Part shown: positions 1 to 35,428 of the stretch, one piece after another
How positions within the stretch are numbered: the first letter of the stretch is position 1
Layout: every line of letters starts with the position of its first letter
From: an uncultured Gammaproteobacteria bacterium
GTDB lineage: Bacteria; Patescibacteriota; Patescibacteriia; UBA2591; CAZVCF01
Length of the DNA: 35,428 bases
NCBI GenBank assembly: GCA_964626355.1
Contig: CAZVCF010000002.1
Coordinates: forward strand, 7,184 to 42,611
Direction: 5' to 3'
The notes under the pieces: model-generated
The model's input: only the letters and a program-made list of their open reading frames with translations
What the model was told of the DNA's origin: nothing
Database searches by the model: none
Position numbers and translations under genes: made by a program

Positions 1-1580
1 GGCGCGCCGAAATAAATAAATTTTTTGCCTCCGCCAAGGCAAAAACGGAGATGCTTATTGCCATTACCCACATAATCAAATTTTTCAATTCGTCCGCGCG
101 TGGCGAAAAGCGGAGATTCGTTTCCCATGCCAAACGGCTCGAATTTAATTACTTCATCGTACAATTGCCAATTGATATCATTCTGCGCGACTTCGGCGTC
201 AATAGGAAGAGTAATCTCTTCCGCCTCGGCGTTCATCCGTTTCGCCGCTTCTGCTCGAAACGCGTCAATAAATTGATTAATTTCTATGCCTTGCTTTAAT
301 TCAAACCCTCCGGCATTTTTATGTCCGCCGAATCGAACAAAATAATCTTTCAATGCCGCCAAAACTTCCGGAAGATCAAAATGGTTCGTGCGCACTGACG
401 CTTTAATGAAATTTTTATTTTCACTCATCGTCACTACCGGTTTATGATACCGTTCCATCAAACGATTACTAATAAGCCCCAGCACGCCGATCGGCCACTC
501 CTTGCCAACGCAAAACAAAATCTGTTGCGATGTATCGCACGCGCCACTCCCGATTTCATTTATAATCTTTTCGACGATTTCCTGACGTTTGATATTCGCT
601 TTACAGATTTGATCAGCAAGAAAATCAGCTTCTACCGGCTCTTTGGCAAGCAACAACGACAACGTGGCGCTCGCGTGATTGATACGGCTCGTCGCGTTGA
701 TGCGAGGCGCAATCTGAAAACCAATCGTATGACTGTCAATTTCTCCCGGCGAAATTTCCGCTTTTTTGATAAGCGCGCGCAATCCAAGACGCGATGTTTT
801 ATTCAACACCAATAATCCGTATTTCACTAACGCGCGATTTTCATCTAAAAGAGGCATCATATCCGCGACCGTGCCAATACACACGAAATCAAGAAGCCAT
901 TTTTCAAACGCTTCCCAATTAACCGGACCTTGTCCGTTATACACGCCTTCGCCGCATCGCTTGAACAATGCTTGCGCGAATTTGAACGCGACTCCGCATC
1001 CTGCCAACCGTTTGAATGGATAGGTCTCTCCGGTTAAAATCGGATTTAAAATCGCGTACGCGTCAGGCAATTCCGGCGGATTTGAATGATGATCAGTCAC
1101 GATGACGTCTATTCCTATCGCCTTCCCTGTCGCGATTGCTTCCACATCGCTTGTCCCGCAATCGCATGTGATCACAAGATGCGACCCGCTTTGCTCTATT
1201 TTTTGCAACGCTTCCGATCTAAGACCGTGCCCTTCTTTCTCTCGGTCAGGAAGATACACTTCAACGGTCGAGGATCCTAATTTTTCTAAACTTAATTTCA
1301 AAATACTTCCGGAGGTTACGCCATCAGCGTCAAAATCAGCGTACACGGTTATTTTTTCTTTTTTACTGATCGCCTGCCGAACGCGCTCTACCGCTTTTTC
1401 CATATCGCGGAACAAAAACGGATCATGGATATCGCGAGAATAATCTGGTCCGAGAAAAATATCTATTTCTTCCTGCGTTGTTAAATGACGGTTATACAAT
1501 AATTGCATAACCGTTTCATTCAACTCCGGAAAATTATTTTTAATTTCGTTCGGAACTTTTTGAGCTATCTTCCATTGCAT
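1..1580 (-). CDS. recJ: Single-stranded-DNA-specific exonuclease RecJ, N-terminal ~526 codons (C-terminus lies beyond the window start)
   Basis: Minus-strand frame from ATG (rc of 1578-1580) reads MQWKIAQKVPNEIKNNFPEL... with DHH-family motifs VYADFDADGV, VIVTDHH (rc ~1086-1110) and DHHA1-type FGGHKNAGGF. The frame stays open to the window edge, so it is absent from the ORF track. The plus-strand ORFs 51-1443 are its shadows. Confidence 0.9.
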   Translation of the reverse strand, partial: MQWKIAQKVPNEIKNNFPELNETVMQLLYNRHLTTQEEIDIFLGPDYSRDIHDPFLFRDMEKAVERVRQAISKKEKITVYADFDADGVTSGSILKLSLEKLGSSTVEVYLPDREKEGHGLRSEALQKIEQSGSHLVITCDCGTSDVEAIATGKAIGIDVIVTDHHSNPPELPDAYAILNPILTGETYPFKRLAGCGVAFKFAQALFKRCGEGVYNGQGPVNWEAFEKWLLDFVCIGTVADMMPLLDENRALVKYGLLVLNKTSRLGLRALIKKAEISPGEIDSHTIGFQIAPRINATSRINHASATLSLLLAKEPVEADFLADQICKANIKRQEIVEKIINEIGSGACDTSQQILFCVGKEWPIGVLGLISNRLMERYHKPVVTMSENKNFIKASVRTNHFDLPEVLAALKDYFVRFGGHKNAGGFELKQGIEINQFIDAFRAEAAKRMNAEAEEITLPIDAEVAQNDINWQLYDEVIKFEPFGMGNESPLFATRGRIEKFDYVGNGNKHLRFCLGGGKKFIYFGA

Positions 1581-1660
1581 ATAAATAGGATATTAGGGGG
1601 TTAGGATATTAGGGAATTAGGAATAAATAAAAAATAGGAAATTAGGGAATTAGAAATTTA
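1581..1660 (+). repeat. Family B spacer repeat (GGAATTAG/GGAAATTAG words), two tandem units abutting the recJ start codon
   Basis: ATAGGATATTAGGGGGTTAGGATATTAGGGAATTAGGAATAAA...ATAGGAAATTAGGGAATTAGAAATT. Related copies at 12757, 13452, 14371 (inverted), 15281, 25094, 34012. Confidence 0.75.
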
Positions 1661-1732
1661 GATTTTTGAATTCCACTAATCGTAGTATTGATACACAGTC
1701 ATTTCATTGTATCCGACCATTGTTAACGAGGC

Positions 1733-1758
1733 AATAAAAAAGAGGGGATGTTATCCCC
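1733..1758 (-). terminator. Rho-independent terminator candidate downstream of alr
   Basis: Minus strand reads GGGGAT-AAC-ATCCCC followed by TCTTTTTTATT, about 30 nt after the alr stop. Confidence 0.5.
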
Positions 1759-1789
1759 ACCCGTGTGGAAAAAAGATTGATATAGATTA

Positions 1790-2923
1790 TTATACAAAAA
1801 TTCTCGGCAGGTGATTCGCGATGCGCGTTGTAATCTCATAATTGATCGTACCGACTTTACGCGCTATATCCTCCGCGGCTATTTCTTTATTTTTTTGCAT
1901 TCCGAGAAGAACAGCTTCGTCTCCTTCTTTACATTCATCATCAACTTCCGCCATGCACATATTCATACACACTCGTCCGCGAATCGAATAACTCTTTCCG
2001 CGAACAAGAACCTCACCGCAATTTGATAGTTTCCGATCATAGCCGTCATAATAACCAATCGGCAAAACCGCTATTCTCGCCTCTCGATGCGCTTGATACG
2101 TCAAATCATATCCGATATACGATCCTTTTGGAATCGTTTTTATCTGTATTATTTTCGTTTTCCACGCAAGCACTGGCTGTAAACGAATCGCCAATTTTTT
2201 GTGTTCAGCATATTGTCGCGTTTCAAGAGATGGCCACATTCCGTAAAGTCCGATCCCCAGACGAACCATCGTATGATGCGTTGACGGATTCATTATCGTT
2301 GATGCAGTGCACGCCGCGTGCGTATAACGAGGCATGATCTTGCATCCTCGCAAAAGAGCGACTGCTTTAATAAAACGATCGTTTTGAATGTTGGTATACG
2401 ATTGATCAATTGATTCAGAATTTGCGAAGTGCGTGAACACTCCTTTTATAACGATATTTTTCGCGCGCGCGACCGTGTCGCACGCGTCAGCGAGCTGATG
2501 AAATAAAATACCCACGCGCGAGGTTCCGGTGTCAATTTTTAGATGCGCGTTAATCGGTGTTTTAAGCGAAGATAAAAATCGCATTTGTTCAAAAGTGTAT
2601 ACCGGCAATTCAATCTTATTTTTCACCGCCCAAAACACTTTCTGTTTATCGTTTTGCCAATAACTCAATACGGATATCGGGATATCTTTAATTGACCGGC
2701 GAGCTTCGATCGCCTCATCAAGCGACGCAACGCCAAGATACTCGGCGCCGGCTTTTTTAAAAATTTTTCCGCATTCAATCATTCCGTGCCCGTACGCATT
2801 GCTTTTTATCACCGCCATTATCGCCACTTTTTTATCAACCAATTTTCGAAAAGAAAAAAAATTCGCGCGCACCGCCGCGCGATTGATTTCAATCCATGAT
2901 AAATGATCGACCGCGCCGCTCAT
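1790..2923 (-). CDS. alr: Alanine racemase
   Basis: 377-aa ORF with the PLP-lysine motif AVIKSNAYGHG near the N-terminus and full-length alanine-racemase-like layout (..PIGYYDGYDR.., ..YEITTRI..). Confidence 0.9.
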   Translation of the reverse strand: MSGAVDHLSWIEINRAAVRANFFSFRKLVDKKVAIMAVIKSNAYGHGMIECGKIFKKAGAEYLGVASLDEAIEARRSIKDIPISVLSYWQNDKQKVFWAVKNKIELPVYTFEQMRFLSSLKTPINAHLKIDTGTSRVGILFHQLADACDTVARAKNIVIKGVFTHFANSESIDQSYTNIQNDRFIKAVALLRGCKIMPRYTHAACTASTIMNPSTHHTMVRLGIGLYGMWPSLETRQYAEHKKLAIRLQPVLAWKTKIIQIKTIPKGSYIGYDLTYQAHREARIAVLPIGYYDGYDRKLSNCGEVLVRGKSYSIRGRVCMNMCMAEVDDECKEGDEAVLLGMQKNKEIAAEDIARKVGTINYEITTRIANHLPRIFV

Positions 2924-2981
2924 AGCGAAAAACTAATAGTGAAGGATGAACGTATCAAATTACAAACATCTGATTCTAAAC

Positions 2982-3136
2982 AAATCCGAAATCCGAAACA
3001 CGAAATCCGAAACAAATTCAAATGTTCAAAATCCAAAATTAAAAACAAAAATAAAATTCGGTTCCAAAATTGTTTTGGTCATTAGAATTTTGAATTTAGA
3101 TATTGTTTCGGATTTCGTGCTTCGAATTTCGGATTT
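2982..3136. repeat. Inverted repeat: 34-nt arms (2982..3015 / 3103..3136) around an 87-nt spacer containing the core TTTTGGTCATTAGAATTTTG
   Basis: AAATCCGAAATCCGAAACACGAAATCCGAAACAA versus rc of TTGTTTCGGATTTCGTGCTTCGAATTTCGGATTT: 32 of 34 match. Both mismatches are G-U compatible on the minus (transcribed) strand. Lies between the ctpA stop and the alr start. Confidence 0.75.
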
Positions 3137-4353
3137 TATTTGAGTAATTCTATCGCCTTATCCAACTGCGGATCTTTTTTGTTTTTGTAATCTTCTTCGG
3201 TCATCTTAACCTCTTTATCCGGCTTGATTCCTTCTTTATCAATCAAACGCCCAAGCGGCGTGTACCAATGCGCCACTGTTACTTTAAGCGCTGATCCGTC
3301 AAGAAATGAATTCATCTCTTGCACCGAACCCTTGCCGAATGTTTTTTCTCCAACAAGCGTTGCCAACTTATAATCCTGTAACGCGCCGCCGAGAATTTCA
3401 GACGCGGACGCGGAACCTTGATTCACCAAAACAACCGTTTTAACTTTTTCAAGCTGCCCTTTTCCCTCGCCTTCAGCAACATAATTTGTCTCGTTAAAGC
3501 TCTCGCGCCCTTTTGAAATAACGCTTATCTTCTCCGGAGCCCAAAAACTAATCATTTCAGACGCAACCTCTAAAAATCCTCCCGGGTTATTGCGTAAGTC
3601 AAGAACCAACCCTTTATATTTTTTTGCGTGAAACGCGTTGACCGCCGATTGAAAATTTTCAATCGTATCACTGCCAAAACTTGACAGTCTCACGTAAAAA
3701 ATATCGCCGTTATTTTTTTCTTCCCATTCAACTGACTTAACGACAATCGTATCGCGGACGATTGGAAAATCTTTCGCTATCGACCATCCGTCGCGATAAA
3801 TGGAAAGAGTCACGGTTTCGCCTTTCGGGCCGCGAATGCGCGATACCGCGTCTTCAATAACCATTCCCATTGTTGAGGTTCCGTTGATCGCGATAATTTT
3901 ATCGCCTGCCAACAATCCCGCTTTGTCCGCCGGCGTTCCTTTGAGCGGCGCGATCACGGTTAATTGGTCATTGCGCATACCGATCTCAATGCCGATTCCT
4001 CCAAAACTGCCGTTCAGATCTTCGCTAAATTTTTTTGCGAGCGACGGCTTTAAAAAAACCGTGTACGGATCTTTCACACCGGACGCGATTCCTGTAAGCG
4101 AACCGTAAAATAATTCCTTGTCGTCAATGGTATCGCTCCCGATATAATTATTCCGTATCATGTCGTACACCTGTTTGTAAAGCGAAAAATCAAATCCGTC
4201 GGTAAAATTTTTTTCTCCTTTTGAAATAAACGCGTCAATTGATTCAAACTGCGCGCCATCGCGCACGACCACGAATACGCCGACAACCGCGCCGGCAAAA
4301 AATAAAATCACCGCCGCGATTATAACGCCAAAAAATTTAAACGCTTTTTTCAT
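3136..4353 (-). CDS. ctpA: Carboxy-terminal processing protease (S41 peptidase) with PDZ domain
   Basis: 405-aa ORF with an N-terminal membrane anchor (FFGVIIAAVILFFAGAVVGVFVVV), a PDZ segment (GLLAGDKIIAINGTS) and an S41 catalytic region (VVLVNQGSASASEI...KTFGKGSVQ). Confidence 0.85.
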   Translation of the reverse strand: MKKAFKFFGVIIAAVILFFAGAVVGVFVVVRDGAQFESIDAFISKGEKNFTDGFDFSLYKQVYDMIRNNYIGSDTIDDKELFYGSLTGIASGVKDPYTVFLKPSLAKKFSEDLNGSFGGIGIEIGMRNDQLTVIAPLKGTPADKAGLLAGDKIIAINGTSTMGMVIEDAVSRIRGPKGETVTLSIYRDGWSIAKDFPIVRDTIVVKSVEWEEKNNGDIFYVRLSSFGSDTIENFQSAVNAFHAKKYKGLVLDLRNNPGGFLEVASEMISFWAPEKISVISKGRESFNETNYVAEGEGKGQLEKVKTVVLVNQGSASASEILGGALQDYKLATLVGEKTFGKGSVQEMNSFLDGSALKVTVAHWYTPLGRLIDKEGIKPDKEVKMTEEDYKNKKDPQLDKAIELLK

Positions 4354-4368
4354 ACTGTGCTACAAAAA

Positions 4369-4617
4369 TTAACGGTAATGATTAGTGATGTCGATGATCT
4401 CTATTATATCTCTTTTTCTGAAAATAAAAATAACTCGATATTTCTTATCGATCCTAAAGCTCCATAATCGTAAATGTGGTGGTTCTAATAATTCTGTGTT
4501 AAGACTCTTATGAAAGGGATTTCTCTCAAAAAATCTCTTTTGTTTTTCAAACTTCTTCTGTAAAGCGTGCCGCTTAATATATAATTGCAAATCCTTATGA
4601 AGCGGGAGAATATTCAT
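4369..4617 (-). CDS. RelE/ParE-superfamily toxin (putative)
   Basis: 82-aa basic ORF ending ...LWSFRIDKKYRVIFIFRKRDIIEIIDITNHYR, the usual RelE/ParE C-terminal pattern. ATGA overlap with the upstream small ORF. Confidence 0.6.
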   Translation of the reverse strand: MNILPLHKDLQLYIKRHALQKKFEKQKRFFERNPFHKSLNTELLEPPHLRLWSFRIDKKYRVIFIFRKRDIIEIIDITNHYR

Positions 4618-4838
4618 CCGGTAAAATAAGTTGATCGACGAAGCGCCTTGCTAAAATTTTTTATAAACGCCTTTGAATAATATTTTGTCTTTTTTAACTC
4701 TCGCATAATATGCGCGCGATTTCTAGTCGGTGGCGCATCAAAAATATCTTCCGTCAATAATTGGCGAAAATAATCATATTTCAATTTCGCTTCTATTAAT
4801 TCTTGGTATTTTTTTTCGGAAAGCGTGATAGTTGCCAT
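4614..4838 (-). CDS. Putative antitoxin partner of the RelE-like toxin
   Basis: 74-aa ORF directly upstream of the toxin. Its TGA stop overlaps the toxin ATG (ATGA). Family not recognised. Confidence 0.45.
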   Translation of the reverse strand: MATITLSEKKYQELIEAKLKYDYFRQLLTEDIFDAPPTRNRAHIMRELKKTKYYSKAFIKNFSKALRRSTYFTG

Positions 4839-4942
4839 ATATTAAATAGTATAATGACATTCGTTTCTCTGTCAAACAATCATTACTTAAAATTCTCCAA
4901 AAATTCTTCTTTGAATTCATCAAGACATTTTTGCCTTCTTCT

Positions 4943-5278
4943 TTATACCACCTCGTTCATCACCTCATTAACGAATTGCAATGACTGTTCCTTGAACTTC
5001 CCTACTTCTTCTTTAACGACTGCGTCAAAATTCGGTATTTTTGTGGCTAAAAAATTCATAATTTCCTCTGGAGCGCGGTCTTTGCCTTCTCCGGCGGATG
5101 TCAAAAATGCGTCAAATGCGTCTTTGTCGCTTTCGGACATCATATCAAGCGCGCGAATCATAATCGCGCGATATAAAATATCGCCAATTTTCAGTATCAC
5201 TGCTTGCTGTTTTTCCTCTGGTAGCGTATCCAAATGCAACTCTTTAATCAAATTTATCGTTGCTGTTTGTTGATCCAT
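4943..5278 (-). CDS. Small acidic helical hypothetical protein (resembles the DUF5663-type proteins common in CPR genomes; from memory, unverified)
   Basis: 111-aa ORF with ..LHLDTLPEEKQQAVILKIGDILYRAIMIRAL.. and an ATG start. Confidence 0.55.
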   Translation of the reverse strand: MDQQTATINLIKELHLDTLPEEKQQAVILKIGDILYRAIMIRALDMMSESDKDAFDAFLTSAGEGKDRAPEEIMNFLATKIPNFDAVVKEEVGKFKEQSLQFVNEVMNEVV

Positions 5279-5307
5279 ATAAAAAATTAAGGAATAAATT
5301 ATTTATC

Positions 5308-8300
5308 TTAATACCATTCTGGATAATATTCTTTCAATTTAGATTCTTCAACAACACTCTTCAGTCGAGCTTGCCAATCACCATTACTTTCGGGTAACGA
5401 TTCCCCGTAACTTTTTAAATCAGCCCTGATAGAACTCACTAATTTATTTTTATACGCATCAATAAATCCACCTCTCTGCGCTTGTGGAATATCTTTTTCA
5501 ATATCTTCCGCAAAAGAAAAAGTATTATTTTTGAGACTCTCTAATTTCCGCTCTAACATTTCCATACCAATTATTCTATTGACTGTAATCTTATCGTCCT
5601 GTGCTACCAAAAAATAACGTGAACCAACTTTTGTCCATTCATTTAAAACGTTTACTACTTCATTCTCTTTCATCGTAAAACTTTCATTAAGCGTAGTGTC
5701 GTTAAAATGAACCATTTTTGAAAAATGTGATAAATCTAAATCCTTTGGTTTAACTTCCTGTATATTTTCAATTTGCTTTTGTAACGGTTCCGTTACTGCC
5801 GCGCTCGATTGCTTTGTATCTGGCGCGTCAGTCGGTTTTGGAGCCTGCGGTGGCGGTGTTTCAATTGATCCCGATTGTGAGCCAACCGGCGGTGACACAT
5901 ATGTTTTAATATTCTCAACAGCGGATATTTTATTATCAGGCGTAATCTCAAAAGAGCTCTTTCCGGTGTATCTATCTCCTAGCGCGACATGTAAAGCGCC
6001 TTTATCCGACAATGTAATATTTATTTTATCCGGAGATGTGCCATCTATACTGCTATCGTCAAATAAAAATGTCTTATCTCCAACTTGAACCTTCATTCCT
6101 TCAATTTTAACACCGTGATCTTTCATAAATTGTTCAGCGTTTTGAGTAACTGTTGCTTGTTTAATAGAACTATCAAGATTTTTAAATACTTCGGATCGAA
6201 CTGGCGGCAACGCATCTACCGGTTTCGGTGATACTTCCAATCCTGATTTTTGTCCTATTGGTTGTTGTTCAGTCGCTGTCGTCTTTAGTGTATTTGGCTC
6301 TGTCACTGCCGCGACTGGTTTCGGCGATGCTTCTATTGTCACGTCTTGCGGGATAGATTCTGTTGCCGGTTCTATCGGCACTTCGGGTTTGTTAAACTTG
6401 AAGTAAATATCTTCTTGTCCAGCAGGCGTGTTATCAACATCGATAAGTTTTGCATTGCCTGTTCCATCAAACGCGACCCTCACGCCTTCATGCGCAATGC
6501 GCATTTCTCCGCCCGGCGTCAGCCATCCTTCCTTAATCAAAATTTTACCAGTGAGCTCATTAATTTCATTCTTATCCAGCCCGTCGTCAAAATTAATGCC
6601 TTTCAAATCCTCCGGTTTGAGCCCAAATTTTTTAGTGAGTATTTCTGTTAATTGGTCTTTATTAAGTTGCATCTCTTGCGCGTTCAACGCGTTGCGGTTC
6701 ATTTGCGTCAAATATTCAACTTGTCGTTTTACCGCGTGCCATACGCCTTCTCCCTTGCCAACAGTGCCAAGCTTCGCAAGATTCTCAATATTTTGTTTTT
6801 CTATTGGCCGTAATATCTCTTCTCGCGAAGGACCTGTTGGTTCTGGTGGCGGTACGTTGCCTTTACCGCTTTCTGGCTGTGCCACGCCTTTGCCATCGCC
6901 AATCGGAACTTGAATATGGGGCCGTTCAATGCCTAATTTATCAATAAGCGCGTTGCTGTACGCTCCATGAACAAGATATGCTTCGCCGATCATCGCTCCC
7001 GCAACCGCAAGCCCACCGCATAATTTTGCTATGCCGACTCGTTTTTGATATTTTGCTTCATTATCTAAAATAGCATCATATCCTGATTGTTTAGCACGTA
7101 AAAATATTTCTACTTCCTCTTCTTTTAATTCTTTTCCTGTTCCGCGCACTTCCTGCCGATATTCTTCTTTCGCGTGCTCGAGTGTTTTGCCTCCTAAAAT
7201 TTTTTCACGAAACCAAGACGCGTTCGCAATTTTGCCAATTCCGCCGCTTACCCCGAGGACCATTGTTCCAGCCAACGCGGCACGAGCAAGACGATAGGTA
7301 AAATACGCGCCAATTCCAATTCCAGCCATTGCCGTTGGCACAAACATAAACACCGCGCCAGCGCCAAGTCCAGCGGAAATCACCCATCGCACCGGTGGTT
7401 TCATTTTAGTCCATTTTTCCCACAATTTTCCTACAATTCCTTTCTCTTTCGGCGGCCAACTGTCAGTAAATTCTTTTTGAAAAATGTCTTTTTCATTAAC
7501 GATGCATTCTTCAAAAACAAACGCTGTAGCTTCTTCTTGCGATTTTCCTTCTTTTAATTTTTCTTTCACGAACGACTTGCCGTATTCAACATTTGCTTGT
7601 TCATATTTTTGATATACTTCTTGTAATAAGGCTTCATTGCCTGTTTTCCCGCCTACGAGCCTATTTTGCTGTTCATATTCCTTAAATAACTCAAAATATT
7701 TCTTCCGCGCATCATCTCGCGCAGTTTTTACTACTTCTAATAAGGACTCCTTCTTTTCCTCTGGCTTTTCTTCGGGTGGCTTGTCCTTAACCCTTTCCTT
7801 CTCTTCTTGCTCCATATAATCTTTCGCTTCTTTCTCTAATGAAACGATAATACTATTATCCATCTTCTCCAAACGCGCTTCTTGAAGTAATATATCTATA
7901 ATTTTCGCCACTCTCTCGAACGAAGACTCCTTTTTCTCAACACGCTCACGAAGCCCTTCAAGAAATACTTCCAACGCCTCATTATTTTTTAAAACTGCGG
8001 TTATCGTCGCTTTCTTTTTTTCTTCTGTTCTTCGTTTTCTTTCTTCTTCATTTGCTTTATCATCGACCACAATTTTATCATGAGAAGATTCATCTTCCTT
8101 GACTACCTCGTCCGGAAGCGGCAGTTCTACGTTCAGTATTGGCGTTAACGCTTTCTCTAATTTCTCGACTGATGCTGACGTTTCCGCTTTATCTATCTTT
8201 AACACTTCCGCTTTCGCCGTTGATAACGGAGGCGTTTTCTTCTCTGCTAGCGGCGATTCTTTAATTCCCGATGCTATAGATTTATCAACTTCTCCGGTTG

Positions 8301-8832
8301 TCACGGTTTCCACTAGCGTTGGCGATTCTGTTTTTTTCTCTTCTGATTCATCGTCGTCTAAATATAGCTCGCCACTTTGATCATTCAATAAATTAACCTT
8401 TCCCTCTATGGGAGCCGTAGACTTCTTTTCTGAAAACGAAAAAACGTCCACCAAAGTACCAAACATTTGTTTATTGAGATTCACAAAATTTTGCCCGGCA
8501 TTTTTTATCTTTTGCAGTACACTCTCTTCCGATTTTTTGACTGTTTCTATCTCTTGCGGAGTCGCGTCAGCCTTGCTTACGGCGAGATCGCTTCCTTTCT
8601 GAATAGTAATTTCTGCGGCGTTAACAGTTTTTGTAACATTTTCTACTATTTTTTCCGCTTCCGTCTCAACTTTTTTCTCATCCACTCGTGCGCCTTCCGT
8701 CGTTTCCATCTGTTGCGGCAACGGCTCTTCTTTCACTGGCTTATCAGATTCTTCTCGACGCAATTTCGCGTCTTTTTGAAATTGATCGCTCTCTTTTTGC
8801 GCTGCTTTTAATTTTTCATTATCAATTCCCAT
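5308..8832 (-). CDS. Large (1174 aa) hypothetical membrane protein: charged Glu/Lys-rich N-terminal half, central TM cluster, Pro-rich C-terminal half
   Basis: Single uninterrupted ORF. Gly/Ala-rich hydrophobic helices (SAGLGAGAVFMFVPTAMAGIGIGAYF.., LAGTMVLGVSGGIG, LCGGLAVAGAMIGEAYLV). No catalytic motif recognised. Confidence 0.75.
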   Translation of the reverse strand: MGIDNEKLKAAQKESDQFQKDAKLRREESDKPVKEEPLPQQMETTEGARVDEKKVETEAEKIVENVTKTVNAAEITIQKGSDLAVSKADATPQEIETVKKSEESVLQKIKNAGQNFVNLNKQMFGTLVDVFSFSEKKSTAPIEGKVNLLNDQSGELYLDDDESEEKKTESPTLVETVTTGEVDKSIASGIKESPLAEKKTPPLSTAKAEVLKIDKAETSASVEKLEKALTPILNVELPLPDEVVKEDESSHDKIVVDDKANEEERKRRTEEKKKATITAVLKNNEALEVFLEGLRERVEKKESSFERVAKIIDILLQEARLEKMDNSIIVSLEKEAKDYMEQEEKERVKDKPPEEKPEEKKESLLEVVKTARDDARKKYFELFKEYEQQNRLVGGKTGNEALLQEVYQKYEQANVEYGKSFVKEKLKEGKSQEEATAFVFEECIVNEKDIFQKEFTDSWPPKEKGIVGKLWEKWTKMKPPVRWVISAGLGAGAVFMFVPTAMAGIGIGAYFTYRLARAALAGTMVLGVSGGIGKIANASWFREKILGGKTLEHAKEEYRQEVRGTGKELKEEEVEIFLRAKQSGYDAILDNEAKYQKRVGIAKLCGGLAVAGAMIGEAYLVHGAYSNALIDKLGIERPHIQVPIGDGKGVAQPESGKGNVPPPEPTGPSREEILRPIEKQNIENLAKLGTVGKGEGVWHAVKRQVEYLTQMNRNALNAQEMQLNKDQLTEILTKKFGLKPEDLKGINFDDGLDKNEINELTGKILIKEGWLTPGGEMRIAHEGVRVAFDGTGNAKLIDVDNTPAGQEDIYFKFNKPEVPIEPATESIPQDVTIEASPKPVAAVTEPNTLKTTATEQQPIGQKSGLEVSPKPVDALPPVRSEVFKNLDSSIKQATVTQNAEQFMKDHGVKIEGMKVQVGDKTFLFDDSSIDGTSPDKINITLSDKGALHVALGDRYTGKSSFEITPDNKISAVENIKTYVSPPVGSQSGSIETPPPQAPKPTDAPDTKQSSAAVTEPLQKQIENIQEVKPKDLDLSHFSKMVHFNDTTLNESFTMKENEVVNVLNEWTKVGSRYFLVAQDDKITVNRIIGMEMLERKLESLKNNTFSFAEDIEKDIPQAQRGGFIDAYKNKLVSSIRADLKSYGESLPESNGDWQARLKSVVEESKLKEYYPEWY

Positions 8833-8987
8833 ACATCAATAAATTATGATTTATGAATAATTATTTTTTGGAATTATATAATTGGAAATTTATTGGAAAT
8901 TACAATTTTTTTATTGATAGTTGATGGTTGAATGTTGAAAGTTAACTTTATTTGTTTTTTACCCTATACCCTAGTGGCTATACCATT

Positions 8988-9015
8988 CCGCCAGAGGCGG
9001 ATCCGTCTCTGGCGG
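8988..9015 (-). terminator. GC-rich palindromic hairpin downstream of the 9031..9231 ORF
   Basis: CCGCCAGAG-GCGGATCCGT-CTCTGGCGG (9-bp outer stem, inner CGG/CCG). No strong T-tract. Confidence 0.4.
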
Positions 9016-9030
9016 AAAACCCTATTCCTA

Positions 9031-9231
9031 TTAAAGTCCCAATCTCTCTTTTATCTCTTTAATTTTGCGCTCGTTAATTTCTTTTAAAATTTTTTGCACG
9101 ACCGCATTATGCTCTCTTTCAAGCTGATGCACTTCAGAAAGAAACGCCTGAAACGCATTTCTTAGACGCTTCATTTTTTCCTGATCGCTTAACTGTGATA
9201 ATTGAGTATCCATTATATCGTTAATAACCAC
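9031..9231 (-). CDS. Small coiled-coil hypothetical protein
   Basis: 66-aa ORF (GTG start in the track; ATG alternative at 9213) with heptad-like charged sequence. Confidence 0.4.
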   Translation of the reverse strand: MVINDIMDTQLSQLSDQEKMKRLRNAFQAFLSEVHQLEREHNAVVQKILKEINERKIKEIKERLGL

Positions 9232-9290
9232 TAAGAAATAAATTCAATAGAAAACTCTCACTATTTTTCACTTTTGTTTTTTAATTTTAG

Positions 9291-9334
9291 ATTTTGAATT
9301 GTCATTTTGATTTTTGCATTTTGATTTTTGATTT
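9291..9334 (-). repeat. Family A spacer repeat, solo arm
   Basis: ATTTTGAATTGTCATTTTGATTTTTGCATTTTGATTTTTGATTT is the rc of the AAAATCAAAATGCAAAAATCAAAATGACAAT-type consensus. Confidence 0.7.
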
Positions 9335-9533
9335 AACCTTATTATACGCTTCGCGCAAAAAAACAAAATGCTGATATGCACAATTCTATTTTCGCAGAGA
9401 TTTAAAATTTCAGTTTCGGGGGCCAGTTTCAGAGGTCAGACCTCTGAAATCTCAGAAATTTTTGCAATGGCACGCGCGTTTAAATGTTAATATATATTTG
9501 CCTTTGCGTGAAAAAAGAACGATCATCATACTG

Positions 9534-10229
9534 ATGAAAAAACCCTATCTTAAAAAAATCGGCGACGTGTCCATATTCAAAGTATGGCGCGTTGACGGCA
9601 ATTATATCCGCTCAAAAATTGATGAAGAGTTCACTAATTGCGGACAACATTATCTTTTCAAATTTATTCCGAAATACGAACTCTGGATTGATTATGAAGC
9701 GCATCCGGGAGAAACGGACTACTATATCAATCATCTCATTATTGAAAATCGTTTAATGGAAGCCGGAACCGGCTATGGTCAAGCGCTGAATGTTGCGACG
9801 CTTATTGAACAGCGCGAGCGGGATAAAAATCGCGAGATTCAATTATTAAAAAAACGAAATCTTCATCACGTGCCAAAACAAGTGTATATAAAACGGATTA
9901 AATCAAGCACTAAAAATTTCAAAATATGGCTCGTGAATGGAGAGTTAGTCCGCGATCTCTACTATATTAATTTCACTGAAGGAGGTCATGAAAAAGTATA
10001 TTCTTTCGTGCCAAAAGGAGAGGTATGGCTTGACGACGATATCTCGCGAAAAGAAATACAATTCGTTCTGATCCACGAATTGCATGAAAGGTATCACATG
10101 GCTCACGGATTGCCATACTATAAAGCGCATCGCTACGCAAGCGAAGTTGAATACGCGGCGCGAAGGCGTCCAACAACCACACAAAAAAAATTACGTCTTG
10201 AAATAAAGAAAAATGAGGAAATTATATAA
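9534..10229 (+). CDS. Hypothetical protein made of two tandem homologous domains; the second carries IHELHERYHM
   Basis: ORF track starts at TTG 9462. ATG at 9534 (MKKPYLKKIG...) is more plausible. Internal duplication is visible by eye (see findings). Confidence 0.7.
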   Translation: MKKPYLKKIGDVSIFKVWRVDGNYIRSKIDEEFTNCGQHYLFKFIPKYELWIDYEAHPGETDYYINHLIIENRLMEAGTGYGQALNVATLIEQRERDKNREIQLLKKRNLHHVPKQVYIKRIKSSTKNFKIWLVNGELVRDLYYINFTEGGHEKVYSFVPKGEVWLDDDISRKEIQFVLIHELHERYHMAHGLPYYKAHRYASEVEYAARRRPTTTQKKLRLEIKKNEEII

Positions 10230-10296
10230 AAAATGTAAAATGTAAATATCAAAAATCAAAATGACAATGCAAAATTTAAAAATGAATTTAAGAAAA
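10230..10296 (+). repeat. Family A arm plus decayed 5' stub of a four-helix-bundle gene
   Basis: AAAATGTAAAATGTAAATATCAAAAATCAAAATGACAATGCAAAATTTAAAAATGAATTTAAGAAAA. Starts directly after the TAA stop at 10227-10229. Confidence 0.8.
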
Positions 10297-10449
10297 AACC
10301 ATTAATCCAAAACACACAATTTTCCAATTCAATTGTGAACCATCGACCCTGTAATGTCGAACCGTCGAGATAGAACAAACGGAAACAAATCTTAAACCTA
10401 AGATTCAAAATTGGAAATTAAATCTCTGAGTCACTTCGAAATTATAAAA

Positions 10450-10488
10450 TTTTTGCATTTTACATTGTCATTTTGATTTTTGATTTTT
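10450..10488 (-). repeat. Family A arm, inverted partner of 10230..10296
   Basis: TTTTTGCATTTTACATTGTCATTTTGATTTTTGATTTTT. Its rc contains ATCAAAAATCAAAATGACAATG, identical to the left arm. Confidence 0.8.
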
Positions 10489-10583
10489 AAACTTTTAATT
10501 TGAACTTTATTACGCACTGCGGTCGGCCGGTGTTCTCTATAAAATAAATCTATCTTAAAAAATTTTATACTTAAAACTAAATC

Positions 10584-11963
10584 ATGAAAAAATTACTTAT
10601 CGTAGTGGTGTGCGTGTCGTTTATAGCGCCGTGGGGCGCGATCGCGAACGCGCAGTTTGGTCCGCCGCCCGGAGGCGATTTTGGCTCCGGAGGTCCTGGA
10701 AGTATGATGAGTCCGCCGTCGGGTGGCAGTTTCGGCCCGCCTAGCGGAGGTCAAATGATGGGACCTGGAGGACAAGGAGGATTTGGTCCAGGTGGCGGAG
10801 ATACATGCAATATCAATGGAACTGAAGTACCCGGAAAATGCAAAGATCTTGAACAAGGGAAAAACATGATGGGACCTGGCGGTCAGAACGGAGGTCAAGG
10901 AGGATTTGGTTCTGGAGGGCCAGGGGGAGGCCAAATGATGGGTCCGGGCGGTCCGGAAGGCAATATGCCCGACGAAGCTCAAATGGAAGAAATGCAAAAA
11001 AAACAAATGAAAATGCAATTAACTGGAATGTTAAGAGGAATCAAACAAGGAATGAAAGGAATGGGGCAAGGAATGAAAATGATGAAATCGGCGCTTGTTA
11101 AATTAGAAAAACAAGGAATAGCAACGCCTACAGAATTAAAAGAAGCATTAGCAAAAGCTGACGAAATGATTGCGTACATAAACGGAATAAAATCAGCGGA
11201 TGATATCGCTGATCAAGATGCGTTTATGGACAAGATGAGCGATATGCGCGATGTTGGAGACGTAATGCAAGAATGGGGTCCAAAAATCGGAGACCTTTTT
11301 CGTATCGCGTCAATGATAAAAGAAGCTGATCGAAGAATGAAACAAATTGATAAAGATGTGAAACGCGCAAAAGCGCAGGCGGCGAAATCAAAAGTTGACC
11401 TGTCCGATATTATTGCCGAACTGGATAATAAGGTAAATGCGTCTCGCGAAGCGTTTAACGCGGCAAAATCAGCGACGGATGTGGATGAAAAACAAACATC
11501 TCTTGAAGCATTTTTTGAAAGTATGCAAGACATTTACGACACCATACGAGTTATTGATAGCATGAAAAATCTTACGAAAGCAAAAACAGATTGGGCGCGA
11601 CAAATCAAATTAAACGATCAAGTGATCAAACAACTTCAGCGAAAAAAACTTGATGTTGAAGAACTACTGTCAACTCAAAGCGAATTGAAAACGAAATATA
11701 ACGAATTGGTCGCGACGCTCGCGCAAAAACCGATTGATCAAGACGCGATCGTTGATCTTCTTGAAGAAGGAAAAACACTTCAGGCGCAATTCATTGACGC
11801 GAAAGATCAGCTACTCGGGCAAGAATCAGAAATTCCGCAACTCCAATACGAAAAATTCAGCGGACCAAAAATGGATTTTGGCGCATTTCAACAATTCAAG
11901 AAAACGCCAGCAGCAGCTGAAAGTGACAACGGTGGAGAAGGAGGAGAAAATATAGAAGAATAA
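10584..11963 (+). CDS. Secreted hypothetical protein: signal peptide, Gly/Pro/Met-rich low-complexity region, long helical C-terminal region
   Basis: MKKLLIVVVCVSFIAPWGAIANAQ signal-like N-terminus. Repeated GGQMMGPGG / GGFG(P/S)GG units. Lys/Glu/Asp-rich helical remainder. Confidence 0.8.
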   Translation: MKKLLIVVVCVSFIAPWGAIANAQFGPPPGGDFGSGGPGSMMSPPSGGSFGPPSGGQMMGPGGQGGFGPGGGDTCNINGTEVPGKCKDLEQGKNMMGPGGQNGGQGGFGSGGPGGGQMMGPGGPEGNMPDEAQMEEMQKKQMKMQLTGMLRGIKQGMKGMGQGMKMMKSALVKLEKQGIATPTELKEALAKADEMIAYINGIKSADDIADQDAFMDKMSDMRDVGDVMQEWGPKIGDLFRIASMIKEADRRMKQIDKDVKRAKAQAAKSKVDLSDIIAELDNKVNASREAFNAAKSATDVDEKQTSLEAFFESMQDIYDTIRVIDSMKNLTKAKTDWARQIKLNDQVIKQLQRKKLDVEELLSTQSELKTKYNELVATLAQKPIDQDAIVDLLEEGKTLQAQFIDAKDQLLGQESEIPQLQYEKFSGPKMDFGAFQQFKKTPAAAESDNGGEGGENIEE

Positions 11964-11983
11964 CGAATTTTCCGAGAAACAAA

Positions 11984-12015
11984 AACAACGCTCCGATAAC
12001 TATCGGAGCGTTGTT
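11984..12015 (+). terminator. Hairpin terminator candidate after the secreted-protein gene
   Basis: AACAACGCTCCGATA-AC-TATCGGAGCGTTGTT, a perfect 15-bp stem 21 nt after the stop. Weak T-tract. Confidence 0.55.
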
Positions 12016-12087
12016 AGTCTTATATAAATAATTTTTAAGATATTCGTCCCTTATCCACATTTTTATGCGTCATTATGTAATAAAAAA

Positions 12088-12116
12088 TTGACACATCGAT
12101 CGCTTCATAATACTAT
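12088..12116 (+). promoter_or_regulatory. Sigma-70-like promoter candidate for the peroxiredoxin gene
   Basis: TTGACA (12088-12093), 17-nt spacer, TACTAT (12111-12116), about 75 nt upstream of the ATG. Sequence pattern only. Confidence 0.35.
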
Positions 12117-12192
12117 AAATAAAATCTTATTCTTAATATTTTAGTTATTCGGTTTTAACTTTTCACTCTTAGTTTTTAACTTTTAACTATTT

Positions 12193-12756
12193 ATGCTTAC
12201 GATTGGAGAAAAAATACCTGATATGTCGTTCAAGGCATATCACAACGGACGAGCGAAAGACATCAAACTGTCTGATTACAAAGGAAAATGGCTTGTACTA
12301 ATTTTTTATCCGGCAGATTTTACGTTTATTTGTCCGACAGAGCTTGAAGAAGCGGCAGAACTTTATTCGGAATTTAAAAAATGTGGCGCGGAAATTATGA
12401 GCGTGAGCGCTGATACCGTGTTTGTCCATAAAGCATGGCACGACGCATCGCCGTCAATTAAAAAAATAAAATACCCGATGGCAGCGGATCCGACGGGAAA
12501 ATTATGCAGACTATTCGGAACCTATATAGAAGACGAGGGACTCTCTTTGCGCGGCAGTTTTATTATTGATCCGGATGGCGCGCTCAAAGCGTACGAACTA
12601 CACGATAATAGCATTGGCAGAAACACAAAAGAAATTTTGCGCAAACTCAAAGCGGCAAAATTTGTGCGCGAAAATGACGGCCTGGTATGTCCCGCGAATT
12701 GGGAACCGGGCAAAAAAACGCTCAAACCGGGACTGGATTTAGTCGGAAAAATATAA
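12193..12756 (+). CDS. Typical 2-Cys peroxiredoxin (AhpC/TSA family)
   Basis: 187-aa ORF. Peroxidatic-Cys motif FYPADFTFICPTELEE and resolving-Cys motif GLVCPANW. Confidence 0.9.
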   Translation: MLTIGEKIPDMSFKAYHNGRAKDIKLSDYKGKWLVLIFYPADFTFICPTELEEAAELYSEFKKCGAEIMSVSADTVFVHKAWHDASPSIKKIKYPMAADPTGKLCRLFGTYIEDEGLSLRGSFIIDPDGALKAYELHDNSIGRNTKEILRKLKAAKFVRENDGLVCPANWEPGKKTLKPGLDLVGKI

Positions 12757-12795
12757 ATAGGGAATTAGCTTTTAGGGAATTAGGAAATTAGAGAT
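12757..12795 (+). repeat. Family B spacer repeat abutting the peroxiredoxin stop codon
   Basis: ATAGGGAATTAGCTTTTAGGGAATTAGGAAATTAGAGAT begins at the nucleotide after TAA. Confidence 0.75.
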
Positions 12796-12825
12796 AAAAA
12801 AACAAAAAATTAATACGTTAGCTCG

Positions 12826-12845
12826 CCTGCCTGTCGACAGGCAGG
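12826..12845 (+). terminator. Perfect 20-nt GC-rich palindrome (possible terminator/hairpin)
   Basis: CCTGCCTGTCGACAGGCAGG. Related in sequence to the hairpin at 14213..14240. No clear T-tract. Confidence 0.35.
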
Positions 12846-12869
12846 TTAATAAATAATTTAAATAATACA

Positions 12870-13451
12870 ATGTATCAACCAAAAAATTTTGATTCGCTCA
12901 TCGGTCTTGAAGGGTTTAGTGAAACACTTCTTAAAAATCACTTTACGCTCTATCAAGGCTATGTAACTAATACCAATAAAATCTCTGACACGCTTGCGCA
13001 ATACGCGCGCGATGGAAAAAATAATACGCCGGAATACGCTGAACTCAAACGGAGATTCGGATGGGAATTTAACGGTATGCGGCTCCATGAATTATATTTT
13101 GAAAATATGATAAGAGAGAAAACCACGCTCCCTGACGATTCTCAACTCATGAAAAAAATCGCTGATCAATTCGGATCATACGATAATTGGCTTAAAGATT
13201 TCAAATCAACAGGCGCGATGCGCGGCATTGGATGGACGATTCTCTACTGCGATAAAGTATCAAAACAATTATTCAATGTATGGATCAACGAACATGATGT
13301 CGGACATTTTGCTGGCGCTCTGCCGCTTTGTGTGCTTGATGTGTTTGAACACGCGTATATGCTTGATTATGGCTTAAAACGAGCTGATTATATTGAAACG
13401 TTTTGCAACGCAATCAACTGGAAAACGGTTGAAGAACGATGTATGGAATAG
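12870..13451 (+). CDS. Fe/Mn-family superoxide dismutase (divergent N-terminal region)
   Basis: 193-aa ORF with ..NGMRLHELYFENM.. and the C-terminal signature LDVFEHAYMLDY (canonical D-x-W-E-H-A-Y-Y). The N-terminal HHxKHH region is reduced to LLKNHFTLYQGYV. Confidence 0.8.
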   Translation: MYQPKNFDSLIGLEGFSETLLKNHFTLYQGYVTNTNKISDTLAQYARDGKNNTPEYAELKRRFGWEFNGMRLHELYFENMIREKTTLPDDSQLMKKIADQFGSYDNWLKDFKSTGAMRGIGWTILYCDKVSKQLFNVWINEHDVGHFAGALPLCVLDVFEHAYMLDYGLKRADYIETFCNAINWKTVEERCME

Positions 13452-13485
13452 GTTTTTAGGAAATTAGGGGATTAGGAAATTAGAA
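13452..13485 (+). repeat. Family B spacer repeat abutting the SOD stop codon
   Basis: GTTTTTAGGAAATTAGGGGATTAGGAAATTAGAA. Confidence 0.75.
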
Positions 13486-13502
13486 AAACCATAAAAAAAG
13501 AT

Positions 13503-13542
13503 AAAACCCTGTATTTTTGCTTTGCAAAAATACAGGGTTTTT
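13503..13542. terminator. Bidirectional hairpin terminator between convergent SOD and lipoprotein genes
   Basis: AAAACCCTGTATTTTTGC-TT-GCAAAAATACAGGGTTTT with A/T runs on both sides. Confidence 0.7.
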
Positions 13543-13548
13543 ATTATA

Positions 13549-14034
13549 TTATTTTTTATACGAGCCAAAAACTTGTATAAAATATACTTTTTTATGTTCG
13601 TCGTATCGGACAAGGCCTGAAATAAGATACTTCTCTTTCTTCCCGTGTTCTGCTGGAAGCGCATATTCTTCCGGTGGTTCATTCTGCATACTCTGAATAA
13701 CAACGATATATTTTCCTTCCTTTCCGCTATCCGTATCTTTATATACTTTATATCCGTTCGCCAACTGTACGCCAACTCCTGGTTTCCATTGTATTTCATT
13801 CTCGTCGTAAAAATCGCCTGAGATTGTCCAATAACTCTGCCCTTGATACGCAACATATCCGACGACATTTACATGTTCGTCATAATACTTTTTGATATTT
13901 TTCTGCAATTCATCGAAAGGGATTACTTTAACCGTTCGCTGTTCAACGATCACTTCTTCTTTTATTGTTTCGTCAACGCTCCCACAACCGACGATAAACG
14001 CGATGACTATCATAATGATATATAATAATTTCAA
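13549..14034 (-). CDS. Putative lipoprotein, function unknown
   Basis: 161-aa ORF. TTG start preceded by AAGGAGAAAAA. N-terminus (M)KLLYIIMIVIAFIVGCGS has a lipobox-like VGC. The overlapping ORF 13464..13868 was rejected. Confidence 0.7.
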   Translation of the reverse strand: MKLLYIIMIVIAFIVGCGSVDETIKEEVIVEQRTVKVIPFDELQKNIKKYYDEHVNVVGYVAYQGQSYWTISGDFYDENEIQWKPGVGVQLANGYKVYKDTDSGKEGKYIVVIQSMQNEPPEEYALPAEHGKKEKYLISGLVRYDEHKKVYFIQVFGSYKK

Positions 14035-14151
14035 TTTTTCTCCTTGATTATTTCATTTATAAGAACCATACTTAATATAGAGAATATCTTGTTCCTTGTC
14101 AACCCACTGCACTGATCTTTACAAATTCCAAATTACAAGCACCAACATTAT

Positions 14152-14326
14152 AAATCACAAATTACAAGCACCAAATTACAAACCAATCCAAAACACAAAG
14201 CACAATATCCCCGCCTGTGCCGAGGCTTCGGCGGGCAGGCAAAACAAATGATAAATAAATTCAAAACAGTTTAGTATTTTGGTCATTGAAATTTGTTTGT
14301 AATTTGGAATTTGTAATTTGTGATTT
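14152..14326. repeat. Inverted repeat: 32-nt arms (14152..14183 / 14295..14326) around a 111-nt spacer holding a GC hairpin (14213..14240) and the core TTTTGGTCATTGAAATTTG
   Basis: AAATCACAAATTACAAGCACCAAATTACAAAC versus rc of the right arm AAATCACAAATTACAAATTCCAAATTACAAAC: 29 of 32 match. An extra direct copy of the arm words lies at 14121..14149. Confidence 0.7.
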
Positions 14327-14370
14327 TCGCTACTAACTACTTAGGATTTTCGCTATTCACTATTAGTTAT

Positions 14371-14416
14371 TTATTCCTAACCCCCTAATTTCCTAATAAG
14401 CTAATTTCCTATCCCT
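14371..14416 (-). repeat. Family B repeat (inverted orientation) ending exactly at the ATP-grasp ATG
   Basis: TTATTCCTAACCCCCTAATTTCCTAATAAGCTAATTTCCTATCCCT followed by ATG at 14417. Confidence 0.8.
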
Positions 14417-15280
14417 ATGACCATCGGCTATATTTTCGCCAATATTAAATTTTTTCCGGAAGATAAGATATTTTTTAATTTGGCGAAAGAAAAAAATATA
14501 AAAATCATTCTCTTCCCTTCCGCGCGCGTACTACCGGAAATCACTATAAAAAAACTCGCGAAAAAATGCGATGTAGTGATCAATAATTCAGCCGAGTCTG
14601 AAGCGTATGAAATCGCAAAAATTATTGAAATGGCGGGTATACCGGTCGTTGACCCGACTTCATCTCTTTATTATTTTGAAAATAAATGGCTTTTTTACAT
14701 ACTCTGCAAAAATAATGGCATTCCGACACCACACACGGTCCTGCTTCCAAAAATTCTACGCAACTGTTATCAGCCGATTAAAAGAATACTCCGCAAAAAC
14801 GGCGCGGTTATCATTAAAAATATTATGAGCGATAATGGCCAATTCGTTGATCGCGCAAAAACGCTTCCCGCCGCCATCGCGTGTATTAAAAAATTTCATA
14901 AAGGAGACCGCGCGCCGCTCATTGCGCAGGAATATATCAAACAATCGCACAAAGTATATCGCACGCTCGTAATCGGCAATAAGGTGGTTCAAGGCGCAAT
15001 CAAAAGTTCAAAACACTGGAAATGCACCGGACGATTTATCAAAGGCGATTGCAAAAAATTTTATGTCACGCCGAAACTCGCCCATCTTTCCGTTAAAATC
15101 GCGCGTCTGACTAAAATTCCGTGGTGTGGTATTGATTTTATGCGAAAAAATAACGAATGGATCGCGATTGAGGCGAACTCAAGCCCGGGAATGGATTTTA
15201 TAGAAAATGATATTCCAATCGTCTACAAATATCTGCTCAACTATCTCATCACGATGTACGAAAAGTGGTGGAAAATATAG
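14417..15280 (+). CDS. ATP-grasp family ligase (RimK-like)
   Basis: 287-aa ORF with ATP-grasp layout: ..GAVIIKNIMSDNGQFV.., ..PLIAQEYIKQSHKVYRTLVIGNKVV.., ..WCGIDFMRKNNEWIAIEANSSPGMDF. Confidence 0.7.
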   Translation: MTIGYIFANIKFFPEDKIFFNLAKEKNIKIILFPSARVLPEITIKKLAKKCDVVINNSAESEAYEIAKIIEMAGIPVVDPTSSLYYFENKWLFYILCKNNGIPTPHTVLLPKILRNCYQPIKRILRKNGAVIIKNIMSDNGQFVDRAKTLPAAIACIKKFHKGDRAPLIAQEYIKQSHKVYRTLVIGNKVVQGAIKSSKHWKCTGRFIKGDCKKFYVTPKLAHLSVKIARLTKIPWCGIDFMRKNNEWIAIEANSSPGMDFIENDIPIVYKYLLNYLITMYEKWWKI

Positions 15281-15322
15281 GATAGCTTCTTAGCTTATAG
15301 GGGATTAGGAAATTAGGAATAA
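15281..15322 (+). repeat. Family B repeat starting exactly after the ATP-grasp stop; inverted partner of 14371..14416
   Basis: GATAGCTTCTTAGCTTATAGGGGATTAGGAAATTAGGAATAA. Its rc begins TTATTCCTAA and ends CTATC, like the 5' copy. Confidence 0.8.
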
Positions 15323-15340
15323 AAAAAGCTTTATTAAAAA

Positions 15341-15369
15341 AATCTGCGGGGATTCGCTCTCCGCAGATT
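15341..15369. terminator. Bidirectional hairpin terminator between convergent ATP-grasp and CPBP genes
   Basis: AATCTGCGG-GGATTCGCTCT-CCGCAGATT preceded by an A-run. Confidence 0.55.
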
Positions 15370-15402
15370 AACTTTTCACTATTAACTATTAACTAATTCA
15401 TT

Positions 15403-15972
15403 CTATATATAGTAGACGCCGTTGAAAATAACTATTAGGCAGATGATGCCGTTGTAGCAGAAGTGTATCGCGGTGCAAATCAACCATGCGCGCAAATACT
15501 TTCTCTGGAAACCGCCCACTTTCAAAAAAATAATACTCAACCATACGCCGACAAGACCTTGAACAAGGATATGCCACATACTCCCATGAGCAACGCCAAA
15601 AACGATTGATGAGCACAGAATGACCAATAGTATCCATGAAGAGTTACCGATAAGACCGATTGTGAACGCGAGCGGAAGTAATCGAAATCCAAATTCTTCG
15701 AGTACCACGCCAATCGCAAGCGTTATAGGAAAACTCCATTCAAGCATATATATTTCCCCGTTCGTCGGCTTCGGAAAATCTACACCGATAAACATTAAGA
15801 CGCACACAATGCCGTTGGCAACGCAAAGAATGAGGATCGCCCGCGTAATAATGAATTCTAAAAGTCTTTTCCCCGATATACTGCGCTCCTTCTCAAGCCA
15901 ATCCATCAACGAGCCAAGCAATAACTCAACGAATTTTTTAAATCCCTCTAAAAAATTAACTGTATTTTTCAA
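15403..15972 (-). CDS. CPBP-family intramembrane glutamic endopeptidase (CAAX protease/Abi-like)
   Basis: 189-aa polytopic ORF with VVLEEFGFRLLPL (EExxxR), FGVAHG and HFCYN motifs. TTG start preceded by AAAGGAGATCGTTCT. Confidence 0.75.
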   Translation of the reverse strand: MKNTVNFLEGFKKFVELLLGSLMDWLEKERSISGKRLLEFIITRAILILCVANGIVCVLMFIGVDFPKPTNGEIYMLEWSFPITLAIGVVLEEFGFRLLPLAFTIGLIGNSSWILLVILCSSIVFGVAHGSMWHILVQGLVGVWLSIIFLKVGGFQRKYLRAWLICTAIHFCYNGIICLIVIFNGVYYI

Positions 15973-16120
15973 AGAACGATCTCCTTTCTTTCTTCTTTTT
16001 CCTTTTTTCTCTATTTCATTATCTGATACCGCGAGACATCATACGCTAATAATAACGCATACTCTTGTTCTTGTCAATAATAGTATAATGCCATAGAGTT
16101 CTTGACCACGGAATCGCTGT

Positions 16121-16170
16121 AATGAAAAATGTAAATATCAAAGTGAAAAATGGCAATCTAAAATGGTAAA
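16121..16170 (+). repeat. Family A arm at the 3' side of four-helix-bundle gene 1
   Basis: AATGAAAAATGTAAATATCAAAGTGAAAAATGGCAATCTAAAATGGTAAA. Confidence 0.8.
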
Positions 16171-16171
16171 A

Positions 16172-16543
16172 TTATTTTTTGCCTTTTAAAGTGAGAATGC
16201 TGGACGCAAGAACATTGGCGATCTCTATCAATTCTTTAAGCAACCATCCTAACTCAATACGATCACCCTTATTGGTATCTCGCAATAAGGTTATCCACAT
16301 CTTAGATTCGTTCGATGATTTCAAAGCATGAGTAAAAAAGTTGATAAAGTCCTTTTTGGAACTTGCCGAATTGGCTTCAATATAATTAGCAAGAATACTT
16401 GTGCCACTTCTTAAAAGCTGTTTCCCGATTACTACGCAAACTGAATCTTTTGGCAATGCATCAATAAATTTTATCAGCCGAAGGACCCAATAATAAAGTC
16501 TTTTCTTGAATTCATTTTTAAATTTTGCATTGTCATTTTGCAT
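16172..16543 (-). CDS. Four-helix-bundle protein (23S rRNA intervening-sequence protein family), copy 1
   Basis: 123-aa ORF MQNDNAKFKNEFKKR...GKQLLRSGTSILANYIEANSASSKKDF..., the pattern I recognise for this family. 98 of 123 residues are identical to the ORF at 22032..22403 (hand count). Confidence 0.85.
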   Translation of the reverse strand: MQNDNAKFKNEFKKRLYYWVLRLIKFIDALPKDSVCVVIGKQLLRSGTSILANYIEANSASSKKDFINFFTHALKSSNESKMWITLLRDTNKGDRIELGWLLKELIEIANVLASSILTLKGKK

Positions 16544-16565
16544 TTTGATTTTTACATTTTAATAT
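16521..16565 (-). repeat. Family A arm covering the start of four-helix-bundle gene 1
   Basis: rc reads AAAATGTAAAAATCAAAATGCAAAATGACAATGCAAAATT. Matches 16126..16164 at 33 of 39 ungapped positions (hand alignment). Confidence 0.8.
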
Positions 16566-16571
16566 ATATCC

Positions 16572-18461
16572 TTACCTCCCCAACACCGCCGTGTACGCTT
16601 CCGGCGGTATATCCATTTTTGCCATTTTCAATAATTCCTTTTTCCCTCTTCTTTGTCTTTCAAGCACTTTTTTCTTGCGTGTCACATCGCCGCCATATAA
16701 TTTCGCGGTTACGTCTTTGCGTATCGGCGGCAAATGTTCAGACGCTAAAATTTTTCCGCCTAATGCCACCTGAATTTTAACTTCAAACAGCTGGCGCGGC
16801 AATACCTCTTTTAATTTTTCCGCGATGCGGCGCGCCTGATACATACTTTCATCTTTATACACAAGTGCTGAAAGCGCTTCCACTTTCGCGCCAGCAACGA
16901 GAACCGTCAGTTTGATAATATCCGCTTCTCTGTATTCTAAAAATTCGTATCCAAGCGACGCGAATCCCGAACTGACACTTTTGAGTTTATCATAAAAATC
17001 AAAAAGCAATGTTGCCGCCGGCATCTCGCCTTGAATAAAAATCCTTCTCATTCCGACAACCGTATCTCCGGTAAGATAATCGTATTTTTGAAAACTCCCG
17101 CGATACGACGCAATCAATTCAAGCACTCTTCCGAGTGAATTTTCCGGCGTAATTATTTCGATTTTAAAATACGGTTCAAAAATATCTTCTAAAACGCTTA
17201 TTTCCGGCCATTCGCCGGCAGATCGCACGATTATTTTCTCCTTCGCGCCTTTTTTCCGCGCAACGACGGTCTCGTATGCGACTGATGGCGCGGTAATAAT
17301 CACTTCCAGATCATGTTCTCGTTTCAATCGTTCGCGAATAATATCCATATGCAAGATACCGAGAAAACCAACGCGAAATCCGAATCCGAACGCCGATGAA
17401 TTTTCAGGTTCAACATACAAGCTTGAATCGTTGAGTTTTAATTTATAAATCGCGGCTCGCAATTTCTGAATCTCATTCGCGCCTTTTGGATAAAATCCGG
17501 CAAACACCATTTGTTGCGGTTCGCGATAACCGGCCAATGGTTTGACATCCCTCTCTTTCGCGCGCGCAACCGTGTCTCCGATTCGCGCTTTTTCCAATTC
17601 CTTAAAACCAGTGACGATATATCCTATTTCACCGTCGATAAGCCGATCAGATTTTACCAGATTCGGTTTGAAATAACCGACTTCCAAAATCTTTGTCGTG
17701 ATACCATTACCTAAAAAAACGATCTCATCGCCTGCTTTCGCGGACCCGCCAAATAAACGAACATGCACTACTACGCCGCGATGTTCATCGAAAACAGCGT
17801 CAAAGATGAGCGCGCGAAGCACATCGCCTTCTTCAACACAAGGCGGCGGAACGCGCACAATGATTGTTCGCAAAAGATCTTCAACGCCTTCGCCTGTTTT
17901 CGCGGATACGGTGAGGATAGCGTCTTCTTTGCATTGCAATAAACCGACTATCTCTTTTCTAGTCGCCTCAACTCGCGCCGATGGAAGATCAATTTTATTG
18001 ATCACCGGAATAATCGCCAATTTTTCTTTTTGCGCCAAAAACAAATTCGTGACTGTTTGCGCTTGAATTCCTTGCGTTGCGTCAACCAACAAAACAGCCC
18101 CTTCAACCGCGGCTAATGAACGAGATACTTCGTAATTAAAATCAATATGCCCCGGCGTGTCTATCAGGTTGAGGACATATTCTGAATTTGATAACAATTG
18201 ACCATTAACATTTGACATTTGACTGTCAATAGTCAATTGTCTGGCGTCAATTGTCCAGTCCGTATGATTTAGTCTCCAAATCATACGGACTGGCTGCATT
18301 TTAATAGTAATGCCTCGTTCACGCTCTAAGTCCATCGCATCAAGATATTGCGCGCGCATTTTGCGCGATTCAACCGTATGCGTTATTTCGAGCATCCGAT
18401 CCGCAAGCGTTGACTTGCCATGATCAATATGCGCGATGATGCAAAAGTTGCGAAGCAACAT
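16572..18461 (-). CDS. lepA: Translation elongation factor 4 (LepA) with an extra segment in the G domain
   Basis: 629-aa ORF: NFCIIAHIDHGKSTLADR, DTPGHIDF, NKIDLP, C-terminal ...GGDVTRKKKVLERQRRGKKELLK... typical of LepA. Confidence 0.95.
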   Translation of the reverse strand: MLLRNFCIIAHIDHGKSTLADRMLEITHTVESRKMRAQYLDAMDLERERGITIKMQPVRMIWRLNHTDWTIDARQLTIDSQMSNVNGQLLSNSEYVLNLIDTPGHIDFNYEVSRSLAAVEGAVLLVDATQGIQAQTVTNLFLAQKEKLAIIPVINKIDLPSARVEATRKEIVGLLQCKEDAILTVSAKTGEGVEDLLRTIIVRVPPPCVEEGDVLRALIFDAVFDEHRGVVVHVRLFGGSAKAGDEIVFLGNGITTKILEVGYFKPNLVKSDRLIDGEIGYIVTGFKELEKARIGDTVARAKERDVKPLAGYREPQQMVFAGFYPKGANEIQKLRAAIYKLKLNDSSLYVEPENSSAFGFGFRVGFLGILHMDIIRERLKREHDLEVIITAPSVAYETVVARKKGAKEKIIVRSAGEWPEISVLEDIFEPYFKIEIITPENSLGRVLELIASYRGSFQKYDYLTGDTVVGMRRIFIQGEMPAATLLFDFYDKLKSVSSGFASLGYEFLEYREADIIKLTVLVAGAKVEALSALVYKDESMYQARRIAEKLKEVLPRQLFEVKIQVALGGKILASEHLPPIRKDVTAKLYGGDVTRKKKVLERQRRGKKELLKMAKMDIPPEAYTAVLGR

Positions 18462-18467
18462 AAAAAG

Positions 18468-18516
18468 TTAAAAATGCAAAAATCAAAAATCAAAATGACA
18501 ATCTAAAATGCAAAAT
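18468..18516 (+). repeat. Family A solo arm just upstream of the lepA start
   Basis: TTAAAAATGCAAAAATCAAAAATCAAAATGACAATCTAAAATGCAAAAT. Confidence 0.75.
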
Positions 18517-18521
18517 TATTT

Positions 18522-18553
18522 ACATTCTAACATTCTGCAGAATGTTAGAATGT
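18522..18553. repeat. Perfect 32-bp palindrome
   Basis: ACATTCTAACATTCTG|CAGAATGTTAGAATGT, between the GT2 stop and the lepA start. Confidence 0.85.
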
Positions 18554-18617
18554 TCTTGTCTCTTATATCTTTCAACGTTTTTAAATTTTGTTTTGCCTTT
18601 TTGATTTTTAATTTTGA

Positions 18618-19640
18618 TCATTTGAATTTGTTTCGAATTTCGATATTCGAATTTCGAATTTTTTTAATAATATTATATGTTCGCCTAAAATTCAAATTTA
18701 AAAATGTCATTGCGTACAAAATAATTACTTTACATTTATTTAATGAATGAAAATAGCGCATACTTTTTCTAAAATACGCGCGCGCTTGCGCGCGCTTCCC
18801 CATCACCAATGTCGCACCGCCTCGCCAATAGAGTTCATCGCCAACGCGATGCTGCACATTTCGTTCTAACTCTCCTCTTGAGAGAGTAATCATTTTTTTT
18901 ACCTCCTCTGAAAGCGTATCATAAAATCGTATCGCGTATTCCGCGCATCGTTTTTCAACGTCAACAACATTTTTTGTGGTCACTTGTCCTTCCCAAAATC
19001 GCCAATAGCCGCACAACGCAGGCACGAAATAAAATTCGCCTCTTGTTGCAAGTTCAAGCCATGTCGGATAATCAACCAACGGTAATCCAACGCTCTTAAA
19101 TCCTCCTATGTGATCAAGCGCGCTCTTTCGCACCATAACTGTTTGGGAAGGGAGCGTGTTATATTTTAATAAGATATTGAGAATCGCTCCGATGGGCGAA
19201 TTATTCCCCCATTTATCCAAATCCTTGTTCTTCTTCGGAAAAATATCTAAAAGCTCCCCTTTTTCATCAACCGCGCCTGTTTGCCCGTACACGACAATTA
19301 TTTTCTCGTTTTCAAAAAATGGAATCTGTTTCTCCAATTTATCCGAAGGCCAAAAATCATCGCCTTCTAAAATGGCGATGATATCGCCTTTTGCCAATTT
19401 CAACGCTTTATTAAAATTATCCGGAATTTTTTCAACGCCTTGATTTTGCTGATAGATATACGTAATTCGCGCATCGCTATATGATTTCACTATTTCTCCT
19501 GTTTTGTCAGTTGACCCGTCATCAATAATAATCATTTCCCAATTCGCGTAGGTTTGACCGCGTACGCTTTCAACGCACTGCCGAATAAATCGTTCGTGAT
19601 TATAAGTGAGTGTTAATATGGATACAAGAGAACTTGACAT
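18618..19640 (-). CDS. Family 2 glycosyltransferase
   Basis: 340-aa ORF: VSILTLTYNHERFIRQCVESVRGQTYANWEMIIIDDGSTD and ..ILEGDDFW.. (DxD-like). The last ~15 codons are encoded by a CGAAATT-type repeat. TGA stop. Confidence 0.85.
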   Translation of the reverse strand: MSSSLVSILTLTYNHERFIRQCVESVRGQTYANWEMIIIDDGSTDKTGEIVKSYSDARITYIYQQNQGVEKIPDNFNKALKLAKGDIIAILEGDDFWPSDKLEKQIPFFENEKIIVVYGQTGAVDEKGELLDIFPKKNKDLDKWGNNSPIGAILNILLKYNTLPSQTVMVRKSALDHIGGFKSVGLPLVDYPTWLELATRGEFYFVPALCGYWRFWEGQVTTKNVVDVEKRCAEYAIRFYDTLSEEVKKMITLSRGELERNVQHRVGDELYWRGGATLVMGKRAQARAYFRKSMRYFHSLNKCKVIILYAMTFLNLNFRRTYNIIKKIRNSNIEIRNKFK

Positions 19641-19714
19641 TGTTTACAGAAATACTATTATAGACAGTATACGCTTTTGCTCATTAAAAAGAAAGAAAAA
19701 ACGGTGAACCAAAA

Positions 19715-20314
19715 ATGTTTAAAAGAATAGCTAAAAATATTCGCGCGGCCATCGATCGGTATCGCGCGAAAAAAAATAATAAACAGCGCGACGCATTCCT
19801 TAGATTATATTGTTTGCACGCCCTTTGCAATGAAAAAATAAAAAAAGAGCAAATCAATAAAGAGAGTATCTATCGATTGTATGACCAAATCCGAGCGTTG
19901 CCGCAAATTGAAAAAATACGCGTTCAATACAAAAAAAACAAATTTATTGTCTATACGCAGCCGCTCTTTATTGATTATGACGATAAACGATATGGTATTG
20001 GCTCGTTTAAAATCTCAATCGCTTTTCCTAAAATGGAGATACGAATACAGAATCGCACAAACAAACGATATTGCGAGAAAAAATATGATTTTGGCATAGA
20101 TCGTTATCATCACCCTCATATAAAGAATGATATAATCTGTTTCGGGAATATAGGTCCTACGATATATTCTCTACTCAGGCACTACGAATTTCACGCGGTT
20201 TTACAAATAATTGTCTTGTTTTTGGAGAGTTATTGCGATGACATGCCTTACTATAATATTAAAAACTGGGACACGGTACCGAAAAACGAACAATTAAGAA
20301 TGGAAAACAAATAA
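19715..20314 (+). CDS. Hypothetical protein with UBC/E2-like motif layout (tentative)
   Basis: 199-aa ORF, ATG start, followed by a strong terminator. See finding for GSFKISIAFP ... YHHPHIKNDIICFGN ... VLQIIVLFLESYCDDMP. Confidence 0.7.
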   Translation: MFKRIAKNIRAAIDRYRAKKNNKQRDAFLRLYCLHALCNEKIKKEQINKESIYRLYDQIRALPQIEKIRVQYKKNKFIVYTQPLFIDYDDKRYGIGSFKISIAFPKMEIRIQNRTNKRYCEKKYDFGIDRYHHPHIKNDIICFGNIGPTIYSLLRHYEFHAVLQIIVLFLESYCDDMPYYNIKNWDTVPKNEQLRMENK

Positions 20315-20354
20315 TGAATAATTAAAATCTAAAGTATAAAATCAAAAATCAATA

Positions 20355-20396
20355 GCCCTGATTTCGCTCGAGCGAAATCAGGGCTTATTTTTTTTC
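20355..20396 (+). terminator. Rho-independent terminator of the 19715..20314 gene
   Basis: GCCCTGATTTCGCTC|GAGCGAAATCAGGGC, a perfect 15-bp stem, followed by TTATTTTTTTT. Confidence 0.8.
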
Positions 20397-20404
20397 CTCA
20401 TCTT

Positions 20405-20863
20405 TATTAAATAATGAAATACCTTATTCTGAACCATTTGCGAAAAAACGAAAAAACGTAGCGTTTTAACCAGAAACGCAACTGTTTGACGAGCGGAGCG
20501 AGGAGTTTTGCATTTCGTATCAGAGCTCAGAATTCAAACCAGGGTCAGATTGAGAAGCTAAAAAATGAGATGATTTCGAGGCGCGACTACGAAAGTGTGC
20601 CCCCAGCGGCACAGTGAGGAGGAGCAACGAAGAAAGCATCTCATTTTTTAGCTTCCCTACTGGGCGGGCGAATTCGGGTTATCTTCTGCGTTGCTCGTCG
20701 CTCACGTACCACACAGGGTACGTATCGCTTCTCACGCCTTGAAGATAACCCGAATTCGCTCCGCTCAATTGACTCTGGTTTGGATTCTGAGCTCCTAAAC
20801 GCGTTGCGTTTTTGAAGTTTTTGGAGCGTTCCGGTTCAGAATAAGGTATTTCGTTATTTAATA
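20405..20863. other. 459-bp GC-richer nested-palindrome element (candidate large structured ncRNA or foldback/MITE-like element)
   Basis: Four nested inverted-repeat pairs: A 20405..20435/20833..20863, B 20523..20554/20764..20794, C 20554..20572/20637..20655, D 20669..20686/20741..20758. Details in findings. Confidence 0.6.
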
Positions 20864-20868
20864 CCCCC

Positions 20869-21975
20869 CTATCGCTTCCCCACAATCTTCTGAATAAATG
20901 CTGTTATTTTTTCTTTGAATCGTTCCTTTGAAAATTTGAGCGCATGCGCGCGAATTTCAGCCGGATCATACTGTTCCCAATCGAACTTTCTCACTGCGTC
21001 CGCGAGCGCGCGCGGAGTCTGTTCATTAAAAAATTCTCCTGTTTTCCCTTCAATGATTGTCTCGATTGCGCCACCGGCGCGATACGCAATCACCGGACGT
21101 CCGACTGCCATCGCTTCAATAGCCGTAATGCCTAAATCTTCTATTTGCGGATAAATAAGCGCGCGGCAATGCCGCAGATATTCCCATTTTTTTTCGTCAG
21201 GAACAAACCCCAAAAATTCAACATCATAATCCGCCATCATACGCAAACGCGCGTCGCTTCCGACGCCGATAATCTTAAGCGGCAATCCGAGAATATTGAA
21301 CGCCTGTATTGCGATATCAATTTTCTTATATGGCTCAAGACGCGATATAATCAAATAATAATCCTTTATTTCTTCTTTATTCGCCGGCTCTATCGACGGA
21401 ATATCCGTTGGCGGATGAATAACTTCAGCGTTGCGCTGATAATATTTTTCAATTTTATCGCGCACGAAACGGGAGTTTGTCGCGAAATGCGTTGGTTTCT
21501 GCGCCGCGTTAAAATCCCATCGACGCAACCACGGAATAAAAGGATACGCGCCATAACGCGCAATTGATTTAGTATTTTTGATATAGTCTTTTGTCTCTTC
21601 CCACAGCCATCGGGTTGGCGTGTGAATATACGAAAGATGCGGTATATTCCCCGGCATTTTACTGCCTTTGACAAACGCAGCGGTGTCGGAAATCACGATA
21701 TCAAACTCACCGTCAATCAATTTGCGGTTTAATGATTCTGCGGCATACGGCATCAAGGGCAAATAATATTGATGATTTTTTTCCGCAAACGGCATTTTCT
21801 GCACGAACGATGAAATGATTTGATCTTTGTAGCGATTAAAAAACTGTTTCACGATTTCGTCGCGTTTCACTAAAACAAAAATCGTGGCGTCAGGCCACAA
21901 CTCAAGAAACGCTTCCAACACCTTTTCCGCTCCGCCGTACTGCGTGAGAAAATCATGAACAAGAGCAACGCGCAT
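20869..21975 (-). CDS. Family 4 (GT-B, RfaG-like) glycosyltransferase
   Basis: 368-aa ORF: MRVALVHDFLTQYGGAEKVLEAF N-terminus and C-terminal ..EDLGITAIEAMAVGRPVIAYRAGGAIETI.. (E-x7-E region). Confidence 0.85.
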   Translation of the reverse strand: MRVALVHDFLTQYGGAEKVLEAFLELWPDATIFVLVKRDEIVKQFFNRYKDQIISSFVQKMPFAEKNHQYYLPLMPYAAESLNRKLIDGEFDIVISDTAAFVKGSKMPGNIPHLSYIHTPTRWLWEETKDYIKNTKSIARYGAYPFIPWLRRWDFNAAQKPTHFATNSRFVRDKIEKYYQRNAEVIHPPTDIPSIEPANKEEIKDYYLIISRLEPYKKIDIAIQAFNILGLPLKIIGVGSDARLRMMADYDVEFLGFVPDEKKWEYLRHCRALIYPQIEDLGITAIEAMAVGRPVIAYRAGGAIETIIEGKTGEFFNEQTPRALADAVRKFDWEQYDPAEIRAHALKFSKERFKEKITAFIQKIVGKR

Positions 21976-21976
21976 A

Positions 21977-22030
21977 GAAAATGTAAAATGTAAATCTCAA
22001 AATGTAAAATGACAAAGAAAAAATGACAAA
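21977..22030 (+). repeat. Family A arm at the 3' side of four-helix-bundle gene 2
   Basis: GAAAATGTAAAATGTAAATCTCAAAATGTAAAATGACAAAGAAAAAATGACAAA. Starts 2 nt from the GT4 start codon. Confidence 0.8.
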
Positions 22031-22031
22031 A

Positions 22032-22403
22032 TTATCTTTTGCCTTTTAGAGTAAGTATACTTGAAGCAATGACATTCGCTATTTCAATCACTTCCTGCAA
22101 TAACCAACGCAATTCGTCTTGATTGCCCTTTTTCAGTTCTTTTAAAAGAGTAATCCAAACTTTTGATTCATTTGCTGATTTGAGCGCATGCGTAAAAAAA
22201 TTCGTGAAATCTTTTCGTGAACTTGCGGAATTTGCTTCAATATAATTTGCCAAAATACTTGTACCGCTTCGCAATAATTGTTTACCCATTACCTCACTTA
22301 CCGAATCCTTAGGCAACGCATCAATATATTTAATCAATCGCACAACGAAAGAATATACCCTTTTTTTGAATTCATCTTTAAATTTTGCATTGTCATTTTG
22401 CAT
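22032..22403 (-). CDS. Four-helix-bundle protein (23S rRNA intervening-sequence protein family), copy 2
   Basis: 123-aa ORF MQNDNAKFKDEFKKR...GKQLLRSGTSILANYIEANSASSRKDF.... Paralogue of 16172..16543. Confidence 0.85.
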   Translation of the reverse strand: MQNDNAKFKDEFKKRVYSFVVRLIKYIDALPKDSVSEVMGKQLLRSGTSILANYIEANSASSRKDFTNFFTHALKSANESKVWITLLKELKKGNQDELRWLLQEVIEIANVIASSILTLKGKR

Positions 22404-22425
22404 TTTGATTTTTGCATTTTACATT
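22380..22425 (-). repeat. Family A arm covering the start of four-helix-bundle gene 2
   Basis: rc of 22383..22425 matches 21980..22022 at 37 of 43 ungapped positions (hand alignment). Confidence 0.8.
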
Positions 22426-22480
22426 AACGTTTTAAAAAAATCTATCAACTATAACACATCTGTTTATATTCTGCACTATA

Positions 22481-23368
22481 TTACTTCCTAAACCAAAGAA
22501 GGAATGGACTTGCGATTGCGATTGAAGAGTACGTTCCGACCGCGATGCCGACTGCCATTGCCAAGACAAAATAAAATATCGGCGACGGACCAAAAAACAA
22601 CATCGCGAAAATCGCGAAGAGCGTTGTCAAGGTTGTATTGATTGTGCGCGTCAATGTTTCATTTAAACTAAAATTGACTACCTCCGGAAGCGTTTTCTTG
22701 GTATGCTTCATAATATTTTCTCGTATGCGATCGTAGACGATAATCGTATCGTTAATCGAATAACCGAGAACCAACAGCATCGCGACAATAAAAGTTGAAT
22801 CTAATTCAACGCGAGAGAAATGCCCGAGCAAAGACCAGAGCCCCGTCATAATAATCAAATCGTGAATCAACGCGATAATCGCTCCTGCGCTATAACGAAA
22901 CGGTTCGCGCCGCCCAATGATCCGCAATTTTTTAAACGCGATAGCAATATAAATAAAGATTACAAGAATAGCGAGAAATACCGATTTTTTCGCGTTATTT
23001 TTTAATTCAACGCCTATCACCGGCCCAATTGTTTCATAACGATTCTCCTGCGGTTTTCCTACTGTTTCAATAATTTTATTATGCTCTTCATCTGAAATTG
23101 CCTTTGTTTTGATAAGATATACTGCGTCCCCGATTGATTGCGCGACTGGAGCGCTGCCCGTAATCGTTTTTATTTTTTCCACGATGACTAATTCGGTGAT
23201 TGCTTCGCTTGTCGTAACATTTTTGAAATCAAACTCCATCAGCGCGCCGCCGGTGAAATCAAGTCCTGGCACAAGACCCCATTTCACAATACTAACAAAA
23301 GAAATAATAATCGCGCATGCGGAAAGCACAAGAAAAAATTTATTCAGTTTTAAAAAATTAATTTGCAT
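22481..23368 (-). CDS. secF: Protein translocase subunit SecF
   Basis: 295-aa ORF: ..LVPGLDFTGG.., ..LIHDLIIMTGLWSLLG.., ..LLVLGYSINDTIIVYDRIREN.. typical SecF TM core. Confidence 0.9.
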   Translation of the reverse strand: MQINFLKLNKFFLVLSACAIIISFVSIVKWGLVPGLDFTGGALMEFDFKNVTTSEAITELVIVEKIKTITGSAPVAQSIGDAVYLIKTKAISDEEHNKIIETVGKPQENRYETIGPVIGVELKNNAKKSVFLAILVIFIYIAIAFKKLRIIGRREPFRYSAGAIIALIHDLIIMTGLWSLLGHFSRVELDSTFIVAMLLVLGYSINDTIIVYDRIRENIMKHTKKTLPEVVNFSLNETLTRTINTTLTTLFAIFAMLFFGPSPIFYFVLAMAVGIAVGTYSSIAIASPFLLWFRK

Positions 23369-23427
23369 AAGTAGAAAATGGAATAGGGAATATATAAATT
23401 TTCAATTTTTGATTTCTAATTTTTATT

Positions 23428-23478
23428 AAATTTTGCATTTTGCATTGTCATTTTGATTTTTGCATTTTGATTTTTGAA
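23428..23478 (-). repeat. Family A solo arm filling the secD-secF spacer
   Basis: AAATTTTGCATTTTGCATTGTCATTTTGATTTTTGCATTTTGATTTTTGAA. Ends 2 nt from the secD stop. Confidence 0.8.
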
Positions 23479-23479
23479 T

Positions 23480-25093
23480 TTACTTGACGTACATCTTCTG
23501 CAAAAATACCCTTGTCACCGTGATCGCGGTAAACATACTGACGATGACACCGACTCCGAGCGTTAATCCGAAACCGCGCAAAAGACTGCTTCCAAAATAA
23601 TACAAAATCGCGCAGGTAATTAAGGTGGTCACATTACTGTCGCGAATCGCGGACCACGCGCGGTCAAATCCGAACTCAAGCGCCATCACGCGATCGCTTC
23701 CTTTGTTCATTTCTTCCTTCATTCGTTCAAAAATCAACACATTCGCGTCAACTGCCATGCCAAGTGAAATAATAAATCCAGCGATACCGGCAAGCGTCAT
23801 TGTCACACCAACAATTTTGAATAAGGCGATACTTAACACCAAATATATTATCAAACTAATTGACGCGACAATGCCTTTTGTACGATAAAACAAAATCATA
23901 AAAAGTATAATTGCCGCGATGCCAATGATGCCGGCTTTTATACTTTTATCAACCGCTTCTTTTCCCAATTGCGCGCCGATGGTATTCTGGCTGATTAATT
24001 TAATCGGAATCGGCAACGCGCCGGCGCTAAGCCGCTGAGCCAATAATTTCGCCTCTTGCACCGAAAAATCGCCGGTGATGACCGCTCGTCCGGAAGTAAT
24101 CGGTTCCTGCACACGCGGAACGCTAATCGCCGCGGAGTCCAAAAATATCGCTACCGGCTTATTCACATTTCGCGTGGTAATTTCACCGAACAATTTTGAT
24201 CCTTCTTCGTTAAACTCAAGCGAAACTTCCGGCTGTCCGGTACTTGGATTAAACGAAACGCCCGCGATCTTCAAATGCTTCCCGGAAAGTTGTGTATTTT
24301 TCCATGGATTCGCGCTTGCTTCCAATTTTTTTGTTTTGATTAAAACGTGCGACGCATTATATTCCTTTTGGTCTCCTTCTCCACGCTCGTCATTTTTCCT
24401 TACAATATGATAGCCGAACGGCGATTGAATCGGGTCTTTTGACATCTCGCCTTTTTGAAGCCGTATCACTTCATCCTCAAACGGCTGAACCATCATTCCT
24501 TTTCTAAACCATCCAAGTTCTCCGCTTTTCGATCCAGAGCCTGGATCTTCGCTATACTGTTTCGCCGCGACCTCAAAAGTTGTCTTTTTTTGTTCAATCT
24601 CATTGAGAATTCTATAGATACGTGCTTGCGCATTTTTATTATAGTCGTCTATTTCTTTCTGTTGATCCGATGACACCGTTGCTTTCTCGTCTTCTTCCTT
24701 GAATTCCAACACCGGCGTTTCGCCGATCATTTTTTTTGCGTCTTCTATATTTTTAATGCCGGGCAATTCAACGATGATACGCCATTCGTCCGCAGACTTA
24801 TTCGTGCGCACAATCGGCTCCGCAACACCAAAATAATTGATTCGCCGTTCGATTACATCGCGCGTTCCTTCAACCGCCTTTTCTCGTTCCGAAACAGGAA
24901 CATTCGCCGTGTCGGTTTGATAGACTAAATGCGATCCTCCTTGCAGATCGATTCCCAACGACAGATGACGATCGGTAAACCATTTTGCCATCGGCACCCA
25001 TTCAGGAACTTTCGGCAATGTAACAAGCGCCGCGGCTATCGCGACGACAATAATCAGCCAAAATAGATTATCAACCTTGTGTTTATTAAGCAT
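23480..25093 (-). CDS. secD: Protein translocase subunit SecD carrying an inserted parvulin-type PPIase domain
   Basis: 537-aa ORF: ..LGIDLQGGSHLVY.., ..AIFLDSAAISVPRVQEPITSGRAVITGDFSVQEAKLLAQRLSAGALP.., TM core ..LGMAVDANVLIFERMKEE... The insert spans about aa 145-256. Confidence 0.9.
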   Translation of the reverse strand: MLNKHKVDNLFWLIIVVAIAAALVTLPKVPEWVPMAKWFTDRHLSLGIDLQGGSHLVYQTDTANVPVSEREKAVEGTRDVIERRINYFGVAEPIVRTNKSADEWRIIVELPGIKNIEDAKKMIGETPVLEFKEEDEKATVSSDQQKEIDDYNKNAQARIYRILNEIEQKKTTFEVAAKQYSEDPGSGSKSGELGWFRKGMMVQPFEDEVIRLQKGEMSKDPIQSPFGYHIVRKNDERGEGDQKEYNASHVLIKTKKLEASANPWKNTQLSGKHLKIAGVSFNPSTGQPEVSLEFNEEGSKLFGEITTRNVNKPVAIFLDSAAISVPRVQEPITSGRAVITGDFSVQEAKLLAQRLSAGALPIPIKLISQNTIGAQLGKEAVDKSIKAGIIGIAAIILFMILFYRTKGIVASISLIIYLVLSIALFKIVGVTMTLAGIAGFIISLGMAVDANVLIFERMKEEMNKGSDRVMALEFGFDRAWSAIRDSNVTTLITCAILYYFGSSLLRGFGLTLGVGVIVSMFTAITVTRVFLQKMYVK

Positions 25094-25138
25094 AAGGATA
25101 GGAAATTAGCTTTTAGGGGATTAGAGAATTAGGAATAA
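25094..25138 (+). repeat. Family B repeat abutting the secD start codon
   Basis: AAGGATAGGAAATTAGCTTTTAGGGGATTAGAGAATTAGGAATAA. On the gene strand it gives AAGCTAATTTCCTATCC-TT-ATG, the same 17-mer found before the ATP-grasp ATG. Confidence 0.8.
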
Positions 25139-25206
25139 AAATGCGATTTTCATAGTACCAAAAATAAAAATCTCGTCAATCAAAAAATTCATCCTCGCAA
25201 TAGAAA

Positions 25207-25240
25207 ACCCCCGATGATTTTTCAAAAAATCATCGGGGGT
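25207..25240 (-). terminator. Rho-independent terminator after the hydratase/dehydrogenase fusion gene
   Basis: ACCCCCGATGATTTT...AAAATCATCGGGGGT (about 15-bp stem). On the minus strand it is followed by TTTTCTATT. Confidence 0.7.
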
Positions 25241-25252
25241 TATTTTAAAAAT

Positions 25253-27349
25253 TTATTCAATTTCTCCGCCAGAGGAATAAATTTCTTTGAAAATGAATAG
25301 TTTTTGAATCTCATTCGTGCCTTCAAATAACTTATTGATGCGCGCGTCGCGATACAGACGTTCAATCGGATATTCTTCCATATATCCGTATCCGCCAAAT
25401 ACCTGCAATGCCGTATCAATGACTTCAGAACCAAGTTCGGAACACTGCAATTTCACAATAGCCGCTTCAAGCCGCACGTCTTTTCCTTGATCGAATTTCG
25501 CCGCCGCCTGATACACCGCCTGCTCCATCATATAAATCTTCGCGCGCATTTCCGCGAAATAGAATTGAATTGCTTCAAACTCAATAAGCGTCTTATCAAA
25601 TTGTTGCCGTTGGGAAGCGTACGCGTACGCGAGCTCAAACGCCTCTTTTGCCGCGCCAAGACATCCTGCCGCAAGCGATAATCGCCCGCCGTTGAGCGTC
25701 TGCATAAAAATCTTAAATCCTTGTCCGACTCCGCCAAGCAAAGCGTCTGCTGAAACTTCCACATTATCAAATACTAATCCCGCGGTGCGCGACGCTCTAA
25801 TACCCATTTTTTTCTCTATTTTGCCAACGGAAAAACCTTTCGAACCTTTATCAACGATAAATGCCGCGAGACCTTTCTGCCCTAAAAATTTATCTGTTTG
25901 CGCAATTACGACTACAAAGTCAGCGATATCGCCATTCGTGATAAATTGCTTGCGTCCGTTTAGAATCCATTTGTCGTCTTTGAATACCGCGGTTGTCTGA
26001 ACATTCGCCGCGTCTGATCCAGCGCCCGGTTCCGTCAACGCAAACGCGCCAATCATTTTTCCTTCAAGCCCTGCGCGAAGATACTTTTGTTTTTGCGCTT
26101 CGGTGCCGCCGATATAAATCGCGCCGCACGCCAAACCTGTATGCGCGCCAACGAGCGCTGCTGTCGAGCCATGCGCGCGCGACAGTTCTTCCATCACAAT
26201 GCAATATCCTGTTTTTCCAAAATCTGAACCGCCGTATTTTTCTGGAAACGCCGTTCCAAAAAATCCGAGTTCCGCCATTTTCTCAAATAACGCACGCGGA
26301 ATTTGCTCTTCGCTTTCCATTTTTTCAACATTCGGCCGTATTTCATTTTTGACAAAATCACGGGCTGTTTCTTTTAAAAGTTTATATTCTTCCGAAAGAT
26401 CCGATGGAACTATTGCCTGTTGTGGCGCAGATGGAGCCGCAACTGTTTCTTTCTTTTCTTCCGGCAACTGAATTTTCAAAAATTTCGCAAGACCTTTTTT
26501 CGCGCTTTCTTTCATCACTAATTCGGCGAATAATTGCTGTTCAAGAGACAATGCCTCATCGGCAGAAAAGAACAAACCATCAACGACCGCGCGAAGAATT
26601 ACTTGAACTGCATCTGGAGATTTTGAAGCAGATAAAGTCTTAAAATTCGCATCTTCAGAAATCATTTCGATAATTTTCTGCTTATCCGCTTCTGTACGTT
26701 CGGGACGCGCCAGTTGGGACGATAAATCGTCAAATTCTTTATCCCCTTCCATAATTATTTTTGCGATTTCTTTTGTTTTTGCGATTAAATCTTTTTGCGG
26801 AACAACAAAATCAACCAAACGTATCGCGTGCGCATCGCGTGCGGAAATAATATTTCCGGCAACAAGCATATAAACCGCCTTTTTTACATCCGTGACCAAA
26901 CGCGGAAGTCGCTGCGTTCCGCCCATCCCTGGCATAATGCCTAAATTAATTTCCGGCTGACCGAATTGCGCTTGATCGGATGCAACGCGGATACCGCATG
27001 CCATCGCGATTTCGTTGCCGCCGCCAAGGCAATAGCCGTCAATTGCCGCGATAACTGGCTTTGTTAAATCTTCAATTGTATTCGCGACACTGTTCGCTTT
27101 TGCCAATAATTCTTTTGCTTTTTCTACATCATTACTTTGCGCTATCTGCCAAATTTCAGTTACATCTGCGCCTGTTGAAAATAACCCTTTTCCGGTAAGA
27201 ATAACTACTTCAACTGCGTCATTTTTTTCCATTTCCTTAAACGCGGATTGCAATTCCATCATAACTGGCGTTGACAGGTTGTTGCGCGGAGGATTCTGAA
27301 TAACGATAATCCCCATTTGATCGCTTACTTTTGTCTCTATGTATTTCAT
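25253..27349 (-). CDS. Fusion protein: N-terminal enoyl-CoA hydratase (crotonase) plus C-terminal acyl-CoA dehydrogenase
   Basis: 698-aa ORF. Crotonase part ..GKGLFSTGADVTEI.., ..AAIDGYCLGGGNEIAMACGIRVAS..FGQPEINLGIMPGMGGTQRLPRLV. ACAD part ..GAFALTEPGAGSDAANV.., ..FITNGDIADFVVV.., ..QVFGGYGYMEEYPIERLYRDARINKLFEGTNEIQ. SD-like AAGGGAGA before the ATG. Confidence 0.85.
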   Translation of the reverse strand: MKYIETKVSDQMGIIVIQNPPRNNLSTPVMMELQSAFKEMEKNDAVEVVILTGKGLFSTGADVTEIWQIAQSNDVEKAKELLAKANSVANTIEDLTKPVIAAIDGYCLGGGNEIAMACGIRVASDQAQFGQPEINLGIMPGMGGTQRLPRLVTDVKKAVYMLVAGNIISARDAHAIRLVDFVVPQKDLIAKTKEIAKIIMEGDKEFDDLSSQLARPERTEADKQKIIEMISEDANFKTLSASKSPDAVQVILRAVVDGLFFSADEALSLEQQLFAELVMKESAKKGLAKFLKIQLPEEKKETVAAPSAPQQAIVPSDLSEEYKLLKETARDFVKNEIRPNVEKMESEEQIPRALFEKMAELGFFGTAFPEKYGGSDFGKTGYCIVMEELSRAHGSTAALVGAHTGLACGAIYIGGTEAQKQKYLRAGLEGKMIGAFALTEPGAGSDAANVQTTAVFKDDKWILNGRKQFITNGDIADFVVVIAQTDKFLGQKGLAAFIVDKGSKGFSVGKIEKKMGIRASRTAGLVFDNVEVSADALLGGVGQGFKIFMQTLNGGRLSLAAGCLGAAKEAFELAYAYASQRQQFDKTLIEFEAIQFYFAEMRAKIYMMEQAVYQAAAKFDQGKDVRLEAAIVKLQCSELGSEVIDTALQVFGGYGYMEEYPIERLYRDARINKLFEGTNEIQKLFIFKEIYSSGGEIE

Positions 27350-27506
27350 CGTTTTGTCTCCCTTAATACGGCTTTTTTAATAAAAGCGCGTTATTCCTAT
27401 TGTGTAATAAACTATTGTTGTTTTACTCCTTTCAATAGGATAAGTCAATGGCTAAAAATATGTTTCTCTCTACATGGTACGCCAAACGGGTAAATCCTAA
27501 AATATA

Positions 27507-27540
27507 AAAAAGGGAGAAAACATTTCTCCCTTTTGGTTTT
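27507..27540 (-). terminator. Hairpin terminator between the 3-hydroxyacyl-CoA dehydrogenase and fusion genes
   Basis: AAAAAGGGAGAAA-ACA-TTTCTCCCTTTT with T/A runs on both sides. Confidence 0.55.
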
Positions 27541-27586
27541 TTATATATTCATTATTTCTGATTCATAATTATTTATTCATGTCCGA

Positions 27587-28795
27587 TTACCACTCCGCAT
27601 CAAAAATCTTTTTGTTGTTTGTCGCGTATTCTTCAAGAAGTTTTGATGGTTTGAAACGAATGCCGTATTTTTGCTCGTACTGTTTCAATTCAACGAAAAT
27701 CGCCACAAGTCCTTCGCTTTCCGCCCAATGCAACGGTCCGCCTAAAACCATTGGAAACCCGATGCCATATTTGCATCCTGTTTCAATATCCTCTGCTGAA
27801 GCAATCCCTTCTTCAAGGCACAAAAACGCCTCATTCACAAAACCATACAGCATTCGCTTAAAAGCTTCTTGAAGATCGAGAGCAACTCTGTTCTGAAAAT
27901 TCTGACTCACGATCTCCGCACTATCTTCGAATCCTTTTGTTTCGTCGTATACATAAAATCCCGCGCCCGCTTTTTGTCCGTATCGTTTTTTTTCAACGAG
28001 TATTTGCATCAACTGAGCCGGCTTCACGCGTTCGCCGTATCCTTCATATAAAATTTTTGCGACTTCAAGACCAATATCAATCCCTAAATAATCTAAGAGT
28101 ATGAATGGGCCCATCGGCCAACCGAAATGTTGCGCTATAGAATCAATTTCTTTAATCGTTAACGTTGTTTCTGAAAGAAGAAGCGTTGCTTCGTTAAGAT
28201 AGGGTAATAATAATCTGTTTGCCAAAAATCCCGGGCATTCTTTTATCCGTATCGGAATTTTTCCAAGAGAATTTTTCGTGAAATCTTCAAGCGCGTCAAC
28301 TGTTTCAATTGATGTTGTTTTTCCGGAAATAAGTTCGATGAGCGGCATCGTCACCGGCGGATTGAAAAAATGCACGCCGATAATTTTATCTTTTCTTTGT
28401 TCCTGAACCACAGTTGCCATTTCCGTGATCGAAAGTGATGAAGTATTTGTCGCGAAAATAACCGACAGAGGCACGAGTGCATCAAGTTCGGCAAAAACTT
28501 TTTTCTTTATATCCATTCGTTCAAACACTGCTTCAATTATCAAATCAACATCTTTCAGATCGTTATAATCCGCGGTTGTTGCAATAAGCGCTTTTGCCAT
28601 TTCACCTTTATCGGACATTATCTTTCCTCGTTCAACAGCGCTGCCGATTCTTTTAAACATTTTTTCCTGCGCTTTGCTCGCCAATTCGGTGTTCATTTCT
28701 TTAACAACTACCTGTATTCCCTGTTGCGCAATCAGCATCGCGATACCTTGTCCCATCGCTCCGCCGCCGACTACGCCAACTTTATAAATTGCCAT
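27587..28795 (-). CDS. 3-hydroxyacyl-CoA dehydrogenase (long form, extra C-terminal domain)
   Basis: 402-aa ORF: Rossmann motif VGVVGGGAMGQGIAMLIAQQG, ..NTSSLSITEMA.., ..GVHFFNPP.., ..PGFLANRLL... SD AGGAG 8 nt before the ATG. Confidence 0.85.
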   Translation of the reverse strand: MAIYKVGVVGGGAMGQGIAMLIAQQGIQVVVKEMNTELASKAQEKMFKRIGSAVERGKIMSDKGEMAKALIATTADYNDLKDVDLIIEAVFERMDIKKKVFAELDALVPLSVIFATNTSSLSITEMATVVQEQRKDKIIGVHFFNPPVTMPLIELISGKTTSIETVDALEDFTKNSLGKIPIRIKECPGFLANRLLLPYLNEATLLLSETTLTIKEIDSIAQHFGWPMGPFILLDYLGIDIGLEVAKILYEGYGERVKPAQLMQILVEKKRYGQKAGAGFYVYDETKGFEDSAEIVSQNFQNRVALDLQEAFKRMLYGFVNEAFLCLEEGIASAEDIETGCKYGIGFPMVLGGPLHWAESEGLVAIFVELKQYEQKYGIRFKPSKLLEEYATNNKKIFDAEW

Positions 28796-28826
28796 CTTTT
28801 TTCTCCTGTTATTTACTTTACTTTTA

Positions 28827-28858
28827 CGAGATGAAATTATTATGATAATTTCATCTCG
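28827..28858 (-). terminator. AT-rich hairpin just upstream of the dehydrogenase SD (possible relic terminator)
   Basis: CGAGATGAAATTAT-TATG-ATAATTTCATCTCG, a perfect 14-bp stem. Confidence 0.35.
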
Positions 28859-28866
28859 CCTATTTT

Positions 28867-28896
28867 TTACGCTCGCTCAATTATAAGCGCTTCTAC
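28867..28896 (-). pseudogene. Relic 3' end of a second thiolase gene (9 codons plus stop)
   Basis: Minus strand reads GTA GAA GCG CTT ATA ATT GAG CGA GCG TAA = VEALIIERA*. The intact thiolase ends GGALIIERA*. The copies differ mostly at synonymous positions. Confidence 0.45.
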
Positions 28897-28930
28897 CCAG
28901 CTCCAGTTTTTATTCAAAAACTGGGGCTGG
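28897..28930. terminator. Hairpin downstream of the thiolase gene
   Basis: CCAGCTCCAGTTTTT-ATTC-AAAAACTGGGGCTGG (15-bp stem, one mismatch). Confidence 0.35.
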
Positions 28931-28986
28931 ACTTCGCTTTGTTTGTTCACTGTGAACGTATTGCACAATTGGAATCCTATCTTACT

Positions 28987-30264
28987 TTACGCTCTTTCAA
29001 TAATTAACGCTCCACCCTGTCCGCCGCCGACGCACATGGTGATCATCGAATACCGTTTCTGAAACTCTTGCAAAATATGAATTGCTTTAACGGTTAAATA
29101 TGATCCTGTTGCGCCAACGGGATGACCAAGCGCGATCGCGCCGCCCCATACATTCAATTTTTCATCCGGAATACCGAGCGCGCGTTGATCCGCTAACGCC
29201 TGCGCCGCAAACGCTTCGTTTAATTCGAAAAAGTCTATCTCTTCTATTTTTAATCCTGCTTTTTCCAGAGCTTTTGGAACTGCATATATCGGCCCTTCCG
29301 CCATATACGCGGGATCACATGCCGCGTACCCGTACGATACAATATATGCTTCCGGTTTCAAATCAAGAATAAGCGCCGCTTCTTCTGTCATAATCAGCAT
29401 TGCGGAAGCGCCGTCCGATATTGGACATGAATTCGTCGGAGTGATCGTTCCTTTATTCGAAACTTTCTTCTCAACAATTATTTTCCCATTTTCATAGCGA
29501 GATTTTGGATTATGCGCTTGATAAATATCATCATCCATAAAAATCGCCGGCGTAAGTGACGCCATCTGTTTATTTAATCCGGGATTAACGCATTCGTCTT
29601 CAGCAAATATTTTTTCTCCGGAAAGCACTTTTTCTCCGATAACAGTATTATTCTGAATCACGATTGGAATAATCTGCGATTTAAATTTTCCCTCTCTCTT
29701 CGCGCGAAACGCTTTTTGGTGCGACTTCACCGCAAAATCGTCCTGATCTTCTCTGCTGATGCTATATTTCTTAACGACATTTTCGACCGTGCGTCCCATA
29801 ATTTGTCCGAGCAACGGATCGGTCAATCCTTCCCACAAACCATCGGTAAAATAAGAATGTTGCATCTTTAATCCAAATCGCGCACCTTTCACTAAATACG
29901 GAATCTGCGACATATTTTCCGTTCCGCCGACTAAAAATATTTTTCCGTCGCCAGCTTTATATGTTTGGCACGCCGAAGTAATTGCTTCAATTCCGGACGC
30001 GCAATTTCTCTGCACCGTTTTCGCGGGAATATCTTGAGGAACTCCTGCTAAAAGCGCGGATAACCTTGCCACATTCGCCGCGTCAGACGGCTGACACACG
30101 TTTCCAGCAACAACTTCGCTAATCAATTTCGGATCTATTTTCGTTTTTTTAAGCACGTCCTCAAAACATATCGCCAATAATTGCGCCGCTGAAACATCTT
30201 TTAAACTCCCGCCAAAACTCCCAATCGGCGTCCGCACGCCTCCAATAATCACTAATCTATTCAT
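28987..30264 (-). CDS. Acetyl-CoA C-acyltransferase (thiolase)
   Basis: MNRLVIIGGVRTPIGSFGGSL, active-site ..QRNCASGIEAI.., ..NEAFAAQ.., ..GGAIALGHPVGATG.., ..CVGGGQGGALIIERA. The track ORF starts at TTG 30297. ATG 30264 is preceded by AAAGGAA and matches normal thiolase N-termini. Confidence 0.9.
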   Translation of the reverse strand: MNRLVIIGGVRTPIGSFGGSLKDVSAAQLLAICFEDVLKKTKIDPKLISEVVAGNVCQPSDAANVARLSALLAGVPQDIPAKTVQRNCASGIEAITSACQTYKAGDGKIFLVGGTENMSQIPYLVKGARFGLKMQHSYFTDGLWEGLTDPLLGQIMGRTVENVVKKYSISREDQDDFAVKSHQKAFRAKREGKFKSQIIPIVIQNNTVIGEKVLSGEKIFAEDECVNPGLNKQMASLTPAIFMDDDIYQAHNPKSRYENGKIIVEKKVSNKGTITPTNSCPISDGASAMLIMTEEAALILDLKPEAYIVSYGYAACDPAYMAEGPIYAVPKALEKAGLKIEEIDFFELNEAFAAQALADQRALGIPDEKLNVWGGAIALGHPVGATGSYLTVKAIHILQEFQKRYSMITMCVGGGQGGALIIERA

Positions 30265-30357
30265 TGTGTTATTTCCTTTATATTTATTATTTTTCAAGAA
30301 CTACCATTAGGGTACTACTAATTTCTCTAATGTCAATCATCGAAAAAACTCAAAAAA

Positions 30358-30390
30358 CTAAGTGATGGAAGTCGGACTTCCATCACTTAG
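30358..30390. terminator. Bidirectional hairpin terminator between the hicBA remnant and the thiolase operon
   Basis: CTAAGTGATGGAAGTC-G-GACTTCCATCACTTAG flanked by A-run and T-run. Confidence 0.65.
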
Positions 30391-30481
30391 TTTTACTTTC
30401 TTTAATCGCACACTATTCAGTACCGCGCTTACCAACGAGAATGCCATCGTGTTGAAACTACAAAGAACTAATTAGAAATCC

Positions 30482-30708
30482 TATAACCATTTCAAAAATT
30501 CTTCTGGAGTAATTTTGATTTCTCTTATAATTTGACGTAAAAGTCCTCGACCGATATCTTCGTTGGTATGTTTTGGCACAAGAGTAAATCATCCATCTGG
30601 ATGTTTAAAAAATATGTGCGAACCTTTAGTCCGCACTTTGTAAAATCCTATTTGAGTAAGAATGTGAATAATATCATTCGCTTTGAGCGTCGGCAATCGC
30701 AGACTCAT
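30482..30708 (-). pseudogene. hicA: hicA toxin pseudogene (in-frame TGA plus a 1-nt frameshift)
   Basis: From ATG (rc 30706-30708): MSLRLPTLKANDIIHILTQIGFYKVRTKGSHIFFKHPDG-TGA-FTLVPKHTNEDIGRG. The conserved C-terminus TLRQIIREIKITPEEFLKWL* continues only in another frame (shift near 30538-30546). Confidence 0.75.
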
Positions 30709-30710
30709 AG

Positions 30711-30977
30711 TTATACAGTAATTGTTTCGAGACCAATAAAAAGCGGTTCATAGGCAAATTCGCGAATACTCGTGCGATAATGAGTATCGATTTTTGCTAC
30801 TTCCAGACAAAGAGAGATTGCTTCGCGTATTCTTTTACGCAATTCAGTTAATGTTTTTGCCTGTGTATAACAACCCGGCAATATTGGAACCGATGCTATA
30901 AAATAACCATCTTCATCTTGTTCAACAATCACTCTAAATTGTTGTGATCTTTTCGCCATATATTTTAAAAGTACCAT
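30711..30977 (-). CDS. hicB: HicB-family antitoxin (UPF0150/RNase-H-like fold N-domain)
   Basis: ..FRVIVEQDEDGYFIASVPILPGCYTQAKTLTELRKRIREAISLCLE. Alternative ATG at 30959. The stop lies 2 nt before the hicA ATG. Confidence 0.8.
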   Translation of the reverse strand: MVLLKYMAKRSQQFRVIVEQDEDGYFIASVPILPGCYTQAKTLTELRKRIREAISLCLEVAKIDTHYRTSIREFAYEPLFIGLETITV

Positions 30978-31003
30978 TTTTTGTTAAAAAGTCAATGAGA
31001 AGT

Positions 31004-32500
31004 CTACGAAGATAACTTTTTGTGAATAATCTCCCGTATTGTATTCGCGTCATATCGCCCTTTTGTTTTTTTCATTGTTTGGCCGATTAGAAATAAGAGC
31101 ACATTCGTTTTGCCAAGGCGATATTGTTCAATCGCTTGATGATTTTCCGACAAAACCGCGTCAATCTCTTTCTCTAATTCTTTCTCGTTTCCTTTTGCTG
31201 ACATATCAAACTCTCGCACCGCGACATCCGGATCGCAACCGCTTTGAAACATTTTTTCCAATACTTTTTGCGCTTGCGTCGCGTTTAATTTATTTTCGTA
31301 TAAAAGAATAATAAATTCGGCAAAATTTTCCGGACTTATTTTAAGCAATTCCGCTTCATCGCTTCTTAACAGCGCGAGAAGACGATGAATAAGCCAATTA
31401 GCGACCAACTTCACTAATCGCGTTTTATTATGCGCCCAAATTTCTTTTTCGCTTCCTTCAACGGTTTCTAAACTCACCAGCCATGCTTTCAATTCTGAAA
31501 TAACTTTCTCCGCGTAATCAGCCAAATCCTTGTCGCCGACTAAAACACCGGCGTCATACGGATCGAATGAATACATTTCCATAAACCGCATACGACGCTC
31601 TTCCGGCAATTCAACCGCGCTAACGATGCGCTGGTTTTCTTTGATAAATTTTTCGAGATTAAGCGGCGGCAAATCTGGTTCGGGAAAATAACGATAGTCT
31701 CCCTCTGTTTCTTTAGAACGACGCCGTATCGTTTCTTTTTTTTGTTCATCGTAACCGCGCGTCTCCTGATCGCGCGGCGGTTTTTTTTCGTTCCACAAAT
31801 CAGCCTGTCGTTTCACTTCATACGAAAGCGCGTCTTCAACAATTTTGAATGAATTGAGATTTTTAATTTCTGTTTTTGGATAGAGCGTTTCGTCGCCCAA
31901 TGGACGAAGCGATATATTCGCGTCGCATCGCATTTCGCCACGCTCCATATTCGCGTCTGAAATATCAAGGTAACGAGCTATCAGCCGCAATTCCTGCAAA
32001 AATAATTTTGCTTCCTTCGGCGATCGAATATCAGGCATCGTGACAATTTCAACTAACGGCGCTCCGGAACGATTAAAATCAATCAGCGTCCACAGAGTAT
32101 CTTTTGTGTGCGTATCTTTTGCCGCGTCTTCTTCAAGATGAATGCGTCGTAATCGTATTGTCCTCGGTTGCCCGTCAACGCGCACGGCCAGCAACCCTCC
32201 CTCGATAATCGGCAATTCGTATTGGCTGATCTGATACCCTTTCGGCAAGTCCGGATAAAAATAATTCTTGCGGCTAAATTCGGCGCGCGGATTAATTTTT
32301 CCCTTCAGCGCGCTTCCCAATCGCAACCCTAATTCCAGCGCTTTTTTATTTAAAACCGGCAATACGCCCGGATGCCCGATACAAATCGGGCACACATTAG
32401 TATTCGGTTGCGCGAGCGATTCGTTCACGCACGAACAAAACATTTTCGTTTTTGTCTTCAATTGAAGATGGATTTCAAGACCGATGATAATTTCGAGCAT
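31004..32500 (-). CDS. gatB: Asp-tRNA(Asn)/Glu-tRNA(Gln) amidotransferase subunit B
   Basis: MLEIIIGLEIHLQLKTKTKMFCSC..., ..PICIGHPGVLPVLN.., ..RKNYFYPDLPKGYQISQ.., ..RCDANISLR... The track ORF begins at TTG 32521; ATG 32500 is preferred. Confidence 0.9.
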   Translation of the reverse strand: MLEIIIGLEIHLQLKTKTKMFCSCVNESLAQPNTNVCPICIGHPGVLPVLNKKALELGLRLGSALKGKINPRAEFSRKNYFYPDLPKGYQISQYELPIIEGGLLAVRVDGQPRTIRLRRIHLEEDAAKDTHTKDTLWTLIDFNRSGAPLVEIVTMPDIRSPKEAKLFLQELRLIARYLDISDANMERGEMRCDANISLRPLGDETLYPKTEIKNLNSFKIVEDALSYEVKRQADLWNEKKPPRDQETRGYDEQKKETIRRRSKETEGDYRYFPEPDLPPLNLEKFIKENQRIVSAVELPEERRMRFMEMYSFDPYDAGVLVGDKDLADYAEKVISELKAWLVSLETVEGSEKEIWAHNKTRLVKLVANWLIHRLLALLRSDEAELLKISPENFAEFIILLYENKLNATQAQKVLEKMFQSGCDPDVAVREFDMSAKGNEKELEKEIDAVLSENHQAIEQYRLGKTNVLLFLIGQTMKKTKGRYDANTIREIIHKKLSS

Positions 32501-32518
32501 AAATGAATAACTATAAAT

Positions 32519-32556
32519 CAAAATGGAAAAATCAAAATGGAAAATGACAAATCAAA
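32519..32556 (+). repeat. Family A arm (left member of a gene-less inverted pair)
   Basis: CAAAATGGAAAAATCAAAATGGAAAATGACAAATCAAA. Confidence 0.7.
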
Positions 32557-32595
32557 ATTCAAAAATATCAAAAGCAATATAAGAAATAATTTTAT

Positions 32596-32641
32596 ATTTT
32601 ACATTGTCATTTTTCATTTTGATTTTTTAATTTTACATTTT
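32596..32641 (-). repeat. Family A arm (right member of a gene-less inverted pair)
   Basis: ATTTTACATTGTCATTTTTCATTTTGATTTTTTAATTTTACATTTT. Ends 2 nt before the TGA stop of the sugar transferase. Confidence 0.7.
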
Positions 32642-32643
32642 AT

Positions 32644-34011
32644 TCACTTTCCCCTAAACACCGCTCCTACTGTCTTCAATAGAATCCATATATCCAAAAA
32701 AATCGTCCAGTGTTCAAGGTAATACATATCAAGACGTGCTTCATCTTCAAAAGAAAGTTCGCTTCGTCCGCTTATTTGCGCGAGCCCGGTAATGCCTGGT
32801 TTAACGCGCAATAACGCCTGATGACGCAAACCGTATTGCAGAACTTCTTGCGGTTCGTGCGGACGCGGTCCCACCACGCTCATTTCTCCTTTAAGCACAT
32901 TCCATAATTGCGGCAATTCATCAATACTCAATCGTCGTATGATTGCGCCGACGCGCGTGACGCGCGGATCATCTTTCATCTTAAAAAGCGGTCCATCGCC
33001 TCTTTCATTATACTGTTTCAACTGTTCCTTTAAAAGATGCGCGTCCTTCACCATTGAACGAAATTTGTAGATATAAAATTTGCGCGCGCGTTCGCCTACA
33101 CGCAACAATCTGACAAAAATAGGTCCAGAGGAATCAAGCGTTATCGCGATCGGAACGAGTATAAAAAACGGTAGCGAGAGGATAAGAAAAAAAATTACGC
33201 CGACGACATCTGCAACGCGTTTTTCAATCCGCTTCCATGCGGTTTCAAGCGGCGTTTTCATAACTTCAATGAACGGATATCCTCCCATCATTATAACGCG
33301 GCTATTTGACGCAAGAGAGCTGAAGGTGTCAGCGACATATTGCATAATCAGTTGCCGCTGTTCGCATACTTCATGTAATTTCAAAATATCAGTATGCAAC
33401 CAATCTCTATCGCATAACACGACCGCGTCAAACAAAAACCATTCGCGAGAATCGTTCTTCAATTCTTCAAGTGAATAATAGCGCGCGGAAATTTCATATC
33501 CTAAAAAAGGATTTACGCGAATATACTGCTCGATTTTTTGAGCTTCTTCCGAGTGTCCAATTAACAACAATCGTTCCCGTAATTTTCCTTTCTTAAAAGT
33601 GCGTCTCTGCGCGTAGAAAATAATAATTCGTCCGATCATAACGATAAACGGAGTCAGAAACCACGCGGCAAGAATAATAAACCGCGAATTGAATAATTCG
33701 CGATTAAAAAAAATGTACAGCACTAAAAACATCGCGCCGAAGGTGATTGCTGAAAAAATAGTAAAAAATTCTCCGATAAGATTTCTTTTCTCTCGCGCGT
33801 ACAATCCGGACACAACGAGCAGAATGAGCCATACGAACGCGACAACAAGCGTCAAAACAAAATATCTCTGAAACGGTATTTCAAAAATCGCCGGACGAAA
33901 TTGCGTCATCACATTGAATCGCGCGTAATAAATAAGAATGCCCGATACAACGAGCATTATATAATCAACCGGCAGTAAGAGAGCAGTAAAAATAATACGA
34001 CCACGTTTCAT
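32644..34011 (-). CDS. Polyprenyl-phosphate sugar phosphotransferase (WbaP/exopolysaccharide priming transferase family)
   Basis: 455-aa ORF with N-terminal TM helices and the C-terminal catalytic block ..FRSMVKDA.., ..DPRVTRVGAIIRRLSIDELPQLWNVLKGEMSVVGPRPH.., ..PGITGLAQISGR. Confidence 0.85.
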   Translation of the reverse strand: MKRGRIIFTALLLPVDYIMLVVSGILIYYARFNVMTQFRPAIFEIPFQRYFVLTLVVAFVWLILLVVSGLYAREKRNLIGEFFTIFSAITFGAMFLVLYIFFNRELFNSRFIILAAWFLTPFIVMIGRIIIFYAQRRTFKKGKLRERLLLIGHSEEAQKIEQYIRVNPFLGYEISARYYSLEELKNDSREWFLFDAVVLCDRDWLHTDILKLHEVCEQRQLIMQYVADTFSSLASNSRVIMMGGYPFIEVMKTPLETAWKRIEKRVADVVGVIFFLILSLPFFILVPIAITLDSSGPIFVRLLRVGERARKFYIYKFRSMVKDAHLLKEQLKQYNERGDGPLFKMKDDPRVTRVGAIIRRLSIDELPQLWNVLKGEMSVVGPRPHEPQEVLQYGLRHQALLRVKPGITGLAQISGRSELSFEDEARLDMYYLEHWTIFLDIWILLKTVGAVFRGK

Positions 34012-34028
34012 AGGATTAGGAAATTAGA
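34012..34028 (+). repeat. Short Family B unit abutting the sugar-transferase start codon
   Basis: AGGATTAGGAAATTAGA. Confidence 0.5.
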
Positions 34029-34035
34029 AAAAAAT

Positions 34036-34078
34036 TTAAAAATCAAAATGTAAAAATCAAAATGACAATTTAAAATTT
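34036..34078 (+). repeat. Family A arm (left member of a gene-less inverted pair)
   Basis: TTAAAAATCAAAATGTAAAAATCAAAATGACAATTTAAAATTT, followed by AAAATTTTTAATGAATTTTT that resembles the four-helix-bundle gene 5' codons. Confidence 0.7.
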
Positions 34079-34149
34079 AAAATTTTTAATGAATTTTTAA
34101 TAACTCAATTTTTAATTTTGAATTAAAATTTAGGTTTTTTAAATTTATT

Positions 34150-34200
34150 TTTACATTTTGCATTGTCATTTTGATTTTTGATATTTACATTTTACATTTT
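34150..34200 (-). repeat. Family A arm (right member), abutting the asnS stop
   Basis: rc reads AAAATGTAAAATGTAAATATCAAAAATCAAAATGACAATGCAAAATGTAAA. Its first 46 nt are identical to 10230..10275. Confidence 0.85.
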
Positions 34201-35428
34201 TACGGGTACATCCTCTTTAGCATCCTTGGAAACGGAATCGTTTCACGCACATGATGAAGCCCGCATATCCATGCGACAATGCGCTCAAGACCATAGCCAA
34301 ATCCTGAATGAGGAACGGTTCCGTATCGTCGCGTATCGATATACCATTGAAATTTATCAATCGGCACATTAAATTGTTTCATTTTTCTAAGTAATGCATC
34401 GAGGTTTTCTTCTCGTTGACTTCCGCCGATAATCTCCCCATATCCTTCCGGCGCCAATAAATCCGCATTCAGAACACGCGATGGGTCATCCGGATCATTT
34501 TTCATATAGAACGCTTTGATCGCTGAAGGATATCGTTCTATAAAAATTGGTTTATCGTATTTTTGCGTGAGTAGTGTCTCATCGTCAGCGCCCAAATCAT
34601 CTCCTTCTTTAATATCAGATCCTGACGCGTGCAATTCTTTGATCGCGTCATTATAGTCAATACGGTAAAAAGGCGCTTTTATTTTTTCGAGAGCCCCGAT
34701 CGCGCGCTCACACATCGCTAATTCTTTTCCGTTATCGCGCAAAACTTTTTGAACTATACAACTAACGAGCTGCTCTTGAATTTCTAAATTTTCTTTATAT
34801 TCAACAAATGCAGCTTCAGCGTCCATCATCCAAAATTCAATAAGATGACGGCGCGTTTTCGATTTTTCCGCGCGGAATACCGGGCCAAAATCAAACACCT
34901 TTCCAAATGCTGCGAGCGCTCCTTCCAAATATAACTGTCCTGATTGCGTTAAATACGCTTTTTCGCCAAAATAGTCTATTTCAAATAATTCAGTTGTTCC
35001 CTCGCAAAATGTCGGAGTTAAAATAGGCGCGTCCAATTTGATAAATCCGCGATCATTCAAAAATTCGTATGTCGCGTTGATAATCGTATTGCGAATCCGC
35101 TGAATCGCCCATTGCTTCGGCGAACGAAGCCATAGATGGCGATTATCCAAAAGAAAATCCGGTCCGTGCTCTTTTTTGCCAATCGGATATTCCTCCGCGC
35201 GCTGTATTAATTTTACCTCTTTAATTTGCACTTCGTATTCATCTCGCTTTGGATGTTTGGTGACTATGCCGGTTACCTCAACAGACGATTCAAGAGAGAT
35301 ACTTTGTATTGTCTCCCACTGTTCTGCGGAAAGCGCTTTTTGATCGGCAATCGCCTGAATAAATCCCGATCCGTCGCGTATTTCTAAAAAATAAATCTTC
35401 CCGCTCGAACGAAAATTGGCAACCCAGC
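34200..35428 (-). CDS. asnS: Asparagine--tRNA ligase (N-terminus runs off the window end)
   Basis: Class II motifs ..FRAEKSKTRRHLIEFWMMDAEAAF.., ..GGSQREENLDAL.., ..GFGYGLERIVAWICGLHHVRETIPFPR. The frame stays open upstream of the track ATG (35231) to the window edge, reading WVANFRSSGKIYFLEIRDGSGFIQAI... (OB-fold anticodon-binding domain). Confidence 0.9.
   Translation of the reverse strand, partial: WVANFRSSGKIYFLEIRDGSGFIQAIADQKALSAEQWETIQSISLESSVEVTGIVTKHPKRDEYEVQIKEVKLIQRAEEYPIGKKEHGPDFLLDNRHLWLRSPKQWAIQRIRNTIINATYEFLNDRGFIKLDAPILTPTFCEGTTELFEIDYFGEKAYLTQSGQLYLEGALAAFGKVFDFGPVFRAEKSKTRRHLIEFWMMDAEAAFVEYKENLEIQEQLVSCIVQKVLRDNGKELAMCERAIGALEKIKAPFYRIDYNDAIKELHASGSDIKEGDDLGADDETLLTQKYDKPIFIERYPSAIKAFYMKNDPDDPSRVLNADLLAPEGYGEIIGGSQREENLDALLRKMKQFNVPIDKFQWYIDTRRYGTVPHSGFGYGLERIVAWICGLHHVRETIPFPRMLKRMYP

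Follow-up and report, generated by a model that had tools for sequence, protein, structure and literature searches.

A probable ORF-less member of a four-helix-bundle protein cassette family between two co-directional genes

A 269-nt unit at 10232-10500 of the window (the whole stretch of 35,428 nucleotides analysed here) is, judging from its sequence, very probably an ORF-less member of a family of cassettes that encode a four-helix-bundle (4HB) protein. The unit has ~50-nt imperfect TIRs, lacks both an ORF and a transposase, and sits between two protein-coding genes. On balance, and with some reserve, it is best explained as an ORF-less copy of such a cassette that would behave as a co-transcribed intergenic element resembling the rRNA intervening sequences (IVSs), with arms that would act as recognition arrays. 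Internal loss or replacement of the ORF is its likely origin.

Anatomy and context of the unit

The upstream host gene (9534..10229, plus strand, 231 aa), which has no Pfam match, terminates with a TAA codon at 10227-10229 and ends 2 nt before the element. The downstream host gene (10584..11963, plus strand, 459 aa) is low-complexity and G/P/M/Q-rich; it runs in the same direction, and its ATG lies 83 nt past the right arm. The window contains no Rfam rRNA match. A terminator scan of 10230-10583 detected no intrinsic terminator-like site (GC-rich stem plus T-run), and a terminator function of the arms, whose GC content is 0.15, was rejected because they contain no GC-rich stem with a T-run.

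The left arm (10232..10275, plus strand) is of the 5'-arm type. It corresponds to columns 5-48 of the cassette alignment, consists of degenerate AAAATGN heptamers and aligns with the intact cassettes; a profile built from foreign cassettes only (arm5) matches it with 41.1 bits (E = 2.5e-10 over 10233-10292). The right arm (10447..10500, plus strand) is of the 3'-arm type, pairs with the left arm and matches the corresponding arm3 profile, again from foreign cassettes only, with 31.3 bits (E = 2.2e-7 over 10448-10499). It also carries an outward-facing sigma-70-like match, TTGTCA-17-TAAACT, at 10465-10493. The inverted partner arm described in an earlier, sequence-only reading of this DNA is thus real: 10231-10283 pairs with 10449-10501, the two 53-nt segments being 85% complementary and 165 nt apart. 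Taken as 278 nt, the unit folds into a single long hairpin of -55.8 kcal/mol (z = -5.7), a stability equalled by 0 of 200 shuffles.

The AAT at 10254-10256 occupies the position of the cassette's start codon in place of ATG. The translation of 10257-10298 is QNDNAKFKNEFKKK, and in a tblastn comparison it is identical at 13/14 and 12/14 positions to residues 2-15 of the window's two intact PF05635 genes, which bears out the 4HB gene stub noticed earlier. As a gene remnant, however, the stub is smaller than it had seemed: the 14 codons are real, but the first ~7 of them belong to the conserved 5' arm, so that only ~22 nt past the arm (10276..10298, plus strand, codons ~8-15 of the 4HB gene, ...KNEFKKK) are additional ORF-derived sequence. 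Similar stubs occur in four gene-less units of other genomes (L081, L055, L017 and L066). Of an intact 123-aa PF05635 ORF, only residues 2-15 are left between the unit's arms. Because nothing more of the protein remains, AAT replaces ATG and the interior is unrelated, the unit is classified as an ORF-less derivative rather than as a full member of the cassette family.

The interior (10299..10446, 148 nt) replaces the ORF body and has a GC content of 0.34, compared with 0.15 in the arms. A tblastn search of it with both intact 4HB proteins returned nothing, blastn against 1.36 Mb of fetched loci revealed no similarity, and a permissive Rfam search gave no match. In local DNA alignments to 30 cassette ORFs, its best scores were 14-16, compared with 17.2 +/- 2.3 for shuffled sequences. 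The earlier description of ~150 nt of unrelated sequence between the arms therefore holds, and the suggestion that this segment might be a degraded 4HB ORF does not, since its scores lie at or below those of the shuffled controls. This foreign interior is the only feature by which the unit is atypical among gene-less units.

An assembly artefact, considered in the sequence-only reading, does not account for the junction. A contig from an independent short-read assembly (Logan contig L001, SRR12113420) matches the window at 100% identity from 9307 to 10258 and stops 29 nt inside the arm; thus, the junction is not peculiar to this assembly, and the arm shows the behaviour of a dispersed repeat. 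For the junction between the two host genes (orf231/orf459), no orthologous filled or empty site was recovered: relatives from a metagenome scan were at most 56% identical, none with arms of this family (class A), and exact-protein look-ups returned one 952-nt contig or nothing. Nor was an intact cassette found at the orthologous position, the best orf231 relatives being 56% identical.

The cassette family and its gene-less forms

A full cassette spans ~450 nt and comprises a 5' arm that includes the start codon and the first ~7 codons, a 123-aa 4HB ORF and a 3' arm. A reference-genome scan identified it in 79 loci, with 84 non-redundant copies, from many Patescibacteria lineages. The 4HB protein has >4000 homologues, the best of which are 82-89% identical and occur in Doudna-, Wolfe-, Harrison-, Terry-, Yanofsky- and Moranbacteria. 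The arms are ~45-55 nt long, imperfectly inverted and built of degenerate heptamer repeats. Conservation opens 22 nt ahead of the start codon (AATGTAAAATGTAAATATCAAA followed by ATG) and ends 22 nt past the last TTTGAT (...TTTGATATTTACATTTTACATT); the outermost 22-mers are exact reverse complements of one another, and the start codon faces a conserved mismatch in the 3' arm.

The class-A arm motif is present at at least eight intergenic sites of the window, so that the arms, earlier treated as a feature of two loci, form a class within a dispersed family. At two of these sites the motif brackets intact 4HB genes. One intact cassette (16117..16569, minus strand), made up of a 5' arm, a 123-aa PF05635 ORF at 16172-16543 and a 3' arm, lies directly downstream of lepA; the other (21976..22429, minus strand; 123-aa ORF at 22032-22403) lies between secF and a GT1 glycosyltransferase gene. 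Both ORFs match PF05635 (23S_rRNA_IVP) and TIGR02436 ('four helix bundle protein'). A class-A gene-less arm pair is found at 32515..32639 between gatB and a sugar transferase gene, and a further class-A arm (18466..18521) lies immediately upstream of the lepA start as part of a hairpin at 18462-18617. A search for defence-system membership gave no PADLOC match. The idea that the arms might be ubiquitous simple sequence is not borne out, as 271 kb of independently sampled Patescibacteria loci contain no class-A arm and no PF05635 ORF; cassette-bearing contigs, on the other side, contain one 4HB ORF per 9.9 kb.

The placement of the cassettes is precise. They are co-directional with the upstream neighbour in 78 of 83 cases (94%) and with the downstream neighbour in 75 of 83. 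The upstream stop codon falls within -6 to +6 nt of the cassette start in ~53 of 78 cases (about two-thirds), its TAA often being supplied by the cassette itself, and the next gene starts 0-9 nt past the 3' edge in 35 of 53. Because the cassette fills the whole stop-to-start spacer, it has no room for a promoter of its own. This lack of promoter room, together with an orientation that follows the host genes, makes it fairly likely that the window unit is co-transcribed with its host operon, in which case it would be read through as part of the operon transcript.

Profile searches identified ~27 ORF-less arm pairs of 86-141 nt in other genomes. Relative to the upstream stop codon, these foreign units begin at -11 to +12 nt, with one at +55, and 9 of the 12 that could be oriented are co-oriented with both neighbours. 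Arm complementarity is 83% in gene-less and 84% in ORF-bearing copies, with a median perfect run of 12 in both, and a convergence of the arms after ORF loss was rejected on these figures. Gene-less units are a recurrent, well-preserved form, not isolated remnants. Two lines of evidence concern their origin. In L081 and L008, gene-less units have retained the ATG, from which a mini-ORF of 8-11 codons runs directly into the last codons, a signature of internal deletion. The junction upstream of a PrgI-like gene holds a full cassette in L021, L031, L055 and L068 and a gene-less unit in L008 and L015; since one orthologous junction is occupied by either form depending on the genome, in-situ loss of the ORF is supported.

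These data also bear on the possibility that the window unit is a neutral, decaying pseudogene remnant, whose arms would have no function and would persist only for lack of time. The loss of the ATG and of the ORF body and the unrelated interior are in keeping with decay, as are two solo class-A arms with decayed partners, one at 9283..9325 (plus strand) in the divergent spacer that precedes the 9534 gene and one of the 5'-arm type at 23429..23481 (minus strand) right after the secD stop, and an in-frame stop in the ORF of one foreign cassette (L074). However, the unit's arms are the best preserved among all gene-less units (45/50 positions complementary, with a 22-bp perfect run), gene-less units recur across genomes with conserved arms and precise placement, the arms are under purifying selection family-wide, and the L008 locus keeps five gene-less units that are 89-99% identical. 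A neutral remnant is therefore very unlikely. The sequence-only description of an emptied or decayed cassette is right in that the unit is an ORF-less derivative (41 and 31 bits for its two arms) but finds no support where it implies neutral decay, given ~27 relatives with equally complementary arms.

Conservation and possible roles of the arms

Comparison between copies of the cassette gave a dN/dS of ~0.07 for the ORF, with saturated synonymous sites (pS 0.80), and identity is 0.46 at third codon positions compared with 0.80 in the non-coding arms. The low dN/dS, the saturation of synonymous sites and the 80% identity of the arms together indicate that the copies are old, that the protein is functional and that the arm sequence is strongly constrained. 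The conserved parts of the arms are A/T tracts 7 nt apart and the cores TGACAAT and ATCAAA, while the 1-2 nt between them vary freely.

This constraint falls on the sequence of the arms rather than on their pairing. In the correct register 80% of arm cells pair, compared with 38-58% in slid registers. When 3' partners were swapped among cassettes, pairing remained at the same 80.0 +/- 0.4% (254 of 500 shuffles), so that the arm helix displays no covariation, and the covariation score was itself reached by 102 of 500 shuffles. There is no strand bias in G.U pairs either (92 G.U compared with 105 A.C mismatches). With neither covariation nor strand asymmetry, nothing shows selection for an RNA helix, and this candidate was rejected on both controls. 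The RNA of the intact cassette as a whole is no more stable than its shuffles (z = -0.33). A hairpin-bridged Shine-Dalgarno (SD), in which zipped arms would bring an SD in the upstream gene next to the downstream ATG, was also rejected: at -3.33 kcal/mol over the 20 nt that precede the element, SD strength matches that of coding controls (-3.42 kcal/mol; p = 0.42).

Because sequence and not pairing is kept, and because each subfamily has its own repeat unit, the arms would most plausibly be arrays that the cognate 4HB oligomer, a host factor or both recognise. Under this scheme, gene-less copies would act as satellite sites, with the intact copies at 16.1-16.6 and 22.0-22.4 kb serving them in trans. 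In RNA the arms could in addition zip into an extended duplex rich in AU, with 22 perfect bp in this unit; the comparable stem of ORF-bearing rRNA IVSs is cut by RNase III, and the unit's 22-bp perfect AU duplex is in principle long enough for this enzyme. By analogy with these systems, an RNA hairpin or RNase III processing is conceivable, though we would not presume it; the more specific idea that the arms are putative binding arrays for the 4HB protein itself is, on the repeat patterns, slightly more tentative still.

A different role for the arms would be that of a host regulatory module, in which they act as outward sigma-70 promoters (TTGTCA, 17 nt, TACATT), the 3' arm drives the downstream gene from a leaderless or short-leader mRNA, and the inverted symmetry is incidental. 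The unit and the intact cassette match this consensus in each of their arms, at 9/12 positions with a 17-nt spacer in the outward direction; every class-A arm carries an outward match of this kind, and the hexamers fall on conserved arm columns. The predicted start, ~7 nt past the -10 hexamer, coincides with the element's 3' edge, and a downstream ATG without SD follows that edge at the 0-9 nt seen in 35 of 53 cassettes. Correia elements, moreover, are reported to give rise to promoters at one or both of their ends (PMC2649163). In DNA as AT-rich as this, however, promoter-like matches do not exceed chance expectation (9 compared with 6.0 +/- 2.7 expected, and 7 compared with 2.9 +/- 1.8), the mirror site of the 5' arm would direct antisense transcription into the upstream gene, and the downstream ATG of the window unit is 83 nt beyond the arm. 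Furthermore, the arm classes of other subfamilies (CCCAATG, GAATTAT, CGCTACTAG and others) do not resemble sigma-70 promoters, and promoter activity thus cannot be the general function of the arms. As an account of the unit, a promoter module is quite unlikely, and recognition arrays are the reading that we tentatively prefer.

The subfamilies in question are represented by divergent PF05635 ORFs, 19 of 21 of which in the fetched DNA carry their own inverted short tandem-repeat arrays (z > 4). Their repeat units include CCCAATG, AAAATCAC, GAATTAT, TAATTAGGGAATTAG, a CGAAT-type unit, CGCTACTAG and others. Several of them correspond to other classes of intergenic hairpin in the window, namely TTAGGGAATTAGG, AATCCGAAATCCGAAAC and, at 14116-14330, CAAATTACAAG. 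Because of these matches, the other hairpins are probably gene-less derivatives of sister cassette families; the cognate 4HB genes for these arm classes are absent from the window. The arrays CCCAATG and TTAGGGAA are non-cognate to class A.

Recent copying, mobility and known systems

The plus-strand sequence at 10230-10275 is the exact reverse complement of 34155-34200, as had been noticed from the sequence, and only these two copies of the 46-mer exist in the window at <=3 mismatches (0 expected). The match extends to 67 nt at 96% identity (10229-10295 and 34135-34201). Both copies do abut the stop codon of an upstream gene: the TAA of the 9534 gene (10227-10229) and the minus-strand TAA of asnS (34202-34200), the last A of which is included in the 34-kb copy. 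The sister arm (34135..34201, minus strand) follows the asnS stop directly and forms the outer arm of a gene-less unit at 34032-34198, with a partner arm at 34032..34083. In 1.36 Mb of related loci there is no further occurrence of the exact 46-mer; the nearest foreign arm differs by 3 mismatches and most differ by 6-8, and the closest foreign matches are 3' arms.

Among between-locus arm pairs, exact runs of >=46 nt were found in only 8 of 1767, the median run being 17. Arm identity within the window is 80-95%, and the between-genome mean is 82% with a 99th percentile of 94%. Since a 46-nt identity is far above this background, a recent duplication or gene conversion is well supported, and the corresponding conclusion of the sequence-only reading is a reasonable one. 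A recent copying or conversion event probably links the left arm to its sister at 34135-34201; the 46-nt identity fits both a duplicated gene-less unit and gene conversion between arms. The AAT is the exact state of reverse-complemented canonical 3' arms and may have been copied from the partner-arm type, not produced by random decay. The ATG that the earlier reading described as destroyed is indeed absent.

Near-identical arms at two sites could alternatively reflect recent transposition of a gene-less, MITE-like DNA element, with the arms as TIRs, the 4HB cassette as the 'autonomous' parent, and some transposase or the 4HB protein itself as the agent of movement. Several properties are expected of such an element. 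Its termini are sharp and perfectly inverted, and cassettes lie in many unrelated contexts, with neighbours from 47 downstream and 46 upstream clusters. There are several copies per genome; gene-less copies within a genome are nearly identical (89-99% in L008), and the 46-mer is identical at both window sites. TA dinucleotides often flank both cassette ends, and arm sequence is kept without covariation, as for TIRs recognised by a protein.

Other properties are difficult to reconcile with such movement. The ORF copies are ancient, with synonymous sites saturated even between the window's two intact copies (pS 0.84). Across different lineages, about 24 of the 79 cassettes share the junctions of a single PrgI-like/VirB4-like gene cluster, a pattern that indicates long residence and not hopping. 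PF05635 is no known transposase and no transposase is nearby, and a 94% co-orientation with host genes is unexpected for a TIR element that moves by cut-and-paste. Neither an empty site nor an unambiguous target-site duplication was detected; the TA may also be a stop codon or part of a palindrome. Finally, no exact match to the class-A arm core was found in viral contigs, on which ground a phage vector for the cassette was rejected too. A cut-and-paste MITE model accounts for the sharp ends and the intragenomic families of copies but not for ancient, positionally conserved and co-oriented ORF copies, and we regard it as unlikely; an ORF-less cassette derivative residing in an operon remains the preferred reading.

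The protein itself connects the cassette to a known type of element, since rRNA intervening sequences carrying PF05635 proteins have been studied since ~1990. In Coxiella and Leptospira, an S23p ORF lies in IVSs that have inverted repeats at their borders and whose stem is the site of RNase III cleavage (PMC4990558), and 23S_rRNA_IVP ORFs have been reported in rRNA insertions of CPR bacteria (10.1101/2024.02.27.582315). The Coxiella ORF is described as apparently not synthesised in vivo and as subject to reductive evolution, and the function of PF05635/S23p is still undefined (PMC4990558). The cassette and the ORF-bearing IVSs share the protein family (PF05635/23S_rRNA_IVP, S23p), a size class of ~430-750 nt with the ORF between complementary, stem-forming arms, and an ORF without a good SD; ORF-less versions are common among IVSs, and the window unit is likewise bordered by complementary stem-loop sequences (z = -5.7). 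Unlike IVSs, however, the units described here fill stop-to-start spacers between protein-coding genes and not rRNA helices, the cassette arms are family-specific heptamer arrays with the start codon inside the arm, and the cassette ORF is under strong purifying selection. No cassette adjoins an rRNA gene in the fetched loci, which contain one 16S gene ~7 kb from a cassette (L016) and one end fragment (L036).

The gene-less units are also comparable to the Correia elements (CREE/NEMIS) of Neisseria and to ERIC, RUP and BOX, which are short (~100-270 nt), inverted-repeat bounded, intergenic, co-transcribed and hairpin-forming. Correia elements are additionally reported to undergo RNase III binding or cutting (PMC2649163). 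Similarities to these MITEs lie in size, placement, outward promoter-like hexamers and hairpin potential. There is, however, no sequence relationship; the parent here encodes a 4HB protein and not a transposase, the arms are tandem heptamer arrays, and the start of the units coincides precisely with a stop codon, most of them running in the direction of the host genes. The literature searched yielded no description of heptamer arrays flanking 4HB cassettes and none of MITE-like elements in CPR.

A third relative is Avd of diversity-generating retroelements (DGRs), a homologous small basic four-helix-bundle protein that is pentameric and binds nucleic acid. The nearest solved relative of the cassette's 4HB protein, 2RLD, has five chains in the entry. 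In contrast to DGRs, no reverse transcriptase or template/variable repeat lies beside the window's 4HB genes, and Pfam scans of all major window ORFs detected no RT domain. To our knowledge, DGR Avd genes have not been described as flanked by inverted heptamer arrays.

These resemblances suggest a wider proposal, which is somewhat doubtful on present sequence patterns: PF05635 proteins and family-specific heptamer arrays may constitute an unrecognised protein-repeat system at operon junctions, in which a pentamer would bind the repeats as RNA or DNA, gene-less pairs would be sites served in trans, and rRNA IVSs would be the same element landed in rRNA. Its parts are known, namely the S23p/IVS protein family, inverted-repeat hairpin elements and MITE-like satellites; no published account was found of an operon-junction cassette, of arms that co-diversify with the protein, or of gene-less satellites in Patescibacteria. 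If the proposal is true, two inverted arrays of a 7-8-nt repeat, which is specific to the subfamily and conserved far above synonymous sites, always accompany the gene, the unit occupies exactly the interval from a stop codon to the next start, and gene-less pairs populate many operon junctions of the same genomes, 10232-10500 being one unusually well-preserved gene-less member.

PF05635/TIGR02436 proteins are abundant and very widespread, and such a system would offer the first functional lead on S23p/IVS proteins and on the persistence and spread of IVS-like elements. It would make testable the ligand of the protein, the standing of the arms as RNase III sites, promoters or binding arrays, and their part in operon expression in the tiny genomes of Patescibacteria. 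Dispersed arms also break short-read assemblies, as in the Logan contig, and may explain many odd AT-rich 'hairpin' spacers in CPR genomes.

Cassettes and gene-less units in other genomes

About 24 of the 79 cassettes, the units of roughly 450 nt that carry a four-helix-bundle (PF05635) gene between inverted repeat arms, lie at the junctions of one conserved gene cluster in different lineages. This cluster contains genes for a membrane protein resembling PrgI (MQFQVPQFI...) and a protein similar to VirB4 (...SSxNFxLKSxDEQxAI...FLNSLDFP); the loci concerned include L008, L010, L017, L023, L024, L043, L047, L062, L073, L078, L080 and L085, with the cassette at about position 10001 or elsewhere in the locus. 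This recurrence suggests that the cassettes either have long resided at conserved positions or strongly prefer such sites.

Locus L008, a single Terrybacteria contig of 9.6 kb, carries class-A units (the arm class of the window's intact cassettes) at nearly one per gene junction: five gene-less units of about 101 nt each, 89-99% identical, and one intact cassette lie within 1826-8417. The cassette of L074 (9972-10425) contains an in-frame TAG at columns 192-194 of alignment A2, where all other copies have a conserved Glu codon. This copy is probably a pseudogene or reflects a sequencing error.

Structured intergenic elements in the window

Three more classes of intergenic repeats or hairpins occur in the window: TTAGGGAATTAGG (1583-1683, 12754-12821, 13456-13505, 14349-14419, 15279-15338, 25095-25154 and 34008-34049), AATCCGAAATCCGAAAC (2975-3143 and 18587-18666) and CAAATTACAAG (14116-14330). 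Their loops often contain a small GC-rich hairpin. Because these classes correspond to arm classes carried by divergent PF05635 cassettes in other genomes (L041 at 4846, L062 at 6581 and L037 at 14517), the repeats and hairpins are probably gene-less units derived from sister cassette families.

A structured element is located between orf199 and the GT1 glycosyltransferase gene. This large, nested inverted-repeat structure (20405-20863) has outer arms of 31 nt with 97% complementarity and at least four inner arm pairs, and it lies inside a 554-nt spacer (20315-20868; GC about 0.43) with a folding energy of -258.8 kcal/mol. An Rfam search of the spacer gave no credible match; the weak ones (E 0.11-0.88) are far under gathering scores and fall outside the nested structure.

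Neighboring and other genes in the window

The protein encoded 3' of the gene-less unit at 10232-10500 (gene at 10584-11963, plus strand) is 459 aa long. Its N-terminus resembles a signal peptide, it contains long low-complexity repeats rich in G, P, M and Q (…GGQGGFGPGG…MMGPGG…), and a Pfam search returned no match for it.

SecD (23480-25093, minus strand) contains a PPIC-type peptidyl-prolyl isomerase (rotamase) domain at residues 147-235, preceded by the N-terminal P1 domain (SecD_1st, 75-135) and followed by the P1 head subdomain (265-362). Consecutive minus-strand genes at 25253-30297 encode a fused enoyl-CoA hydratase/acyl-CoA dehydrogenase together with a 3-hydroxyacyl-CoA dehydrogenase and a thiolase, a beta-oxidation-like set that is unusual in a Patescibacteria-like genome. 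At 4369-4838 (minus strand), a small RelE/YoeB-like toxin ORF (with weak Pfam matches) overlaps an upstream 74-aa ORF, and the two are likely a type II toxin-antitoxin pair.

Follow-up and report, generated by a model that had tools for sequence, protein, structure and literature searches.

To our knowledge, the very large family known as S23p or '23S rRNA intervening sequence protein' is still without a known function some 30 years after the discovery of the intervening sequence (IVS). PMC4990558, which cites Ralph and McClelland (1993) and also Afseth (1995), gives as the first description of the family an S23p/PF05635 open reading frame (ORF) lying within terminal inverted repeats, in the 23S rRNA IVS of Leptospira and Coxiella. 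In the Coxiella IVS the inverted repeats form a stem that is cut by RNase III, the S23p ORF lies in the loop in the sense orientation, and heptameric repeats precede its ATG (PMC4990558). ORFs of the same type (23S_rRNA_IVP) are reported to lie inside rRNA insertions of CPR bacteria (PMC11270868).

The gene analysed here encodes a protein of this family and lies in a 35,428-nt stretch of assembled DNA from an uncultivated Patescibacteria bacterium, termed the window. The closest known kind of element is the ORF-bearing 23S rRNA IVS of Leptospira, Coxiella burnetii and others, of which the unit described below, termed the cassette, would be a variant outside rRNA. The likeness covers size (about 430–760 nt), terminal inverted repeats forming a stem (here 52 nt at 79% identity, with arms that pair in predicted folds), a loop with an S23p/PF05635 ORF (about 120 aa) that is sense to the host transcript, heptameric repeats just ahead of the ATG, the occurrence of short ORF-less versions, and a sporadic distribution suggesting horizontal spread. 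Unlike the 23S rRNA IVS, which occupy rRNA helix 9, 25 or 45, the cassette sits between protein-coding genes; a search of the window with Rfam at gathering thresholds returned no family and no rRNA, with only noise for 20300-20900. Further differences are that many cassette copies and derivatives occur per genome and that the cassette ORF is subject to strong purifying selection, in contrast to the Coxiella IVS ORF, which is reported to be decaying. From a 23S rRNA precursor the IVS is cut out by RNase III and the ends are not religated; for the cassette, RNase III processing would hold by analogy.

A preliminary description of the locus had regarded the arrangement as new for this gene family. 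For an S23p ORF within inverted repeats this has to be withdrawn, given the 23S rRNA IVS as described in PMC4990558. For cassettes at junctions between protein-coding genes, ORF-less derivatives and subfamily-specific arms it stands, in that the literature search found no paper on any of the three.

Results

An inverted-repeat cassette lies downstream of lepA

The features of the window are collected in Table 1. Copy 1 of the cassette is ~470 bp in size and is flanked by lepA and an Rce1-like gene (both by Pfam), its ORF being co-oriented with lepA. The lepA stop codon (16572-16574) is 28 nt ahead of the copy 1 ATG, and the end of the arm is 5–10 nt from that stop. The 5' arm consists of a ~22 nt A-rich leader (16544-16566) and ORF codons 1–10 (MQNDNAKFKN), and is built of 6–7 degenerate heptamers (AAAATGN; TRF gives period 7 and 6.7 copies). 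The repeat is therefore partly coding, as had been proposed with a count of about nine codons beside the ATG. The 3' arm, beginning at the ORF stop codon and rich in T on the sense strand, is an inverted complementary copy of the 5' arm in which the mismatches occupy fixed positions. The two arms are separable by profile: the 5' arm scores 47.1 bits with the 5'-type HMM and 34.4 with the 3'-type HMM, and the 3' arm 42.5 bits with the 3'-type and 21.9 with the 5'-type.

The earlier hand count of 33 identical positions among 39, between 16126..16164 and the inverted 16522..16560, was reproduced exactly, and a repeat search extended the match to 52 nt at 79% (16126-16177 / 16509-16560). The best ungapped inverted score of copy 1 is 24.5, against 9.8 ± 1.6 in 500 dinucleotide-preserving shuffles (maximum 16); none of the 500 reached 24.5, so the arm similarity exceeds that of shuffled A/T-rich sequence. 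The same architecture had been noticed around the paralogous ORF, copy 2, and is present there with a score of 28 (10.7 ± 1.6 in shuffles). The 3' arm of copy 2 ends 2 nt ahead of the glycosyltransferase gene that follows downstream, whose start codon is at 21975.

Table 1. Cassette copies, derivatives and host gene in the window
Feature	Position	Strand	Evidence and details
5' arm, copy 1	16515..16566	-	arm HMM match 16515-16561, E=9e-12
Four-helix-bundle ORF, 123 aa (S23p / 23S_rRNA_IVP / TIGR02436), copy 1	16172..16543	-	PF05635, TIGR02436
3' arm, copy 1	16116..16173	-	arm HMM match 16126-16171
lepA, host gene upstream of copy 1	16572..18461	-	Pfam GTP_EFTU, LepA_C and others
5' arm, copy 2	22376..22429	-	arm HMM E=9e-12; 5'-type 49.5 bits vs 37.0
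Four-helix-bundle ORF, 123 aa, copy 2	22032..22403	-	PF05635 E=7e-19
3' arm, copy 2	21977..22033	-	arm HMM 21983-22029; 3'-type 33.8 bits vs 23.0
Putative ORF-less derivative	10232..10504	+	5'-type arm 10232-10292, 165 nt unrelated sequence, 3'-type arm 10448-10504; hairpin fold z=-7.2
Putative ORF-less derivative, GT2 stop to lepA start	18464..18624	-	arm HMM, arm typing; fold z=-5.2
ORF-less arm pair (hairpin), sugar-transferase stop to gatB start	32512..32640	.	fold z=-5.6; arm type ambiguous
ORF-less arm pair, aminoacyl-tRNA-synthetase-like gene stop to sugar-transferase start	34031..34206	.	fold z=-3.7
Solo arm, secD-secF spacer	23428..23484	-	arm HMM
Solo arm, spacer 8833-9461	9283..9332	-	arm HMM

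The cassette protein is predicted to be a four-helix bundle

Both ORFs score well above the curated PF05635 cut-off of 33.8 bits (copy 1, 60.5 bits and E=2e-16; copy 2, 68.5 bits) and above the TIGR02436 cut-off of 24 (73.7 and 81.4 bits for the two ORFs; E=1e-20 for copy 1). A further 123-aa ORF, 444-815(+), was considered as a third copy and rejected, as it has no Pfam match. The AF2 model of the copy 1 protein has four helices (pLDDT 91.6), and Foldseek aligns it with 2RLD at a TM score of 0.80–0.88, with 2GSC at about 0.8 and with Avd (4DWL) at 0.72–0.82. On this model the protein is predicted to be an up-down four-helix bundle like 2GSC and 2RLD. The closest solved structures are thus those of the free-standing S23p-family proteins BT_0352 (2RLD) and Xcc0516 (2GSC); BT_0352, which is 36% identical to the cassette protein (TM 0.8–0.9), has five chains in the crystal.

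Avd (PDB 4DWL, 8UB7) is the accessory protein of diversity-generating retroelements, a pentamer that binds nucleic acid and the reverse transcriptase (RT). The modelled cassette protein shares its fold, at a sequence identity of about 13%. The locus differs from a diversity-generating retroelement in that none of the window's 30 main ORFs has an RT domain and in that its repeats are inverted arms, not a template/variable (TR/VR) pair. Searches with the PADLOC defence-system models gave no match to the cassette protein at E<=0.01, and IMG/VR viral contigs held no relative of the copy 1 subfamily or of the subfamily of locus L124. The copy 1 subfamily alone has 4651 matches at E<1e-5.

Protein and arms are conserved together in other genomes

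The arm–ORF–arm unit was found in most of 80 metagenome loci. The 5' arm is present in 72/77 of them and an inverted 3' arm within 300 nt in 64/76, in 46 of those 64 no more than 25 nt from the stop codon. About 40 distinct cassettes from other genomes keep the unit with sharp ends (5'-AAT...ATT-3'), with the ORF start and first 10 codons inside the 5' arm and the stop codon abutting the 3' arm; cassettes also lie at the pyrG/M48-peptidase and secD/secF junctions. Pairwise identity between cassettes is 0.83 in the 3' arm, 0.81 in the 5' arm outside the coding sequence and 0.82 at third positions of codons 2–12. The four-fold sites of the ORF body are saturated, with an identity of 0.32 (composition expectation 0.27), and identity just outside the arms is 0.31–0.33. 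This comparison indicates that the arms are selected and that their ends are sharp. Between cassettes dN/dS is about 0.05–0.1 where estimable and, as judged from these values, protein and arms are both under purifying selection.

The saturation of synonymous sites means that most cassette lineages are old, and that the high protein identity owes more to constraint than to transfer in the recent past. Recent horizontal transfer was accordingly downgraded as the cause of the 80–89% protein identity. In three distant four-helix-bundle subfamilies (31–33% protein identity) the flanking inverted repeats (z=8–15) are unrelated and peculiar to each subfamily.

Arm pairs and solo arms occupy other spacers of the window

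Scanning with a 49-nt arm HMM gave 14 copies in the window, every one of them in a spacer. The arm pairs and solo arms that had been listed by eye were all recovered, and one site, 18579-18624, was added. Another 80 lepA loci of Patescibacteria type, 857 kb in all, gave no copy, which shows that the arm similarity is not a generic A/T-rich likeness. The notion that the similarity is due to chance, or is a low-complexity artefact of A/T-rich heptamer tracts, draws on the fact that the arms are low-complexity heptamer arrays, and that 50–61% of cells remain paired after the pairing register is shifted by one column. It is already refuted by the shuffles, by the control loci (0 copies, against 14 in the 35-kb window) and by an arm identity of 0.83 across genomes with saturated synonymous sites, and retains practically no probability.

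Ten of the window arms are ORF-less and four are attached to an ORF. The ORF-less pairs have a 5'-type and then a 3'-type arm in the correct order, with coding remnants, and nine further such pairs occur in other genomes. In the pair at 10232..10504 the 5'-type arm retains the codons ...KFKNEFKK beyond the repeat. In that at 18464..18624 the 3'-type arm (18464-18517) retains the ORF stop codon and last codons, the 5'-type arm (18576-18624) is degenerate, and a perfect 14-bp hairpin (18522-18553) lies in the middle. Arm 34139-34206 is clearly 3'-type; the typing is ambiguous for 32518/32589, 34037, 9284 and 23429. On these sequence features the gene-less arm pairs look like ORF-deleted derivatives of the cassette.

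The Correia/NEMIS elements of Neisseria and the enterobacterial ERIC/IRU elements are co-transcribed miniature inverted-repeat elements whose hairpins are cleaved by RNase III. The ORF-less pairs are similar in being intergenic and present in many copies, in forming imperfect hairpins of about 100–270 nt within co-directional gene arrays, and in carrying outward-facing promoter-like hexamers. Unlike those elements they have an ORF-bearing parent form and heptamer-array arms, and neither a TA nor any other target duplication could be found.

The arms might be thought of as independent native intergenic repeats (REP, MITE or Correia-like hairpins), with the four-helix-bundle gene merely lying between two of them or being a captured passenger. 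The window spacers do contain four or more families of heptamer or octamer repeats, and ORF-less arms outnumber the ORF-attached ones. Moreover, lepA and the sugar-transferase gene are likewise bracketed by inverted arms (z=17 and 13.5) because both spacers of each gene hold arms, albeit in everted order. The arm bracket within the window is thus not specific to four-helix-bundle genes, and the cassette is identifiable as a unit only by cross-genome comparison. That comparison speaks against independent repeats: in about 40 foreign cassettes the arms overlap the ORF start and abut its stop, arms are absent from the 857 kb of other Patescibacteria loci, which have no four-helix-bundle gene, and other four-helix-bundle subfamilies have arms of their own. 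In addition, fixed positions distinguish 5'-type from 3'-type arms, and the ORF-less pairs retain coding remnants. Independent repeats are on balance quite improbable.

Two of the window repeat families, B and C, gave weak matches (E about 0.02–0.04) to the arms of the L111/L124 subfamily, a similarity that is only suggestive of a link.

The cassette occurs in many contexts and is present or absent at one orthologous junction

The neighbours of the cassettes fall into about 44 upstream and 33 downstream non-homologous families. The upstream neighbour is co-oriented with the cassette in 48/50 loci and the downstream neighbour in 43/48. The 80 lepA loci of other genomes contain neither a four-helix-bundle gene nor an arm, and the nearest LepA to the window lepA product is 58% identical among 5.8e9 proteins and 54% among GTDB representatives. 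Searches for proteins identical to LepA and to the copy 1 and copy 2 products yielded no contig. Since the public data hold no close relative of the window genome, filled and empty sites were compared in the secD/secF lineage and not at the lepA spacer. At this junction the window has a solo arm and loci L091-L100 a complete cassette; SecF of the window and of the L091 host are 40% identical, and the cassette proteins 83–89%, so that cassette and host are decoupled.

The filled site (L091-L100 and L181) reads secD–21 nt–cassette–56 nt–secF. In the syntenic relatives L183-L188, with SecF 86% identical, the site is empty and reads secD TAA-AT-ATG secF, with 2 nt between the genes. The polymorphism that had been anticipated for a mobile cassette is therefore seen, and the assembled junctions show the cassette to be present or absent at an orthologous position in at least one lineage. 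L181 and L091 share a 135-nt tract (the last 79 nt of the ORF and the 56-nt 3' arm) that is 100% identical, with a small risk of assembly artefact because the L181 contig begins within the cassette, next to secF sequence that is 88% identical throughout. Recent exchange is supported by this tract for the L091/L181 pair, and for that pair only.

Target-site duplications, which the preliminary description had coupled to mobility, did not appear consistently. There was no enrichment beyond background at any offset (2-mers 25% vs 15% expected, 3-mers 10% vs 4%), the element ends being defined to within a few nt, such that a duplication of 1–2 nt could escape detection, and none was visible at the filled and empty secD/secF junction. 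No transposase, integrase or reverse transcriptase gene lies in or beside the cassette. Among the sequences examined no autonomous copy with a cognate transposase was found; the four-helix-bundle ORF is the sole ORF of full-length copies, bar a 65-aa hydrophobic ORF in those of one lineage. Unlike an integron cassette, which has a single 3' attC and is served by an integrase and attI, the cassette has repeats at both ends that pair mutually, and the window has no integrase.

A derivative of a classical DNA transposon, bounded by terminal inverted repeats, mobilised in trans by a transposase from another locus and carrying the ORF as cargo, would fit the sharp-ended repeats, the many copies, the intergenic sites and the internally deleted derivatives. 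Of the features that define MITEs and such transposons, the inverted repeats, copy number and deleted derivatives are found here, and the target duplication and cognate transposase are not. The supposed cargo, moreover, always belongs to the same protein family, is under strong purifying selection and has cognate arms in each subfamily, all of which speaks for the protein being part of the element. For a transposon acting at the DNA level, strict co-orientation with host genes is also unexpected. Taken together, this origin is highly unlikely.

Arm pairing and the possibility of a regulatory role

In the predicted sense transcript of copy 1, both the MFE and the centroid fold pair the two arms. 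The fold of the whole cassette is not unusually stable (z=-0.41); those of the ORF-less pairs have z=-3.7 to -7.2. The long stem did not emerge when the arm alignment was folded with RNAalifold, and pairs were therefore counted on a stem imposed on that alignment by hand. By this count there is no compensatory evolution within the subfamily, since 76.7% of cells pair, against 77.2% when the arms are shuffled among cassettes, with 473 of 500 shuffles equal or better. Neither is there an excess of G·U over A·C (67 vs 79). Without covariation or G·U bias, nothing shows that RNA pairing, rather than the sequence of each arm, is the target of selection.

The preliminary description had offered a module maintained by gene conversion as an alternative to a mobile cassette. 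The data do not support it: a 5' arm pairs no better with its own partner than with the 3' arms of other cassettes, and copies 1 and 2 share only 73% identity at the DNA level and 80% at the protein level, copy 1 being nearer to foreign cassettes (89%) than to copy 2.

Selection on arm sequence without covariation is what would be expected of protein-recognised sites, and this bears on the possibility that the gene is an ordinary, non-mobile resident whose arms are a cis-regulatory palindrome, either operator sites bound by the four-helix-bundle protein or a translational-control stem masking the start codon, conserved for control of expression. The copy 1 start codon does fall within the arm stem, and each arm has an outward-facing promoter-like match, TTG(T/C)CA-N17-TACATT, at 9/12 positions. 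A resident gene does not, however, account for 44 unrelated upstream contexts, an orthologous secD/secF junction that is empty but for 2 nt, a 100% identical cassette tract beside 88% identical flanks, or ORF-less pairs and solo arms with nothing to regulate. It is an unlikely explanation, and a regulatory role of the arms can be compatible with mobility. The preference for a small mobile cassette over an ordinary gene, voiced in the preliminary description, is upheld by some 40 foreign cassettes in about 44 upstream contexts, the filled and empty site, the 135-nt identical tract and the ORF-deleted derivatives.

Discussion

The locus is probably one copy of a discrete insertion cassette, ~470 bp long and of the IVS type. 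The comparisons above show that it entered a minimal spacer after lepA, in the orientation of the host genes, and that it is one of thousands of related Patescibacteria cassettes lying between many different co-directional genes. They also show that such cassettes decay, leaving ORF-less hairpins and solo arms that take up six or more other spacers of the window.

Given the absence of covariation, G·U bias and target-site duplication, the mechanism of mobility and the function of the arms remain inferred. In the scheme proposed here, the cassette would be transcribed from the host operon, and the arms in the transcript would pair to give an imperfect stem of ~45–50 bp enclosing the ORF. The ORF-bearing 23S rRNA IVS has this topology, its stem being cut by RNase III, and the insert may by the same logic be removable from the polycistronic RNA, leaving the host genes intact. 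The arms would also be the terminal sequences recognised at insertion, perhaps by a pentameric form of the four-helix-bundle protein itself.

A wider and more tentative proposal, possible but rather doubtful as it stands, is that PF05635 proteins are the signature of an extensive but unrecognised class of small mobile cassettes, 'IVS elements' broadly defined, which insert at any transcribed gene junction and not only in rRNA helices. Each subfamily, probably as a pentameric ring, would recognise its own heptamer-repeat arms and direct either insertion or the excision and protection of RNA. The many ORF-less hairpin families in the spacers of Patescibacteria, families B, C and D of the window among them, would then be their non-autonomous derivatives.

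The grounds for regarding the cassettes as elements are the ORF and inverted-repeat unit between ordinary genes, its presence or absence at orthologous junctions, and arms that are selected as nucleotide sequence and differ in sequence between subfamilies. On these grounds, what has been an rRNA curiosity would become a tractable class of mobile element with thousands of comparable copies, and the cassettes would account for much of the repetitive spacer sequence, and for some of the contig breaks, in Patescibacteria assemblies.

Inverted arms around the four-helix-bundle gene

The window is chromosomal DNA (about 40% G+C) with housekeeping genes including lepA, secD, secF, gatB and alr. Its LepA is at most 58% identical to any of 5.8 billion public proteins, with best matches in Patescibacteria; no close relative has thus been sequenced, which leaves no orthologous lepA spacer for direct comparison. 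Small toxin–antitoxin-like genes and genes for fatty acid enzymes are also present (Table); to our knowledge such a β-oxidation-like gene set is unusual among Patescibacteria.

The preliminary description had placed inverted arms at 16126..16164 and 16522..16560, around the copy 1 ORF. These are identical at exactly 33 of 39 positions, and when extended the repeat covers 52 nt at 79% (16126-16177/16509-16560). The ungapped inverted score of 24.5 lies far above that of 500 dinucleotide-preserving shuffles (9.8 ± 1.6, maximum 16), and the arms are thus real when set against shuffled A/T-rich sequence. The arms of copy 2, the paralogue at 22032-22403, score 28. Each arm consists of six or seven degenerate heptamers in tandem, of the form AAAATGN (TRF, period 7). 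An arm HMM of 49 nt found 14 copies within the 35-kb window, all in spacers or reaching into the opening codons of the two ORFs, and 0 matches across the 857 kb of 80 further lepA loci, mainly of Patescibacteria, which shows that arm similarity is not a by-product of A/T-rich sequence.

Both 123-aa ORFs score above the curated thresholds for PF05635 (23S_rRNA_IVP) and TIGR02436. The AlphaFold model of the cassette protein (pLDDT 91.6) comprises four helices and superposes on the S23p-family structures 2RLD (TM 0.80-0.88, 36% identity) and 2GSC (TM about 0.8); the match to Avd of diversity-generating retroelements is weaker (TM 0.72-0.82).

The cassette as a unit in other genomes

Relatives of the cassette protein number 4651 at E<1e-5, the top matches being 76-89% identical. 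In a survey of 80 retrieved metagenome loci encoding such relatives, the 5' arm was in register with the ATG in 72 of the 77 with enough flank, and an inverted 3' arm lay within 300 nt of the stop codon in 64 of 76 (within 25 nt in 46). The neighbours belong to 44 non-homologous families upstream and 33 downstream, and the cassette is co-oriented with the former at 48/50 loci and with the latter at 43/48. Examples of its location are the junctions of pyrG with an M48 peptidase gene (L081-L090) and of secD with secF (L091-L100). In the pyrG lineage the four-helix-bundle stop codon is followed, ahead of the 3' arm, by a second, hydrophobic ORF of 65 aa with no NCBIfam match; cassettes are thus able to hold extra cargo. 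At six loci (L103, L107, L108, L112, L114 and L122) the order is 5' arm - ORF - (+arm)(-arm) or 5' arm - ORF - (+arm)(-arm)(-arm); a complete gene-less hairpin here separates the ORF from the outer 3' arm, which suggests that derivatives have nested within cassettes.

Filled and empty sites could be compared at secD|secF. In L091-L100 and L181 the cassette ORF is separated from the secD stop by 21 nt and from the secF start by 56 nt; in L183-L188, which represent two distinct lineages (SecF 86% identical, gene order kept), the junction is empty and reads secD TAA-AT-ATG secF, with 2 nt between the genes. Insertion into a minimal spacer also accounts for the earlier observation that the cassette fills the spacer at lepA almost exactly. 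A target-site duplication was seen neither here nor among 40 cassettes.

The secF genes of L181 and L091 are 88% identical over their whole length, and the 135 nt of cassette adjoining secF are 100% identical. This tract comprises the 3' arm and the final 79 nt of the ORF, in which even synonymous sites agree, with the small assembly caveat that the L181 contig begins inside the cassette. By our own calculation, the chance of such a tract at 88% background identity is about 3e-8.

Other insertions were observed at these loci. A G+C-rich insert of ~95 nt with internal hairpins, a second small element nested in the cassette, interrupts the 5' arm in L092, L095 and L096 and is polymorphic between samples. 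Two ORFs, one of them GIY-YIG, lie between secF and a sigma-like gene in the filled-site lineage (L091) and are absent from the empty-site relatives L183 and L185, which looks like another insertion polymorphism. In the relative L182 (SecF 87% identical) an unrelated G+C-rich palindromic insert at secD|secF replaces the last SecD codons. Different elements have therefore struck this one junction, which in the window is occupied by a solo arm.

Selection and age

Mean pairwise identities were calculated by region among 34-40 distinct cassettes. In the ORF body, identity is 0.85 at codon positions 1 and 2 and 0.32 at four-fold degenerate sites (composition expectation 0.27); dN/dS, where estimable, is about 0.05-0.1. 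Non-coding sequence reaches 0.83 in the 3' arm (composition expectation 0.43) and 0.81 in the 5' arm. Third positions are at 0.82 in codons 2-12, within the 5' arm, and at 0.46 in the remaining ORF, and identity falls to 0.31-0.33 in the 8-14 nt immediately outside the arms. By these comparisons, the arms are selected and the cassette ends sharp. The data indicate that the protein is functional, that the arms are functional nucleotide sequences and that most cassette lineages are old, so that high protein identity between distant hosts reflects mainly constraint and not recent transfer. Between the window and the L091 host, for instance, the cassette protein is 83% identical and SecF 40%.

A module maintained by gene conversion, the other reading initially offered, is unsupported. 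Copies 1 and 2 share 73% DNA and 80% protein identity, and the copy 1 protein is nearer that of the L101 cassette (89%), which argues against homogenization within the genome.

Pairing or recognition of the arms

Pairing holds at 76.7% of stem positions within the subfamily, against a mean of 77.2% when 5' arms are shuffled among the 3' arms of other cassettes; 473/500 shuffles were at least as high, and there is thus no advantage of own-arm pairing. Neither is there an excess of G·U over A·C mismatches in the stem (67 vs 79). The whole-transcript fold is unexceptional (z=-0.41), with the terminal stem in both MFE and centroid structures. Recognition of the arms as sequences, for example as protein-bound terminal repeats, therefore accounts for the data no worse than a selected RNA stem would. 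Outward-facing TTG(T/C)CA-N17-TACATT occurs in both arms, as consensus matches only.

Gene-less pairs and other repeats

The 5' and 3' arms differ at fixed positions, seen as mismatched stem pairs, and arm-type HMMs built from foreign cassettes only assigned the correct type to each of the four arms of window copies 1 and 2. Two gene-less pairs in the window could be typed and retain coding remnants (Table); the two remaining pairs and two solo arms were ambiguous. The pairs fold as long hairpins (z=-3.7 to -7.2), and nine more occur in foreign loci. Gene-less arm pairs appear to be derivatives of cassettes.

Three distant four-helix-bundle genes that chanced to be present in the retrieved loci (L111, L124 and L122), 31-33% identical to copy 1, each have their own flanking inverted repeat, unrelated in sequence to copy 1-type arms and scoring 18-26 against a maximum of 15 among 399 random segments. 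That arms and protein change together at the family level is the strongest evidence that inverted symmetry in its own right matters.

Repeat families B and C of the window bear a weak resemblance to the arms of L111 and L124, which represent a second four-helix-bundle subfamily; this hints that the remaining spacer hairpins of the window may derive from other cassette subfamilies. Family C forms long intergenic hairpins (z=-10.7 and -8.5), that at 14119-14326 enclosing a GC-rich terminator-like hairpin. Family B lies, in one orientation, directly 3' of the stop codons of AhpC, SOD and RimK-like genes and, in the inverse orientation (CCTAA...), directly 5' of the start codons of the RimK-like, secD and sugar transferase genes and of a gene starting near 1580. 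Candidate identities for a further element of nested inverted repeats, with no Rfam family match, are a structured RNA and a large palindromic mobile element.

Features of the window and of loci (L) from other genomes
Feature	Position	Description
Toxin–antitoxin-like genes	4369-4617, 30711-30977	RelE/YoeB-like, HicB-like
Fatty acid enzyme genes	25253-30297	fused enoyl-CoA hydratase/acyl-CoA dehydrogenase, 3-hydroxyacyl-CoA dehydrogenase, thiolase
Gene-less pair	10232-10504	5'-type arm then 3'-type; 5'-type arm retains codons ...KFKNEFKK beyond repeat
Gene-less pair	18464-18624	degenerate 5'-type arm; 3'-type arm retaining stop codon and last codons
Repeat family B	1586-1658, 12757-12791, 13456-13487, 14374-14416, 15281-15320, 25094-25140, 34012-34030	octamer arrays TTAGGAAA
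RimK-like gene	14417-15280	flanked by inverted family B pair, z=5.1
Repeat family C	2956-3143, 14119-14326, 18587-18666	heptamer arrays AAATCCG, TTACAAA, TTTCGAA
Repeat family D	12153-12193, 14349-14375, 15367-15395	heptamer arrays TTTTAAC / ATTAACT, three spacers
Nested inverted repeats	20405-20863	~460 nt; outer arms 31 nt at 97%, inner pairs 32, 24, 19 nt; as RNA -208.8 kcal/mol, z=-13.3; between ORF 19715-20314(+) and glycosyltransferase gene 20869-21975(-)
L111 flanking repeat		35 nt, 86% complementary, z 11 vs shuffles
L124 flanking repeat		33 nt, 79% complementary, z 8 vs shuffles
L122 flanking repeat		36 nt, 89% complementary, AATTATC heptamers, z 15 vs shuffles
65-aa ORF	L081 2719-2916	second cassette ORF
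Nested insert	L092 3050-3145	within 5' arm
Two ORFs	L091 5515-6089	87-aa GIY-YIG and 104-aa; absent at L183 4404-4467, L185 4404-4467
Palindromic insert	L182 3400-3500	71 nt, GTCATTGCGAG...CTCGCAATGAC

Relation to rRNA intervening sequences

In the ORF-bearing IVS of Coxiella burnetii, 428 nt in 23S rRNA helix 45, inverted repeats form a stem that RNase III cleaves, an S23p ORF oriented in sense occupies the loop, and heptamers are repeated in tandem upstream of the ATG (PMC4990558). The same paper traces the first description of this type of IVS to Leptospira and gives the proposal that it is a mobile element, with the ORF serving its mobility. In CPR bacteria, 23S_rRNA_IVP ORFs have been reported within 16S and 23S rRNA insertions (PMC11270868). 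The window cassette has all the structural features of an ORF-bearing IVS except the defining rRNA location, and its transcript would presumably be processed by RNase III. There is no rRNA in the window, so the cassette is not a '23S rRNA IVS' in the strict sense, though it is built like one. The geometry had been thought undescribed for this gene family; an S23p ORF with inverted repeats is in fact known from rRNA IVS (PMC4990558), and it is for such cassettes between protein-coding genes that no description was found in the literature. Overall, with a mechanism of mobility and a protein role that we infer, the four-helix-bundle unit is supported as a mobile cassette by the evidence from other genomes.

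Follow-up and report, generated by a model that had tools for sequence, protein, structure and literature searches.

The element described here lies within a stretch of DNA of 35,428 nucleotides (hereafter the window), in the spacer between two convergent genes, one encoding a GT4 glycosyltransferase and the other a protein of 199 amino acids. The window is chromosomal DNA of a member of the Patescibacteria; it encodes SecD, SecF, LepA, GatB, alanine racemase and an aminoacyl-tRNA synthetase, and the best matches of both GT4 and LepA are patescibacterial. The closest non-self match has 52% identity for GT4 and 58% for LepA, the flanking proteins are singletons (found on one contig), and the source is a singleton lineage with none of the relatives found being close enough for comparison at the DNA level. 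The features of the region are as follows.

19715..20314, plus strand: convergent gene for the 199-aa, probably E2/UBC-like, protein, in the same variable slot as the element
20354..20395, no strand assigned: bidirectional intrinsic terminator, with a 14-bp stem and a T-run on each strand
20405..20863, no strand assigned: the whole foldback element, 459 bp, non-coding and dyad-symmetric, GC 0.449
20405..20435, no strand assigned: arm A, left terminal inverted repeat, 31 nt, 97%, first letters TA
20436..20515, no strand assigned: left spacer, from arm A to arm B
20491..20501, no strand assigned: GAGCGGAGCGA, perfect complement of 20756-20766, in a pairing that crosses helix B
20516..20554, no strand assigned: arm B, left
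20554..20655, minus strand: hairpin module C, with a 24-bp stem (23/24), a 54-nt loop and an inner hairpin (20596-20601 / 20608-20613)
20656..20667, no strand assigned: GC-rich linker of 12 nt, at the dyad centre between modules C and D
20668..20759, plus strand: hairpin module D, with a perfect 19-bp stem, a 54-nt loop and an inner hairpin (20704-20710 / 20717-20723)
20764..20801, no strand assigned: arm B', right
20802..20832, no strand assigned: right spacer, from arm B' to arm A'
20833..20863, no strand assigned: arm A', right terminal inverted repeat, last letters TA, with the GT4 stop codon 5 nt away
20869..21975, minus strand: GT4 glycosyltransferase gene, with the element in its 3' untranslated region

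An intrinsic terminator is predicted at the 20354-20385 hairpin on the plus and minus strands alike; it is common to the 199-aa gene (plus strand) and, across the element, to the GT4 gene (minus strand). The GT4 stop codon (20869-20871) is 5 nt from the right arm, and there is no strong terminator either before the element or inside it. Since this left-hand hairpin acts in both directions, the terminator that serves GT4 itself is on the far side of the element, which is thus within the GT4 3' UTR; whatever its origin, the element would be read on the minus strand as a segment of the GT4 mRNA. It lies 18 nt from the terminator hairpin, and the convergent spacer without it would be about 95 nt long with the terminator at its centre.

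In the relatives the gene order is SecA-SecD-SecF-GT4, followed 24-45 bp on by either MurJ or a CCA-adding enzyme in the same orientation, and MurJ abuts LepA. The order in the window is SecD-SecF, an IVP gene, GT4, the element, the terminator, the 199-aa gene on the plus strand, GT2 and LepA, and the element, the neighbouring 199-aa gene and GT2 occupy a variable slot in a conserved SecDF-GT4-(MurJ)-LepA block. No remnants of MurJ, of a 169-aa hypothetical protein or of the CCA-adding enzyme were found in the element or the slot by tblastn, and a pseudogene remnant of the slot's usual genes is ruled out by the lack of any such match within the element.

The 199-aa protein has no match in Pfam, PHROG, NCBIfam or PADLOC and no homologue by word-indexed search. 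An exhaustive HMMER scan recovered 684 representatives containing its C-terminal domain of about 140 residues, with the invariant residues Y-HPH-x6-C-x-G. One member of this family has a weak match to Pfam UQ_con, and the best PDB matches of the family profile are E2 enzymes (UbcH7, E = 0.015), with the HPH falling on HPN and the Cys on the catalytic Cys. The protein is thus most likely E2/UBC-like, and the family motif and structure matches rule out its gene as a transposase or nuclease.

Anatomy and composition of the element

The element contains nested palindromes at three or more levels, together with small local ones, and its dyad symmetry runs across the whole of it, unpaired loops included; when the left half is aligned to the right half in reverse complement, 156 positions match, 36 mismatch and 75 columns are gaps. 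The outermost arms (A, 20405-20435 / 20833-20863) are complementary at 30 of 31 positions (97%) and stand 397 nt apart. Arm B can be paired without gaps over 32 nt (20516-20547 / 20770-20801, 84%), or with a single gap at 29 of 32 positions (20523-20554 / 20764-20794). Arm C spans 24 nt at 96% (20554-20577 / 20632-20655), with one A·G mismatch and a 54-nt loop, and arm D is perfect at all 19 positions (20668-20686 / 20741-20759), also with a 54-nt loop. The left spacer (20436..20515) exceeds the right one by about 49 nt, pairs with it only partially and has small local palindromes of its own. All four pairs of arms had been proposed in an initial sequence-only reading of this DNA, and arms A (at the same coordinates), B (as the one-gap pairing) and D (as a perfect stem) are as it described them; arm C is also present but is longer than the 19 bp first given to it, with a loop of 54 rather than 64 nt.

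A further complementarity that crosses helix B had been recognized in the same reading, and is found to extend over 11 perfectly matched nucleotides, between GAGCGGAGCGA at 20491-20501 and its complement at 20756-20766. This represents either an alternative pairing or the relic of an earlier duplication layer, and we note that an 11-nt perfect inverted repeat also arises in 2.6% of shuffles of the 459-nt element. At the outer junctions (20404/20405 and 20863/20864) the left flank ends in ...CATCTTTA and the right flank opens with CCCCCC..., so that the ends of the element read CATCTT/TA...TA/CCCCCC in context, with no longer flanking direct repeat beyond the TA. The TA at both ends of arm A is thus real, and the initial caution about it is justified: the terminal TA (and TTAA) is self-complementary and indistinguishable from the arms of which it is part, and hence is uninformative on target-site duplication.

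The GC content of the element is 0.449 and that of its core 0.502, against 0.319 for the other spacers of the window pooled and 0.422 for its coding sequence, confirming the early impression of a block richer in GC than the other spacers. The internal open reading frames are all of 68 codons or fewer, and the 68-aa product has no Pfam match. A type I toxin or other small peptide was considered and rejected; the predicted products are not convincingly hydrophobic, there is no ribosome-binding site outside the paired stems, and the reading frames are not conserved between modules beyond nucleotide similarity. A scan of the entire window against Rfam 15 gave no hits at the gathering score and matched no known family; at E≤10 the sole match inside the element is to Ocean-VII, at 11.1 bits versus a gathering score of 53.5. 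ARAGORN finds no tRNA or tmRNA, and the absence of a known RNA signature and of a credible reading frame, both remarked on from the start, is borne out. There is no sigma-70-like promoter site at or in the element, with the proviso that promoters of this phylum may differ, and the internal terminator-like sites are weak ones only (20493-20511 on the plus strand and 20479-20461 on the minus strand). A replication origin or terminus at the element is ruled out by the cumulative GC skew, which has no extremum here.

Compensated pairing in modules C and D

Module C on the minus strand aligns with module D on the plus strand over 114 columns with no internal gaps, although the two are overall only about 50% identical. 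This alignment establishes that the C and D loops are inverted paralogues, as had been suggested, and the loop motif CGTTGCTC is conserved on opposite strands of the two modules. The modules have 31 base pairs in common, all of which are formed in each copy (100% pairing), and in 13 of these both partners have changed, namely in 11 of the 22 closing-stem pairs and in two of the six pairs of the inner hairpin, the stem already described as compensated. None of 500 column shuffles reaches 13 pairs changed on both sides, and slid controls give between zero and two. The closing stems had been characterized as each being fully paired and unrelated in sequence. The first part of this description holds (D at 19/19; C at 23/24, with the one A·G mismatch) but the second holds only in part, since the closing-stem pairs are in register, with 11 of 22 identical in C and D and the other 11 changed on both sides. 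Neither stem contains a single G·U pair.

Sequence identity differs greatly among segments of the element, from 30 of 31 sites in arms A to 30 of 54 (56%) in the module loops and 16 of 38 at closing-stem sites; the difference between arms A and the module loops is significant (Fisher p = 4e-5). The closing stems are no less diverged than the loops but remain fully paired; some process keeps pairing as such. Loops that are unpaired and nonetheless reverse-complementary to each other are the mark of an inverted duplication at the DNA level rather than of selection on an RNA, and with two paralogues in one molecule covariation is indistinguishable from hairpin-templated correction.

Relative to dinucleotide shuffles the predicted fold is very stable on both strands (z = -17.6 plus, -15.5 minus), as any palindrome would be, with an advantage of 24 kcal/mol for the plus strand over the minus. 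The sequence-only reading had noted, as weak evidence, that the three substitutions in arms A and B are compatible with G·U pairing if the plus strand is the RNA. This is literally true, in that all four transitions in the aligned long-range arms (half-versus-half alignment) yield G·U on the plus strand, but as evidence it is not significant; the minimum-energy folds contain 11 G·U pairs on the plus strand and eight on the minus (p = 0.65), or eight versus two when long-range pairs alone are counted. The strand bias is therefore not significant and any strand preference is weak.

Search for copies and homologues

The element is single-copy in the window, where blastn with a word size of 7 returns self matches only, and a covariance model of the module finds modules C and D plus generic terminator hairpins and nothing else. 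A wider search for copies used as its query the 19-nt arm core, which is identical at both ends; with exact matching, which diverged ends would escape, it gave three hits in 185,579 species-representative genomes, five in 241 million metagenome records and none in viral contigs. All eight are chance matches: each has one arm alone and lies in unrelated sequence, in several cases within a coding region. The exact core also revealed no IS-like locus with matching ends in the genome, metagenome or viral collections. Patterns for the loop motif and for arm B had no hits in viral contigs, and low-stringency blastn found no match among phage and plasmid records.

The loci of the relatives were similarly unproductive, with no homologue by blastn or nhmmer (188 kb), no module homologue by covariance model (135 kb) and no comparable nested palindrome. 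Among the window ORFs scanned there is no transposase, recombinase, HUH transposase, RAYT-like protein or integrase. Of the two alternatives in the initial description, an undescribed structured RNA or a foldback element, the foldback half is supported by anatomy and setting, and the RNA half is neither supported nor excluded.

Origin of the element

We tentatively favour, at a little below an even chance, the interpretation that the element is a foldback insertion of the non-autonomous, MITE-like kind, or what is left of one after decay. This is favoured by its anatomy and setting, namely the dyad symmetry that includes the loops, the TA-ended 31-bp repeats, the lack of a credible reading frame or promoter-like site, and the position in a variable slot. 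[quoted passage not shown] TA termini are typical of the bacterial members, such as the IS630-mobilised RUP (PMC2229807; PMC10969869). At 459 bp and with no transposase gene the element falls within either size limit, and its terminal repeats, 31 nt long and situated at the very ends of the palindrome, compare with a requirement of at least 10-15 bp. No partner IS or transposase was found in the window or in the collections searched. Bacterial MITEs are typically AT-rich (PMC10969869), a property that is not strictly defining, and the element is not (GC of 0.449 versus 0.319). The absence of G·U pairs from stems C and D fits Watson-Crick pairing at the DNA level, and the site, after a stop codon and before a terminator, is a place where an insertion is tolerated.

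If the element is a MITE-like insertion, it would have inserted at a TA downstream of the GT4 stop codon and ahead of the bidirectional terminator that serves both GT4 and the 199-aa gene, presumably by transposition in trans with a transposase encoded elsewhere. As part of the GT4 3' UTR on the minus strand it may now form a long rod, paired from 5' to 3' end and with a forked tip, that could be open to RNase III cutting or could alter mRNA stability. Such effects on mRNA processing and stability have been described for the Correia (RNase III) and ERIC elements (PMC2229807). Stems C and D may have been kept paired by quasipalindrome template-switch correction in replication, by selection for hairpins, or by both; template switching is known to turn imperfect inverted repeats into perfect ones during replication (PMC7202029), and by copying a mutation in one arm to the other would mimic compensatory evolution. 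The near-identity of the distant arms A could reflect either constraint on transposase-binding ends or a younger outer layer, and it is the former that we propose as the reason why these arms are still 97% complementary across 397 nt as the interior decays.

Several observations do not sit easily with a MITE-like origin. There is one copy in 35 kb, no partner IS, and a GC content above that of the surroundings, and transposase binding leaves the pairing of the internal stems B, C and D unexplained.

The TA-ended MITEs, including Correia/NEMIS of Neisseria, RUP of S. pneumoniae (mobilised by IS630-Spn1) and ERIC, resemble the element in being non-coding and below 500 bp, in having terminal inverted repeats of 24-31 bp with 5'-TA-3' at both ends, and in being intergenic, downstream of a gene and co-transcribed with it as an end-paired long stem-loop (PMC2229807; PMC10969869). 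They differ in their length of about 100-200 bp, their AT-rich composition and their tens to hundreds of copies; the element is 459 bp with a GC content above its surroundings, is single-copy where searched, lacks an identifiable partner IS, and at its core forks into a double hairpin whose stems are compensated. YPAL/RU-2 of Yersinia is not AT-rich and has internal inverted repeats (PMC2229807), as the element does; YPAL also inserts beside regions of dyad symmetry (PMC2229807), and the element is 18 nt from a terminator hairpin. The RNA of CIR (Caulobacter/Brucella) has two hairpin arms and a linker (PMC2229807), in the manner of modules C and D with their 12-nt linker. Both YPAL and CIR are multi-copy, about 170 bp or less, and without sequence similarity to the element; the element has both the TA termini that YPAL lacks and the terminal inverted repeats missing from CIR.

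Palindromic hairpin units in alternating orientation make up larger palindromes in REP/REPIN/BIME sequences, which are biased to the spacers of convergent genes and affect mRNA stability (PMC3184786; PMC2817692). A REP unit measures about 20-40 nt, its stem is conserved and its loop tiny, and such units occur in hundreds of copies with RAYT transposases; the element, by contrast, has units of 92-102 nt in which the loops are conserved and the stems vary, is single-copy, and has no RAYT in the window. Quasipalindromes under template-switch correction (PMC7202029) acquire 'compensatory' changes without selection, as may have happened in stems C and D, although this is a mutational process rather than a class of element, shown experimentally for short palindromes, and it leaves the origin of the element and the preservation of arms 397 nt apart unexplained. 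We class the element, whose sequence is new, with a known kind, the palindromic MITE-like intergenic elements; it is unusual for that kind in its size, its GC content and its compensated double-hairpin core.

The same palindrome could also have been made in place, as a non-mobile and functionless product of inverted duplication by template switching in the GT4 3' spacer; this we consider doubtful, with an appreciable chance of being correct, and we give the same weight to its corollary that further short-range switches keep the close arms perfect as unpaired parts decay. Such a history would account for the inclusion of the loops in the dyad symmetry, for the three or more nested levels plus the small local palindromes, for stems C and D (arms 54 nt apart) being perfect despite 16/38 identity versus 30/54 in the loops, and for the extra copy of GAGCGGAGCGA in the left spacer, which resembles the leftover of an earlier duplication layer; it agrees with the single copy wherever searched, and the mechanism is a documented one (PMC7202029). 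Arms A are harder to accommodate, since 97% complementarity at 397 nt versus 56% identity in the loops (p = 4e-5) is unlike uniform neutral decay and, by our reasoning, short-range template switching should be inefficient across that distance. In addition, blastn finds no sequence in the window or the flanks that resembles the element as a possible source, and a GC content of 0.45-0.50 is foreign to this genome's spacers (0.32). Selection on a structured RNA, whether a cis-acting minus-strand element in the 3' UTR of the GT4 transcript or a separate ncRNA from the plus strand, strikes us as rather unlikely. The 13 of 31 shared pairs changed on both sides with pairing at 100%, unmatched in 500 shuffles, speak for it, as do the retention of all four helices with divergence of the unpaired segments, the very stable fold and the GC content far above that of other spacers in an AT-rich genome; the excess of long-range G·U pairs (8 versus 2) and the advantage of 24 kcal/mol lean to the plus strand, the 11-nt crossing complement could make a pseudoknot, and sRNAs derived from MITEs are known (PMC10969869). 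All the same, the covariation between two paralogues could equally come from hairpin-templated correction, the mutually reverse-complementary loops point to DNA duplication, the G·U bias is not significant (p = 0.65), and the modules are oppositely oriented so that only one would be in its 'sense' in any transcript. An RNA gene would have no sigma-70-like promoter of its own and only weak internal terminator-like sites, and a plus-strand RNA would read through a strong terminator. There is no Rfam family, no homologue in the relatives (135 kb by covariance model; 188 kb by blastn and nhmmer), and near-perfect Watson-Crick helices of 19-31 bp would, we reason, be out of the ordinary in an RNA of long standing and a target for RNase III.

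The element might instead act as DNA, through a hairpin or cruciform that serves as a substrate for recombination or ssDNA transposition or as a dyad protein-binding site, with the conserved 54-nt loops recognized by a putative enzyme and the stems free to vary; we think both this role and this mode of recognition very unlikely. The two-fold symmetry, with the loop motif CGTTGCTC on opposite strands, and the purely Watson-Crick stems, in which sequence varies and pairing does not, are in keeping with such a site, and integron attC sites and REP/REPIN hairpins are structure-specific sites with the same logic. However, the window encodes no recombinase, HUH transposase or integrase, the 199-aa protein next to the element resembles an E2 enzyme and not a nuclease, the GC skew does not turn here, the element is single-copy, and loops of 54 nt are far larger than those of known nick sites. 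Viewed more broadly, the prospect that this is a functional folded nucleic acid of a deep, unsampled lineage of the Patescibacteria, be it a new RNA of about 460 nt or a new DNA element recognized by its hairpins, seems to us unlikely; were such a selected structure present, the 13 compensated pairs and the four kept helices would reflect selection and not templated correction. Finally, the source is a singleton metagenome-assembled contig, and a chimeric foldback generated by assembly or amplification has to be considered, but it is improbable in the extreme. Foldback artefacts are, as a rule, exact inverted copies that mostly sit at contig ends, whereas here the arms are imperfect in a patterned way (97%, approximately 90%, 96% and 100%), the halves differ by indels of tens of nucleotides, the modules are only about 50% identical, and the block is internal to the contig, between intact genes and a terminator.

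The element also illustrates a methodological trap: its 13 'compensatory' pairs would pass a covariation test as strong evidence for an RNA, and template switching in replication can give the same compensated pattern without any RNA function. It would become a candidate for a new class of RNA or DNA structure only if covarying homologues appear in other genomes. A literature search for MITEs in the Patescibacteria, which have reduced genomes, found nothing relevant. Should the element be a MITE-like insertion, as we tentatively favour, it is a commonplace genome parasite, and its position in the 3' UTR of the mRNA for a cell-envelope glycosyltransferase could affect the stability of that transcript.

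Dispersed and short-period repeats in the spacers

Most of the intergenic spacers of the window carry copies of an AT-rich repeat family with a unit of approximately 55-65 nt and a core of the form ...AAAATCAAAATGACAATGCAAAAT..., at 9260-9337, 10209-10296, 10440-10503, 16098-16178, 16498-16575, 18443-18520, 18568-18641, 21957-22029, 22361-22431, 23420-23485, 32492-32566, 32580-32649 and 34010-34201. The copies are present in both orientations, and comparison of repeats across the window shows complementarity between copies of up to 96%. The repeat could be a promoter or terminator module, or else a small dispersed repeat. Short TTAGGGAATTAGGAAATTAG-type arrays that repeat every 8 nt occur at about ten sites, mostly directly outside genes (among them 1583-1683, 12754-12821, 13456-13505, 15279-15338, 25095-25154 and 34008-34049), and comparable TTAGAAATTAG arrays are seen in a relative (locus L016, 6866-6988).

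Two genes of the window encode 23S-rRNA-intervening-sequence proteins (PF05635); they are 71% identical to each other over 300 nt, and each has inverted AT-rich repeat copies on both sides:

16172-16543, PF05635 gene, flanked by repeats 16126-16177 / 16509-16560
22032-22403, PF05635 gene, flanked by repeats 21957-22029 / 22365-22428

The second of these sits between SecF and the GT4 glycosyltransferase gene, and the gap between SecF and GT4 in relatives is only 70-85 bp. This gene looks like a cassette-type insertion.

Likeness of stem D to the adjacent terminator

The arms of the bidirectional terminator that adjoins the 459-bp nested palindrome, GCGAAATCAGGG / CCCTGATTTCGC, are similar to the outer part of stem D, the closing stem of one of the hairpin modules within the palindrome (GCGAATTCGGG / CCCGAATTCGC). 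The likeness is between terminator positions 20357-20382 and stem D positions 20668-20678 / 20749-20761, and corresponds to repeat families D4 and I11, each at 85% over 13 nt. It may be due to chance, or it may be a trace of how the palindrome, or the target of the palindrome, was built.

Protein-coding genes of the window

Neither the 1174-aa ORF at 5308-8832 (-) nor the 459-aa ORF at 10584-11963 (+) has a Pfam match; the latter contains internal direct DNA repeats, spaced roughly 69-123 nt apart, that code for Gly-rich sequence (repeat families D12 and D16). An oxidative-stress defence pair, in which a peroxiredoxin gene adjoins that of a superoxide dismutase, and a beta-oxidation-like set of three genes are also present on this Patescibacteria contig:

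12193-12756 (+), AhpC-type peroxiredoxin
12870-13451 (+), Fe/Mn superoxide dismutase
25253-27349 (-), 698-aa enoyl-CoA hydratase and acyl-CoA dehydrogenase fusion
27587-28795 (-), 3-hydroxyacyl-CoA dehydrogenase
28987-30297 (-), thiolase

The beta-oxidation-like set is unexpected in Patescibacteria, whose metabolism is usually described as reduced.

The 199-aa neighbour of the palindrome (19715-20314, +) at first appeared to be an orphan, yet it is a member of a family that counts 684 representatives and whose invariant residues form an HPH...C...G motif. When the family profile is compared with solved structures, the best matches are to E2 ubiquitin-conjugating enzymes (E = 0.015), and the motif aligns with the E2 HPN and catalytic Cys. 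This Patescibacteria gene probably encodes a stand-alone E2/UBC-like protein.

Follow-up and report, generated by a model that had tools for sequence, protein, structure and literature searches.

In the analyzed window, a stretch of 35,428 nt that corresponds to C2:7184-42611 of a 1.22-Mb assembly from an ultra-small bacterium of the Patescibacteria (166 contigs, 88% complete), the secF gene (22481..23368, minus strand, PF02355) and the downstream gene for a GT4-type glycosyltransferase (20869..21975, minus strand) are separated by 505 nt. The gap contains a cassette in which a four-helix-bundle gene (22032..22403, minus strand) is enclosed by two inverted arrays of heptads. The 5′ arm (22374..22425, minus strand, arm-profile E = 1e-10) is an array of AAAATGN units that reads AATGTAAAATGCAAAAATCAAAATGCAAAATGACAATGCAAAATTTAAAG on the gene strand, and its inner part codes for the first ~10 codons of the open reading frame (MQNDNAKFK). 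The 3′ arm (21978..22033, minus strand, arm-profile E = 2.5e-7) consists of inverted heptads (CATTTTN units when read along the gene strand) and runs from the stop codon of the ORF to 2 nt before the ATG of the GT4 gene. Over 43 nt (21980-22022 and 22383-22425) the inverted arms are complementary at 37 positions (86%), the same match that had been claimed in a sequence-only reading of the window. That reading also placed the cassette between the secF stop and the GT4 start, which is supported here by the PF02355 match of secF and by the similarity of the GT4 gene to its counterpart in related genomes (see below), and it put the arm 2 nt from the GT4 ATG (21973-21975), a distance that holds for the heptad array with its true start at 21978. 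A spacer of 55 nt (22426..22480) separates the secF stop from the outer edge of the 5′ arm; it resembles neither the arm family nor the second cassette of the window (copy 1, described below) and could be a remnant of an older insertion. A GC-richer gap of 459 bp downstream of the GT4 gene (20405-20863) belongs to neither of the two arm families of this genome.

The gene encodes a basic protein of 123 amino acids (P0001, pI 9.7) that scores 68.5 bits against PF05635 over the whole domain (cut-off 33.8) and 81.4 bits against TIGR02436 (cut-off 24). The proteins of this cassette and of copy 1 match PF05635 with E-values of 7e-19 and 2e-16, both above the cut-off, and TIGR02436 with E-values of 5e-23 and 1e-20. 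PF05635 is the 23S rRNA intervening-sequence protein (S23p) family and TIGR02436 describes a four-helix-bundle protein; the family with the PF05635-related fold forms pentamers and binds nucleic acid. Among solved structures, PDB 2rld is the closest (E = 2e-14). A profile search of the ORF product returned PF05635 alone, with no recognizable recombinase or transposase domain, and the defense and phage families of PADLOC and PHROGs gave no match for the ORF. Rfam had no match within 21900-22520. The ORF is under purifying selection (pN 0.12 against pS 0.85 in the comparison with copy 1).

The closest SecF proteins (47-50% identical) are encoded in the gene order secA-secD-secF-GT4-GT4, where the secF-GT4 junctions read TAA-ttt-ATG and TAA-tt-ATG and leave gaps of only 2-3 nt. 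In these relatives secF is followed by a Glycos_transf_1 gene, the orthologue of the GT4 gene in the window (46% identity over the full length). Since the nearest relatives keep the operon order with a 2-3-nt gap, the comparison identifies the cassette as an insertion into the secF-GT4 gap, in the same orientation as the operon and with an empty site at the level of the family. A metagenome scan with SecF found no relative, and the best SecF match among 5.8 billion proteins was only 50% identical, so that no close relative was recovered. The adjacent secD-secF gap (23369-23479) is also enlarged, to 111 nt against 4-15 nt in the relatives, and holds a solitary arm of the same type (23428..23480, minus strand). 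The secA-secD gap (25094-25252) measures 159 nt, compared with ~40 nt in the relatives, and contains no arm match.

The distribution of arms was determined with an iterated nucleotide profile (E ≤ 1e-3) and the reversed genome as control. A total of 237 arms of the AAAATGN type (type 1, profile consensus ATGCAAAATGTAAAAATCAAAATGCAAAATGACAATGCAAAATTTAAAAATTA) were identified in the genome and none in the reversed genome; within the window the arm core pattern occurs 14 times compared with 0.96 expected occurrences. The arm logo displays a sharp outer edge and 7-8 AAAATGN units. Only 8% of arm bases lie inside called genes although 78% of the genome is coding, and 169 of 879 intergenic gaps (~1/5, based on rough gene calls) hold an arm. 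The arms sit mostly between co-directional genes and abut start and stop codons at a median distance of 13 nt. They form 70 convergent pairs (104-444 bp) as opposed to 5 divergent pairs, and a further 97 arms are solitary. An intact gene is present in three of the 70 pairs, which are the three largest; two of these are in the window and one is located at C1:28869-29311. Direct repeats of 2-8 nt were not clearly above the permutation expectation at any offset in the 70 pairs, providing no sign of a target-site duplication. Elements of this family and of the second arm family described below cover 27.6 kb (2.3%) of the assembly.

Besides the two gene-bearing cassettes and the arm between secD and secF, the arm profile located several type-1 sites in the window: a family site at 9284-9329, a gene-less pair in which ~15 codons from the ORF start are preserved (10233..10497, plus strand), gene-less pairs of 119 nt (32519..32637) and 167 nt (34031..34197), and a solo arm (18469..18516, plus strand) that is followed by a hairpin, ATTCTAACATTCTGCAGAATGTTAGAAT (18524-18551), and then by an arm of the second type (18600-18660). 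The hairpin is a perfect 28-nt palindrome that belongs to the interior of subfamily A, and the palindrome-bearing interior of 18469-18660 was found again in six paired elements on other contigs. Two further sequences neighbor the arms elsewhere in the genome: the 7-periodic motif GAATTATGAAGTATGAACGATGCAA, directly outside some arm ends on several other contigs, and CCTAA-rich runs, which likewise abut the outer ends of some arms (example positions of motifs outside arms are C1:8950-8974, C15:220-248, and C71:3290-3317). Both may be further modules or repeat families.

The gene-less pairs carry the ends of the gene. Arms of the ORF-start type have the inner end ...ATGCAAAATTTAAAAATGAATT and arms of the ORF-end type the inner end ...AAAATGGTAAAATTATTTTTTGCC, which is the reverse complement of KGKK-stop. 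Of the 70 pairs, 40 combine both arm types, 2 have two start types, and none has two end types; the shortest pairs (115-123 nt) join the first codons of the ORF to its last. In each of four subfamilies, one interior with one deletion junction recurs at 2-6 separate loci. Within the subfamilies the interiors are more alike than the arms, which look like mosaics of heptad variants. Broken ORFs also occur among the copies of the family, and the gene-less copies display no preferred orientation (25 same, 25 opposite). Because the gene-less pairs retain the start and the end of the ORF, they are internal deletions, and the recurrence of the same deletion junctions at several loci shows that the gene-less forms were propagated, for which a function must be provided in trans. 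These sequence patterns indicate that the gene-less pairs are internal deletion derivatives that were themselves copied.

A second family of arms is present in the same genome. A PF05635 gene that is 37% identical to the cassette gene is flanked by inverted AAATCCG heptads (C119:41-403), and a profile of the AAATCCG arms identified 105 copies, with none in the control, that form 33 homotypic pairs; one gene-less pair of this family is located in the window (2983..3135). The genome thus contains >340 arms of both families. Arms of the two families are neighbors far less often than expected (9 heterotypic cases seen, 48 expected, P = 7e-16). Two families that coexist in one genome and rarely pair show that the arm type follows the gene type and not the host, and each arm family has its own cognate four-helix-bundle gene.

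The sequence-only reading had noted that the ORF shares 98 of 123 residues with the ORF of copy 1 (16172..16543, minus strand), a count that was reproduced, and had argued that the duplicated entity is the unit of gene plus arms. Copy 1 is an intact cassette of the same family (16121..16565, minus strand), identified by the arm profile and by alignment. When the complete cassettes were aligned, the similarity between copy 1 and the cassette between secF and GT4 (copy 2) started and stopped at the arm ends. The 5′ arm together with the first 15 codons is identical at 63 of 69 positions (91%), ORF codons 16-123 show 71% identity, the 3′ arm is identical at 44 of 58 positions (76%), and the 60 nt outside either end of the cassette are at background (45-49%). 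The similarity therefore extends beyond the ORF, and these boundaries, together with the finding that homologues elsewhere bring their own arms, uphold the part of the argument that treats gene and arms as a unit. The idea of a simple duplication of one such unit did not survive the comparison. Synonymous sites are saturated between the two ORFs (64 of 76 differ, pS 0.85; dN 0.13) while the 5′ arm and the initial 45 nt of coding sequence, which lie within the arm, are nearly identical (42 of 45 coding nt, P = 2e-4 against the divergence of the ORF itself). Nor are the arms private to the gene, given that they belong to a family of 237 members of which most have no gene. Gene-less arms and saturated ORFs with near-identical 5′ arms imply that arms and cargo have different histories. 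Copy 1 is as distant from copy 2 as it is from the genes in two other families of the order (dN 0.11-0.13), and these two genes from other families, which are close homologues of one another, have a dN/dS of 0.05.

A third intact cassette of this family (copy 3, C1:28869-29311) is much closer to copy 1, with 371 of 372 nt of the ORF identical and the single difference located in codon 2, inside the arm. Copies 1 and 3 show no difference in the ORF core, but both of their arms diverge in the outer heptads (including an indel of one unit), and the flanks are unrelated; the identity tract between these recent copies stops inside the arms. Based on the saturation of synonymous sites set against the near-identical 5′ arms, copies 1 and 2 are judged to be old, selected paralogues of a proliferating family with arms that are kept alike, rather than recent duplicates. 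The pattern in copies 1 and 3 and in the gene-less subfamilies would fit recombination or gene conversion through the arms, or a very fast turnover of the arms, and fits cut-and-paste movement less well. A plain segmental duplication of the gene and its flanks, with the arms as chance AT-rich symmetry, would account for two loci with the same layout 6 kb apart, but it conflicts with saturated synonymous sites next to near-identical arms, with 237 arms genome-wide against none in the control, and with the same layout at 75 loci of other phyla; it can be set aside almost completely.

Cassettes of the same build were found in other genomes. Eight relatives within the same order contain homologues (47-75% identical) with inverted arms of a sequence that varies between the genomes. 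An exact match to the 20-nt arm core occurs 200 times in this genome and 12-48 times in six relatives; most others lack it, although several families of the order have it in common. In one relative (G030, 92% complete) there are 21 arm cores and no detectable four-helix-bundle gene, which indicates that the dependence between arm and gene is not strict. A set of 75 foreign loci was collected from genome contigs, with representatives of Patescibacteria, Bacteroidota, Planctomycetota, Omnitrophota, Zixibacteria, Chloroflexota, Actinomycetota, and one archaeal bin. The flanks of these loci display a lag-7 autocorrelation of 0.45-0.48 compared with 0.24 inside the ORF, and partner flanks pair better with each other than with non-partner flanks (P = 6e-8). 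Furthermore, arm similarity rises with protein identity over the 75 loci (Mantel r = 0.54, p = 0.001). Homologues with 50-60% identity occur in Bacteroidota, Planctomycetota, Actinomycetota, Omnitrophota, Chloroflexota, and a bin labelled Methanophagales (an archaeon), at loci L063 (WSZT01000224.1), L052-L054, L066, L070, and L088. The presence of such distant homologues in many phyla, as binned, points to horizontal spread.

The orientation of the gene-bearing cassettes is not random. Among the foreign loci they are co-oriented with the upstream gene in 65 of 69 cases and with the downstream gene in 63 of 70 cases, and co-orientation with the neighbors is seen in 5/5 cases in this genome, in contrast to the even split (25:25) of the gene-less copies. 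The simplest reading of this bias would be that the gene depends on read-through transcription from the host and decays when it is not transcribed.

The minimum-free-energy fold of the cassette pairs the two arms, and the arm duplex has a predicted energy of -32.3 kcal/mol in the sense and -42.4 kcal/mol in the antisense direction. The more stable duplex is the antisense one in 43 of 62 elements of this genome and the sense one in 49 of the 75 foreign loci. Whole cassettes gave weak fold z-scores (-2.1 and -0.85), since the stem accounts for little of the 450-nt RNA. Pair-specific compensatory change in the arms was rejected: partner arms within this genome are less alike than non-partners (78.3% vs 82.3% complementary). 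G-U wobble pairs are not enriched on the sense strand of the gene (67 vs 108) or on the transcribed strand. Selection for an RNA stem is unproven, given that partner arms are not more complementary than non-partners, that G-U pairs show no enrichment on the sense strand, and that the strand preference is opposite here and elsewhere. The genome encodes RNase III, and a stem of about -30 kcal/mol could possibly be cut by it in the manner of an rRNA intervening sequence, a proposal that is likewise unproven.

These observations bear on the possibility that the arms are regulatory punctuation of the host (RNase III sites, terminators or attenuators, or outward promoters) with the protein as a host RNA-binding regulator, so that the repeats are kept by host selection. 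The location of the arms agrees with this: they lie almost only between genes that are mostly co-directional, they abut start and stop codons, several families of the order have the exact core in common, and the protein is under purifying selection. A consensus scan also identified three overlapping promoter-like matches (TTGTCA-N17-TACATT) in the 3′ arm (21980-22029, minus strand), directed at the GT4 start over a distance of 5-12 nt; as functional promoters they would yield a leaderless or near-leaderless transcript. A general role of the arms as outward promoters is not supported, as solo arms show no preference for gene starts (36 starts and 39 ends faced), which also speaks against punctuation in the wider sense. 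Relatives run the same operon with gaps of 2-3 nt and without arms, the copies decay (a series of deletions, 97 solo arms, and broken ORFs), the gene-less copies have random polarity, and pair-specific compensation is not seen. Moreover, two families that do not mix and have their own gene each are maintained in one genome, and the number of arms varies from 0 to 200 among relatives. Regulatory punctuation is therefore considered unlikely.

Movement by proteins encoded elsewhere in the genome offers two further explanations. The genome contains two Y1_Tnp genes of the IS200/RAYT type (C7:2204-2806 and C68:3041-3751), and inverted doublets that are abundant between genes, span 100-450 bp, and lack target duplications are what would be expected of REPIN-like elements moved by one of these transposases with the four-helix-bundle gene as passive cargo. 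A RAYT gene typically has its own REPs on either side, but neither Y1 gene has a heptad arm within 4 kb. The arms are long AT-rich heptad arrays and not short GC-rich palindromes, and the arm type tracks the type of four-helix-bundle gene both in this genome and across phyla. In addition, the gene-less copies keep the ends of the ORF, so that the gene is ancestral and not captured cargo. The resemblance to REP/REPIN-RAYT systems is thus confined to the abundant doublets without target duplications and to a protein partner of the single-copy type; the partner of the cassettes is a four-helix-bundle protein carried within the doublet, and transposition by a Y1 enzyme is a quite improbable origin of the arm pairs.

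The second explanation, that the protein is an Avd-type accessory protein of a diversity-generating retroelement and that the arms are moved or copied by reverse transcription, takes its appeal from the relationship between PF05635 and bAvd, which share a small basic four-helix-bundle fold, and from a single reverse transcriptase beside a bAvd-like gene in this genome. This reverse transcriptase (C55:5399-6723) occupies two overlapping frames, possibly as a result of a frameshift, next to a gene matching PF22296 (bAvd), and the locus is likely a diversity-generating retroelement that is separate from the cassettes. The cassette protein P0001 has no match to PF22296 at E ≤ 0.01, the contig of the window carries no reverse transcriptase, and the locus on C55 is the only one in the genome to serve >340 arms. 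A template/variable repeat pair was not seen, and the differences between copies 1 and 3 include none that are specific to adenine. A retroelement origin is accordingly rated as highly improbable, below that of the Y1 transposases.

The closest known counterparts of the cassettes are the ORF-bearing intervening sequences (IVSs) of 23S rRNA. The IVS in helix 45 of Coxiella burnetii is 428-444 nt long and carries an S23p ORF in its loop; its 28-bp terminal stem is cut by RNase III, and tandem heptamers precede the ATG (PMC4990558). ORF-bearing IVSs of Leptospira, Xanthomonas, and Brucella are named alongside it, and an old proposal that the IVS ORF serves mobility is recounted in the same paper (PMC4990558, also citing Ralph and McClelland 1993). 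The cassette is of nearly the same length (~446 nt) and has a single ORF of the same family (S23p/PF05635) in the loop, terminal inverted repeats that are able to form a long stem (43 nt, 86%, -32.3 kcal/mol sense), and tandem heptamers that run into the start codon (7-8 AAAATGN units here, the lag-7 signal in the 75 foreign loci). It differs in being located between protein genes of an operon and not in helix 25 or 45 of 23S rRNA, in belonging to a multi-copy family with many gene-less derivatives and solo arms, and in sharing the genome with a second cognate family. The cassette thus has every structural feature of an IVS except the defining location in rRNA. A 23S rRNA was not found in this assembly, and the three relatives with a 23S rRNA contain no cassette inside it. 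The literature searched contained no paper that links these proteins to heptad repeats outside rRNA and no description of such heptad repeats in Patescibacteria.

The family also shares features with insertion sequences and their miniature derivatives (MITEs) such as the Correia/NEMIS elements of Neisseria: terminal inverted repeats, intergenic sites, many short non-autonomous copies that arise by internal deletion from a copy with the gene, and amplification of subfamilies at several loci. Unlike these elements, the cassettes lack a target-site duplication and a transposase domain in their sole ORF, and their arms consist of heptad arrays in which the individual units vary.

Overall, the cassette in the secF-GT4 gap is a real insertion with clear limits and belongs, as an intact copy, to a family of IVS-type, heptad-armed cassettes, each built from a gene for a basic PF05635 four-helix-bundle protein between two inverted arrays of ~7 AAAATGN heptads; the mode of spread and the role of the protein are inferred. 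The family is probably one of small selfish cassettes built like the ORF-bearing IVSs of 23S rRNA. Under this proposal the protein, as a basic member of a family of pentameric rings, would recognize its own heptad arrays, and spread and homogenization would take place by recombination or gene conversion between arms and not by cut-and-paste transposition. The gene would have no promoter of its own and would survive only where read-through from the host transcribes it. Host RNase III could cut the arm stem of ~40-50 bp in the operon transcript as it does in rRNA intervening sequences. A bolder version, which we put forward as a rather doubtful extension, holds that the protein itself is the trans-acting factor of transposase-free mobile elements: the basic ring would read cognate 7-base units, promote pairing or gene conversion between arms, and so let cassettes with and without the gene spread into and among operon gaps, with 23S rRNA IVSs and unexplained 7-base arrays of other bacteria as special cases.

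The PF05635/TIGR02436 proteins are very widespread and, to our knowledge, have no assigned function outside diversity-generating retroelements, and where rRNA intervening sequences come from and how they move has been debated since about 1990 without an answer. For annotation, the repeats matter because they make up ~2% of this genome and occupy ~1/5 of its intergenic gaps, and such repeats break assemblies. With two arm families that have their own genes, ~100 gene-less derivatives, and an uninterrupted operon in relatives, this genome represents an unusually clean natural experiment, and it enables a specific and cheap question, namely whether each protein binds its own heptad array and not that of the other family.

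What the first reader, a model, noticed from the sequence alone, without database searches (positions are those of the whole stretch)
24326..24661. SecD carries an inserted, apparently circularly permuted parvulin-type PPIase domain
An extra ~110 residues sit between the conserved SecD segments ..ETPVLEFKEE and WKNTQLSGKHLKIAGVSF.. in the periplasmic P1 region.

The insert reads ARIYRILNEIEQKKTTFEVAAKQYSEDPGSGSKSGELGWFRKGMMVQPFEDEVIRLQKGEMSKDPIQSPFGYHIVRK. From memory, this aligns well with E. coli PpiC/Par10 ([51 protein letters not shown]...TQFGYHIIKV).

The strand that normally opens the parvulin fold (AALHILVK in PpiC) appears here after the last strand, as YNASHVLIKT (aa 245-254). That amounts to a circular permutation, which would suit insertion into a host loop.

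A covalent foldase inside the SecDF periplasmic head would couple late translocation to prolyl isomerisation or chaperoning. In other bacteria separate PpiD/PrsA/SurA proteins supply that function.
Basis: partly seen in the sequence, partly recalled or inferred. Interest (0 to 1): 0.7.

Follow-up and report, generated by a model that had tools for sequence, protein, structure and literature searches.

The report
SecD with built-in, permuted parvulin foldase
The protein-export subunit SecD of this candidate-phyla-radiation bacterium carries, inside its outward-facing domain, a prolyl-isomerase (parvulin) domain whose first strand has moved to the end; hundreds of related genomes share this fusion, none of the papers searched describes it, and it ties protein export physically to protein folding.

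Summary

- **The gene.** Window 23480-25093 (- strand) encodes a 537-aa SecD (TIGR01129, 398.7 bits against a cut-off of 244.4). secF lies directly downstream.
- **The insert.** Residues about 137-259 sit between the P1-base segment and the P1-head. They match the Pfam Rotamase models (E 1.7e-22) but only from profile position about 28 of 116, so strand b1 is missing at the N-terminus.
- **The moved strand.** A b1-like strand, EYNASHVLIK (residues 244-253), follows b4. Moving it to the front in silico restores a full-length profile match.
- **Predicted structure.** AlphaFold2 gives a compact domain (pLDDT 94.4, pTM 0.86) ordered a1-a2-a3-b2-a4-b3-b4-b1'. It superposes on solved parvulins at 1.0-1.9 A over 75-79 aligned columns.
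- **Conservation.** Both active-site histidines and S181, D183 and S/T224 are kept in 213-215 of 215 distinct inserts.
- **Distribution.** At least 423 stretches in the species-representative genome collection match. All named hits are Patescibacteria.
- **Likely origin.** The insert is colinear with the SurA P1-to-P2 junction, which suggests a cut-out from tandem parvulins.
- **Variant forms.** 76 two-unit forms probably nest a canonical parvulin inside the permuted one.
- **Literature.** No paper found describes the fusion or a permuted parvulin.
- **Limits.** PPIase activity is untested, and the 3D position of the moved strand is inferred rather than measured.

The parts
23480..25093 (-). 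secD gene, 537 aa: TM1, P1 base, parvulin insert, P1 head, TM2-6
   Evidence: ORF listed. TIGR01129 secD 398.7 bits against cut-off 244.4. Pfam Sec_GG, SecD_1st, Rotamase, SecDF_P1_head and SecD_SecF_C. Foldseek top hits are SecDF structures 5yhf and 3aqp.
24689..24871 (-). P1-base N-terminal part (SecD_1st, residues 75-135), ending in the strand ETPVLEFKE
   Evidence: PF21760 E 3.5e-17. Residues 123-132 align to T. thermophilus SecDF 107-116.
24317..24685 (-). Whole inserted parvulin domain (residues 137-259)
   Evidence: Rotamase_3 E 1.7e-22. The isolated domain is predicted with pLDDT 94.4 and pTM 0.86. Foldseek matches with probability 0.99 or higher are parvulin-containing structures: SurA, PrsA, archaeal parvulins and Pin1. 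tblastn confirms the coordinates.
24383..24670 (-). Parvulin a1-a2-a3-b2-a4-b3-b4 (residues 142-237). Carries S181, D183, L193, M201, F205, S224, G227 and H229.
   Evidence: DSSP on the models: H142-167, H173-180, H184-187, E192-197, H203-211, E222-224, E227-237. Matches profile positions 28-114 of 116. Residue conservation. Translation checked.
24365..24382 (-). b4-to-b1' hairpin loop (residues 238-243), a length-variable site across the family
   Evidence: The spacing between the two histidines ranges from 15 to 72 residues in 215 inserts. Two-unit forms carry a whole extra parvulin here.
24335..24364 (-). Relocated parvulin strand b1' EYNASHVLIK (residues 244-253), with invariant H249
   Evidence: Translation. 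Strand E244-253 has block-mean pLDDT 95 over residues 241-250 and 96-97 in the isolated domain. H249 and L251 are invariant in 114 sequences. H/H pair in 213 of 215. The de-permutation test restores profile positions 1-9. Local matches to the b1 strands of SurA and PrsA.
24008..24301 (-). P1 head subdomain (residues 265-362)
   Evidence: PF22599 E 1.5e-29, profile positions 17-114 of 114. Residue 270 onward aligns to T. thermophilus SecDF from 161.
23492..24001 (-). SecD transmembrane domain (residues 365-534), including the invariant D449 in GMAVDANVL
   Evidence: PF02355. Helices H378-535. D449 is invariant. It aligns to GAAVDGNVL of T. thermophilus SecDF.
22481..23368 (-). secF gene, 295 aa, directly downstream on the same strand
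   Evidence: PF02355 E 2.2e-56 and Sec_GG.

Best explanation
This is a bona fide SecD, the proton-driven accessory subunit of the Sec translocon. Its extracytoplasmic P1 domain carries a complete parvulin-type PPIase domain, inserted right after the last P1-base strand at the base-to-head junction.

The domain is a natural circular permutant. The chain enters at helix a1, runs a1-a2-a3-b2-a4-b3-b4, makes a hairpin, and ends with the strand that normally comes first (b1, carrying the first active-site histidine). The two tethers to SecD therefore lie where the b1-a1 loop of ordinary parvulins would be.

The permutant most likely arose when a piece of a SurA-like tandem-parvulin gene was captured: the first domain minus its b1, plus the b1 of the next domain.

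Proposed function (inferred, not shown): the domain is an active, non-phospho-specific prolyl isomerase and holdase tethered to the translocon. It would meet unfolded chains as the P1 head pulls them out of SecYEG, and catalyse or chaperone their folding. That is the job done elsewhere by lipid-anchored PrsA, membrane-anchored PpiD or soluble SurA.
For: Shown here:
- SecD identity and an intact secDF pair.
- The Rotamase match covers only profile positions 28-114 of 116.
- The same truncated coverage appears in other single-unit homologs.
- Moving residues 240-258 to the front extends the PF00639 match from 10-96 to 1-96 of 97. It raises bits from 83.6 to 86.6 for PF00639 and from 85.5 to 89.9 for PF13616.
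- AlphaFold2 gives the element order and high confidence, both in the whole protein (block-mean pLDDT 91-96 over residues 151-250) and for the domain alone (pLDDT 94.4, pTM 0.86).
- Foldseek superposes a1..b4 on solved parvulins at rmsd 1.0-1.9 A over 75-79 columns (4g2p, 6xd8, 2m08, 2rqs). It leaves the targets' N-terminal b1 and the query's last strand unaligned.
- Strand b2 is in the DSSP 'E' state while sitting at its canonical position. The only strand left to pair with it is b1' (inference).
- Covariation among 180 inserts links b1' to b2 (196-247), a4 (209-247, 210-245), a1 (155-252) and b4 (237-244, 235-246, 234-248).
- Active-site residues are conserved: H229/H249 in 213 of 215, S181 and D183 in 213, S/T224 in 215, F205 in 208.
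- The one single-unit sequence that lost H229 also lost H249 (L077).
- The insert is colinear with the SurA P1-b4 / linker / P2-b1 segment.
- Distribution: at least 423 stretches in species-representative genomes, and every one of the 240 listed protein hits from two searches carries the Rotamase domain.

From papers:
- E. coli SurA binds the holotranslocon. AlphaFold places its parvulin domains on the SecDF P1 head (PMC9987972).
- PrsA-like parvulin lipoproteins form a dome on the Sec-SecDF translocon in Mycoplasma pneumoniae (bioRxiv 10.1101/2025.04.25.650208 and 10.1101/2024.09.05.611430).
Against: - No model coordinates were available. The position of b1' in the b1 slot is inferred from secondary structure, confidence, the rmsd of the rest of the domain, and covariation. 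It was not measured by a permutation-aware superposition.
- The score gain on de-permutation is modest (3-4 bits).
- The covariation signal may partly reflect subfamily structure.
- PPIase activity is untested. In SurA, PrsA and PpiD the isomerase activity is often dispensable or absent (established knowledge), so conserved residues do not prove catalysis matters in vivo.
- The orientation of the insert relative to SecY is unknown (pTM of the full model is 0.56).
- I could not check whether these genomes lack stand-alone parvulin chaperones.
Confidence: 0.7

Rival explanations
1. The insert is a parvulin-fold module that serves only as a substrate-binding, holdase or structural element of the P1 head. 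It would have no physiologically relevant isomerase activity, like the parvulin domain of PpiD or domain P1 of SurA.
For: Parvulin domains of envelope chaperones are often catalytically silent or dispensable (established knowledge; PMC9643414 discusses PpiD). In the 76 two-unit forms, one of the two units has lost its histidines in most sequences. L077 has lost both. So a non-catalytic version is tolerated.
Against: In single-unit forms the full catalytic set is kept almost without exception: H/H in 213 of 215, S181 and D183 in 213 of 215, S/T224 in 215 of 215. Where a unit degenerates, an intact canonical unit is present alongside it: mid-b1 His in 75 of 76 and b4B His in 76 of 76. This points to selection for at least one intact active site.
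Confidence: 0.2
2. There is no true circular permutation. The parvulin is simply truncated (no b1), and residues 244-253 are a linker or belong to the SecD P1 head.
For: Sequential methods (Pfam, Foldseek) align only a1..b4. I had no coordinates to see the strand directly.
Against: - A parvulin sheet cannot close without its central b1 strand (established knowledge of the fold).
- The strand carries the canonical A-S-H-I-L-I motif with an invariant His and Leu.
- It is predicted as a strand at block-mean pLDDT 96-97 in the isolated domain, where no SecD partner exists.
- De-permutation restores the missing profile positions.
- It covaries with b2, a1, a4 and b4.
- T. thermophilus SecDF has no counterpart for it.
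Confidence: 0.04
3. The parvulin acts on the machine rather than on substrates. It could be a regulatory plug or proline switch controlling P1-head movement, or a docking site for a partner protein.
For: It sits exactly at the base-to-head junction that moves during the SecDF cycle (plus established knowledge of the F and I forms). The relative domain orientation is uncertain (pTM 0.56).
Against: No conserved proline-containing target motif was identified. The conserved surface residues are those of generic substrate-binding parvulins. Known parvulin-Sec associations all concern substrate folding (PMC9987972; bioRxiv 10.1101/2025.04.25.650208).
Confidence: 0.06

Closest known systems
SecDF of Thermus thermophilus (PDB 3AQP, 5YHF) and Deinococcus (5XAM/5XAN)
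   Same: Same protein family and domain plan: GG motif, P1 base, P1 head, six TM helices per half, and the conserved TM aspartate. These are the top sequence and fold matches for the whole protein.
   Different: The solved SecDFs have about 44 residues where this SecD has about 137. None contains a PPIase domain. Here secD and secF are separate genes.
SurA (E. coli, PDB 1M5Y): periplasmic chaperone with two tandem parvulin domains
   Same: Best PDB sequence match of the insert (E 2.6e-24). The insert is colinear with P1 (minus its b1) + linker + b1 of P2, down to the linker motif ND-RGE. SurA parvulin domains are reported to dock on the SecDF P1 head (PMC9987972).
   Different: SurA is soluble and has an N/C chaperone core. 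Its parvulin domains have the normal strand order. In SurA the strand after P1-b4 belongs to the next domain, whereas here it folds back to complete the same domain.
PrsA (Bacillus, PDB 4WO7, 6XD8): lipoprotein foldase of monoderm bacteria
   Same: A membrane-tethered, non-phospho-specific parvulin that folds proteins leaving the Sec channel. Closest superposition: 6xd8, rmsd 1.0 A over 77 columns, 47% identity.
   Different: PrsA is a separate lipoprotein dimer with a flanking NC chaperone domain and a canonical strand order. No NC domain is detected here.
PpiD-YfgM at SecYEG (E. coli)
   Same: A parvulin-containing protein anchored in the membrane next to the translocon exit (PMC9643414).
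   Different: It is a separate TM-anchored protein. Its parvulin domain lacks PPIase activity (established knowledge), whereas the catalytic residues are conserved here.
Mycoplasma pneumoniae dome complex (Mpn444, Mpn436, Mpn489 with Sec-SecDF)
   Same: A genome-reduced bacterium in which PrsA-like parvulin proteins are near-obligately associated with the SecDF-containing translocon (bioRxiv 10.1101/2025.04.25.650208; 10.1101/2024.09.05.611430).
   Different: The association is non-covalent and involves large lipoproteins, and that paper describes the system as unique to Mycoplasmas. Here the foldase is one small domain fused into SecD itself, and it is permuted.

Membership tests
Parvulin / PPIC-type PPIase (Pfam PF00639, PF13616) | Significant profile match above the curated cut-off | tested here: met
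   PF13616 80.6 bits (cut-off 22.5). PF00639 79.3 bits (cut-off 21.7).
Parvulin / PPIC-type PPIase (Pfam PF00639, PF13616) | Canonical element order b1-a1-a2-a3-b2-a4-b3-b4 | tested here: not met
   The order is a1-a2-a3-b2-a4-b3-b4-b1'. The profile match starts at position 28 of 116. It is a permuted variant, not a canonical member.
Parvulin / PPIC-type PPIase (Pfam PF00639, PF13616) | Three-dimensional superposition on solved parvulins | tested here: met
   Foldseek probability 1.00. Rmsd 1.0-1.9 A over 75-79 columns with 6xd8, 4g2p, 2m08 and 2rqs. This is a predicted model, not an experimental structure.
Parvulin / PPIC-type PPIase (Pfam PF00639, PF13616) | Active-site network (Pin1 H59, C113 or Asp, T152, H157, plus M130 and F134) | tested here: met
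   H249, D183, S/T224, H229, M/F201 and F205 are conserved in 208-215 of 215 inserts, except M201 (M 135, F 60). The mapping to Pin1 numbers comes from my own alignment knowledge.
Parvulin / PPIC-type PPIase (Pfam PF00639, PF13616) | Measured cis/trans prolyl isomerase activity | not testable with these tools
   Needs an enzyme assay.
SecD (TIGR01129) | Equivalog-domain model above the cut-off, with SecD-specific domains | tested here: met
   398.7 bits against 244.4. Sec_GG, SecD_1st, SecDF_P1_head and SecD_SecF_C present.
SecD (TIGR01129) | Partner secF and the conserved TM aspartate of the proton path | tested here: met
   secF at 22481-23368. D449 is invariant and aligns with the Asp of GAAVDGNVL in T. 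thermophilus SecDF.
Circular permutant of a known fold | The N-terminal element is absent at the N-terminus and present at the C-terminus, and re-ordering restores the full-length match | tested here: met
   PF00639 coverage goes from 10-96 to 1-96 of 97, with a higher score. The motif order GxH...ASHILI is kept in the large majority of the 120 protein hits (about 105 by motif search) and in 75 of the 80 loci.
Circular permutant of a known fold | The relocated element occupies the same place in 3D | tested here: inconclusive
   Supported indirectly by DSSP, pLDDT, the canonical rmsd of the remaining elements and covariation. No coordinates were available for a permutation-aware superposition.
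PrsA / SurA / PpiD-type envelope chaperones | N- and C-terminal chaperone (SurA_N / trigger-factor-like) module flanking the parvulin | tested here: not met
   No such Pfam family is among the hits at E <= 1. The flanks are SecD P1 segments. It may work like these proteins but is not a member.

The most novel reading that the evidence does not exclude
The fusion is a 'Rosetta stone' showing that the SecDF P1 head and parvulin foldases form one functional unit in bacteria generally. In these organisms the proton-driven swing of the P1 head would be mechanically coupled to a catalytic foldase, so that pulling and prolyl isomerisation or holding happen on the same moving arm.

It would also be the first natural circularly permuted parvulin. 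The two-unit relatives would be a three-level nesting: a canonical parvulin inside a permuted parvulin inside SecD P1.
Probability: 0.2. Interest if true: 0.8.

Novelty: new variant of a known kind. Interest (0 to 1): 0.62.

Why it matters
How proteins are handed from the Sec channel to folding helpers is still debated. Contacts of SurA and PpiD with the translocon in E. coli, and the PrsA-like dome in Mycoplasma, are recent findings resting partly on models.

A covalent SecD-parvulin fusion, conserved across a very large bacterial radiation, is independent evolutionary evidence that the SecDF head and parvulin foldases work together. It also offers a small single-chain system in which to test this.

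For the candidate phyla radiation, it suggests how minimal cells without an outer membrane keep a foldase at the export site.

For protein evolution, it is a clean example of permutation by capture of a tandem-repeat segment. It gives a parvulin with new termini next to the active site, plus a probable domain-in-domain-in-domain derivative.

Tried and rejected
- **Foldseek on the whole SecD model** returned only SecDF and RND transporters and said nothing about the insert. I therefore modelled the insert alone.
- **The exhaustive phmmer search** of the junction against 1.84 billion representatives was not a clean census. Multi-parvulin proteins score as high as true fusions, and 50% clustering collapses the family. 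It gave 7 hits at E <= 1e-30 and 20,852 at E <= 1e-3. It did reveal divergent forms, P0214 and P0217.
- **P0214 and P0217** looked as if they might be non-CPR because of high-GC-like composition (P0217 is also a fused SecDF). P0214's nearest named relatives are Candidatus Uhrbacteria, and P0217 clusters with them at 62% identity.
- **Suspicious organism labels.** 26 loci titled 'uncultured Gammaproteobacteria bacterium' and one titled 'Lysobacteraceae' might have meant the fusion exists outside CPR. Most have their nearest or second-nearest neighbour among CPR-labelled loci, at up to 87% identity; the rest group with each other. Their GC content is similar. They are most likely mislabelled MAG records, so I rejected this as evidence.
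- **The 109-column Foldseek match to 8hm4** might have suggested a second permuted parvulin. It is explained more simply by a longer a1 helix, and the b4-loop-b1' fragment did not hit that entry. I did not pursue it.
- **One database call timed out**.
- **No other parvulin-like sequence** was found in the 35-kb window. This says nothing about the rest of the genome.
- **No tRNA or Rfam hits** in the window helped with taxonomy.
Full report
**The observation**

The ORF at window 23480-25093 (- strand) encodes a 537-aa protein, followed on the same strand by a 295-aa ORF at 22481-23368. Pfam finds, in order:
- Sec_GG (residues 41-63)
- SecD_1st (75-135)
- Rotamase_3 / Rotamase (147-235; E 1.7e-22 and 4.5e-22)
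- SecDF_P1_head (265-362)
- SecD_SecF_C (365-534)

The downstream ORF is SecF. NCBIfam's secD equivalog-domain model scores 398.7 bits against a cut-off of 244.4.

So the object exists, sits where stated, and is far above chance.

**Where the insert sits**

In the alignment with T. thermophilus SecDF, residues 123-132 (IGETPVLEFK) match Tt 107-116, and the match resumes at residue 270 against Tt 161. This SecD therefore has about 137 residues where the solved SecDF has 44. The extra material begins directly after the last strand of the P1 base, at the junction with the mobile P1 head.

The rest of the protein looks functional:
- The TM aspartate D449 (GMAVDANVL) is invariant in 114 homologs and aligns with GAAVDGNVL of Tt SecDF.
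- The whole-protein AlphaFold2 model has mean pLDDT 86.7.
- Its best PDB fold matches are SecDF 5yhf, 5xan and 3aqp.

**Is it a circular permutant?**

Six lines of evidence agree.

1. *Profile coverage.* The Rotamase profiles are matched only from position 28 of 116 (PF13616) or 10 of 97 (PF00639), so the part covering strand b1 is missing at the N-terminus. The same truncated coverage is seen in divergent single-unit relatives.
2. *The strand after b4.* After the last parvulin strand (GYHIVRK) and a six-residue loop comes EYNASHVLIK, the classic b1 motif of parvulins. In local alignments it matches the b1 strands of SurA ('ELNLSHILI') and PrsA ('IRASHILV').
3. *De-permutation test.* I moved residues 240-258 in front of residues 139-239 in silico. 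The PF00639 match extended from positions 10-96 to 1-96 of 97. Scores rose from 83.6 to 86.6 bits (PF00639) and from 85.5 to 89.9 bits (PF13616).
4. *Predicted structure.*
   - AlphaFold2 gives H142-167, H173-180, H184-187, E192-197, H203-211, E222-224, E227-237, E244-253, with block-mean pLDDT 91-96 over residues 151-250.
   - The insert modelled alone (residues 137-259, 50-sequence alignment) is a compact domain with mean pLDDT 94.4 and pTM 0.86. Its last strand has block-mean pLDDT 96-97.
5. *Fold comparison.*
   - Foldseek of that model finds parvulin-containing structures as all its matches with probability 0.99 or higher.
   - Single-domain parvulins superpose at rmsd 1.0-1.9 A, but over only 75-79 columns. 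Examples are PrsA 6xd8 (77 columns, 47% identity), SurA-P2 4g2p (79 columns), and the archaeal parvulins 2m08 and 2rqs.
   - The targets' N-terminal b1 and the query's C-terminal strand are left out. This is what a sequential aligner does with a permutant.
   - Strands b2, b3 and b4 lie at canonical positions, and b2 is in a hydrogen-bonded strand state. The only strand available to fill the slot between b2 and b4 is 244-253. This step is inference, because I had no coordinates.
6. *Covariation.* APC-corrected mutual information over 180 distinct inserts (effective number 137) has these among its top 35 pairs:
   - b2 to b1': 196-247
   - a4 to b1': 209-247, 210-245
   - a1 to b1': 155-252
   - an antiparallel b4 to b1' ladder: 237-244, 235-246, 234-248

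   Part of this may be subfamily signal.

**Conservation of the active site**

In 114 aligned homologs the invariant insert residues are F173, S181, D183, G191, F205, G227, H229, H249 and L251.

By my mapping onto human Pin1, H249 = H59, D183 = C113 (Asp in many parvulins), S/T224 = T152 and H229 = H157. That is the hydrogen-bonded catalytic network. M201 and F205 line the proline pocket.

Over 215 distinct single-unit inserts:
- the His pair is H/H in 213;
- S181 and D183 are each kept in 213;
- S/T224 is kept in all 215.

The single sequence that lost H229 (L077, GYNIV) also lost H249 (VSRILV).

The basic phosphate-binding loop of Pin1 would lie in the b1-a1 connection. That is exactly where this domain is opened, so it should be a non-phospho-specific parvulin like Par10 or PrsA (inference).

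**How common it is**

- All 120 best database hits to this SecD (51-58% identity) carry PF00639/PF13616 together with the SecD domains. Every organism name given is Patescibacteria or Parcubacteria.
The best 80 loci cover the whole base-parvulin-head junction.
- Titles of those loci include Magasanik-, Buchanan-, Komeili-, Kerfeld-, Falkow-, Uhr-, Kuenen-, Veblen- and Nomurabacteria, Paceibacter and one Saccharibacteria.
- 27 loci carry non-CPR titles ('uncultured Gammaproteobacteria', 'Lysobacteraceae'). Most of them interleave with CPR-labelled loci at up to 87% identity and look mislabelled.
- The high-GC-looking form P0214 has Uhrbacteria as its nearest named relatives. P0217, a 905-aa fused SecDF with the insert, clusters with them at 62% identity. 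All 120 hits of that search also carry the fusion.
- The b4-then-b1 order is kept in 75 of the 80 loci by motif search; four lack a motif match and one is a two-unit form.

The fusion is therefore a lineage-wide feature of many Patescibacteria, not a curiosity of this contig. Databases name it simply 'SecD'.

**Origin**

The best PDB sequence match of the insert is E. coli SurA (E 2.6e-24).

One of the two SurA alignments is colinear across a domain boundary: 'GFHILKVNDLRGESKN..EVHARHILLK' (end of parvulin 1, linker, first strand of parvulin 2) against 'GYHIVRKNDERGEGDQ.KEYNASHVLIK'. With only the b3-b4-loop-b1' fragment as query, this SurA junction is again the top hit.

The simplest history is capture of a segment of a tandem-parvulin gene that began after the first b1 and ended after the second b1. 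That is the classical duplication-and-truncation route to a permutant. Canonical parvulins already have adjacent termini (they are inserted unpermuted in SurA and PrsA). So the permutation was not needed for insertion.

**Two-unit relatives**

Seventy-six clusters of about 660-720 aa carry two Rotamase stretches. Their layout is: unit A (a1..b4), then 'ASHILI', then unit B (a1..b4), then a final b1-like strand.

| Position | Residue pattern |
|---|---|
| b4 of unit A | non-His in 72 of 76 |
| middle b1 | His in 75 of 76 |
| b4 of unit B | His in 76 of 76 |
| final strand | non-His in 55 of 76 |

The intact pair is the contiguous canonical one (middle b1 plus unit B). The degenerate pair is unit A plus the final strand. 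The parsimonious reading is a canonical parvulin nested in the b4-b1' hairpin of a now-degenerate permuted parvulin.

This fits the variable length of that hairpin: 15-72 residues between the histidines in single-unit forms. The nested topology is inferred from conservation only.

**How it most likely works**

Established knowledge of SecDF (T. thermophilus F-form and I-form structures) says the P1 head binds the unfolded chain emerging from SecYEG and swings on the base, driven by proton flow through the TM domain.

Here a parvulin with an apparently intact active site is tethered by two adjacent connections at that hinge. I propose that it binds Xaa-Pro segments of emerging chains, isomerises or holds them, and so couples late translocation with folding. 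This would replace, or supplement, a separately anchored foldase.

Support from papers:
- SurA binds the E. coli holotranslocon, and AlphaFold places its parvulin domains on the SecDF P1 head (PMC9987972).
- PpiD-YfgM sits at SecYEG (PMC9643414).
- In Mycoplasma pneumoniae, PrsA-like parvulin lipoproteins form a dome on the Sec-SecDF translocon and cross-link to SecD (bioRxiv 10.1101/2025.04.25.650208; 10.1101/2024.09.05.611430).

What is shown: the architecture, the fold, the residue conservation and the distribution. What is inferred: catalysis, the substrates, and the geometry relative to SecY.

**Comparison and novelty**

The protein is a member of SecD. The insert is a parvulin by sequence and predicted fold but fails the canonical-order criterion, so it is a permuted variant. 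It is not a PrsA-, SurA- or PpiD-type chaperone, because no NC chaperone module is present, although it probably works like one.

Literature searches gave the following:
- No paper combined 'parvulin' with 'circular permutation' or 'circularly permuted'.
- None of the papers returned for SecD/SecDF with PPIase, parvulin, CPR or Parcubacteria terms, judged from their titles and abstracts and from term searches within the four I opened, describes such a fusion.
- The library covers only open-access papers and bioRxiv, so absence is not proof.

I rate it a new variant of known kinds, of moderate-to-good interest.

**Limits**

- No coordinates were available, so there was no permutation-aware superposition.
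- No enzyme data exist.
- Only 35 kb of the genome was visible. The absence of other parvulins in the window says nothing about the whole genome.
- The exhaustive representative search was not a clean census.
- One database call failed.

Noticed in passing
P0050, P0080, P0084, P0096, P0110, P0127, P0145 and about 70 more clusters; locus L062 (protein level): Two-unit SecD forms of about 660-720 aa: unit A, then ASHILI, then unit B, then a final b1-like strand. The histidine pattern (non-His, H, H, mostly non-His) suggests a canonical parvulin nested in the hairpin of a degenerate permuted parvulin. That would be a three-level domain nesting inside SecD P1.
   Followed up: partly
P0214, P0217 and P0274-P0287 (Candidatus Uhrbacteria); also P0056, P0060, P0088 and loci L032-L036: The b4-to-b1' hairpin carries insertions of up to about 50-60 residues, rich in Gly, Val and Glu. 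The spacing between the two histidines ranges from 15 to 72 residues. P0217 and P0284 are fused SecDF proteins (905-908 aa) that still carry the insert.
   Followed up: partly
P0123 (about residues 335-350), P0214, P0217, within the P1 head: An extra Asp-rich loop (for example DTNEDGKIDGNDVY, DENDDGVIDAQDVY) is inserted in the P1 head of some relatives. It resembles a calcium-binding DxDxDG loop. It is not present in the window's SecD.
   Followed up: no
L077 (Candidatus Falkowbacteria); L072: These are the only single-unit inserts lacking a histidine. L077 lost both together (GYNIV ... VSRILV). L072 lost only the b1' one (VSEILL).
   Followed up: partly
window 25253-30297 (- strand): Directly upstream of secD lie three genes: a 698-aa enoyl-CoA hydratase / acyl-CoA dehydrogenase fusion, a 3-hydroxyacyl-CoA dehydrogenase, and a thiolase. 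This is a beta-oxidation or butyrate-type gene set, unexpected in a candidate-phyla-radiation genome with reduced metabolism. The contig's GC content is even (0.35-0.46), so there is no obvious sign of chimerism.
   Followed up: no
window 5308-8832 (-), 9462-10229 (+), 10584-11963 (+), 19715-20314 (+): There is a 1174-aa ORF and three smaller ORFs with no Pfam match at E <= 1e-5. The AT and GC skew changes sign around 9-13 kb, where the gene strand switches.
   Followed up: no
loci L005, L011, L015, L018, L019, L032, L036 and others (26 loci), and L009: Genome records titled 'uncultured Gammaproteobacteria bacterium' (third-party MAGs) and 'Lysobacteraceae bacterium' encode the CPR-type SecD-parvulin fusion. 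Several have CPR-labelled records as nearest neighbours, at up to 87% identity. One is a 558-kb contig. They are probably mislabelled Patescibacteria MAGs.
   Followed up: partly
window 22032-22403 (- strand): A 123-aa '23S rRNA intervening-sequence protein' family gene (PF05635) sits between secF and a glycosyltransferase gene. No rRNA is present in the window.
   Followed up: no
P0295 (370 aa, NCBI): A truncated copy of the fusion, from a contig end, is named 'peptidylprolyl isomerase, partial' by its source. Full-length copies are named 'SecD'. So automatic annotation sees one half or the other, never both.
   Followed up: no
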